Shown one piece after another: positions 1 to 64,000 of a stretch of 64,000 nt of DNA. The DNA is taken from the NCBI GenBank assembly GCA_964016885.1, contig OZ024742.1:259966001-260030000 (forward strand), in the 5' to 3' direction. Below the pieces are notes generated by a model. It worked only from the letters and a program-made list of their open reading frames with translations, did not search any database and was not told where the DNA came from. The position numbers and the translations under genes were made by a program. Within the stretch, counting starts at the first letter, position 1, and each line of letters begins with the position of its first letter. The stretch comes from Eledone cirrhosa. Lineage: Eukaryota.

Positions 1-3000
1 AGTAACAACAATTACAGCAACAGTAGCAACAACAATTACAGCAACAGTAGTAACAACAATTACAGCAACAGTAGTAACAACAATTACAGCAACAGTAGTA
101 ACAACAATTACAGCAACAGTAGTAACAACAATTACAGCAACAGTAGTAACAACAATTACAGCAACAGTAGCAACAACAATTACAGCAACAGTAGCAACAA
201 CAATTACAGCAACAGTAGCAACAACAATTACAGCAACAGTAGTAACAACAATTACAGCAACAGTAGTAACAACAATTACAGCAACAGTAGTAACAACAAT
301 TACAGCAACAGTAGTAACAACAACAATTACAGCAACAGTAGCAACAACAATTACAGCAACAGTAGCAACAACAATTACAGCAACAGTAGTAACAACAATT
401 ACAGCAACAGTAGTAACAACAATTACAGCAACAGTAGCAGCAACAACAATTACAGCAACAGTAGTAACAACAATTACAGCAACAGTAGCAACAACAATTA
501 CAGCAACAGTAACAACAACAATTACAACAACAGTAGCAACAACAATTACAGCAACAGTAGCAACAACAATTACAGCAATAGTGACAACAACAATTACAGC
601 AACAGTATTAACAACAATTACAGCAACAGTAGCAACAACAATTACAGCAACAGTAGCAGCAACAATTACAGCAACAGTAGCAACAACAATTACAGCAACA
701 GTAGCAACAACAATTACAGCAACAGTAGCAACAACAATTACAGCAACAGTAGGAACAACAATTACAGCAACAGTAGTAACAACAATCACAGCAACAGTAG
801 CAACAACAATTACAACAGAAGTGACAACAACAATTACAGCAACAGTAGCAACAACAATTACAGCAACAGTAGCAACAACAATTACAGCAACAGTAGCAAC
901 AACAATTACAGCAACAGTAGCAACAACAATTACAGCAACAGTAGCAACAACAATTACAGCAACAGTAGCAACAACAATTACAGCAACAGTAGCAACAACA
1001 ATTACAACAACAGTAGCAACAACAACAATTACAACAACAGTGGCAACAACAATTACAGCAATAGTAGCAACAACAACAATTACAACAACAGTAGTAACAA
1101 CAATTACAGCAACAGTAGTAACAACAATTACAGCAACAGTAACAACAACAATTACAGCAACAGTAGCAACAACAATTACAGCAACAGTAGCAACAACAAC
1201 AATTACAACAACAGTAGAAACAACAATTACAGCAACAGTAGCAACAACAACAATTACAACAACAGTAGTAACAACAATTACAACAACAGTAGCAACAACA
1301 ATTACAGCAACAGTAGCAACAACAATTACAGCAACAGTAGCAACAACAATTACAGCAACAGTAGTAACAACAATTACAGCAACAGTAGCAACAACAATTA
1401 CAGCAACAGTAGTAACAACAATTACAACAACAGTAGTAACAACAATTACAACAACAGTAGTAACAACAATTACAGCAACAGTAGTAACAACAATTACAGC
1501 AACAGTAGCAACAACAATTACAGCAACAGTAGCAACAACAATTACAGCAACAGTAGCAACAACAATTACAGCAACAGTAGCAACAACAATTACAACAACA
1601 GTAGCAACAACAACAATTACAGCAACAGTAGCAACAACAATTACAGCAACAGTAGCAACAACAATTACAGCAACAGTAGCAACAACAATTACAGCAACAG
1701 TAGCAACAACAATTACAGCAACAGTAGCAACAACAATTATAGCAACAGTAGTAACAACAATTACAGCAACAGTAGTAACAACAATTACAGCAACAGTAGC
1801 AACAACAATTACAGCAACAGTAGCAACAACAATTACAGCAACAATAGCAACAACATTACAACAACAGTAGCAACAACAATTACAGCAACAGTAGTAACAA
1901 CAATTACAGCAACAGTAGCAACAACAATTACAGCAACAGTAGTAACAACAATTACAACAACAGTAGCAACAACAATTACAGCAACAGTAGTAACAACAAT
2001 TACAGCAACAGTAGCAACAACAATTACAGCAACAGTAGTAACAACAATTACAGCAACAGTAGCAACAACAATTACAGCAACAGTAGCAACAACAATTACA
2101 GCAACAGTAGCAACAACAATTACAGCAACAGTAGTAACAACAATTACAGCAACAGTAGCAACAACAATTACAGCAACAGTAGCAACAACAATTACAGCAA
2201 CAGTAGTAACAACAATTACAGCAACAGTAGCAACAACAATTACAGCAACAGTAGCAACAACAATTACAGCAACAGTAGTAACAACAATTACAACAACAGT
2301 AGCAACAACAATTACAGCAACAGTAGCAACAACAATTACAGCAACAGTAGTAACAACAATTACAGCAACAGTAGCAACAACAATTACAGCAACAGTAGCA
2401 ACAACAATTACAGCAACAGTAGTAACAACAATTACAGCAACAGTAGCAACAACAATTACAGCAACAGTAGCAACAACAATTACAGCAACAGTAGCAACAA
2501 CAATTACAGCAACAGTAGTAACAACAATTACAGCAACAGTAGCAACAACAATTACAGCAACAGTAGCAACAACAATTACAGCAACAGTAGCAACAACAAT
2601 TACAGCAACAGTAGCAACAACAATTACAGCAACAGTAGCAACAACAATTACAGCAACAGTAGTAACAACAATTACAGCAACAGTAGCAACAACAATTACA
2701 GCAACAGTAGTAACAACAATTACAGCAACAGTAGTAACAACAATTACAGCAACAGTAGTAACAACAATTACAGCAACAGTAGTAACAACAATTACAGCAG
2801 CAGTAGCAACAACAATTACAGCAACAGTAGCAACAACAATTACAGCAACAGTAGCAACAACAATTACAGCAACAGTAGTAACAACAATTACAGCAACAGT
2901 AGCAACAACAATTACAGCAACAGTAGCAACAACAATTACAGCAACAGTAGCAACAACAATTACAGCAACAGTAGCAACAACAATTACAGCAACAGTAGCA

Positions 3001-6000
3001 ACAACAATTACAGCAACAGTAGTAACAACAATTACAGCAACAGTAGCAACAACAATTACAGCAACAGTAGTAACAACAATTACAGCAACAGTAGTAACAA
3101 CAATTACAGCAACAGTAGTAACAACAATTACAGCAACAGTAGTAACAACAATTACAGCAGCAGTAGCAACAACAATTACAGCAACAGTAGCAACAACAAT
3201 TACAGCAACAGTAGCAACAACAATTACAGCAACAGTAGCAACAACAATTACAGCAACAGTAGTAACAACAATTACAGCAACAGTAGTAACAACAATTACA
3301 GCAACAGTAGCAACAACAATTACAGCAACAGTAGTAACAACAATTACAGCAACAGTAGTAACAACAATTACAGCAACAGTAGCAACAACAATTACAACAA
3401 CAGTAGCAACAACAATTACAGCAACAGTAGCAACAACAATTACAGCAACAGTAGCAACAACAATTACAGCAACAGTAGCAACAACAATTACAGCAACAGT
3501 AGTAACAACAATTACAGCAACAGTAGCAACAACAATTACAGCAACAGTAGCAACAACAATTACAGCAACAGTAGTAACAACAATTACAGCAACAGTAGCA
3601 ACAACAATTACAGCAACAGTAGTAACAACAATTACAGCAACAGTAGTAACAACAATTACAGCAACAGTAGCAACAACAATTACAGCAACAGTAGCAACAA
3701 CAATTACAGCATCAGTAGTAACAACAATTACAGCATCAGTAGTAACAACAATTACAGCAACAGTAGTAACAACAACAATTACAACAACAGTAGTAACAAC
3801 AATTACAGCAACAGTAGTAACAACAACAATTACAGCAACAGTAGTAACAACAATTACAGCAACAGTAGCAACAACAATTACAGCAACAGTAGTAACAACA
3901 ATTACAGCAACAGTAGTAACAACAATTACAGCAACAGTAGCAACAACAATTACAGCAACAGTAGCAACAACAATTACAGCATCAGTAGTAACAACAATTA
4001 CAGCATCAGTAGTAACAACAATTACAGCAACAGTAGTAACAACAACAATTACAACAACAGTAGAAACAACAATTACAGCAACAGTAGTAACAACAATTAC
4101 AGCAACAGTAGTAACAACAATTACAGCAACAGTAGCAACAACAATTACAGCAACAGTGACAACAACAATTACAGCAACAGTAGCAACAACAATTACAGCA
4201 ACAGTAGTAACAACAATTACAGCAACAGTAGCAACAACAATTACAGCAACAGTGACAACAACAATTACAGCAACAGTAGCAACAACAATTACAGCAACAG
4301 TAGTAACAACAATTACAGCAACAGTGACAACAACAATTACAGCAACAGTAGCAACAACAATTACAGCAACAGTAGTAACAACAATTACAGCAACAGTAGC
4401 AACAACAATTACAGCAACAGTAGTAACAACAATTACAGCAACAGTAGTAACAACAATTACAACAACAGTAGCAACAACAACAATTACAGCAACAGTAGCA
4501 ACAACAATTACAGCAACAGTAGTAACAACAATTACAGCAACAGTAGTAACAACAATTACAGCAACAGTAGCAACAACAATTACAGCAACAGTAGTAACAA
4601 CAATTACAGCAACAGTAGTAACAACAATTACAACAACAGTAGCAACAACAACAATTACAGCAACAGTAGCAACAACAATTACAGCAACAGTAGTAACAAC
4701 AATTACAGCAACAGTAGTAACAACAATTACAGCAACAGTAGCAACAACAATTACAGCAACAGTAGTAACAACAATTACAGCAACAGTAGTAACAACAATT
4801 ACAGCAACAGTAGTAACAACAATTACAGCAACAGTAGTAACAACAATTACAACAGTGACAACAACAATTACAGCAACAGTAGCAACAACAATTACAGCAA
4901 CAGTAGTAACAACAATTACAGCAACAGTAGTAACAACAATTACAGCAACAGTAGCAACAACAATTACAGCATCAGTAGTAACAACAATTACAGCAACAGT
5001 AGCAACAACAATTACAGCATCAGTAGTAACAACAATTACAGCAACAGTAGTAACAACAATTACAGCAACAGTAGCAACAACAATTACAGCAACAGTAGTA
5101 ACAACAATTACAGCAACAGTAGCAACAACAATTACAGCATCAGTAGTAACAACAATTACAGCAACAGTAGCAACAACAACAATTACAGCAACAGTAGTAA
5201 CAACAATTACAGCAACAGTAGCAACAACAATTACAGCATCAGTAGTAACAACAATTACAGCAACAGTAGTAACAACAATTACAGCAACAGTAGTAACAAC
5301 AATTACAGCAACAGTAGCAACAACAATTACAGCATCAGTAGTAACAACAATTACAACAACAGTAGCAACAACAACAATTACAGCAACAGTAGCAACAACA
5401 ATTACAGCAACAGTAGTAACAACAATTACAGCAACAGTAGCAACAACAATTACAGCAACAGTAGTAACAACAATTACAGCAACAGTAGTAACAACAATTA
5501 CAGCAACAGTAGCAACAACAATTACAGCAACAGTAGTAACAACAATTACAGCAACAGTAGCAACAACAATTACAGCAACAGTAGTAACAACAATTACAGC
5601 AACAGTAGTAACAACAATTACAGCAACAGTAGTAACAACAATTACAGCAACAGTAGTAACAACAATTACAGCAACAGTAGCAACAACAATTACAGCAACA
5701 GTAGCAACAACAATTACAGCAACAGTAGTAACAACAATTACAGCAACAGTAGTAACAACAATTACAACAGTGACAACAACAATTACAGCAACAGTAGCAA
5801 CAACAATTACAGCAACAGTAGTAACAACAATTACAGCAACAGTAGTAACAACAATTACAGCAACAGTAGCAACAACAATTACAGCATCAGTAGTAACAAC
5901 AATTACAGCAACAGTAGCAACAACAATTACAGCATCAGTAGTAACAACAATTACAGCAACAGTAGTAACAACAATTACAGCAACAGTAGCAACAACAATT

Positions 6001-9000
6001 ACAGCAACAGTAGTAACAACAATTACAGCAACAGTAGTAACAACAATTACAGCAACAGTAGCAACAACAATTACAGCAACAGTAGCAACAACAATTACAG
6101 CAACAGTAGCAACAACAATTACAACAGTGACAACAACAATTACAGCAACAGTAGAAACAACAATTACAGCAACAGTAGTAACAACAATTACAGCAACAGT
6201 AGTAACAACAATTACAGCAACAGTAGCAACAACAATTACAGCATCAGTAGTAACAACAATTACAGCAACAGTAGCAACAACAATTACAGCATCAGTAGTA
6301 ACAACAATTACAGCAACAGTAGTAACAACAATTACAGCAACAGTAGCAACAACAATTACAGCAACAGTAGTAACAACAATTACAGCAACAGTAGTAACAA
6401 CAATTACAGCAACAGTAGCAACAACAATTACAGCAACAGTAGTAACAACAATTACAGCAACAGTAGTAACAACAATTACAACAGTGACAACAACAATTAC
6501 AGCAACAGTAGCAACAACAATTACAGCAACAGTAGTAACAACAATTACAGCAACAGTAGCAACAACAATTACAGCATCAGTAGTAACAACAATTACAGCA
6601 ACAGTAGCAACAACAATTACAGCATCAGTAGTAACAACAATTACAGCAACAGTAGTAACAACAATTACAGCAACAGTAGCAACAACAATTACAGCAACAG
6701 TAGTAACAACAATTACAGCAACAGTAGCAACAACAATTACAGCAACAGTAGTAACAACAATTACAACAACAGTAGTAACAACAATTACAGCAACAGTAGC
6801 AACAACAATTACAGCAACAGTAGTAACAACAATTACAGCAACAGTAGCAACAACAATTACAGCAACAGTAGTAACAACAATTACAGCAACAGTAGTAACA
6901 ACAATTACAGCAACAGTAGCAACAACAATTACAACAACAGTAGCAACAACAATTACAACAACAGTAGAAACAACAATTACAGCAACAGTAGCAACAACAA
7001 TTACAACAACAGTAGCAACAACAATTACAACAACAGTAGTAACAACAATTACAGCAACAGTAGCAACAACAATTACAGCAACAGTAGCAACAACAATTAC
7101 AGCAACAGTAGTAACAACAATTACAGCAACAGTAGCAACAACAATTACAGCAACAGTAGTAACAACAATTACAACAACAGTAGTAACAACAATTACAGCA
7201 ACAGTAGTAACAACAATTACAGCAACAGTAGTAACAACAATTACAGCAACAGTAGCAACAACAATTACAGCAACAGTAGCAACAACAATTACAACAACAG
7301 TAGCAACAACAATTACAGCAACAGTAGTAACAACAATTACAGCAACAGTAGCAACAACAATTACAGCAACAGTAGCAACAACAATTACAGCAACAGTAGC
7401 AACAACAATTACAGCAACAGTAGTAACAACAATTACAGCAACAGTAGCAACAACAATTACAGCATCAGTAGTAACAACAATTACAGCAACAGTAGCAACA
7501 ACAATTACAGCAACAGTAGTAACAACAATTACAGCAACAGTAGTAACAACAATTACAACAACAGTAGTAACAACAATTACAGCAACAGTAGCAACAACAA
7601 TTACAGCAACAGTAGTAACAACAATTACAGCAACAGTAGCAACAACAATTACAGCAACAGTAGTAACAACAATTACAGCAACAGTAGCAACAACAATTAC
7701 AGCAACAGTAGTAACAACAATTACAGCAACAGTAGTAACAACAATTACAGCAACAGTAGTAACAACAATTACAGCAACAGTAGTAACAACAATTACAACA
7801 ACAGTAGCAACAACAATTACAACAACAGTAGTAACAACAATTACAGCAACAGTAGTAACAACAATTACAGCAACAGTAGTAACAACAATTACAGCAACAG
7901 TAGCAACAACAATTACAGCAACAGTAGTAACAACAATTACAGCAACAGTAGTAACAACAATTACAGCAACAGTAGTAACAACAATTACAGCAACAGTAGT
8001 AACAACAATTACAGCAACAGTAGCAACAACAATTACAGCAACAGTAGTAACAACAATTACAGCAGCAGTAGTAACAACAATTACAGCAACAGTAGCAACA
8101 ACAATTACAGCAACAGTAGCAACAACAACAATTACAGCAACAGTAGCAACAACAATAACAGCAACAGTAGTAACAACAATTACAGCAACAGTAGCAACAA
8201 CAATTACAACAACAGTAGTAACAACAATTACAGCATCAGTAGTAACAACAATTACAGCAACAGTAGTAACAACAATTACAGCAACAGTAGCAACAACAAT
8301 TACAGCAACAGTAGCAACAACAATTACAGCAACAGTAGTAACAACAATTACAGCAGCAGTAGTAACAACAATTACAGCAACAGTAGCAACAACAATTACA
8401 GCAACAGTAGTAACAACAATTACAGCAACAGTAGTAACAACAATTACAACAACAGTAGTAACAACAATTACAACAACAGTAGTAACAACAGTTACAGCAA
8501 CAGTAGTAACAACAATTACAGCAACAGTAGTAACAACAATTACAACAGTGACAACAACAATTACAGCAACAGTAGCAACAACAATTACAGCAACAGTAGT
8601 AACAACAATTACAGCAACAACAGCAACAACAATTACAGCAACAGTAGTAACAACAATTACAACAACAGTAGTAACAACAATTACAACAGTGACAACAACA
8701 ATTACAGCAACAGTAGTAACAACAATTACAGCAACAGTAGTAACAACAATTACAGCAACAGTAGTAACAACAATTACAGCAACAGTAGTAACAACAATTA
8801 CAACAGTGACAACAACAATTACAGCAACAGTAGCAACAACAATTACAGCAACAGTAGCAACAACAATTACAGCAACAGTAGCAACAACAATTACAGCAAC
8901 AGTAGCAACAACAATTACAGCAACAGTAGCAACAACAATTACAACAACAGTAGTAACAACAGTTACAGCAACAGTAGTAACAACAATTACAGCAACAGTA

Positions 9001-12000
9001 GTAACAACAATTACAGCAACAGTAGTAACAACAATTACAACAGTGACAACAACAATTACAACAACAGTAGCAACAACAATTACAACAACAGTAGTAACAA
9101 CAGTTACAGCAACAGTAGTAACAACAATTACAGCAACAGTAGTAACAACAATTACAGCAACAGTAGTAACAACAATTACAGCAACAGTAGCAACAACAAT
9201 TACAGCAACAGTAGTAACAACAATTACAGCAACAGTAGTAACAACAATTACAGCAACAGTAGTAACAACAATTACAGCAACAGTAGTAACAACAATTACA
9301 GCAACAACAGCAACAACAATTACAGCAACAGTAGTAACAACAATTACAACAACAGTAGTAACAACAATTACAACAGTGACAACAACAATTACAACAACAG
9401 TAGCAACAACAATTACAACAACAGTAGTAACAACAGTTACAGCAACAGTAGTAACAACAATTACAGCAACAGTAGTAACAACAATTACAACAGTGACAAC
9501 AACAATTACAGCAACAGTAGTAACAACAATTACAGCAACAGTAGTAACAACAATTACAACAGTGACAACAACAATTACAGCAACAGTAGCAACAACAATT
9601 ACAGCAACAGTAGCAACAACAATTACAGCAACAGTAGTAACAACAATTACAGCAACAGTAGTAACAACAATTACAACAACAGTAGCAACAACAATTACAA
9701 CAGTGACAACAACAATTACAGCAACAGTAGTAACAACAATTACAGCAACAGTAGTAACAACAATTACAACAGTGACAACAACAATTACAGCAACAGTAGC
9801 AACAACAATTACAGCAACAGTAGTAACAACAATTACAGCAACAGTAGTAACAACAATTACAGCAACAGTAGCAACAACAATTACAGCAACAGTAGTAACA
9901 ACAATTACAGCAACAGTAGTAACAACAATTACAACAACAGTAGCAACAACAATTACAACAGTGACAACAACAATTACAGCAACAGTAGTAACAACAATTA
10001 CAGCAACAGTAGTAACAACAATTACAACAGTGACAACAACAATTACAGCAACAGTAGCAACAACAATTACAGCAACAGTAGTAACAACAATTACAGCAAC
10101 AACAGCAACAACAATTACAGCAACAGTAGTAACAACAATTACAACAACAGTAGTAACAACAATTACAACAGTGACAACAACAATTACAGCAACAGTAGCA
10201 ACAACAATTACAGCAACAGTAGCAACAACAATTACAGCAACAGTAGTAACAACAATTACAGCAACAGTAGTAACAACAATTACAGCAACAGTAGTAACAA
10301 CAATTACAGCAACAGTAGTAACAACAATTACAGCAACAGTAGTAACAACAATTACAGCAACAGTAGCAACAACAATTACAGCAACAGTAGTAACAACAAT
10401 TACAGCAACAGTAGCAACAACAATTACAGCAACAGTAGCAACAACAATTACAGCAACAGTAGTAACAACAATTACAGCAACAGTAGCAACAACAATTACA
10501 GCAACAACAGCAACAACAATTACAGCAACAGTAGTAACAACAATTACAGCAACAGTAGTAACAACAACAATTACAGCAACAGTAGCAACAACAATTACAT
10601 CAACAGTAGCAACAACAATTACAAAAACATTGACAACAACAATTACAGCAACAGTAGCAACAACAATTACAGCAACAGTAGCAACAACAATTACAACAAC
10701 AGTAGCAACAACAACAATTACAACAACAGTAGCAACAACAACAATTACAGCAACAGTAGCAACAACAATTACAGCAACAGTAGCAACAACAATTACAGCA
10801 ACAGTAGCAACAACAATTACAGCAACAATAGTAACAACAATTACAGCAACAGTAGCAACAACAATTACAACAACAGTAGCAACAACAACAATTACAACAA
10901 CAGTAGCAACAACAACAATTACAGCAACAGTAACAACAACAATTACAGCAACAGTAGCAACAACAATTACAGCAACAGTAGCAACAACAATTACAACAAC
11001 AGTAGCAACAACAACAATTACAACAACAGTGGCAACAACAATTACAGCAACAGTAGCAACAACAACAATTACAACAACAGTAGTAACAACAATTACAGCA
11101 ACAGTAGTAACAACAATTACAGCAACAGTAACAACGACATTTACAGCAACAGTAGCAACAACAATTACAACAACAGTAGCAACAACAACAATTACAGCAA
11201 CAGTAGCAACAACAATTACAGCAACAGTAGCAACAACAATTACAGCAACAGTAGCAACAACAACAATTACAACAACAGTAGAAACAACAATTACAGCAAC
11301 AGTAGCAACAACAACAATTACAACAACAGTAGTAACAACAATTACAACAACAGTAGCAACAACAATTACAACAACAGTAGTAACAACAACAATTACAACA
11401 ACAGTAGCAACAACAACAATTACAACAACAGTAGTAACAACAATTACAACAACAGTAGTAACAACAATTACAGCAACAGTAGCAACAACAATTACAACAA
11501 CAGTAGTAACAACAATTACAGCAACAGTAGCAACAACAACAATTACAGCAACAGTAGTAACAACAATTACAACAACAGTAGCAACAACAATTACAGCAAC
11601 AGTAGTAACAACAATTACAGCAACAGTAGTAACAACAATTACAGCAACAGTAGCAACAACAATTACAGCAACAGTAGCAACAACAATTACAGCAACAGTA
11701 GTAACAACAATTACAGCAACAGTAGTAACAACAATTACAGCAACAGTAGCAACAACAATTACAGCAACAGTAGTAACAACAATTACAGCAACAGTAGTAA
11801 CAACAATTACAACAACAGTAGCAACAACAATTACAGCAACAGTAGTAACAACAATTACAGCAACAGTAGTAACAACAATTACAGCAACAGTAGCAACAAC
11901 AATTACAGCAACAGTAGCAACAACAATTACAGCAACAGTAGTAACAACAATTACAGCAACAGTAGCAACAACAATTACAGCAACAGTAGTAACAACAATT

Positions 12001-13240
12001 ACAGCAACAGTAGCAACAACAATTACAGCAACAGTAGTAACAACAATTACAGCAACAGTAGTAACAACAATTACAGCAACAGTAGCAACAACAATTACAG
12101 CAACAGTAGCAACAACAATTACAGCAACAGTAGTAACAACAATTACAGCAACAGTAGCAACAACAATTACAGCAACAGTAGCAACAACAATTACAGCAAC
12201 AGTAGTAACAACAATTACAGCAACAGTAGCAACAACAATTACAGCAACAGTAGCAACAACAATTACAGCAACAGTAGTAACAACAATTACAGCAACAGTA
12301 GCAACAACAATTACAGCAACAGTAGCAACAACAATTACAGCAACAGTAGCAACAACAATTACAGCAACAGTAGCAACAACAATTACAGCAACAGTAGTAA
12401 CAACAATTACAGCAACAGTAGCAACAACAATTACAGCAACAGTAGCAACAACAATTACAGCAACAGTAGTAACAACAATTACAGCAACAGTAGCAACAAC
12501 AATTACAGCAACAGTAGCAACAACAATTACAGCAACAGTAGCAACAACAATTACAGCAACAGTAGCAACAACAATTACAGCAACAGTAGTAACAACAATT
12601 ACAGCAACAGTAGCAACAACAATTACAGCAACAGTAGCAACAACAATTACAGCAACAGTAGTAACAACAATTACAGCAACAGTAGTAACAACAATTACAG
12701 CAACAGTAGTAACAACAATTACAGCAACAGTAGTAACAACAATTACAGCAACAGTAGCAACAACAATTACAGCAACAGTAGCAACAACAATTACAGCAAC
12801 AGTAGTAACAACAATTACAGCAACAGTAGTAACAACAATTACAGCAACAGTAGTAACAACAATTACAGCAACAGTAGTAACAACAATTACAGCAACAGTA
12901 GTAACAACAATTACAGCAACAGTAGCAACAACAATTACAGCAACAGTAGCAACAACAATTACAGCAACAGTAGTAACAACAATTACAGCAACAGTAGTAA
13001 CAACAATTACAGCAACAGTAGTAACAACAATTACAGCAACAGTAGTAACAACAATTACAGCAACAGTAGTAACAACAATTACAGCAACAGTAGTAACAAC
13101 AATTACAGCAACAGTAGTAACAACAATTACAGCAACAGTAGTAACAACAATTACAGCAACAGTAGCAACAACAATTACAGCAACAGTAGCAACAACAACA
13201 ATTACAGCAACAGTAGCAACAACAACAATTACAGCAACAG
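1..13240. repeat. 24-bp satellite (ACAACAATTACAGCAACAGTAG[C/T]A)n, runs off the left edge
   Basis: Continuous tandem unit with a GCA/GTA dimorphism and +/-ACA indels; decays into unique-like sequence at about 13240-13450. Confidence 0.97.
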
Positions 13241-13489
13241 CAGTAACAACAATTCCAGCAACAATTTCAGTAACAGCAGTAACAACAATCACAGCAACTG
13301 CAACAATTGCAGCAACAACAGTAACAATAACTGCTGTTACTGCTGTTGCTGCAACAATTACTGCTACTGTCGCTGTTGCTGATACTCTTAATGTTTCTGT
13401 TACTGCTGCCAATCATGCTGCTACTGTTGCTACTGCTGTTGATACATGTAATTAGTTTATTGTCCAGACAATATGTTTTCTTCTGATAT

Positions 13490-14262
13490 AATAATCACAG
13501 CTGCCGATGTAACAATCACAGCCGTCGATCTAGCAATCACTGATAACGATGTAGTAATCACTGTCGACAATCTAACAATCATTAATAAGACTCTAGCAAT
13601 CACTGATGACGATGTAGCAATCACTGATGACGGTGTAGCAATTACTGATGACGGTGTAGCAATCACTAATGACAATCTAGCAATCACTAATGAGAATCTA
13701 GCAATCACTGATGACGATGTAGCAATCACTGATGACGGTATAGCAATCACTAATGACAATCTAGCAATCACTAATGAGAATCTAGCAATCACTGATGACG
13801 ATATAGCAATCAGTGATGACGATGTAGCAATCACTGATGACAGTGTAGCAATCAGTGATGACGATGTAGCAATCACTAATGAGAATCTAGCAATCTGTGA
13901 TGACGATGTAGTAATCACTAATGACAGTGTAGCAATCACAGCTGTCGATCTAGCAATCACTGATGACGATTTAGCAATCATTGTAGGCGATGTAGTAATC
14001 ACTGTTGACGATGTGGCAATCACTGTTGACGGTGTAGCAATCACTGCTGATGATCTAGCTATCTCTGAGGTCGATGTAGCAATCATTGATGACGATCTAG
14101 CAATCACTGATGACGGTATAGCCATCACTGATGATGGTCTATAATCATAGCTAATGATTTAGCAATCCCTAATCACTGATGACAGTGTATCAATCACTGA
14201 TGACGATGTAGCAATCACTGATGACAGTGTAACAATCACTGATGACAGTGTAACAATCACTG
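13490..14262. repeat. Diverged 21-bp minisatellite (GTAGCAATCACTGATGACGAT)n
   Basis: Roughly 35 units; reads as AITDDDV heptads on + and SSVIAT/R on -. Confidence 0.9.
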
Positions 14263-14369
14263 CAGGATTTGACTCTGCTATTACGACTGAGCAACTCTCT
14301 ATCTATCAACTTGCGATGAATAAAATACATGAAGTAGTATGAAGCTCAGTCCACTTCTGTTTGTGGACG

Positions 14370-14665
14370 CAATCATTAAGTGCTTAGTTCGATTCCACTG
14401 TGAGACATCTTGAGCAATTTTTATTTGCCTTGGAGTGAAATTGGGTAAACGGTAACTGTTTAAAAACCTGTCGGGTAGACTGTACCTGTAATTCAAAGAG
14501 CCAGCATTATCACACAGTATTTCCCGCAGAATCTCCCTTAGAACTTAGTTAATAGGTACACGTATCAGTAGAATGTTCAACCACTTGCACGTTAATTTCA
14601 TGAGCAGGCTGTTTCATTGATCAAACAACTGGAACGCTCATCGTCGAAACCGACAGAGGTCCATC
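14370..14665 (+). mobile_element. SINE family B (tRNA-head type), degenerate; related copies near 17040-17360, 56215-56350, 56750-57340
   Basis: Shared blocks gtgagtgaaattgggtagacgg, gtaattcaaag..ccag, cacgttaatttca, gatcgaacaactggaa recur between the copies. Confidence 0.7.
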
Positions 14666-15684
14666 AGTGACTATTATTCATCATATTATACGACGTTAAT
14701 GCATTATTGTATTAATAGAGAACAATGGTGCATAAATCAATCAGAACTATACACTTTAGCTCTATAATGTCCATAAGCCTGATGGAAATCTAATATATTT
14801 TAGTATATTATCATGCAGTTTGTTTCCTTTTCGTCAAATTAATGTAAATTTTCTTTGAAAGTTATAGGACATTCCTAGACTTCATATTTCTGTTGCTACA
14901 AGAGACAGAAATTATGATATTTTTATTTGATGAAGGTTACATCTATCACTAGATTGGCACCCGACCTGGCATGTCCATTAACACAGCAGGACGATCGCTT
15001 AAATTAAAGCAAGATGCAGTATTGCAAAGTTACATAGACACCTGATGGGTACCTGTACAAGGATCGACTAAACCATTGTCAGAACAAGGAAGAACAAATC
15101 TATATACGAGCTCTATTGTTGTTCAAGTGGAATCACAAAGCATGATGAATTAACTACCGAGCAAAAAACAGTATGTCATTGTCTGGAACAATCTGCAGCA
15201 TTAGGAGTGCCTGCATTTGTATCATTCTCTATCACTATGTATTTTTCTCTATAATAGTATAGTTTTTTAAAACCTTGTTTCTCTGATTAGTAATAAATAA
15301 AAATTTCTAAATCATAAACAATTCAATTTCAAATAACAACAACACTACAGATATTGTTGTCTTCCTGTTTTTTCTACGAGAACTAAAACGGTACGCGATG
15401 GGCCCACCCACAGGCCCGGCGGACAGAGTGGAGAAGGCGTTTCCCCGGAGGACAGCAAGGGAGACACCCACCTACATTCCTTCAACCCCTCTCCTCACTC
15501 ATCCCAAAGAAATATCAGCGACTTGATATTAGGCCACAATTGTCACCATTTGAGGATAAAATGAGTTGCGGTATTTGTTCCTGGTCTCTGCACCCTAAGT
15601 TCAAATCTTGCCGAGGCAAACATTGACATTCATTCATTCGGGGGCCGATAGATAAAGTATCAATCAAGTGTTGAGGTCGATCCT

Positions 15685-15741
<57 letters not shown>

Positions 15742-16029
15742 CTCCTCTCTCTCTCTTTCTCTCTCTTTCTCTCAAAGAAGATGAGATTGACGTGTTAAGA
15801 TCTAGCGGGGGATGGGTTCCACCAAATTTTCTAAAAGATGCTCAACGTATGCCCAATGTATGCCTACGACTACATTATCAAGTATGGAGTCAATGATTTT
15901 TCTGAGAAAGCTACCAGTGATAGACTAGCGTCCGCGAGTTTTACGATGAGCCCCTGAAACTTTCAGAGTCATTTGTGAATATCATTATCATTATTATTAG
16001 TATTATTATTATTGTTATTATTATTATAA

Positions 16030-16220
16030 GGGCGGTGGATTGGCAGTATCGGTAGAGGGTCGGATGCCATGCTTTGACGCATAGAGTTACGGCCCTTGCA
16101 ATTCTGAGTTCAAATCCCGCCGAGGTTAACTTTGCCTTTCATCCTTATGGGGTCGATAAAATAAAGTACCAGTAATACACTGGGTAATTGCTGGCCTTTG
16201 CCAAAAGTAGAAACAATTAT
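16030..16220 (+). mobile_element. SINE family A (tRNA-derived head, cephalopod-type) with (ATT)n tail
   Basis: B-box-like GAGTTCAAATCC, core gaggttaactttgcctttcatcc..ggggtcgataaaataaagtaccag, flanked by ATT repeats. Confidence 0.85.
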
Positions 16221-16822
16221 TATTATTATTATTATTATTATTCATTTATCGATAGTTAATCAATTCTTCTCCATATCTGTCAAGTGATCACCTAAATAAT
16301 GGACAAATCTTAGAAATGAGACAAAGAGTCTACAGTGTGATCAGTTATAAAATTCTTTGTGTAGATTTTCACCTCAATTGTACGCGGGAGAACGCTCTTT
16401 CATTGTGTAATGTATATTGTAATATCATCTAATTTCATCAATTAATCGTCTCTGCTCGTTATTCTTCTTCTATATACCTTCCAAGACATGCGAAAATCTA
16501 TTGATGCAGAACTAATTAACTTTCACTATTAGAATGGTGAATTGGCAGAAGATATTGTAACAAGAAATAGATGATGCCTCGGAAAATAGCTCGGCTCTTA
16601 ATACACCGTCATTTTAAAAGCACGTTGTTCCGTTGATCGAATAGCTAGAACACTCATCGTCGAAACGGACGGAGGTCCATTCCATTCTATTCCATTTCAG
16701 TCACAAATGTATAATTATTGTAAAACCCATTATTTGCACTGACTTTTATGATGTGAACCACTGTCATTGTTGTTTAGTTATAATTTGCAAGTTGTCGACA
16801 TATCATGGTTGAATGTTTAAGG

Positions 16823-17030
16823 CAGTGATTCGTAATCACTGTGCCGCGAGGTCTTCCTAAGTGTGTCGCGAAATTTTGAACGGCACACTAAGAACAAATA
16901 TATTATATATGAAACAGTTAATAAATATATATGAAAAATATTATTTTTCATATATATTTAGCCAGGTGTGCCGCTATGTTTTGATGTGTTCCAAGGTGTG
17001 CCGTTGGCAAAAAAAGGTTGAGAACCATTG
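16823..17030. mobile_element. hAT-type MITE with 8-bp TSD, nested in a family B SINE
   Basis: Imperfect TIRs CAGTGATTC../..GAGAACCATTG; GTTTAAGG duplicated at 16815-16822 and 17031-17038. Confidence 0.85.
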
Positions 17031-17571
17031 GTTTAAGGAGTTGGCTTCGCAGTTGTTAGGTTCCGGGTTGGATCCCACTGCAGAACATCTTAAGAAAGTG
17101 CCACTTACCATAGTCTCGGATACATCTATGCCTTGTGAGTGAAATTGGGTAGACGGAAGCTGTTTGGGAGCCACGGAGTGGACTGTGTTAATAATTCAAA
17201 GGGCCAGTCATATCACACACTGTGTCATGTTGAATCTCCGTGAGAATCATGTTAAAGTTACACGTGTCTGTGGAATTTTGAGTCACACGTTAATTTCATA
17301 ACCAGGCTTGTTGATCGAACAACTGGAAGACTAATTATCGAAAATAACGGAGGTCCATTCTATTTGAAAGTTATTGTATTCTATTTCAAAATATGCAACA
17401 ATTACTAACAAAAGTTTTATAAAAATCGCTCGATATTGTTTTCAATTCTGGTTTTAAAACGTCATAGGAGAGAGGAATAAGTAACATCAAAAACTAGAAT
17501 ATAACTTGCATCAGCAACTTGATTGGCTAGCTTATTGTTGTTAATGTTGCTGTGGTGTGAATGCTGTGATC

Positions 17572-17606
<35 letters not shown>

Positions 17607-17684
17607 CGTATGTGTGTATATAGTACAATAAAACAAGGACGAGTGGTTACTCCTTCATTACGTTTATTGGATGGATAAGTATGT

Positions 17685-17715
<31 letters not shown>

Positions 17716-17716
17716 C

Positions 17717-17771
<55 letters not shown>

Positions 17772-17853
17772 TGTATATATATTTATATATATATATATAT
17801 GTATGCGGGTATATATATATTTATATATATATATATGTATGCGTGTATATATA

Positions 17854-17953
<100 letters not shown>

Positions 17954-17957
17954 TATA

Positions 17958-18147
17958 GGTACGTTATACCGGGTTGAATCGGAGGTAACCACAGTAAGTA
18001 AGGTACTCAATACATAGCAGAGTATAAAAGTTTTAATATAGATGAGATTCTACAGGACTAGAACTGTTTCATTCTTTAGAAATCATCAGGGATTCCTGAT
18101 GATTTCTAAAGAATGAAACAGTTCTAGTCCTGTAGAATCTCATCTAT
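17958..18147 (-). mobile_element. Penelope-like pLTR fragment, family 1, with fold-back palindrome 18038-18147
   Basis: 53-bp perfect arms with a 4-nt loop, hammerhead core, embedded in (TA)n; homologous to the islands at 20521 and 49241. Confidence 0.7.
18089..18141 (+). ncRNA. Type I hammerhead ribozyme motif (family 1)
   Basis: GGGATTC-CTGATGA-tttctaaagaat-GAAA-CAG ttctagtc CTG-TA-GAATCTC: stem I 7 bp, stem III ACAG/CTGT, GUA cleavage triplet; stem II weak. Confidence 0.75.
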
Positions 18148-18160
18148 CTATCTATATATA

Positions 18161-18216
<56 letters not shown>

Positions 18217-18362
18217 CGTGTGTGTGTGTATGTATATATGTATGTGTATATATATATATATGTATGTATATATATATGCGTGCTTATATATATATATGTA
18301 TAAACGTGGTAGAAATTTGTAAAAAAAAATGTCTACAAATTTCATATTTGACGACACAATAT

Positions 18363-18444
<82 letters not shown>

Positions 18445-18506
18445 ATATATATATATATATAAAGAGAAATAGGATTTCGCCTCAAGCAGAGCTTTATACA
18501 ATATGT

Positions 18507-18695
18507 ATAAATATTTCGTATCTCCAAAGAAATACGGTTTTAGCAAGCCATAGCTATGCAAATACCGGGGGGCTAACGCCCTCTGGTGATGACCCCCTTG
18601 CTTCTGCTGGACATCACCAGAGGGCGTTAGTCCCCCGGTATTTGCATAGCTATGGCTTGCTAAAACCGTATTTCTTTGGAGATACGAAATATTTA

Positions 18696-18696
<1 letters not shown>
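18507..18696. repeat. Long inverted repeat (85-bp arms, 20-nt spacer) inside (TA)n
   Basis: 18507-18591 is the reverse complement of 18612-18696 with about one mismatch. Confidence 0.93.
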
Positions 18697-18760
<64 letters not shown>

Positions 18761-19563
18761 CATATATATATAGGTGTGTGTAGGTTTATGTCGAGTATAT
18801 GTGTGTGTATCTGTGTATCTGTGGGAGTATGCGTATATATATGAAGCGTTGAAGTGGTTGTTGTTGAAGCGGATGATAAACACGACAAATACAATACTTC
18901 AGCAAAAAGGAAAAAGAATATGATTACTTCGAATCATAAAAGTATAAAGTTTAATGGTAGCACTCGCAAATGAATACAGTGTTTGTAAAAAAGCTTATGC
19001 GTTGTCTACATGAAGAGGCAGATAATTCTGTGTGTGGTTGAAGTGCTGATGCAAGAATTGCTGTCGAGCCTTTGTCGACAGGGCCGAAGTTTTTTGCTAA
19101 GTGCTACATCTCGCTTCTTGCCTGAGCAATTCAAAATGATGCTTCTCTCCCGAGGAACAAAAGTCGAATTATCTAAAGAAAAACATATTTCATTTAACCT
19201 CAAGCTAGCCAGCCAGCCTCTCCAGACTACAAGCACCAACCGAGAGAAATAGCAGCCAGATGTCATTCAGGAATCAGTATGTACGAAGATATTTCGCTAC
19301 ATTAGTTCCCCATCCAGATCCATGCGGGAGCAGCGATCAACAACAAAAGAAGTAACAAAATGGCAGAACACGACTTTAAAAAAATTGTTGGGGATAGAAA
19401 TTTATGGTAGCTTTAGTTATATGGAGCCATGAGTCGCTCTACATATATTGAAAGAAAAACAAAGTGCATTCCGCAGTGAGTTGGGAATATGTGACTAGAT
19501 TGATGTAAAGCTATCGGCACTGTATGCAATTGCAAGTAGCTTATGGCTACCCATTCGTTTAAA

Positions 19564-19633
<70 letters not shown>

Positions 19634-19779
19634 CATATATATATACACATATATATACATATATATATACACATATATATACATATATATATACATATAT
19701 ATATATATATGTATATATATGTGTATATATATGTATATATATATATGTATATATATATGTATATATATATGTATATATG

Positions 19780-19811
<32 letters not shown>

Positions 19812-19842
19812 TATATACATATATATATACATATATATATAC

Positions 19843-19939
<97 letters not shown>

Positions 19940-19992
19940 TATATATGTATATATATATATTTAAATATATATATATATATATATATATGTAC

Positions 19993-20108
<116 letters not shown>

Positions 20109-20143
20109 ATATATATAATCGCTATTAGCTTTCTCCGATTATG

Positions 20144-20212
<69 letters not shown>

Positions 20213-20284
20213 CATATATATATAAATATATACACATAAGTATAAATATATATACATATATATATATATTTAAATACATACATG

Positions 20285-20363
<79 letters not shown>

Positions 20364-20408
20364 ATGTATATATATATATATAATCGCTATTAGCTTTCTC
20401 CGATTATG

Positions 20409-20445
<37 letters not shown>

Positions 20446-20484
20446 GTACGTGTATATATACAAACACACACACACACATACATT

Positions 20485-20518
<34 letters not shown>

Positions 20519-20520
20519 AG

Positions 20521-20712
20521 AGTCTTGGGTTCAATCGGGTGGTAACCGCAGTAAGTGAGGTACTCAATATATCAGTAGAGTGTAAACATCAAATTTAATA
20601 TAGAAATGGTTTCTACAGGACTTGAACTGTTTCATTGGAAGTAAATCATCAGTCTTTCCTGGTGATTTCCATTGAATGAAACAGTTCTAGTCCTGTAGAA
20701 GCCATTTCTATA
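20521..20712 (-). mobile_element. Family 1 pLTR fold-back island, diverged arms, degenerate hammerhead cores
   Basis: Same ggtaacc.cagtaagt.aggtactcaata block and gaaacagttc.agtcctgtagaa; the + core is mutated to CTGGTGA. Confidence 0.7.
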
Positions 20713-20721
20713 ATAAGTTTG

Positions 20722-20825
<104 letters not shown>

Positions 20826-22260
20826 ACTTGTATATACATACATACCCATGTTTATGTGTTCTGCGTGTGTTTAGATATTATACAAACATATATATATATA
20901 CATTTGTTTGTGATTGTGTTGAATATGACATTATCACCAGTAAAATCTCCAACCTAAAAACAACAACAACCACTACATCAACACTATCAGTATATTGTAT
21001 ATTCAGTCGACAAGTGAGTGTATTATTTATAATTGTAAACACTAGTATCAATGAATGCTGCCGATATTAAAATCAATAGTTCTAGAGTTATATTTCAGAA
21101 GAAACCTATTCAAATTTATTTAACTCTTAATGCTGCCAGACAGAATCCATTTAAAACAATTCTTTTTCCATTTTTCAATATTATTATTTTTGTTGTTGTT
21201 GTTGTTGTCGTCGTCGTCGTCTTCACACAACAAGTTTTAGATTGCTTCGTATGTTTGTTGCTTCTTTTCCTACTTAGAAACGTATTTTGTTGAAATACTC
21301 ATAGTATCTTGTGACTAAACCAACAGGGGTCATACAGAATTGGTTGGCTCTTCATCCTATTTAAACTGAACACGCCTCCCATTGTTTGAGCCTCATTTGA
21401 ATGGTGAGTGAGAGCGACGACCCTAGTTCAAAGTAAATGGGCTTGCTCTGGACATGCGCCTGTAGATTGGAGAAAATTGGGACGGAACAATTGGGACGGA
21501 ACACTTGCCCTAGCAGTCAGGTTGAACGTGGCTTTTTGTGGGCTTTCTCCACGACTGACCCTTCGAGCTCTCCCCCTATTGGGGAGCTTGTTTCATTTAA
21601 TTTATTTTAGTTTTTTATCTCTTTTTTTTACACACAAAAGCCCACACTCTATCGTACTGTGTCATCATTATTGTTTAATGATGACACCGAATAGAATATT
21701 TTCTGGCTTTCATTCCGACTCTGTGCACTGTGAGTTCAAACCTCACTGCGGTCAACTTTGCCTTTCATCCTTTCGAGGTGGATATAAAAAGTACCAGTCA
21801 AATATTGGTGTCATTTCTTGCTCAACCTTTTTCTCTCTCTAAGAAGAGGAAATCGGCTGTGTTCAGACCTGGAGAGAGAATGGGCTCCACCAGGTTTTAA
21901 AAATGCCCAACAAACGCTGCATGACTCTATGGCGCCCCTGCGACTCCACGGGGGGTTATGGGTTAAAAAGGAAAAGATGTGACAAAAAAGAAACCATTAA
22001 TATTACTGTTATTGTTGTTGTTGTTAAAATGGTAAGTGGCAGAAAAGGTAGAAAGGTAGATTAGATTTAATAGTTCCGAATGACTTGTCTGTGTTCCAAA
22101 ATATGTGATCTTTTGCCATGGTTAAAATCTTTCATTTTCTCTTGTGTTTGATAAAATAAGTACTAGTTAGGTACCTTGAACAAGTGTCGTCTACAATAAC
22201 CTTCAGTTCTTTAATGCCTTATGATTGGAATTTGATGGAGGGAAACTGCAGAAGCTCGTA

Positions 22261-22331
<71 letters not shown>

Positions 22332-22342
22332 CGTGTGCGTGT

Positions 22343-22394
<52 letters not shown>

Positions 22395-22404
22395 TGTATA
22401 TATA

Positions 22405-22630
22405 CAGTGTGTCCCAAAAAATGTATACACACTTGGATTACCTGTACAGGAAATATTTATTAGAATGCACAGCCATTCTCCAAAATGAAATGATCTACAG
22501 ACCTAATTCAATTAATTGTATGTAAACACTAAAAAATGTTTACTTAATTTAAATAATGCATATAAAACAGAATTTATTTTAATGTATTTTTTTAAGATTT
22601 TCTTATGTATACCTTTTGATGGGACACCCT
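22405..22630. mobile_element. Tc1/mariner-type MITE
   Basis: TA-CAGTGTGTCCCA...TGGGACACCCT imperfect TIRs. Confidence 0.55.
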
Positions 22631-22790
22631 TATCTAATGAACGAATTCAGACGCCTCTATTAGAATCGTCTGACTTCGTGAAACCTTGGGTAACGGAATA
22701 ATTATATTGTGTTGTTTATTACATAATTAAATAGCTCTGTACTATACATAGAGCACTCTTCTTTCCTATACCTTTTCCACGAAAATACTT

Positions 22791-22859
<69 letters not shown>

Positions 22860-22861
22860 AT

Positions 22862-22927
<66 letters not shown>

Positions 22928-22928
22928 G

Positions 22929-22968
<40 letters not shown>

Positions 22969-23042
22969 ATATATATATGTATATATATATATATAGCCGT
23001 CGAAACGGCTTGAGCTCTGCCGTCGGTGTCTTGAACATTTTC

Positions 23043-23118
<76 letters not shown>

Positions 23119-23231
23119 TAGAAAACGAAAAATCAGTGATGCATGTTTTCTATTCTATCATACTCTGCTCTGTAAGAGCATAGAGTGCTCAACCGGCATA
23201 CCGCCTATGGAAGCATCTTAGCTACCATCAG

Positions 23232-23539
<308 letters not shown>

Positions 23540-23605
23540 TCTATCGATTTCTTTTTTGTCGAACCACTAAGTTATGGACATAAACACATACACAAACATA
23601 AACAC

Positions 23606-23644
<39 letters not shown>

Positions 23645-23647
<3 letters not shown>

Positions 23648-23825
23648 GTGTTTATGTTTGTGTTTGTGTTTATGTCCATAACTTAGTGGTTCGACAAAAA
23701 AGAAATCGATAGAATAAGTACCAGTCTAAAGAAATAAGTACTGGGGTCGATATTATCGATTAAATCAAGTCGTTGCCCAGTATAGATACAGTCTAATGAC
23801 TGAAAACATATGAAAGAAGAAAAGA
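23645..23825 (+). mobile_element. SINE family C, with an inverted partial copy at 23538-23609 across a (TA)n centre
   Basis: cataacttagtggttcgacaaaaaagaaatcgatagaataagtac...ctggggtcgat...aatgactgaaa; the left arm is its reverse complement. Confidence 0.75.
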
Positions 23826-25096
23826 ATACAAATCTTTGCCTTCCACCAACGTAGGAAATGAAAATTGTTGTGAGGAGCAAAGTTGACTTTATATTCCTGA
23901 GGACATCTAATGTTCACTGTTCCAACATTTTCTATATTATTACCGTTTTGGCTTCGCTTCTTATAATATTGGTAAAAAATTGGGTTGAATACATTCATCC
24001 TGAAAGATCTTTATACCCCAGGAATAAATCATTATTATTATTTGAGACATACTAAAAAAACTTTTGTAAGCTTCTCACTAAATTTGTTGTTTGTTTTAAT
24101 AAAGAAACATCTTTGAAAGCTTCCATTCCCTCCCAAGAAGTGACAAGAGGTTATTATTTTCTTGATTGAAAGAAGTTTAAAGAAGTGGAGGGCAGGAGTT
24201 GAAGAAATAACAACGATAGCAACATTGTCAACGGCAGTAGGAATGCTGAAGCCAAGAAATCTTTTGTAGACGCTGCGTGGGGAAAGCGTCAAAACAAACA
24301 GAGTAAGACAATTTATCCATAAATGGAAATGAAAGAATCGAAAAGAAAAATTGCCTTCGCACATATATTCTGAAATGGAAGCAAATAAATCTATGCGTTA
24401 TCTGCGTGGCAATATCAGAATGAAATAGATGTGATTATATAGACATCAATAAGTTTGTTAACTCTTAACGTCCAGTACCAAATTAAACTGCATTAGTATA
24501 AAAGTACAAAGCAGCACGTGGACTGCACCACATTAAACATTGAAGTATTTAATTTAATATTGCAAATCTTCACAACAATCTGTTTATTAATTAGATACTG
24601 TAAACGTTTGAATTAATAAACCTGTTAGATATGTTCTGCTAAATCATAATAGGATGTTAAAGATTTTTGAACAAAAAAATGGTATGGATGACAAAGATAT
24701 TGATGATGAGGATGGGGATGAGGATGCAGTATTGAGGACGGTGATATTGATGATGCCGATGATGATAATGAAGTGGTGGTAATAATTGTGATAATGGACA
24801 GGATGAGGATGAGGCAGATGAGCACTCAGTCCACCATGTAAAGTGGTTGTGCTTGTGCCACGAGTAAATACACCCAGTCTGCACTGTAAATTGGTAGTGC
24901 TAGTATCATAACTAAATACACCCAGCCCATACTGTAAAGTGGTAGTGCTGGTGCCACAATAAAAACACTCAGCTCACATTGTAGTGATAAAATACACACA
25001 GCCCACACTGTAAAATGTCAGCTTAACCAAACTATAAGGTGGAATATTTTAGGGAGAATAGAGTACGTAACTAGGATAAGGGAAGCACGGATTTAA

Positions 25097-25303
25097 CCCT
25101 TTAGCATTCATATTACTCTATATATACTATTGTATTCTTGTGATAAAGGCATTATCTTACATAATTATCTCACATAATATCGAAGCAATAAGATTTTGAT
25201 ATTATTTATTTGGAGAACAATACCTTAACATAAGTATGAGTGGCCAGTTATGGCCGGTTTGACAGAAAGAGGTGAGAGAATTCTAGCTGGATATGCTAAA
25301 GGG
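25097..25303. mobile_element. piggyBac-type (TTAA) MITE
   Basis: TTAA-CCCTTTAGCAT...ATGCTAAAGGG-TTAA. Confidence 0.85.
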
Positions 25304-25621
25304 TTAAGAGTTAGCTGAGGGCGGTAAATAACCAGGTATTGGCACTGCTCATTACTCATCTATAATGTTTGTCTATCTATGAATTTGTCTTTCTTGTAAT
25401 GTCTGTTTACTGAAGTCTGTACTATACTCTTGTCTTGTTTTTGCTGCTAAATGATTGTTTCTGTGCCAGTCTACCTTGTTTCTCTATCATTCAATATTAC
25501 TATCTATCTGTCTTTCTATCTATCTATCTATCTATTTGTCTATTTATCTATCTTTCTATCTATTTGTCTAACTACTGTCCATAATACTCTCTCTTTCCCT
25601 CTCTCCCTCTCTCTCTCTCTC

Positions 25622-25652
<31 letters not shown>

Positions 25653-26000
25653 CTTGCTACCAGGGAGAGCAGATGTTAAGTTATATATATATCCTGTTTG
25701 TCTCTGTAATCCGCTCCACCCAGCAATCTAACCGACATACAGACATCCCATTTAAAAATTTCATTTAGACACATATACATACATACACACGCACATATAC
25801 AGATACATAAGTACATATACACGCAGTCGGAGGTTGTGCATCTGTTTACAGTGTCCACTTTTCAGATCGATTGTAATCTAATTTCCTGCTCATCTTCCCA
25901 TCTAATGCCATTTTCATATACTGTATATATAATTATATATATATACATATACATACATACATACATACATACATACATACATACATACATACATACATAC

Positions 26001-26074
<74 letters not shown>

Positions 26075-26105
26075 TATACATACACACATACATACATATA
26101 TATAC

Positions 26106-26172
<67 letters not shown>

Positions 26173-26371
26173 GGTTTACGAAGTTAGTCGAAGAGAATCC
26201 GCGCACAGCCTCGGCCGTTCCTTAACTCAGAGATATAACAGATATAAGTTTTGTATTTAAGAATATACAATTTAATAACTCAGAGCGCACACTATGCTGT
26301 AATAGTAAGGAAAACGGCAACGTGTGGGTAATGATTGCATATCATATAACCCCAGACTATCGGTATATATA

Positions 26372-26829
26372 TGTAAAGAAGGGTATTAGTAAGAAATGGT
26401 TAGATGAATAACATGGTTGTTAGATGAAATAACAAAAATAAGTGATTTACTTTATATGTAAAAGGTTTACTTCACTTCAGTCAAAAAGAACAATAAACAA
26501 GTTACCATGAGTTGCGAAGGCTGACAATGTTATTTTGTTGTTGGTTCATGAGGCTGGTGTAGTCTGCGACCAGGAGAGAGAGAGTAATGGTCTGTATACC
26601 TCTGCGGCCTGTAGTAGGCGGTGAATCTTTACATAGCTTGTAATATAGAGTACGGCTCCTATCTCTTTGTGTAAAACGTGGGAAAATATAGGCTTTATAT
26701 ACCTGTCGCTTTCTGTCTCCCACCTTGAGAGATCGCCCACGCATGAACCTGTCCATGCCGAAAAGGATGGTGACCAAGAATTTGACTTCTAGGTGTCACC
26801 CAAGGTTCAAGGCGTGGACAAATTTCGCT

Positions 26830-26832
<3 letters not shown>
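26372..26832. mobile_element. Possible solo LTR in (TA)n
   Basis: TGTA...TACA termini, about 460 bp, TA-rich flanks; no clear TSD. Confidence 0.3.
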
Positions 26833-26874
<42 letters not shown>

Positions 26875-26875
<1 letters not shown>

Positions 26876-27027
26876 CGAAGGAGGTGTGGTAAGGAACCAT
26901 ATGAACCATAACGCACGAGAGTACTCAATACTTAGGGTAGTAGAGTGGGTAATAGGAAAAAGTTTAACCTCGACGGCAGAGCTCAAGCCGTCGAAACGGC
27001 TTGAGCTCTGTCGTCGGGGTTAAACTC

Positions 27028-27030
<3 letters not shown>
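26875..27030 (-). mobile_element. pLTR-like island with 31-bp-arm hairpin (26961-27026) containing a hammerhead 3' half; partial copy at 22995-23046
   Basis: GAAA-CGGC ttgagctct G[C/T]CG-TC; shares GTACTCAATAC with family 1. Confidence 0.6.
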
Positions 27031-27069
<39 letters not shown>

Positions 27070-27627
27070 AGATTGCTTGGATGCTTCCATAGGCGATATG
27101 CCGGTTGAGCACTCTATGCTCCTTCAGAGCAGAATATAATAATATGGAAAACGAAGAATCAGTGATGCATCGGAACACAATTTATTACGTATTACAATTG
27201 TTTCTCCGACGAACAGCTCGAGGTGCGATCTGTTTGTGGATCGAATATTCTTTCTCGTATCTTTATTGATACAAATAACTTTCTACTGCTTTAACTGTTC
27301 CGTCATATTTCTTATGAAAGTCACTGTCTTCGGTTTTCAAATTATTTTGAAACTAATCAAAAATTCTAACGCATCTCCCTTGCCATCCTATGGGGAAATG
27401 CTTTCCACATTCTCTCTGCGGAGATCAATTGGTGGCCTGGGCTTGGGCTCTCCCACACCATCTGGGCCCGTATCATTAAAGAAGCGATGGTATAACAGTA
27501 TGAACATCTTTTTCCTCATATGTTCTTTCATTTTGAATATTCAATGGTGTATATACATGGCGCGCTTATGCTTCTCTATTAGCCTCTGATGATAAGACGA
27601 AGCTTCTCATTATTAAGCTGGTGTATA

Positions 27628-27850
27628 AGGGCGGTAGATTGGCAGTATCGGTAGAGGCTCGGACGCCATGCTTTGCAGCATAGAGTTACGACCTTTTATG
27701 ATCTGAGTTTAAATACCGCCGAGGTTAACTTTGCCTTTCATCCTTACGGGGTCGATAAAATAAAGTACCGGTCACGCACTGGGGTCGATTTAATCGACTT
27801 TCTCCTCCCACAAAATTGCTGGCCTTGTGCCTATATAAGAACCATTATTA
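27628..27850 (+). mobile_element. SINE family A with possible TSD attattaagctggtgtat
   Basis: Family A core; the flank cattattaagctggtgtat is repeated at both ends. Confidence 0.85.
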
Positions 27851-28064
27851 AGCTGGTGTATGGAACATAATTTAACAAAAGTTCTTATTTAAAATTATGA
27901 TGGAAGATATTTAAATAAACATAAACAGCCACGCCTCACCTGACGACCCCCTCCTTTAATAACAACTCTCATCAAATGTTTGTTATGTTCCATAATAATG
28001 AGAAAATCATTCCAAGTTTTTTATTATTTTCAAAATTATTTCAGAATTATTTCGTAAGGGTTAA

Positions 28065-28881
28065 CCCTTTTTGATACCAAACCTTCTGAAACCATCCATG
28101 GTTCTATGGTACAAGAATGTTTATTTTAATATGTATACATTTATCTAACAAACTTCCATAATAATTGTTTCTACTTTTGGCACAAGGCCAGCAATTATCC
28201 CAGTGAATTATTGGTGCTTTATTTTATCGACCGCGTAAGGATGAAAGGCAAAATTAACCACGACGGGATTTGAACTCAGAATGACAAGGGCCGTAACTCA
28301 TTGCTGCAAAGCATGGTGTCGACCCTCTACCGATAATAATTGTTTCTACTTTTGGCACAAGGCCAGCAATTAGCCACGTGCATTTCTGGTACTTTATTTT
28401 ATCGACCCTATAAGGATGAAAGACAAAGTTAACATCGGCGGGATTTGAACTCAGACCGTAAAGGTGCGTAACTCTATGTTTCAAAGCATGACGTCGACCC
28501 TCTACTGATATTGCCAATCTACCACCCTTCCACAACAACCTTCCATAATAATTGTTTCTACTTTGGCACAAGGCCAGCAATTGCCCAGTGTATTACTGGT
28601 ACTTTATTTTATCGACCCCGTAAGGATGAAAGGCAAAGTTAACCTCGGCGGGATTTGAACTCAGATCGTAAAGGGACGTAACTATGCTGGAAAGCATGGC
28701 GTCCGACCCTCTACCGATACTGCCAATCCACGGTGCAAGAAGCTTTGTTAAGCTACGTTCCAAACACCAGATTATTAATGAAAAAGTTCGTTATATTACT
28801 AAAGCCCACGAAAATCTTGATTATTTTCCAAATTATTTGAAAATCATATTGTTTTTCATTAGAAATACATTAAGGAAAGGG
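28065..28881. mobile_element. TTAA MITE interrupted by three tandem minus-strand family A SINEs (about 28160-28730)
   Basis: TTAA-CCCTTT...AAAGGG-TTAA; three head-to-tail reverse SINE cores inside. Confidence 0.7.
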
Positions 28882-28985
28882 TTAAAGTCAAATGTCTGTC
28901 TCAACTACAGTCAAGATAGTATTGCTTGGTAAAACAGAACTAAAACCTAATATATACCAAAATATATTAATACACACACTCACAC

Positions 28986-29041
<56 letters not shown>

Positions 29042-29045
<4 letters not shown>

Positions 29046-29293
29046 AACTATCTGGTTGTGGAACCAACCAACCAACCAGAAATTTATAAGTTTGTAGATT
29101 TGTAAATTTATAAATTTATAAATATATAATAAATTGAAGTGAAAGCACTGGTGCGTGTGTTTCTTATTGGCAACATGACCCTCCCAAAGTATAACAATAT
29201 CGGTTTCAACACACGATTTCAGATAAAGAATCTTGCTAAACAAATTCAGAAACGAAATATATTTATATATATATATATTTATATATATATATT

Positions 29294-29345
<52 letters not shown>

Positions 29346-29575
29346 TATATATATATATATTTATATATTAGTTTAGCGAGGTTTTTTATATGAAATCGTG
29401 TGTCGAAACAGATATTTTTGACCGTCGGTCAGTCAATGGCAACATTGAGGACCGAGTAAGTTAGATCGCAGATATAAAAGACAGCGAGAAGCGAAAACCA
29501 ACCAAACAGTGAGTGTGTTCTGTTATTAATTCTGGCAATATTACGCAAATATGACCCTCCCCAAGTATAACAATA
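29042..29575 (+). mobile_element. Penelope-like pLTR fragment, same family as 36190-37700
   Basis: Near-identical to the reverse complement of 36190-36385 (caacatgaccctcccaaagtataacaatatcggtttcaacacacg). Confidence 0.75.
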
Positions 29576-30315
29576 TATTTATATTTATATATATATATTT
29601 ATATATATATATTTATATATATATATATTTAGTTATGTAGCAGAGATTAATAGTTATGTAAAAAACAACATAAGGCAATTATTCCATTTACCAGTGGTTT
29701 CTTAAAAGCAAAAGATTTTGCTTTCAATCCTCAGAATGAAAAAATCCCGGTCTGTTTATTGAATTTGGATTTTAAAAACAAAAATGCAATCTATATGAAA
29801 GTGAGGCTGGAGAAAGAAGAAGGAAAGGAAAAATAAAATAAAACTACACATGCAAACGCACACACAAACACGCACACACAAACACGCACACACACACACA
29901 CACAAAAGCATACATACATACACACATATATACACACATATATGTGTATATAAATACACACATACATATACACATATATACATACGCACATAAATATCAA
30001 CACATCCATACATACACATACATATATACAACCACACACACATATATACACACATACATACGTATAGAAACATAAATATATATATATATACATATATATA
30101 TATGTACAAGCATACACATACACAAACATAGCCATACACACAACATATACATACATACATACATGCACACAATCATACATATATACAGACGTACATACAT
30201 ACACACACTCTCACACATAAATATACATATATAAATACATAAACACATACATACACATACACAAATACATGCACAAACACGCACACACGCGTATACAAAT
30301 ATACACACACATATG

Positions 30316-30423
<108 letters not shown>

Positions 30424-30551
30424 ATGTAGGAGGTGAGTTTTATTGTAGTACAATAAAGCAATGCAGATATCGGATAAGAAGCACTCTACAATTTGTAGGA
30501 CTGGAGTATACATAATATATAAGATCAAAAGATGGTTAAATGAGTTCCATG

Positions 30552-30622
30552 TATTTTATTATGCGCATTTCAAAAACAAATATCATCATGCAATAATATT
30601 TGTGTTTTCATCAGATAAAATA
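30552..30622 (-). ncRNA. Type I hammerhead ribozyme motif (family 2)
   Basis: Reverse complement reads TATTTTAT-CTGATGA-long stem II-GAAA-TGCGCA-TA-ATAAAATA. Confidence 0.85.
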
Positions 30623-30711
30623 GGAAGACATGATATGATGGTTAAAAACACTTGTGGATAGTGCAGTTTTAAATCAACATATGTGTTTTTAACCTTCATA
30701 TCATGTCTTCC

Positions 30712-30782
30712 TATTTTATCTGATGAAAACACAAATGTTATTGCATGATGATATTTCTTTTTGAAATGCGCATAATAAAATA
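30712..30782 (+). ncRNA. Type I hammerhead ribozyme motif (family 2)
   Basis: Stem I TATTTTAT/ATAAAATA, core CTGATGA...GAAA, palindromic stem III ATGCGCAT, AUA triplet. Confidence 0.85.
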
Positions 30783-30891
30783 CATGGAACTCATTTAACC
30801 ATCTTTTGATCTTATATATTATATATATATGTATATGTAGGAGGTGAGTTTTATTGTAGTACAATAAAGCAATGCAGATATCGGATAAGAA

Positions 30892-30972
<81 letters not shown>

Positions 30973-31099
30973 AAAGTTCTATTTAAATTGTTGGGATACA
31001 ACAAGCAAATATTTTTATAACTGATATAAAGCACTCAACAAATAATTGGAGTAAAAATACGATATTAACAAATGGAAACTATATTTATAAAACCATATT

Positions 31100-31164
31100 T
31101 ATTTCATTATACATATTTCAAGGACACCAAGTTAAATTATGGTGTGCTTTCATCAGATAAAATA
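31100..31164 (-). ncRNA. Type I hammerhead ribozyme motif (family 2-related) in palindrome 31061-31259
   Basis: Reverse complement: TATTTTAT-CTGATGA-aagcACACCA..TGGTGTcctt-GAAA-TATGTA-TA-ATGAAATA. Confidence 0.8.
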
Positions 31165-31260
31165 TAATATAGAGCAGTTTTATAAATAAATATTGACCTT
31201 GAAATATGTATAATGAAATAAATATGGTTTTATAAATATAGTTTCCATTTGTTAATATCC

Positions 31261-31330
<70 letters not shown>

Positions 31331-31477
31331 AAATGACCTGGGAGACTGTTTTGTCTGTGTTTGGCAGGTAAACAATGGCAGTTATATGTCGTGGGAATAT
31401 CTGAAAACTGTAAAATGACAAGGTATATGTAAGAAGCCAGAATATCATATTTCACTACAGGTATATTTTGGATAGAA

Positions 31478-31714
<237 letters not shown>

Positions 31715-31716
31715 GC

Positions 31717-31747
<31 letters not shown>

Positions 31748-31752
31748 TATAC

Positions 31753-32003
<251 letters not shown>

Positions 32004-32008
32004 TATAC

Positions 32009-32089
<81 letters not shown>

Positions 32090-32168
32090 TATATACATAT
32101 ATATATATATATACATATATATATACATATATATATATATATACATATATATATACATATATATATAC

Positions 32169-32235
<67 letters not shown>

Positions 32236-32292
32236 CATATATATATATATATGTATATATATGTGTATATATATATATGTATGTGTGTGTGT

Positions 32293-32390
<98 letters not shown>

Positions 32391-32759
32391 GTGTGCGTGC
32401 GTGTGTGTGTGTGTGTGTGTGTGTGCGTGCGTGTGTGTGTGTAAACGTTAATTAAAACAGTTTGAAGCGATGAGTGAATGTGAATTTTCGTAATATTGTA
32501 GTATTCTCAGCACGAAGGACTACGTATAGAAGTTTTGCCCGCGCAACTGAACTTAAATTTCTGTTGTTCTGACGCTGGAATAGGGAAACAAGAGAGCTCC
32601 GACATTAAAATGGCTTATACCTCGGTAGTTCTTGTAGCAGCGTCTATTTCTCTTCTTGAAAAAAAATTAAGGGGTCTGTATTACTCCAGTCCTGGTAAAG
32701 TGATTCAGCATCCCACACACGGATGATAATTCGGAGGAGCAAATGAATCAAAACGTCTC

Positions 32760-33345
32760 ACGGCAGTTTTTAAAGATCTCCAGCGACCTTATTGTACTTC
32801 AGCTTCAGGACTACACCCCGGACCTCCTCAGTAGTTGGGGCAGAAGTGAGGCAGTCATATGGCATCGAAGACTCATGGACGGTAGGAAGACCTGCTGGGG
32901 GACTTGCGTGGCTAAGTAGTTCGGCAACGTGGACACGCCAACGCTGTATGCCATCACTAATATCTATGATGACCATACCATTTTGACTCAGGATAGTCTC
33001 GCTCGTGGCTGAGTTAGGCCCTGTACTGGAATGGAGAAGACTATAAAGCTTTGGTGAGTTACCAACCAATGCAACACGTTACATATCTTCTGCGACGCTA
33101 CGCTAGTACCGATAGACCTAGCCATTTCTCGACGGAGACGGTGGTAATCACCACCGCCACTACAACGAACCTGATTGGTTTTATCCGCAAGTGCGAACGT
33201 TTGGGCTGAATTCCAGTCCTTTTTGTAGTTCCAAGCGTTTTGGATGCAGTTTTTTTAACCTTCTGCTTGAAACATCACCACAGGTCTACAGTGAGGAGAT
33301 CTGCCGATTGGAGAATTTCCAGTGAGACTGTGGATAGCTTCCGAC
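32760..33345 (-). mobile_element. Degenerate LINE ORF2 fragment (region upstream of the RT domain)
   Basis: RWRVHVAELL...PTTEEVRGVVLKLKYNKVAGD resembles the RW..HF..LL / EV..AI..LK..KA.G.D motifs. Confidence 0.65.
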
Positions 33346-33420
33346 TCGAACCGTCCAACCGGTATATATATGTACGTGTGTATATGTATATGTAGATAGG
33401 CAGGGATACATATGTAGGTA

Positions 33421-33477
<57 letters not shown>

Positions 33478-33653
33478 GTATCCCTGCCTACCTACATATA
33501 CATTTATATATACATATATATATACATATATACATATATATATATATACATATATACATATATATATATACATATATATATATATACATATATATATACA
33601 TATATATACATATATATATACATATATACATATATATATATATACATATATAC

Positions 33654-33710
<57 letters not shown>

Positions 33711-33771
33711 CATATATATATATACATATATATAATATATAAGGTCAAAAGATGGTTAAATGAGTTCCATG

Positions 33772-33842
33772 TATTTTATTATGCGCATTTCAAAAACAAA
33801 TATCATCATGCAATAACATTTGTGTTTTCATCAGATAAAATA
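33772..33842 (-). ncRNA. Type I hammerhead ribozyme motif (family 2)
   Basis: Same core and stems as 30552-30622. Confidence 0.85.
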
Positions 33843-33932
33843 GGAAGACATGATATGATGGTTAAAAACACTTGTGGGATAGTGCAGTTTTAAATCAACA
33901 TATGTGTTTTTAACCTTCATATCATGTCTTCC

Positions 33933-34003
33933 TATTTTATCTGATGAAAACACAAATGTTATTGCATGATGATATTTGTTTTTGAAATGCGCATAATAAA
34001 ATA
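33933..34003 (+). ncRNA. Type I hammerhead ribozyme motif (family 2)
   Basis: TATTTTAT CTGATGA aaacacaaatgttattgcatgatgatatttgttttt GAAA TGCGCA TA ATAAAATA. Confidence 0.87.
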
Positions 34004-34160
34004 CATGGAACTCATTTAACCATCTTTTAATATTATATATTATGTATACTCCAGTCCTACAAACTGTAGAGTGCTTCTTATCCGTTATCTGCATTGCTTT
34101 ATTGTACTACAATAAAACTCACCTCCTACATATACATATATATATATATGTATATATGTA

Positions 34161-34210
<50 letters not shown>

Positions 34211-34243
34211 CACATATATATATATGTATATATGTATATATGT

Positions 34244-34304
<61 letters not shown>

Positions 34305-34307
34305 TGT

Positions 34308-34370
<63 letters not shown>

Positions 34371-34379
34371 ATATATATA

Positions 34380-34417
<38 letters not shown>

Positions 34418-35139
34418 GTGTGTGTGTATGTGTGTGTGTGTGTGTGTGTGCGTATATGTATGCATAGTCGTTTGTATGTAATTAGATATGCAGACACACA
34501 CACACACACGTCTGTCATAAATAAATGTGCGTGCTAACAGAAATGCAAACCAAGATATTTGCATGTCACCAAACACACCTATACAATTGTCCTCGCTAGA
34601 AATATATGTAATATACAAATGTCCTTTTTTTCTGGTAATGTAATTGTCTTACATTATATATACACATGTCAAACCAGCACAACACCTGCCAAAACCAGCC
34701 ACAACACGCAAACATACATATATGACATTTTGTGAGTGTAGAAAAATAAATGTGCTGAACTATTTATACACACACACACACACATCACCCCACTCTCAAG
34801 AGCGTGAAACTAATAAACCTTTGTTCGTACTGCCTCTCTGTTTTGTTCCCGTTCAATTTTTTACTATATATATATATATGAGGAAAAAGAGACCTCTGTT
34901 ATAGTAATCGCACGATACTCCAGCAACATCAACAACTGAGGCACAGTATCTTATTTACTTTTAATGAAAGAGAATTTATATAATTCAATGCAACAATAGT
35001 GTGTGCGTGCACACACACACACTCACATATACACGTATACCTTGTCTTGTTATTGTGGAGTTTCTTCTATGTAGTCTGTCATCGTAAGTACATATTAGAA
35101 ACATCAAAGTAAAAAGACTCAAGATTAGTCTTAATAAAG

Positions 35140-35206
<67 letters not shown>

Positions 35207-35245
35207 TATATATATTTATATATATATATATACATGATGGCTTAA

Positions 35246-35734
<489 letters not shown>

Positions 35735-36148
35735 TTAAGCCACCATTCTGAGTTCAAATCCCGCCGAGGTTAACTTTGCCTTTCATCCTTACGGGGTCGA
35801 TAAAATAAAGTACCAGTAATGTACTTATTAATTGCTGGCCTTGTGCCAATAGTAGAAACAATTATTGATTTAGGTGTTGCAGAAACCCAAATATCGGAGT
35901 ATTCCATCTTCCCCGAGGGTCCGGGTAACTATTTCAATCATATCTTATTTTGTTTGACCCGTTTAGCTTGTTCGCTTTTTTGGCTAAGGTGGTTAATGGC
36001 TTCTTAACCATCGTCTCAGTTTGTATGACCATTTTAACTTATGTTTATAGCTCTGGTATCTTCATATCCATGGAGCGATTGTCTGCACAATACAGAAGTT
36101 GCGTTTCGCCAATTTCTACCGGCCGAAATGCGATTCTCGCTAAATTTA

Positions 36149-36189
<41 letters not shown>

Positions 36190-36389
36190 CGTTTCTGAAT
36201 TTGTTTAGCAAGATTCTTTATCTGAAAACGTGTGTTGAAACCGATATTGTTATACTTTGGGAGGGTCATGTTGACAATAAGAAACACACGCACCAGTTGC
36301 TTTCACTTCAATTTATTATAATAAATTTATAAATTTATAAATTTCCGGTTGGTTGGTTGGTTCCACAACCAGATGATTGTTTATATATT

Positions 36390-36432
36390 GTCAAAGTTCT
36401 TTCGTCACACATTCTGTGACCTCTTCAGTGAC
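36390..36432 (-). ncRNA. Minimal hammerhead motif in a Penelope pLTR (family 3); degenerate copy at 37199-37241
   Basis: Reverse complement: GTCA-CTGAAGA-gGTCACAgaatgTGTGAC-GAAA-gaac-TT-TGAC; lies just downstream of the GIY-YIG ORF end. Confidence 0.7.
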
Positions 36433-36582
36433 TGGGGATTCTTTTCTTTGTTTTTGTGCCTCTCCTTTGTTCTGTCCTACGCCATCTTGTTTTTGTGTGT
36501 GTTGTGTGCTTAGTTTGCGCATGTGTTACATCCGGGTGTCTGTGTGTGTTTATATTTGTTTATTTATTTGTTTATTTACATG

Positions 36583-36855
36583 TTACTGGTTGGTTGTTTG
36601 TTCTATGTGCGTGTGTGTTTTCATTTTGTAAGTTGTGATGTTGCTGTTCCATTCATGTTTTCTATTTAATTTTGGTTGGAGTTCATTTATGTTTATTGCC
36701 TCTGTGATTTGTCTAAACATTGCGTCTTTTCTGTGTGTAGATTCTATTTTTATTTCTATGTTCTCTAATTTACCCTTATGTTCTATTTTATCATGTTGGT
36801 AGAATACAGATGATTCTTTACTATCTTGAAGGTCTCGCCAGTGTTCATTTATCAA
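36583..36855 (-). pseudogene. C-terminal part of a Penelope-like GIY-YIG endonuclease, 5'-truncated
   Basis: EH...SSVFYQH...H...RQITEAININELQPKLNRKHEW fits the PLE endonuclease C-terminal pattern (EH, H-x3-H, R-x-x-x-EA-x-x-I, P-x-LN). Confidence 0.8.
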
Positions 36856-36968
36856 CCAACCAATCGGAAATTTATAAATTCCTAAATTTATAAATTTATT
36901 ATAATAAATTGAAGTGAAAGCAACTGGTGCGTGTGTTTCTTATTGGCAACATGACCCTCCCAAAGTAT

Positions 36969-37049
<81 letters not shown>

Positions 37050-37050
37050 G

Positions 37051-37080
<30 letters not shown>

Positions 37081-37082
<2 letters not shown>

Positions 37083-37714
37083 TTGTTATACTTTGGGAGG
37101 GTCATGCTGCCAATAAAAACACACCCTCCTGTTGGTTTTCACTTCAATTTATTAAAAGTTTCCGGTTGGTTCGATAACCGGAAAGTTGTTTATATATTGT
37201 CAAAGCTCTTTCGTCACACATTCTGTGACCTCCTCGGTGACTAGGTTTTTATTTTGTGTCCCTCCTTTGTCCTACACTATCTTGTGTCCTACACTATCTT
37301 GTTTTTATGTGTTGTGTTTAGTGTGCTTAGTTTGCGCATGCGTTACATCCGAGTGTGTGTGTGTGTTTATTTATCTATGTGTTTATTCATTTGTCACTAG
37401 TTGGTTGTTTGTTCTATCTGTGTGTGTCTGATTTCTTTTGTTAGTTTGTTTTTTGTGTGTGTCTGTATGTCTTCATGTTGTCCTTAATTACTAGTTGTGA
37501 TGTTGCTATTCCACTCATGTTTTCTGTTTAGTTTTGGTTGCAGTTCGTTTATATTTGTCGTCTCTGTGATTTGTCTGAGCATTGCATCTTTTCTGAGTGT
37601 GGGTATAATTTTTATCTCTATGTTCTCTAATGTGCCCCTATGTTCTATTTTGGCATGTTGCCAAAATAGAACATAGGGGGACATAGGGCACATTAGAGAA
37701 CATAAAGATAAAAA
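37081..37714 (-). mobile_element. Second 5'-truncated Penelope-like copy (endonuclease C-terminus plus pLTR)
   Basis: ORF 37484-37693 (RQITETTNINELQPKLNRKHEW); paralogous to 36240-36850. Confidence 0.8.
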
Positions 37715-38148
37715 ATGTGTGGGTCTAGTGTAGGAGAGCTATGCTAGTGTGGGGATTGTGTGGGGTTGTGTGGAACTGGGTCGGGCTGGGTCGAGCTGTG
37801 TGTCGCAGTGTGGGAGATGTGTTTGTGTATGACACAGTGTGGGTTAGTGTGCCACTGTGGTTCGCAATGTGTGGCTGTGTGGATAGGTATCGTTGTGTGG
37901 AGCTAGGGTGGTAGCTATATCAGTATGTGGCACTGTGTGATTGGTGTGTTAATGTGTGTGTTGGTGTACACTTATGTGTGTGGAACTGTGTTGAAATGTC
38001 TCTGTGTTGTTGGTGTAGGTGTTAATGTTTGTATGTTAGTGTATATGTATGTAGGACTTTTATTAGTGTGGATGTATATATATGTAGGACTTGTGCTGCT
38101 GCTGGTGTGCTAATGTGTGTATATACGTGTGTGAGGTGGTAGTGGGTG

Positions 38149-39350
38149 GATATGCCATAGAAATACAGTCAACAGAGGTGGTGGCGGTACTAATTTTGGT
38201 GGTGGTGGTGCTGGTGATGTTGATGGTGGTGTTGGTGATGTTGATGTTGGTGTTGGTGATGTTGATAATATGTAGATATGCCATAGAAATTCAGCCAATG
38301 TTGTTGATGGTGGTGGTGTTAGTGGTGGTGGTGTTAGTGGTGGTGGTGGTGGTGGTGATATGTAGATATGCCATAGAAATACAGCCAATCTTGGTGGTGT
38401 TGGTGGTGTTAGTGATGTTGGTGATGCTTGTGATGTTGGTCGTGTTGGTGATGCTGGTGATGTTGGTGATGGTGTTGATGATATTGATGGTGGTAATGAT
38501 GATGATGTTGATGGCATGTATATATGCCATAGAAATGCAGCCAATATTAATGGCGGTGGGGGTGATGCTGGCGTTGGTGGTGGTGGTGTTGGCAATGTTG
38601 ATGGTGTTGATGGTATGTAGATATGCCATAAAAATACAGTCAATGTTAGTGGTGGTGGTGGTGGTGTTATTGGTGATGTTGATGGTGGTGTTGATGGTGG
38701 TGGTGGTGGTGGTATTGATGGTGGTGTTATTGGTGATGGTGGTCTTGATGATGGTGGTGTTGGTGGTGGTGGTGGTGGTGTTGATATGTAGATATCCCAT
38801 AGAAATACAGCCTAAGTTAGTGGTGGTGGTATTGATGGTGGTGTTGGTGGTGGCGTTAGTGGTGTCATTGGTGATGGTGGTGTTGATGATGGGCGTTGTG
38901 GTGGTGTTGGTGGTGGTGATGTTGCTGATGATATGTATTCTATAGAAATACAGTCATTGTTAGATGTGGTGGTAGTGTTGATGATGGTGGTGGCGGTGGT
39001 TTTAGTGGTGGTCGTGTTGAGGTGGTGATGGCGGTGGTGTTAGCGGTGTTATTGTTGATGGTGGTGTTAGTGGTGTTATTGGTGATGTTGATGATGGTGG
39101 TGTTGGTGTTGGTGGTGTTATTGGTGATGTTGATGTTGATGCTGGTGGTGGTGGTGGTGGTGGTGGTGTTGGTGGTGGCGTTGGTGTTGTTATTGGTGAT
39201 GGTGATGTTGATGATGATGGTGGTGGTTGTGTTGGTGGTGGCTGTGGTGTTGGTGGTGTTGGTGGTGGCTGTGATGTCGGTGGTGTTGGTGGTGTTGGTG
39301 GTGGCTGTGATGTCGGTGATATGTAGATATGCCATAGAAATACAGCCTAT
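38149..39350. repeat. Interspaced repeat: about 30-bp conserved motif separated by variable (GTG/GAT/GTT)n tracts
   Basis: ATATGTAGATATGCCATAGAAATACAGCCAAT near 38149, 38268, 38358, 38516, 38615, 38784, 38931, 39319. Confidence 0.85.
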
Positions 39351-39454
39351 GTAAAACGCAGTTTATAGTTCTCTCAATATGTAAATTTAACTGAACAGAT
39401 TCAACATAAAAGGAATAATAATGGCTAATCAGACATTGTAGGGAGGGGGGAACC

Positions 39455-42400
39455 ACTGATATAGTGGGGGAAGCAATAGTGAGATAGTGTGAGGGGGGAT
39501 ACTGATATAGTGTGGGAGGATACTGATATAGTGTGGGGGACTACTGATATAGTGTGGGGGATTACTGATATAGTGTGGGGGGATACTGATATAGTGTGGG
39601 GGACTACTGATATAGTGTGGGGGGATACTGATATAGTGTGGGGGACTACTGATATAGTGTGGGAGTACTACTGAGATAGAGGGGGGAGTACTGAGATAGT
39701 GTGGGGGACTACTGATATAGTGTGGGGGGATACTGATATAGTGTGGGGGACTACTGATATAGTGTGGGGGACTACTGATATAGTGTGGGGGACTACTGAT
39801 ATAGTGTTGGGGGGATACTGATATAGTGTGGGGGACTACTGATATAGTGTTGGGGACTACTGATATAGTGTGGGGGACTACTGATATAGTGTTGGGGACT
39901 ACTGATATAGTGTGGGGGACTACTGATATAGTGTGGGAGTACTACTGATAGTGTGGGGGACTACTGATATAGTGTGGGGGACTACTGATATAGTGTTGGG
40001 GACTACTGATATAGTGTTGGGGACTACTGATATAGTGTGGGGGACTACTGATATAGTGTGGGGGGATACTGATATAGTGTTGGGGACTACTGATATAGTG
40101 TGGGGGGATACTGATATAGTGTGGGGGACTACTGATATAGTGTGGGAGTACTACTGAGATAGAGGGGGGAGTACTGAGATAGTGTGGGGGACTACTGATA
40201 TAGTGTGGGGGGATACTGATATAGTGTGGGGGACTACTGATATAGTGTGGGGGACTACTGATATAGTGTGGGGGACTACTGATATAGTGTTGGGGGATAC
40301 TGATATAGTGTGGGGGACTACTGATATAGTGTTGGGGACTACTGATATAGTGTGGGGGACTACTGATATAGTGTTGGGGACTACTGATATAGTGTGGGGG
40401 GATACTGATATAGTGTGGGGGACTACTGATATAGTGTGGGAGTACTACTGAGATAGAGGGGGGAGTACTGAGATAGTGTGGGGGACTACTGATATAGTGA
40501 GGGGGACTACTGATATAGTGTGGGGGACTACTGATATAGTGTGGGGGACTACTGATATAGTGTGGGGGGATACTGATATAGTGTGGGGGACTACTGATAT
40601 AGTGTGGGGGATTACTGATATAGTGTGGGGGGATACTGATATAGAGGGGGGAGTACTGAGATAGTGTGGGGGGATACTGATATAGTGTGGGGGACTACTG
40701 ATATAGTGTGGGGGACTACTGATATAGTGTGGGAGTACTACTGAGATAGAGGGGGGAGTACTGATATAGTGTGGGGGACTACTGATATAGTGTGGGAGTA
40801 CTACTGAGATAGAGGGGGGAGTACTGAGATAGTGTGGGGGACTACTGATATAGTGGGGCAGTACTACTGAGATAGTGTGGGGGACTACTGATATAGTGAG
40901 GGGGACTACTGATATAGTGAGGGGGACTACTGATATAGTGTGGGGGACTACTGATATAGTGTGGGGGGATACTGATATAGTGTGGGGGACTACTGATATA
41001 GTGTGGGGGATTACTGATATAGTGTGGGGGGATACTGATATAGTGGGGGGGACTACTGAGATAGAGGGGGGAGTACTGAGATAGTGTGGGGGACTACTGA
41101 TATAGTGTGGGAGTACTACTGAGATAGAGGGGGGAGTACTGAGATAGTGTGGGGGACTACTGATATAGTGTGGGGGACTACTGATATAGTGAGGGGGACT
41201 ACTGATATAGTGAGGGGGACTACTGATATAGTCTGAGGGGATACTGATATAGTCTGGGGGGATACTGATATAGTGGGGGGACTACTGATATAGTGGAAGG
41301 GGACTACTGATATAGTGGGGCAGTACTACTGAAATAGTGAGGGGGACTACTGATATAGTGAGGGGGATTACTGAAATAGTGAGGGGGACTACTGATATAG
41401 TCTGAGGGGATACTGATATAGTGTGGGGGACTACTGATATAGTGAGGGGGACTACTGATATAGTGGGGCAGTACTACTGAAATAGTGAGGGGGACTACTG
41501 ATATAGTGTGGGGGACTACTGATATAGTGAGGGGGACTACTGATATAGTGAGGGGGACTACTGATGTAGTCTGAGGGGATACTGATATAGTGGGGTGGAC
41601 TACTGATATAGTGTGGGGGGATACTGATATAGTGGGGGGGACTGCTGAGATAGTGGGGGGACTACTGATATAGTGGGAGGGGATACTGATATAGTGGGGT
41701 GGACTACTGATATAGTGGAAGGGGACTACTGATATAGTGGGAGGGGATACTGATATAGTGGGGGGACTACTGATATAGTGGAAGGGGACTACTGATATAG
41801 TGGGAGGGGATACTGAAATAGTGAGGGGGACTACTGATATAGTCTGAGGGGATACTGATATAGTGTGGGGGACTACTGATATAGTGAGGGGGACTACTGA
41901 TATAGTGAGGGGGACTACTGATATAGTGGGAGGGGATACTGATATAGTGGGGTGGACTACTGATATAGTGGGGGGGGACTACTGATATAGTGAGGGGGAC
42001 TACTGAGATAGTGAGGGGGAATACTGAGATAGTGGGGGGGAATACTGAGGTAGTGGGGGGGACTACTGATATAGTGGGGGGGACTACTGATATAGTGAGG
42101 GGGACTACTGAGATAGTGAGGGGGAATACTGAGGTAGTGGGGGGACTACTGATATAGTGGGGGGGGACTACTGATATAGTGGGGCAGTACTACTGAGATA
42201 GTGTGGGGGACTACTGATATAGTGAGGGGGACTACTGAGATAGTGAGGGGGAATACTGAGATAGTGGGGGGGACTACTGATATAGTGGGGGGGACTACTG
42301 AGATAGTGAGGGGGAATACTGAGATAGTGGGGGGGACTACTGATATAGTGGGGCAGTACTACTGATATAGTGGGAGGGGATACTGATATAGTGTGGGCGA

Positions 42401-42895
42401 CTACTGATATAGTGAGGGGGACTACTGATATAGTGGGGGGGACTACTGAGATAGAGGGGGGACTACTGAGATAGTGAGGGGGACTACTGATATAGTGAGG
42501 GGGAATACTGAGATAGTGGGGGGGACTACTGATATAGTGAGGGGGACTACTGATATAGTGGGGGGGGACTACTGATATAGTGGGGCAGTACTACTGAGAT
42601 AGTGTGGGGGACTACTGATATAGTGAGGGGGACTACTGAGATAGTGGGGGGACTACTGATATAGTGAGGGGGAATACTGAGATAGTGGGGGGACTACTGA
42701 TATAGTGGGGGAGTACTACTGAGATAGAGGGGGAATACTGAGATAGTGGGGGGACTACTGATATAGTGGGGGAGTACTACTGAGATAGAGGGGGGAGTAC
42801 TGAGATAGTGTGGGGGAATACGGAGATAGTGGGGGGAGTACTACTGAGATAGAGGGGGAGTACTACTGAGATAGAGGGGGAGTACTGTGATAGTG
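39455..42895. repeat. G-rich 21-bp minisatellite (TGGGGGACTACTGATATAGTG)n
   Basis: About 3.4 kb tandem array with position-dependent variants. Confidence 0.95.
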
Positions 42896-43664
42896 GGGAG
42901 GGAGTGAGATAGCAATGGGGGTGGATAGAGGGACTGAGAGAGGGGGGTAGAGTGAATGAAAAGGGAGATAGAGGGGCAGGGGGGGTAGAGTGAAGGGTAG
43001 AGTGTGTGGTAGCGGGTGTAATTGGACTGAGAGGGAAATAGAAAGAGGAGGGGATAGAGAGAGGAGGTAGAAAGCCAGAGAGGAGGGGTAGTGTAGAAGG
43101 GATAAAGATACTAAGAGAGGTGTAGAAACTGAGAAAGGGGTAGAGGGACTGGGAAAGAGGGGGTAGACAGAAAGACTGAGGTAGAGACAAACAGACAGAT
43201 AGGGGGGAAACAAAGACACAGACAGACAGGTAGATACAAAGAAAGACATAAAAGGTAGAGAAAGAGAGAAAGAGAGAGAGACAGACAGACAGACACAAAA
43301 GAATGAAATTGAGGGAAAGAGAGTGAGTGAGAGAAGAAGGAAGAGAGATAGAGTGTGTGAGGAAAGGAGGGATAGAGAAAGAAAACATGTAAGGGAAAGA
43401 GAGAGAGTAAGAGAGAGAGTGTGTGAGGGAAAGAGAGAGAGTGTGTGAGGGAAAGAGAGAGAGTGTGTGAGGGAAAGAGAGAGAGTGTGTGAGGGAAAGA
43501 GAGAAAGTGTGTGAGGGAAAGAGAGTGTGAGAGAGTCTTTTATTTGTGAAATCTATGAGAATAACAGAATAGAATTTGAAAATGCTGATAGTGCAAAGCA
43601 AAACATACCTATTTAATGACATTCTCTCATTGTTGTTCATGTAACCAATAAAAGAAATTACTAT

Positions 43665-43859
43665 TATCATCATCATCACCATCATTACAGTATACCAACA
43701 TTGTTATCATCATTGCCATTATCACTATCATCATCATCATACCACCATCTTTATCATCATTGCCATTATCACCATCATCACAATCATCATCATCATCATC
43801 ATCGTCATCATCATTATCATCATGCCACCATTTTATCATCACCATCATTATCATTGTGG

Positions 43860-43891
<32 letters not shown>

Positions 43892-44052
43892 CCATTATCA
43901 TCATCAGCATCATTATCATCACCATCATCATTGTTACTATCACCACCACCATCATCATTTTCACTATTATCATCTTCATTGTCATTACCATCACTATCAT
44001 CATCATGATCAGCATAACTACCAACATCATTATCATCATTATTAGTATCATT
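43665..44052. repeat. (CAT)n-derived low-complexity tract
   Basis: Degenerate CAT/CAC/TAT triplets. Confidence 0.9.
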
Positions 44053-44074
44053 ATGATTTTCTATATTTATTAGT

Positions 44075-44580
44075 ATTTGGGAAAACTTGGGTGCCCTCGT
44101 GAGTTTGTTGGAATATTCAGAAAACTCCATCAAAATATGAAAGCAAAAGTGAACTTCAATGGGACACTTTCAGTGCCAATTTCAGTGGCATAAGGTGTCA
44201 AGCAAAGCGACATTCCTGTACCCACTCTGTCCTGTTTTCCATCTACTTTGCTGTGCTGCTGACATATGCTTTCCAAGAATTTGAAATCGGTCTAAATTTG
44301 CAAATTAGAACCTCTGGCAAAGTCTTTAATCTAAAACAGTTTAACTCCAAGTCCAAAACATTTGGCACATGAAGTTCCTGTTTTCTGATGATGCAGATTT
44401 TGTGGCACACACTGTAGAAGACATGCAGTTAATATTGGACACCTTTTCCAATGCATGCACTATGTTTGGGCTAAATATTAGTATAAAAAAAGACAAAATT
44501 CATCCACCAGTTGGAGAAGTGTATGTGGAGCTAGACATTTTCAGGAGAGGAAAAAGACTTGAGGTGGTGAACAGATCACC
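44075..44580 (+). mobile_element. Degenerate RTE-clade reverse transcriptase fragment
   Basis: GVKQ-like motif at about 44194, then FLFSDDADFVAH..DMQ..FGLNISIKK. Confidence 0.8.
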
Positions 44581-44587
44581 AATATGG

Positions 44588-44642
44588 ACTGCCTGAAGAG
44601 GTCACAGCCAATGATGGCTGTCACCGAAATATATATAGCAGT
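44588..44642 (+). ncRNA. Type I hammerhead ribozyme motif (family 4)
   Basis: ACTGC-CTGAAGA-GGTcACAGCCA atga TGGCTGTcACC-GAAA-TATATA-TA-GCAGT, followed by AATAAA and (TA)n. Confidence 0.88.
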
Positions 44643-44692
44643 AATTTTTATTTTATAATAAACGAACCCAAATTTTACATATTTGACTTAAT

Positions 44693-44728
<36 letters not shown>

Positions 44729-44859
44729 TTCAACAGTTGTCTATATCTGTATATGCATCAACAGATGTTTAAGACAGATTTGGTTCAAGTCATACTAGAT
44801 ATGTGCTGAGTGAACATACATTTTGGTAGTTATATATATAAATCCAAACATTTTGTTGC

Positions 44860-44948
<89 letters not shown>

Positions 44949-45724
44949 CTCTCTCTCTCATCTCATCTTATCTCACAGTTATAAATATAGAGCTGTTTCT
45001 TGCTAGATGTTGCTCTACATATTGCCCTAAATCATTGTTGATATGTTCCAGTAATCCTGGAACTTTTGTTAGTAGTTAACCTTTTCATTACTATATTTCT
45101 AATAAAAGATACTGTCTCTGTCATGAACCTTTTCATTACCATGTTTCCAATGAGAGACACTGTCTTTGTCTTGAACCCTTTCGTTATCATATTTCTAATG
45201 AAAGACACTGCCTATGTCATTAATCCTTGTGTTACCATATTTTTAATGAAAAATATTGCCTATGATTTTGAAAATAATAAATGTTCAGAGAGTTACTTTT
45301 TCTTTATAAAGCTGGTATTCAGACCATAACTAAATAAATGTTCTTAGATGAAATTATAATGGAATTTTTAGATAAATATAAACATTTAAAAAAGAAAAGA
45401 GTTTTCTATCATGGTGCCAAATGTAGTATCAGGTGATGTGGTATCAAAAGGGTTCAGGCATCTTGCTGTGTCTCTTTCCTTCTTTTTATCCTTCTATATA
45501 CACTTTTCTTCTTTTCTTTCTTTCTCCCTTTCCCTTTTTTTTTTCATTCTCTCTCTCCCTCTCTCTCCCTCTCTTTCTCTCTCTCACTCATTCACTCCTA
45601 GAGGGGCAGTGCCATGATTTAATTGATCATATAGACCACATTACTCATTTTTCAAGTATCTAATTTTTCAATCCCTTGTTTGTATCAAACAGTTAAGTAA
45701 CAGGACATAAACATAGACACATGA

Positions 45725-45761
<37 letters not shown>

Positions 45762-46489
45762 TATGTGTGTGTTGTGTGTGTGTGCGCATGCCATATAATT
45801 CAATGTATACATGCATGCTTGCATCTATATGATTTATAGTTATGTATGAATTTTATTTTTTAATCAGACCAAGAAATCCCTAATGATTCAGGTGTTGGAC
45901 TTACCAAGTTGTGGTTTCAATTCCAGAGCTGGTCTTGGGCTAGACACTTCAATTTACATTGCTTTTCATGATAGGATACCTGAGATACAGCCTTGTAAGA
46001 GGCCAACTAAACTTACATAGATGCGAGGTGTAACAACAACATGATAGAACTGGGGCCTCTATCATTAAACACTCAAGAAATTTCCTTTGAGATGCAACTT
46101 CATAGAAGGCCAGCTTAACCTTCACAGGTACGAGATGTAACTTGATAGGACTGGGGTCCCTATCATTAAAACACTCAAGAAACTTCCTTTGAAATGCAAC
46201 TTCCTAGAAGGCCAGCTAAAAATGCTTAGGTGTGAACTATAACATATTATGTCTGAGACCACTATTATAAAAACACGAGAAACCTCCTATCATCATCATC
46301 ATCATTTCATTTTACGTCCGCTTTTCCCTGCTTGCAAGAGTGGGACGGGAACTGATTCTGGCTTGATTTCTACAGCCCTTCCTAACACCAACCTCATTTA
46401 CAGTGAGTGCTGGGTGCTTTTTTGCCGTGGCACCTCCACGACCACTTTGCAGTGGAATGATAGGGACCCCAGTCCCTATCATCTCATTT

Positions 46490-46625
46490 CTACAGCTGAG
46501 TAAACTGGAGCAATGTGAAATAAAGTGTCTTGCTCAAGGAAACAACACATCACCCGGTCTGAGAATTGAACTCACAACCTTTCGATTGCAAGGCCAATGC
46601 TCTAGCCACTGAGCCATGTGCCTCC
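46490..46625 (-). mobile_element. tRNA-derived SINE head
   Basis: gtgtcttgctcaagga.acaac...gaattgaactcacaacc...tagccactgagccat (reverse A/B boxes). Confidence 0.75.
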
Positions 46626-46991
46626 ATGAGGTTCATTATTTTCACTCATTTCAACAGTAACAATAGTTTTGACTAATGAAAACAAATGTCAAGAGGAAAA
46701 TACTTGTTACAACTTGAAGAAACAGCAAGATTAAGTCTGGCAATTAAAACAAAGTGTGGACAAATTCATTAAACGTTCATGGAAACGCTATCAAGTTTAC
46801 TTTAGCAAACAGAAAGAGAATGTGTGTCACAAAGAAATCCACTTGATGTATCCTGCTATTGTTGTCTTAGATAAAATGTTTTATTTTAAGACAAGCTTTC
46901 CATGACAACACCTAATACTGGCAGAAATTTTCCCCAACTTCACAAGATAAATGTCTTGTGAAGTTCTCTCGCTCTCTCTCTCTCTCTCTCA

Positions 46992-47024
<33 letters not shown>

Positions 47025-48164
47025 TTCTCCCTCCTTTTTCTTCTCTGTCTCCTCTTCCTTCTTTCTCTTTTTTTTCTCTTATATATATATATATTCGTAT
47101 ATGTATATATATAGTTCAAGAATAAATGAGACAAACACAGAAAGGCAATAACAAAATCTTATTAAGTTCACACTTGGGAATAAAGATAAAGAAAAGAAGA
47201 AGAAAATAAATGTCTCAATGTATTGGACAAAAGTCTTTCATCAGAAAAGAGTGAAGTTCAAAGAAAGAGAGAAGGTTGGAGAACTGGAGGTTGGTAGGTT
47301 GCAGAGAGAAAATAAAAAAAACTATTTTTTAAGATGGGTGAGGAGGGCAGGCAAGTAGTCTAGATGCAGGAGGTGGGGGAGTGTCCAGGTGTATCATTGG
47401 CAATGTTACGTGTGTGCAAATGGAGTGCATTTTGTCGGTGTACATCATTTATCCTTTGGGGAGTGTGTTTTGTGTATCATTGATGAAAGTGTGCATGCAT
47501 ATATTTCTATATGCATGTGTGTCCGAAATTTTTATGTATTTTTATGTCTGTGTATGTTTATATGTATGAGTGTGGGTGTGGGTATGTTTATGTGTGTGTA
47601 TATTTATATGTATGAATGTGGGTATGTTTATATGTGTGTATGTTTATATGTGTGGCTGTGGGTATGTTTACATGTGTGTATGTTTATATGTATGAGTGTG
47701 GGTGTGGGTATGTTTATGTGTGTATACACATGTGTTTGTGAATTTTTTATGTATTTTTATGTGTACATGTATGTACACATTTATGTGTAAGTATGCTTAT
47801 GTAGGAATGTGTGGGGGTGTTTATAGGTGTTATCAGTGTGGGGGTGTTTATAGGTGTTATCAGTGTGTGTGTGTGTGTTTGGGTGAGATATTAGTTTGTG
47901 TATGTGAGTGTGTTTATGCATGTGTGTGCATAAGCTTGTATAACTGTCTGTATCCCCGTGTCTGGTAGAATCCAAGGTTGAAATTGAAGTATACAATGGA
48001 ATGGGTGTGTGGGGGTCAATGTTGTGTCATTCCAGGAAGTGGCTGGAGTGGGTAGAGTGGCCTTGTGCAGCACACTAAGAAATTGGTATGTAGTATATAT
48101 CACAGAAGGACGGGGTGAAGAGGTAGAGTAGTTATAAGGGTCAGGTGATCTGTTGTGCCTGTTT

Positions 48165-48705
48165 GTGGTGGTGGTGGTGGTGGTGGTGTTAGTGGTCTTC
48201 ACTGTCGTGGTCGTCAATGTCGTTGTGTCGGTGGTGGTGTTGGTGGCGGTGGTGGTGCTGGTGCTGGTGCTGGCACTGGTGGTGGTGGTGGTGGTGGTGG
48301 TGGTGTAGGCGGTGGTGGAGGTGGTGCTTGTAGTGGTGTTGATGGTGGTGCTGGTGGCAGCGCTGCTGATGGTGCTGGTGGTCGTTGTTGTAGTGGTGGT
48401 AGTGGTAGTGGTGGTGGTGTTGGTGGCGGTGGTGATGCTGGTGCTGGTGCTGGCACTGGTGGTAGTGGTGGTGGCAGTTGTGGTGGTGGTGGCAGTGGTG
48501 CTTGTGGTGCTTGTAGTGGTGTTGATGGTGGTGCTGCTGCTGCTGCTGCTGATGGTGCTGCTGGTGCTGGTGGTGCTGGTGGTCGTTGTTGTGGTGGTGG
48601 TAGTGGTATTGGTGGCGGTAGTGGTAGTGGTGGTGGTGCTGGTGCTGGTCATCATTGTCATGGTGGTGGCGGTGGTGCTGGTCTTTGTCATTGTTGTCGT
48701 CATGG
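48165..48705. repeat. (GGT)n-derived low-complexity tract with an internal duplication of about 180 bp
   Basis: Degenerate GGT/GCT triplets; block repeated at about 48232 and 48412. Confidence 0.85.
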
Positions 48706-49240
48706 CTGTGTGTGTACCGAGAGTATAGTAGTGTTGGTGTTGTGTTAGTTGGCCATGTTAGTATAGTTAGTTGGTCAATAAATTAGTAGTGTTAATATAA
48801 TTAAATTCATATTGGTGTAACTAATTAATTAGTTGTATTGGTTAATGTGTGATTTTGTATCTATGTGTGTTAGTGTGTCTATGTAGTCATGTGAGTGGGT
48901 GTGTTTATGAAGATGGTCATAGGTGGTTGGGGTAGTGCATGAGTGTTAGTGTGAGAATGGATAGGAGGTGGGTACTAGGAAAGAGTGGAATATAGGAAAA
49001 GGGATCTTATGAATTATCAAAGCACTAGATGATTTGAAATTTAAAATGTGAGAATCCCAAATGCAGAAAATAACTCAGCTAACAGCTACTATTAGCAGCT
49101 ACTGCCCACTTTTTTCAGTTTCTTGGGGTATTTTACCCACCTTCTCAGCTATTTTTATAGCAGTTGACTGTTGTTAAAGTTATTTTCTGCATTTGGGTTT
49201 CCCACATTTTCAAATTATATATATATATATATATGTATAT

Positions 49241-49415
49241 CCCAGGTTCAATCGGGGGTAACCACAGTAAGTAAGGTACTCAATACATAGCAGAGTATAA
49301 ATATTTAATATAGAAATGGCTTCTACAGGACTTGAACTGTTTCATTCGAAGGAAATCATCCTGATGATTTCCTTCAAATGAAACAGTTCTAGTCCTATAG
49401 AAGCCATTTCTATAT
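49241..49415 (-). mobile_element. Third family 1 pLTR fold-back island
   Basis: Palindrome 49308-49415 centred at catc|ct|gatg, in (TA)n. Confidence 0.75.
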
Positions 49416-50084
49416 TTATATATATATATATATATTATATATATATGGGAGAGAGAGAGGGGGGGGGCAAGAGACGGACAGATGGAGAGATATGGGTACC
49501 CAACTTGTCTCTTTTCTTCTGTCTCTAGGGTTTATATACCACACTTGTTATCAAATGTTCTTCCATGATAGAAGATTTTATATATACTTTAACCATATGG
49601 GTACCATGTTTCTAATAAAATACACTGCCTATGATTTTCAAATATTTTTGAAAATAATCAAGAATTAGGAAGGATTTAGTAGTATAACTAACTTTCTCGT
49701 TATTGAGCTGGTGGTTGGAATATGACAAAGGTTCTTACATAATGGAATGTTTTTAGATAAATATAAATATTTGTAGAAGCAAGGGTGGTTTCAGGTCTTT
49801 TGGTATAATTTGGGTTAATACTCCTGTTGCTGATGATGATGAAGAGGATGATTGTATTAGCAAGGTACAGTTGAGAAGTGAAGTGAAGATAGAGGGAAGG
49901 TAACCTGTGTGTCAAGGGACATAACTATGACAGAACAGAATATAAAGAAGCTTCTATGTAATTATTCAACTTGCTAGAAATAGCAGCTAAATTTCATTTA
50001 AATCCCACTCCTTATTATTTTTAAAATATATCTAAAATTACATTGAATAATGTAGTATGTATGCTGGTATACATTCACACATAC

Positions 50085-50460
50085 ATACATGATGGCTACA
50101 TCTCGTTTTCAAGAATAGCCATCATTTGATCCTTTCTCACACATGGGTGGCATGAACATGACTTTTTAGCCCTGCCAAGGATTACATTCATTTCTGCATA
50201 TACTGTGGCAAAAAAAGAAAAGCCTTTTTTGGCTATGACCAGCCACACTCTTGCAACATACGTTTAAGTTGTTTAAATCAAGTGATGCCTGTGCTTGTAG
50301 CTTTTTTTAAGTGAAGAAAACCTTGCATCGAACCACTACCACTGTCTGAACAACTGTGATAGGTATCCAAAAAGAAGAATGGGTCTACATGAGTAGCTGC
50401 CATCAAGTCGCAGGTGTTACATCAGAATTTTCCTTCTAGAATGATGTACTAACATGGTCT
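50085..50460 (-). mobile_element. RTE-like 3' end with (GTAT)n tail, degenerate
   Basis: Reverse strand encodes LAGLKSH; terminus ...gccatcat(gtat)n is shared with the copy at 52748. Confidence 0.6.
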
Positions 50461-50684
50461 AGTGGTCTGTCAGTCTCAGTGAAATAACTGCATAAACAAG
50501 CACCAAACCAAGTATTTCTATGTTACTGCACATATCTACATACATACACATACATACATACACATGCATACATTCACACACACACACATATACATACACA
50601 CATACATACACACACATACATACACATACATAATACATACATGCCCACACACAAACACACATACATACATACATACATGCATAG

Positions 50685-51090
50685 TCGCTCAGCAGTATCG
50701 CAGTGAATCCATGGATGAAAAACTGCATGCCTATCAGCAAAAAATCATGCATGGCTATGTTGCCAGGAAGCTCCAGAGTGAGAGTAATATAGATAAGGAA
50801 AGTAGTCTATCTTGGACGAACAACCGCTATATTGGCTCCCACTTTGAAGGATACACTTTTGCAATCCAGGAACAGGAGATTAGCACGAAATACCTGATTC
50901 ACAAAAGAGATAGGGATGCAGGCAAAATACCTAGATGTGATAACAAGTGCAGACTCTGCAGAACTAACATCGAGGATATCACCCATGTCATCAACAGCTG
51001 TCCAAAGATGTCATCGCGGTACTATCTACCTATGAGGCATGATGTAGTGGCCAAAACACTATACAATGTGAAATTATAAAACCAGAAGAA
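50685..51090 (+). mobile_element. R4/Dong-type (RLE) non-LTR fragment: CCHC knuckle plus RHD motif, joined to the 3' terminus
   Basis: [37 protein letters not shown]. Confidence 0.85.
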
Positions 51091-51229
51091 CATACATACA
51101 TACATACATACATACACACACACATACATACATACACACACACATACATACATACATCCATACATACATACTCTTTTATTCTTTTACTTGTTCTAGCCTT
51201 CTGGCCATGCTGGGGCACATATATGTATA

Positions 51230-52610
51230 TAACTTATCTTCTTCCTGAAGTTAAAAAACAAAGAAGGAGGACTATATTGTCACTGATAAAATAGACTATT
51301 GCAGGGGTATATTTCAAGGAGACAATCACTCTATGATGCTATTTATACTGTCAGTAACCCCCTTTGTTCTTTATGCAGGGGAATTATGAATGAAATGTGA
51401 TTGGTTCACAGGAGGCCAGAAACACAAACCTAACACATAACTTCTTTATGGATGATCTGAAACTTTATGCCAAATCTATATATGGTATGAAGAAAAACCT
51501 TCACTTGGTTATGACATTCTCAAAAGATATAAGAATGAAGTTTGGCCAGGATAAAAGTTCTTATATGATTGTAAAGTGAGGATAAACTACAACCCAATCT
51601 AGCAATATTTCTATCAATGGCCTAATTATTTCACCAGTATCTGATGAAATAGGGATAGATGAAAATATATCATATGATGGTATTTGTAACAAGGAATGAG
51701 TAACCAGGGAATATAACACGCGAATAAAAAAATATTGTACACTCTCTGTGCACAATAAATCAGTGACCCACAATATGTTTGCTGAGCCTGTGCAACATTT
51801 GGACTACATGATTGGATACTAGATAAGATCTGACCCATTGCTATTAAAACCCAAAAAGTTCTAACTGGTACTGTAAATTTCCACATCAACAGTGACATAG
51901 GGAGGCAGAGGCTTACCATCAACCTAAACAGCTTTTGAGTGTCACAACATATCCCTCCAACAACATCTACAAACAAAGTGTAGAAGCCCATCCATAGAAA
52001 ATATCTGTCTACATGAGACAGATAACCTCATAAAAGTTGGGAAGGAGCTCCTTGAGAAATACTCCCTGCATGATGACCAAGATCTCACACCCAGGAAAAT
52101 TGCACAGCAACACTGCAATGAATCCATAGATGAAAAGCTACTTACTTATTAGCAAAAAATCATACATAGCTATGTTGCCAGAGAGCATTAAAGTGAGAAT
52201 AATATAGATAAGCAAAGTAATTTATCTAGGACCAACAACCAGTATATTAGCTCTCACTTCGAAGGATATGTTTTTGCAATCCAAGAACTGGAAATAAACA
52301 AAATACCTGATGCACAAATGATATAGACATGCAGGCAAAACACCGAGATGTGACAGCAGATGCCAACTCTGCTGAATGAACATCAAGGATGTTACCTACA
52401 TCATAAGTAGGTGTCCAAAGATGTCATCACAATACTATCTCCCTATGAGACATGATGTAGTTACCAAAACATTATATAATGCAATCAGTAAAAAGGATAA
52501 TCCTGAGAATAAAAGTATAGAAAGTTAGTGATGTGGAAGGCATATGCATACGTAATATGAAAGAGTGCTGGTGGAATGTTCCAGTCAAAACTCCAATGAA
52601 AGAGTTTTGT
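51230..52610 (+). mobile_element. R4/Dong-type fragment: RT through zinc knuckle, with many stops
   Basis: RGIFQGD, HNFFMDDLKLYA, FSKDIRMKFGQDK; second copy of the knuckle region at 52100-52480. Confidence 0.85.
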
Positions 52611-52747
52611 TTCTATGTTGGAATATTAAAACGAGAACATACATATGTACATATGTGCATACATACATACATACATACATACATACATACATACATACAT
52701 ACATACATACATACATACATACATACATACATACATACATACATACA

Positions 52748-52879
52748 TGATGGCTGCCCCCTCGTTATTGAGTATGGCCATTGCAGTAGAAAAAAAATAT
52801 ATATATATATATATTAATAACAATAATAATAATAATAACAACAATAATAATAACGACAACAACAACAATAATAACATAC

Positions 52880-52910
<31 letters not shown>

Positions 52911-53482
52911 TAAACATATCTATACACACACACACACGATAGCTACTAACAGCGCTGCGATCGAATGTGGGTTTTTAGCCCAGCCAATGTTCTAAAATGT
53001 CTTGCACAGAGTCGGCAACCAAAACATTCACTTGGAATAGTTGGCTGCAGTTGGAGTTCATGTACTTTTGCATGTCGTATGAGCCTTCCTGCTGATTTAC
53101 ATTCTCTACCACATGCTTGGCAAGCATGATGAGTAGCATCTCCAACAGCAGCCTGGTAGTCAACCACTGGTCTTACTTTATGACTGTGAAGATGACTTTC
53201 GAGTCCAGCTTTGCTTAGGCAGAGTCTCGCACAGACGCTGCATGTCAGCACCATAGGAGGACCCTCGCCATCTGGAAGTGCAACAGCAATGCCCTTCCTC
53301 ACATCCCGCTTTACTTTCTCGATTCGAGATGCCTCAAAGGCAACTTTTCCCTCATATACAGTCTTTCTCCATTTATTACGATCAGCAGCAATATTTTCCC
53401 ATGTATCAGCAGAGATGTTAGCGTCTTTCAAAGAAGCTTTCAAGGAATCCTTATACCTCTTTTTTGGTTTATATGGCGATCG
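52748..53482 (-). mobile_element. RTE-clade 3' end with three C2H2 zinc fingers and (GTAT)n tail
   Basis: PKKRYKDSLK..WENIAADRNKWR; CSVC..H..H, CQAC..H..H, CRLC..H. Confidence 0.85.
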
Positions 53483-53514
53483 TACATACATACATATATA
53501 CATACATATATAGA

Positions 53515-54405
53515 TACTAGATATAATGATATGGGACAGGAAAAAGAAGGCATGCTGCCCAGCAGATGCCAATATAATATTAAAGATTAACGAAAAGGAG
53601 AATATTTATGCAGAACTAATGAGAAATTTTCAGATACTCCACCCTGACTATACCTTCAGATTTATACCTGTGGTTATTGGGACACTGAGATATGTTAGTA
53701 ACTGCCTCAGTACAAATCTTGAGAAGCTGGGCTTCACAGAAACAGAAAGAACACAACTAGTTAGAAAATTACAAGTACAATCCATTAATGGAACAGTAAA
53801 AATATGTAAGACATTTCAAAAATTCTGCATCTAATAACTCCATGTACACATGTACAGATACAAAGCATATGCACATGCACATGTATAACTCAAAACATAC
53901 ACCTCTACACATACAATAACATCCATATCTACACATGCATGCATACATACATATCTACCTAGTTGATGTTGTGTAAATTCCAATGAGAGAGTCTTGTGCT
54001 TATGTTAGAAACCGACTCTCTCTCTCTATTGGTAAACATTTGTGAAATTATAAAACCAGAAGAACATACATACATAGAGAATAAATATATAAAAAGTTAG
54101 TGATGTGGTGGATATATGTATACATAATATGAAAAAGTACTGGTAGAATGTTCCAGTGAAAACACAACAAAATGCAAACATAACAGAGCAGACATAGTGC
54201 TATGGGATATAAAAAAGAAGGCGTGCACAGTAGTGGAAACCAACTGCCCAACAGAACTGCTGCCCAATATAATGTCAATGATTAGTGAAAAGGAAAACAT
54301 TTATGCTGAACTAATGAGGTATCTGCAGAAACTCCACCTTGACTATACTTTTAGGTTTATACCTTTGATTATTGGGGCTCTAGGATATGTTACTAACAGC
54401 CTATA
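53515..54405 (+). mobile_element. R4/Dong-type RLE domain and 3' UTR (ends 54064), plus a further RLE fragment (54080-54405)
   Basis: D-I-x-x-WD..EK..Y..FIPVVIGTL / IPLIIGALG; 3' hairpin ccaatgagagagtc..gactctctc..attgg. Confidence 0.8.
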
Positions 54406-54906
54406 ATGGGGCACTCAATTTAAAAAACAATTTGACAAAGTTTAAAGGGTCCCTAAAAAGGAGGAGGTCTATATCAAATGCTACTCTCAGTAATAGGGTA
54501 AGCCATCACTATAACATATAGTAGCACATCTATTAAGTACTTCAGGAAACTGCACTCATTGCTTGCTGTCCTAGGGTTGTACTGATGACTATTAGAAGGA
54601 TATCATTTTATTTCACATGATTTTGCTTACACAGACATATATACCATACCATAACATATGGTAGCTAGGTCACTGGAAAAACAAGTTAATGACTTGTTGA
54701 GGAGTTTAGGGGTCAGAGGGTGATATTAAGGGACACATTAAGTCAATGGTAGAGGGAGGGTAGAGAGATTGTGAGGGTGCTGAGGGTATGAGGTGAAGTG
54801 GGAGTGGAGGGTGGGGGAGAATGAAAGTGCCAGATACCTTGGACTGTAGATGATAAGAATGAGGGAAAAGGGAAGGAGAGATAAAGGAAGAGGGAGAAGA
54901 GAGGAG

Positions 54907-54964
<58 letters not shown>

Positions 54965-55719
54965 GTGCTAAACAGTTCCAAAAGAGAAAGAAAGAAAGAA
55001 ATGAAAGAAAATGATAAATAAGGGATGTAGGAAGAGAGGAGAGGTAAGCTCTACTGCTGCTAAAGTATCTGACCTTTTGTAAAGGACATGTGAGGGAGGA
55101 GGGGGAGGAGATGATGAATAGTAACTAATTACTTACAAGTTTATGAGTCATGTAAATTATTGAACCTACTCTCCCCTTACCTAACTACCTACCCACCTAC
55201 CAACCTATCTACCCACCTATTTACCAGCCTATATATCCTCCTACCTACCAACCTACCTCCCTACATACCAATCTACTTCCCTACACACCTACCTATCAAT
55301 CTATCTATCTATCTATTTACCTGCCAACCTATATAGTTACCTACCTACATACCAGCCCATCTATCTTCCTACTTCCCCACATACCTGCCTACCTATTTAT
55401 CTACCAACCTACCTAACTAACTACCTACCATCCTACATAACTACCTACCAACATACCCACCTGCCTACCTGAAACTCCCACCCCCATACAAAACCACCTG
55501 TTTTAAAATGTTTATCATAATTTCATGTAGGAATTTTTTAAGTAATGTTCCAAACATCAACTTATTTTATTAAATTCTTCCAAATTTTCTAAGTATTTTC
55601 AAAATAGCTGAAGATCACCAGTTGTTTAAGTACTGCCCACTTCCTGATTGGTCCACCATTAAACCTATAGTAATGGATATGTGATGTACTGCATCCCCTA
55701 ACTTCTCCCTGAAGGCAGC

Positions 55720-55985
55720 ACATTGGCAGAACGTTGGATAGAGTGTTTTATGGTATTCGTTCTGACTCTCTGAGTTCAAATCCCACTGAGGTTAACTTTG
55801 CCTTTCATCCTTTTGAGGTTAATAAAAATAGTACCAGTCTAGTACTGGGGTCGATTCTTCCTCTCTCTGGACGAAATCTGCTGTAGTCAGGCCTGGAGAG
55901 AGATGGGCTTCGCCAGGCTTAAAATACCCAAGAAATGCTGTGTCATTACAGCGCCCCTACAACTCTATCAGGCATTACGGGACCA
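55720..55985 (+). mobile_element. SINE A-related head with a distinct tail; paralogue at about 21690-21965
   Basis: Family A core followed by cag.cctggagagaga.tgggct..ccagg. Confidence 0.65.
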
Positions 55986-58181
55986 TACCAATACCAAATA
56001 CCAACTCCTCCCTACACACTGCAATTAGGATGGAATTGGCCACTTTTGAGGACTGGCTCTTTCAGCACATCTCCCTTGTTATCCTCTGGGATAAAACCTT
56101 TTCTGTCTACTAGGACCATGAGGTAACATCCACCTCATGTTTTGCTATTCACTGAGACAGAATAAACAAACAAAAGATCTTGAGAAGCTTTCATTAGTTG
56201 ATTCTTGATATTTATCACTGTGTGAGAATTATATTAAGGGTACACATACCTGTGGACTGCTCAGCCACTTATACATTAATTTCACAAGCAAGCCAACCTG
56301 TTGATTAAACCAACAAGAACATTCACCATCAAAACTGATAGAGTTCCATTCCATTCAATATTTCATCAGAAATCCAGTAACTAAAGTGTTAACCATTCAG
56401 TCATGTTGCCTGCACTATATAAACACTAACACTGAAATCACAGAAAACTGTTTTGTCAGCTCTTTAGCAAAGATCTCTTTCTTTTAATAATTCTGAATTA
56501 CAATTTTCTCAATATTATTTCACATAATGCAGTCTTTTACAACTGCATTTATCTACCTATCTTCTTCTTCTTCTTCTTCTTCTTCTTCGTCTTCGTCTTC
56601 TTCTTATGCTATTAATTATTTACATGTGCAAATTAATTGTTTTGCTCCAATTAATAGACCTGCTTCTATTAATTTAATTAGCTTATTCTCTTGCTTTCAG
56701 TCCCAGACAATTCTTTGCTTAAAGTAGCCAATCACGATTGTCCAACACTTGGTTTTATGTGGACACTTCATAGCCAAATTGTTAAGAAGTTTGCTTCACA
56801 ATCATTAGGTCCTGGGTTCTATCTTACCACCTGGTATCTTGAGAAACCCAAGCCTTGTGAGTGAAAATGGGTTCTTAGTTCTTAGGCTCTTCCACACCTT
56901 TCTGCACATTGAGCAGTAAGTACTCGCCAACAATCACAATCAGCAGCAGCTTTTTAACGTCCATGCCAAATGATCTTGGCTGCCATCAGGTCTTTACAGA
57001 ACGTTTGTCACCAGGTGATCCTGGGGCAACCCCACCTCCATTTACTACTAGGTGGAGTCCAGTTCATCGCTGTTTTCAAGTGTCGTTCATTAGGCAGGCA
57101 CAGAATACGACCAAGTGGGTAGACAGAAACTACTTGGAAGCCCATCGAATACACTGTACCTGTAATTAAAAAGGGCCATCCATGTCTCACAATGTGTCAC
57201 ACTGAATCACCCTGAGAATTGCCATCAATGATACAAGTGTCTGTGGAATGCTCAGTCACTTACATATTAATTTCACACCAGCTGTTCCATTAGTCAAACA
57301 ACTGAAATACTCATCATTGCAACTGACAGCAGTCCATTCCATTCTACTCTTTGTTCCTCTATATTTTCTACATTTCTTAACTCTATTCCCACATCTCAAT
57401 GGCCTATTGATTAAGATGTTAGTTACATTTGACAGTCTCTCATTTCTCTACAGGTTGGTTTTTAGACATCCATACACTTACACATCTACCAAACAAATTA
57501 CCCATTTAATGCTATTTTTCTTATTCCTCATTCTTCAATTATTTTATTATTATTTTCTTTGTAATTCCTTTTCTGCATTGTTCCTTTCTACGCATCAATG
57601 ATCTTATTGGTTTTAAAACATAAACTAAGCTTTTTTCTTTACTTTTCCTCGAATGCCTCTAAGTTTCTATAATTGCCAAGTGTATAGTGTCTCTGTTTCA
57701 TTGAGTAACTTCCCTTTTCTTTTCATGTCATATACAGCTTACAAACATCAATTTCTCTTTCTAAATCATTGTGCAGGGTTAACAGTTTTCCTGCAATGTT
57801 TAACATATTTATTTGTGTATAAGACAACTTATGTATTATATAACACTTGTTTCTGAAGCTAAAAAAAAAACAGTAGGAATAAATTATATCTAATGTACAG
57901 CCATGTTTATATAAATTGTTTTTGTAAACTTATACCATGTTATCCATCAAAATTTCCATCTCACACATATATTCCCTACAATATTCAGTTTCTCATAACA
58001 TTAAAGAATATAAAACAAGAGATCTAATGTAGATCCATTAACAATTTATTCTATCAATTTGTTAGCAATCAAATGGAGACAATATAGAGTAGGGAAGACT
58101 TTTCAGTCTTGTTGAGTACATGACAAACTCTCTAGTGTTGGTATAATAAAATATTAAGTATATAATAGGAATATTTTAAAT

Positions 58182-58316
58182 CAGGCATGTCAAACATGCG
58201 GCCCACACAAAGGTTTTTACAACACGAGCATAATATAAAATAAAAAATATTAGTTGTAATGTGTGCAAATAGTTGTTATGTGTGGCCCTCAGGGGACCCT
58301 CAGTTTGACATGTCTG
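58182..58316. mobile_element. hAT-type MITE
   Basis: TIR CAGGCATGTCAAAC / GTTTGACATGTCTG; near-TSD tTTTAAAt / cTTTAAAa. Confidence 0.75.
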
Positions 58317-58782
58317 CTTTAAAACAGGCAGTGTTTGTATCAGGGAGGGTTTCAGGCAGGTTGATTTTACAGTTAATAATTCTGAGTCTTTATGCCGATG
58401 TATTACTCTTTTTGATACTAACATGCTGAAAACTGCCCAAACAAAACTGTTTATATTTAAACCTTCCTTCCTAATTTTATTGATGAATTTTTTAAAGTTA
58501 ATCTTCAAACACCATTAATAATTAACGATGATAAAGTTACTTTAATGTTACTAAATTCCTCCAAATTATTGATTATTTTCAAAATTAATAGTAAATCATA
58601 GGAAGTGATTTTTATTTGTAATATGATGATAGGTTTATACCATTTGTAAAAGATCTAATATAATACTTTTCTTGATTTTCAGGTGAGTATTCCATCAGTA
58701 TTTTGTGTTGCTGAACAGTGTCAGGTCAGATCATAAACGTTTTTCATATTTTTGCAGATTTGTGAAAAGTATTTGAATTTGA

Positions 58783-58835
<53 letters not shown>

Positions 58836-59209
58836 TGGAGTGCATGCTTGCACATGTGGGAGAGTGTGTACATGTGTTTCATCACTGTATATCATTTGTT
58901 TTCCATGCTTGCATGGATTAGACAACTGTCACATTCTGAGGCCAGACTGATCAGGGGACTAGGTCCTGCTTGGAAGTTTAGTTTTGGCTTGGTTTCTATT
59001 GCTGTATGACCTTCCTAACAACAACCACTTTACAGCTTTATATATATACACAAGTGTATAAGTATTTGTATGTGTGTGTGTGTGTGTGTGATTCTGTCCC
59101 TGTGAGTGTGTACACATACATGTGTGTATAGATATTTGTATGTGTGAGCATATTCATCTTCACTTGATTATTTAGCATGTGTTGAGGTGTTGTAGTTACT
59201 GAATATTGT

Positions 59210-60342
59210 CAGCCATATTTGTGGAGGTATATCTATCTATCTGTTATATTTAGTCCATATGTGGAAGTGTATCTATCTATCTGTTATATGTAGTCCATCT
59301 GTGGAGGTGTATCTATCTATCTGTTATATGTAGTCCATCTGTGGAGGTGTATCTATCTATCTGTTATATGTAGTCCATCTGTGGTGGTGTATCTATCTAT
59401 CTGTTAGTCCATCTGTGGAGGTGTATCTATCTATCTGTTATATTAGTCCATCTGTGGAGGTGTATCTATATATCTGTTATATGTAGTCCATCTGTGGAGG
59501 TGTATCTATCTATCTGTTATATGTAGTCCATCTGTGGTGGTGTATCTATCTATCTGTTATATGTAGTCCATCTGTGGAGCTGTATCTATCTATCTGTTAT
59601 ATTAGTCCATCTGTGGTGGTGTATCTATCTATCTGTTATATTAGTCCATCTGTGGATGTGTATCTATCTATCTGTTATATGTAGTCCATCTGTGGAGGTG
59701 TATCTATCTATCTGTTATATTAGTCCATCTGTGGAGGTGTATCTATCTATCTGTTATATGTAGTCCATCTGTGGAGGTGTATCTATCTATCTGTTATATT
59801 AGTCCATCTGTGGAGGTGTATCTATCTATCTGTTATATTAGTCCATCTGTGGAGGTGTATCTATCTATCTGTTATATGTAGTCCATCTGTGGAGTTGTAT
59901 CTATCTATCTGTTATATTAGTCCATCTGTGGAGGTGTATCTATCTATCTGTTATATGTAGTCCATCTGTGGTGGTGTCTTGGTGAGTCTATCTGTTATAT
60001 ATAGTCCATCTGTGGTGGTGTCTTGGTCAGTCTATCTGCTATATATAGACTAACTGTGGAAGTGTATTTGTCAGTCTATCTGCTATACATAGTCCATCTG
60101 TGGAGGTGAGTCACTCTATCTATCTATCTGTTATATATAGTCCATCTGTGGAGGTGAATCTGTCTATCTATCTCTTATATATGTAGTCTACTGTGAAGGT
60201 GTGTTTGTCTATCTATCTGTTATATGCACTCCATCTGTAGATATGTGTTAATCAGTCTATCTATTATATATAGTCTTACTCTGTAGATATTTCTATCTAT
60301 CTATGTGTTATATGTAGTCTAAGCATGGAGGTGTGTCTATCT
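59210..60342. repeat. 39/40-bp minisatellite (AGTCCATCTGTGGAGGTGTATCTATCTATCTGTTATATGT)n
   Basis: Tandem array; resumes at 61041-61115 after an insertion. Confidence 0.93.
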
Positions 60343-61040
60343 AGACACGGGCGCCCGGGCAGGGACCCTTCGAAAAAGATCTGTCCGAGATGCGTGCGCA
60401 ACGAGGAAACCGTCGCACATGCATTTGTACACTGCCCGGGCGTTACCGACCTGTGGGGCTATGTAGAACCTATTGTCGCGGGTGGGACCAATCCAGTTGA
60501 CCACCGAGTCCATTGTAATAATAAAACCACCACCCTCCTTCAAATTCCAAAACGAAGGAAAGGCGGTTTTCCTTTGTGTGATAGCAATGGAGAAAGAGGT
60601 TGTATGGTGGACAAGGTTAAAAGGGCTGAGGTCAGACACCTTTCTCTCCGGCCAACATCTGATTCTGTTTTTCAAATACCACTTTGGAAGAAGAATCAGG
60701 ATGGAGAGAGAGGTGCTGTACCCCAGCAAGTTTTATGAAAGGTGGGTGAAAGTGGCAAGAATGGCCCGAGTGAATGGGCCTTCTCTCTATATCAGCCTGT
60801 AGGTTGAGGAAAAGGAGGAAGAGAGGAAAGGGGTACAAACTCTTCGTACTCCTGGAGATGAGGGTTGCACATTTTTTTCGGGGGTATGTGTTACCCATAT
60901 GAAATGTCTCCCCCTATTGGGGAAAATCGATTAACTTTTAAATTACATTTGTGATAATATTTTACACGTTTTTATTGTATGTTAACTTCCCCCTTTATAT
61001 TTGTCCCCTTCTTTTGTGCCCCTGTGGCTAATAAAGAAAC
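60343..61040 (+). mobile_element. Tx1/L1-clade 3' end inserted in the minisatellite
   Basis: CPRCVRNEETVAHAFVHC zinc knuckle, frameshifted; ends gtggctAATAAAgaaac. Confidence 0.8.
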
Positions 61041-61511
61041 ATATCTGTTATATATAGTCTATATGTGGAGGTGTGATTGTTCATCTATGTATCTAAGTAT
61101 CATGTCTAGTCTATCTGCATTGTGGTAGCTTTTTTTTTTTTTTTAAAAAAACATATTTTCAAGAAGACAGACACTTTCCTCTTTGGTCAAGCTCTCACAG
61201 ATTTTTTTCAAGTTTCCCTTTAAAAAAGAAATAGAGTTTGGAGAGGGAATTTGCTGGAAGGTGGATGAAAGTGGTGTGACTGGTCAGTATCAACATGTTT
61301 ATTCTGAGTATACAACTGCAGGTTGAAGCTGGATAATTGGGAAAAGGCATAAGCCTGAGTGACCATTCCTTTTTGTGAGGTTTTCCATGAGTATCCTTCA
61401 GAAGGTTACCTATAAGTGGGGAACCTTCTTTGTTGGTTTTTATGCCCATCCCTTATTGTTTTTATTTCTCATTTTTATATTTATATAAACTGAAATAGTA
61501 TTGTCCTTGTG

Positions 61512-61935
61512 GTTCAGGATTGGCAATATTGGTAGAGCCTTGGACACCATGCTTTCCAGCATAGAGTTACGTCCCTTTATGGTCTGAATTCAAATCCCAC
61601 CGAGGTTAACTTTGCCTTTCATCCTTACGGAGTCAATAAAATAAAGTACCAATATTGCACTAGGATAATTGCTGGCCTTGTGCTAAAAGTAGAAACAATT
61701 ATTACTACAACTACTATGAAAGGCAGTGGATTAGCAGTATCAATAGAATGTCAAACATGTTTTGTGGCATATAGTTACATTCCTTTATGTATTCAGTTTA
61801 ATTCCACCGAGGTTAGCTTTATCTTTCATCCTTACAGGGTCGATAAAATAAAGTACCAGTCATGTACTGAGGTTGATTTAATCCTCCCCCTTCCCCCAAA
61901 TTGTTGGCCTTGTGCCTAAATCATAAACCATTATT
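61512..61935 (+). mobile_element. Two tandem family A SINEs
   Basis: Family A core occurs twice. Confidence 0.8.
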
Positions 61936-62454
61936 TAGGTTGTTATTTTCAAAAGCCATTGAACAACTCATCATTGATCTTCTTGCTGTATACACAATTA
62001 AATTAATGAATCTAACTAGATTTCATTTTTTTTTAATTTAACAGAAAAATAAAATAAATACAAATGAAAATTGCAATTATATATAATTAGGTAATAGATT
62101 AATCAGAAAATTCACGTTTTTCCCCACTTTTTAAAAAACTATAACTGTTACTATTATTGGTAATTCTTCTTCTTCTTCTGGAAAGGAAGGTGGGGGTGGA
62201 GAGAGAAGCCCCCCCCCCCCCGTCCAGTGCATTTGCTAAAAGGGGGATGAATGTGGCGAGAATAGCCCATCTGAGTGGACCTACTCTGACCATGCACCTG
62301 TAGGCTGGTTAATTTGAGGAGGAGATGGGTGCCCTACCTGGGTGCCCTAGAAGCATCGGGTAGTTCAGGATTGGTAGGGTACATGAGTCACCTCTGGGTC
62401 GTCCACCCCGCTATTGGGGAATTTATTTTATTATGTTTATACATAGTTTATTTT

Positions 62455-63030
62455 ATACTAGCAGTGGTACCCAGCGTTGCACGGGATAAGGTATTGTGAA
62501 ATATATAACCGCCTTAGCTAAGCTTAGTATTGCCACAACCACGGCTGGCAAAGAAGTAAGGGTCTGGTGGTACGTAAGTAAGCAACACTGTGGCTTAAAA
62601 CGTGAGGAAGAAGTTGTGTGCACTTACCAACTGTTTGGGGAATGAGTGTGAGATTTGTCTTGAGCAAAAGTGGCTGAATAACCGGAGGCAGCAGACAGCC
62701 AGACATACAGACAGATATTATAAGGGCACGTTCTGGACGCAGAGCGAATTGTAGGAAGTGACGTAATGCAGACAGCTAGACATACAGACAGATATTATAA
62801 GGGCGCGACATTATATGTATGTATCTATGTAAAAAGAGAAACATTAATAATTATAGAGAGAGATCGCTAAATCGCCTAATGCGGTCCCTAGGGCATTGAA
62901 AATTGCTCAGAACACTCCCTGAAACATAAGTATTACATGTGTAAAGTTTGAAAACAGTCGGTTGGGTGTTTCTCTAGTTTTAGGGATTCAAACTCACACA
63001 CACAGACATCCTCAGTTTTATATATATAGA
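62455..63030. mobile_element. Helitron/Helentron-like non-autonomous element splitting a Tx1-like 3' UTR (about 62195-62454 and 63031-63150)
   Basis: ACTAG followed by hairpin CCC.GCG ttg CACGGG at one end, TTTTATATATATAGA at the other, T-rich insertion site, internal (CAGA) repeats; host ends gtggccAATAAA. Confidence 0.6.
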
Positions 63031-63174
63031 TTTTCATTGTTAAATTGGTTTTGATATTGTGCAATTTTACTCAAGCTTATTGTAAACCCCCCACTGTCCA
63101 TGTCTTTGTATTGTCCCCTACATGTCGGTCCTTGTGGCCAATAAATAAACCATTATTATTATTATTATTATTAT

Positions 63175-64000
63175 CGGTAGAGGGTTGGACACCATGTTTT
63201 CTAGCATAGTTACTTCCCTTTACGGTCTGAGTTCAAATCCCGTTGAGGTTAACTTTGCCTTTCATCCTTACAGAGTCGATAAAATAAAGTAACAGTATTG
63301 TACTAGGTAATTGCTGGCCTTGTGCCAAAAGTAGAAATTATTATTATTATTATTATAACTAATACATAATCCATTGTTTTATGGATGAAATAAGTAATAT
63401 TTGGTTATACAGTTTCTTCACCAAATTTTAAGAAAGCCTTGTTTGATGATATATATATACATATATAATATGTCAAAATCTGAGCCCATGTGAAGAGAAC
63501 AATAGAGCAAATCAGAGAAATGGACAAGTCCCTATATCATCAGCTGTCAATCACCACAATTTGGGGGAAAAATTATAAAAAAACAAAATTTGTTTTCACT
63601 CTTAACATGGTGGATATCGAAATATATTTGTGAGTAAATAATAAAAATATAATAATATCATAATATTATTAATATTCGTTGAAAACAAACTGAATATTAA
63701 TAATTGTTTCTACTTTTGGCACAAGGCCAGCAATTAACCAGTACATTACTGGTACTTTATTTTATCGACCCCGTAAGGATGAAAGGCAAAGTTAACCTCG
63801 GCGGGATTTGAACTCAGAATGGCAAGGGCCGTAACTCTATGCGTCAAAGCATGCGTCCAACCCTCTACCGATACTGCCAATTCACCGCCCTAATCTGAAT
63901 ATTAATAATTGTTTCTACTTTAGGCACAAGGCCAGCAATTACCCAGTGCATTACTGGTACTTTATTTTATCGACCCCGTAAGGATGAAAGGCAAAGTCAC
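63175..64000. mobile_element. Family A SINE cluster: + at 63175-63340, - at 63700-63891, - at 63905-edge
   Basis: Family A core in both orientations. Confidence 0.85.

Follow-up and report, generated by a model that had tools for sequence, protein, structure and literature searches.

A hammerhead-bearing palindrome in Eledone cirrhosa read as a Hydra-like Penelope fold-back insertion

In the window, the whole 64-kb stretch of Eledone cirrhosa DNA analysed here, the palindrome consists of two copies, placed head to head, of an end repeat (pLTR) that carries a hammerhead and belongs to a very abundant Penelope-like retrotransposon. Its assignment to the fold-back insertions of a Hydra-like Penelope element is almost beyond doubt. 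The palindrome is probably a short insertion of the protein-coding element, composed of two cDNAs that were primed separately and then fused head to head, and it likely arises afresh with each jump instead of being a mobile element in its own right. By itself, the window locus is ordinary transposon debris. The feature is of a known kind, and nearly all of its mechanistic interest comes from the junction record of the family.

The palindrome and its hammerhead motifs

The two arms (30514-30651 and 30683-30820) measure 138 nt each, with 3 mismatches, and enclose a 31-nt centre, as in the preliminary description. The arm positions given there hold, but the extent is too short: the 87-bp tail of the left arm, a one-sided feature that is a hallmark of Penelope elements, was overlooked. 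The presumed spacer is of the correct length and is not a separate segment, being the pLTR's own first 31 nt (Table 1). The window holds the repeat only, and a tblastn search of its 64 kb returns no coding part of the Penelope-like element.

Table 1 Positions of the palindrome, its neighbours and similar features in the window
Feature	Position	Strand	Details
Tail-bearing arm: whole pLTR (unit 1-169) and tail (170-256) of the Penelope-like element	30427-30682	-	96% identity to L103 positions 1-260
One-sided tail, 87 bp	30427-30513	-	in full-length copies, continues into 5' leader and ORF
Type I hammerhead motif	30552-30622	-	predicted cut between 30560 and 30559
First 31 nt of the pLTR (former 'spacer')	30652-30682	-	30682 is the fixed stop point
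Tail-less inverted arm, pLTR ~32-169, with (TA)n at its end	30683-30820	+	
Type I hammerhead motif, stem II weakened	30712-30782	+	predicted cut after 30774
Detached 60-bp tail fragment amid TA tracts	30835-30894	-	100% identity to L103 positions 199-258
(TA)n target tract, left side	30322-30424	.	from sequence
(TA)n target tract, right side	30821-30834 and 30895-30970	.	from sequence
Second fold-back, same family and same centre junction	33734-34130	+	3.2 kb from the first
Tail of second fold-back, right arm	34042-34130		
Hammerheads of second fold-back	33772-33842 and 33933-34003	- and +	
Partial fold-back, sister family	31057-31263	-	own hammerhead 31100-31164, stem III ATATGTAT
Further hammerhead-like motif	44588-44642	+	stem II strong (z -3.05); TA tract downstream
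Further hammerhead-like motif	29682-29741	-	
Eight further fold-backs	18418-18772, 20588-20723, 23537-23716, 26952-27035, 29193-29419, 36899-37157, 37609-37714, 49296-49428		

The hammerhead parts lie on both strands where they were first placed: an 8-bp stem I, CTGATGA, GAAA and the AUA site, combined with a 36-nt stem II region and the stem III ATGCGCAT. The motifs are thus present as claimed, and the term 'intact' applies better to the minus arm than to the plus arm, where a substitution weakens stem II (-4.8 versus -9.1 kcal/mol). A descriptor demanding a stem I of at least 7 bp and a palindromic stem III matches five times in the window, against zero matches in 30 of 30 Markov-resampled controls. 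The Rfam search that had been suggested as a check gives no match at the gathering score in the window. Between 30400 and 34200 hammerhead families are absent from the 101 weak Rfam matches, and the best weak matches across the palindrome are miRNA families. Folded singly, the motifs do not stand out from shuffled sequences (z +0.59 and -0.87). Stem III forms no monomer hairpin, and its self-duplex with a second copy is predicted at -10.5 kcal/mol; the part of PMC4209133 that treats dimers describes hammerheads in the arrangement predicted here for the window stem III. The suggested rod-like RNA is physically sound as a prediction: a transcript of the whole palindrome would fold as a rod of -209.8 kcal/mol in which the motif is masked, and its action as a switch is hypothetical. 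The preliminary description was right to relate the motifs to pLTR hammerheads of Penelope-like elements that have a palindromic stem III. In sister families found in the fetched loci, the core is kept, with the palindrome (ATGCGCAT, ATATATAT, ATATGTAT) and a stem II base swapped. This combination argues that the hammerhead motif was under selection in the parent elements.

The two fold-backs of this family in the window have in common a rare junction (10 loci) and an arm-specific A/T difference, with their tails on opposite sides. On account of the common junction and difference, they are probably not independent insertions; for the opposite tail sides, local duplication with arm recombination is a guess. 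Motifs resembling the sister-family hammerhead (stem III ATATGTAT) also occur in other fetched loci. Several of the eight further fold-backs adjoin TA tracts, similar sequences lie near many fetched loci, and the eight may be fold-back products of other families. The regions 1-13000 and 38000-44000 of the window are strongly skewed in composition (AT skew ~0.55; GC skew up to 0.7) and are probably long tandem arrays.

The parent element

In the 3.0-Gb genome, the palindrome query yields 432 candidates, 40 of which were scored. Single-arm copies traced upstream lead into a 1-kb 3' UTR and then into a coding region. Of 17 long loci, 4 have an open frame flanked by the end repeat, with 816 codons in L103, 821 in L109, 775 in L111 and 808 in L114. 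The order in L103 is pLTR, tail, leader, ATG, ORF, 3' UTR and pLTR, extending over 3,869 bp from pLTR start to pLTR end. Direct pLTR tandems are found in L111, L114 and L121, and inverted pairs elsewhere. Contigs from two other organisms contain the repeat and the tail, one of them continuing into the same 3' UTR.

The parent frames carry YRDD. The closest PDB folds of the protein model (pLDDT 79.6) are telomerases (Z 14.7, rmsd 5.2, 289 aligned), on a par with other RTs, and the matches in a viral fold library are generic RdRps. The C-terminal domain is barely tested by the wide fold search, since only polymerase-type folds are listed in its output; the single-sequence endonuclease model has a pLDDT of 35.6. 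Against Pfam GIY-YIG (PF01541), the C-terminal 148 aa score E 0.0015 and 19.2 bits (curated cut-off 22.6), and the residues IY...YFG, R, E and N align with relatives, a weak but positive indication of a GIY-YIG domain. Pfam finds no RT family in the whole protein. A profile search of PDB sequences gives a single match, judged to be chance.

The protein has 18 relatives at 32-39% identity. Its Hydra-type motifs are SDKT (DKT for DKG), CNCRIKNKC (the CxCx5C linker), CNLC (CxxC) and CLH (CxH), corresponding to the Hydra-clade traits given in section 11 of PMC8557442, namely DKT, CxCx5C, and CxxC and CxH around a conserved E and N. The endonuclease is without a CCHH motif, as in the Hydra clade. 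By these motifs, the parent appears Hydra-like. A Neptune-like identity was dropped because the linker and DKT motifs suit Hydra better. Residues 580-656 of the L109 ORF form an Asn/Ser/Thr-rich, low-confidence insert between the RT thumb and the endonuclease; it is absent in five aligned relatives and recalls the N-rich inserts in the relevant part of PMC3846280.

The traits of Penelope-like (EN+) elements found here comprise a single ORF, a telomerase-related RT, GIY-YIG, and direct or inverted pLTRs with an optional tail; the type I hammerhead in the pLTR is recognised by the motif descriptor only, Rfam being negative. In the sections on the Hydra clade (Craig et al. 2021, PMC8557442; Hydra-1_Obim, Penelope-13_HM), the same C-terminal GIY-YIG behind a telomerase-like RT, the same DKT, CxCx5C, CxxC and CxH motifs, (TA)n targets, a sense hammerhead in the pLTR and an inverted 5'-truncated copy at the 5' end are described. 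File S2 of that work places a hammerhead on both strands of Penelope-13_HM. The Eledone parent differs from this clade in several respects. The RWK column near the N terminus reads RWT or RWI in the parent protein and RWK or RWE in 5 aligned relatives. The element is 3.9 kb long with its 1-kb 3' UTR, whereas Hydra-clade elements tend to stay below 3 kb. Its hammerhead, with a 36-nt stem II and an 8-nt palindromic stem III, is unlike the motifs of the 27 Hydra-clade families in File S2. Finally, its copies exceed 13,000, and many of them are nothing more than pLTR-only palindromes.

Junctions, arm ends and the RNA 5' end

Exact matches over the 3.0-Gb genome, with a reversed control of 0 for each pattern, number 15,714 for the hammerhead 3' half, 13,207 for the tail end and 12,419 for the pLTR start; the pLTR start joined to the native 3' UTR, counted with a slightly different pattern from that behind the 12,419, gives 5,315. 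The commonest junction is a perfect palindrome at the pLTR start (842 loci), with the self-complementary CATATG at base 1 as its centre. The window-type junction occurs at 10 loci, 2 of them inside the window; the reversed control is again 0 for both junction patterns. In the sequence listed for the best 21 loci, the centres differ and the 87-bp tail lies on one arm only, left or right.

The locus had been proposed to be a propagating non-coding fold-back unit. This proposal finds no support, as the junctions vary, the window type accounts for 10 loci against 842, and the repeat flanks frames of ~800 codons. Variable inversion junctions, which the preliminary description had set against a propagating unit, are what the genome holds, though they are not random one-offs and pile up at the first pLTR base. 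From the junction counts, the fixed palindrome is not the spreading unit. That a 307-bp palindrome spreads as such, as a fold-back or MITE-like unit or as a rod-like ribozyme RNA switch, is extremely improbable: it would suit the motif on both arms, the predicted rod and the junction common to the two window copies, but its junction is found at so few of the 12,419 pLTR starts, the centres range from a few bases up to kilobases of coding body, and the tail changes sides between copies. In place of the fixed length, conserved interior and symmetric TIRs of a MITE or fold-back DNA transposon, variable centres and a one-sided tail are observed.

A census of 98 consecutive tail copies on contig C1, drawn from the first 100 matches listed there with the last two omitted, contains 28 copies that stop at unit 1-3, 29 that enter the 3' UTR and 41 with scattered stops. 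The tail is followed by a TA-rich microsatellite in 95 of the 98 and by element body in 3, and the parent element thus appears to insert into (TA)n, as the Hydra clade does. An inverted pLTR arm adjoins 42 of the 98 tails, with 32 such arms starting at unit 1-3 and 32 ending at 175. The outer ends of 258 arms (loci L041-L208) fall at unit 160-180 in 109 cases, at 250-255 in 148 and elsewhere in 1. These two fixed arm ends are the pLTR end and the tail end.

Palindromes within long (TA)n tracts are difficult to assemble, and none of the compared contigs covers the entire stretch, both of which would accord with an assembly artefact from long-read strand-switch chimeras. The asymmetric tail, the fixed arm ends, the inserted junction bases and the between-arm substitutions are, however, unexpected from read fold-backs, and the layout is that of the PLE insertions shown in parts of PMC8557442 and PMC3846280, leaving such an artefact with a negligible probability.

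At least 4,746 of the 12,419 arms break off precisely where the pLTR begins, with a non-native base just before base 1 (G in 2,329, T in 1,758 and A in 659). At other stops, G is present in 4 of 41 by hand count. The context of base 1 is TTC-A-TA, which is taken here to be initiator-like (Inr consensus). An extra G is described as a copied-cap mark for L1 insertions in the corresponding part of PMC11702581. In a class-enriched sample read by hand, ~17 of 33 extra-G cases could be microhomology or the other arm's native base, so a capped RNA start at pLTR base 1 is considered likely. Position 30682 of the window would correspond to this RNA 5' end. A recurrent 'CAC' preceding base 1 was discarded as selection bias because those loci had been chosen by a query containing that junction.

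In L024, L022, L033 and L055, the pLTR start is fused directly to unrelated sequence. Just upstream of base 1 lies RT-like coding sequence in L024; in L033 and L055, a different repeat ends there in inverted orientation. These fusions suggest jumps between templates at the end of the RNA.

A few loci hinted at a pile-up of starts at the hammerhead cut, which two counts reject. Genome-wide, a non-native base precedes the cut product in 221 cases and the control position in 169, and the inner arm starts at the cut in 5 of 68 against 3.3 expected. There is thus no surplus of copies that begin at the cut, such as would be expected if the template were a circular or unit-length retrozyme RNA cut at the hammerhead.

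Origin of the inverted arms

Of 15 tail-only arms, 12 adjoin an inverted arm that lacks the tail. A single cDNA copied back on itself cannot generate such a pair, from which two cDNAs are inferred. In the proposed mechanism, the parent's endonuclease would nick both strands within the (TA)n tract, and each nick would prime reverse transcription at an internal RNA site, one at the tail end and the other at the pLTR end. When priming takes place in the 5' pLTR, both cDNAs would run off the capped RNA 5' end after a maximum of 175 and 255 nt, and their 3' ends would be joined via short microhomology (ATAT) or end joining. The hammerhead would be a passenger in such insertions. Cleavage is predicted for the dimer only, in tandem transcripts of the sense strand; in a read-through transcript, the antisense arm would mask the motif. 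The in vitro sections of PMC11167929 describe a PLE protein that cleaves and extends both target strands, with the tail between two RT start sites and hammerhead cleavage dispensable for insertion. The fold-back copies fit this scheme.

The same retrotransposon could instead form its inverted arm through self-priming (snap-back) of a single cDNA or an antisense template, as discussed in part of PMC3846280. The 842 perfect palindromes centred on CATATG are compatible with either model. The likeness of the arms within an insertion speaks for both models as well: in 25 palindromes they differ by a mean of 2.6 edits, compared with 10.8 between insertions. Such similarity could also stem from gene conversion after insertion, and in only 7 of the 25 is the partner arm strictly closer than any other, since young subfamilies have identical arms. 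The first window copy, whose tail arm extends further 5', fits snap-back as well. Against it, the 12 tail-only arms are joined to an inverted arm with which they have no sequence in common, and in 57 classified pairs the tail-less arm extends further 5' in 33 and the tail arm in 3, a ratio biased by tail arms extending far into the body not having been followed. Snap-back is on this evidence unlikely, and two separately primed cDNAs are preferred.

The source RNA is a further point. One subfamily is skewed to short copies (17:4 vs 74:74, Fisher p 0.009, arms not independent), which counts against the protein-coding element as the source and is expected of short-copy sources. A non-autonomous mini-element could supply a 255-nt pLTR-plus-tail RNA from short copies, mobilised in trans, with the palindrome remade at each jump. 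A short copy includes the inferred start site and both priming sites, the 28 tail copies stopping at unit 1-3 in the census have this length, and short head-to-tail hammerhead units exist in L014. However, ten of ten diagnostic alleles are also present in 3' UTR-linked arms (169 arms), so full-length sources suffice. According to PMC11167929, the protein moreover requires RNA that lies downstream of the start sites in its own element, a region that may be missing from short copies, and a palindromic locus would yield double-stranded RNA. The mini-element, which is compatible with the two-cDNA explanation and not exclusive of it, is regarded as doubtful.

Several known systems share parts of the preferred two-cDNA mechanism. 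In the text on PAc (Poseidon from Anolis; Frangieh et al. 2024, PMC11167929), the same two RT start sites bound the tail, and both-strand cleavage and extension and AT-rich targets are the same. PAc belongs to a different clade, the 87-bp tail is that of the Eledone element, and inverted arms and RNA 5'-end run-off are unaddressed in the portion of the PAc text considered. The Adineta vaga Penelope, in the pertinent part of Arkhipova et al. 2013 (PMC3846280), has the same head-to-head pLTRs, palindromic junctions, optional tail and Inr-like pLTR sequence; it differs in having few copies and in its antisense self-priming explanation, which is unfitting for the tail-only arms here. LINE-1 twin priming, as outlined in sections of PMC11702581, involves the same second RT from the other target strand, junction microhomology and extra G. 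The L1 arms copy adjacent, nearly non-overlapping RNA parts, whereas the arms here usually share up to 175 nt, or kilobases, of the sequence and have a constant second start site.

At L014 (1501-2742), the palindrome is followed by three head-to-tail hammerhead and tail units of ~231 bp, which is retrozyme-like. Such a short array is present in 1 of 21 loci. Non-LTR retrozymes were reportedly described by Cervera and de la Pena in 2020. In Li et al. 2026 (10.64898/2026.07.22.740005), they resemble the present copies as short non-coding type I hammerhead units related to PLE pLTRs. Retrozymes are organised there as head-to-tail tandem arrays, in contrast to the dispersed head-to-head pairs here, which have an autonomous parent with the same repeat.

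In the literature covered, which included few subscription papers, no junction counts, double priming or 5' run-off are reported for PLEs, nor is PLE twin priming. The origin of inverted and tailed Penelope-like structures is called unresolved in the section of PMC8557442 that deals with them. The family matters for this reason, as it offers >13,000 young copies with countable junctions. Open-frame copies exist, which makes a biochemical test of the model feasible. As an in vivo record, the copies indicate that hammerhead-cut RNA hardly ever serves as a template, in agreement with the in vitro PAc result.

Tentatively, and with low confidence, a non-autonomous 255-nt mini-retroelement may be envisaged that never copies its palindrome and makes a new one with each jump: a dimeric RT would prime at two fixed internal sites from both strands of a nicked (TA)n tract, and both cDNAs would run off a capped 5' end and be joined. 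If this were true, the hammerhead hairpin loci, which number in the thousands, would form a permanent reservoir of double-stranded RNA directed at the parent, and the genomic record would settle how Penelope inverted repeats form. In conclusion, palindromes of this kind are liable to be misfiled as MITEs or microRNA hairpins, and their junctions favour two independently primed cDNAs over self-priming and point to a capped start at pLTR base 1.
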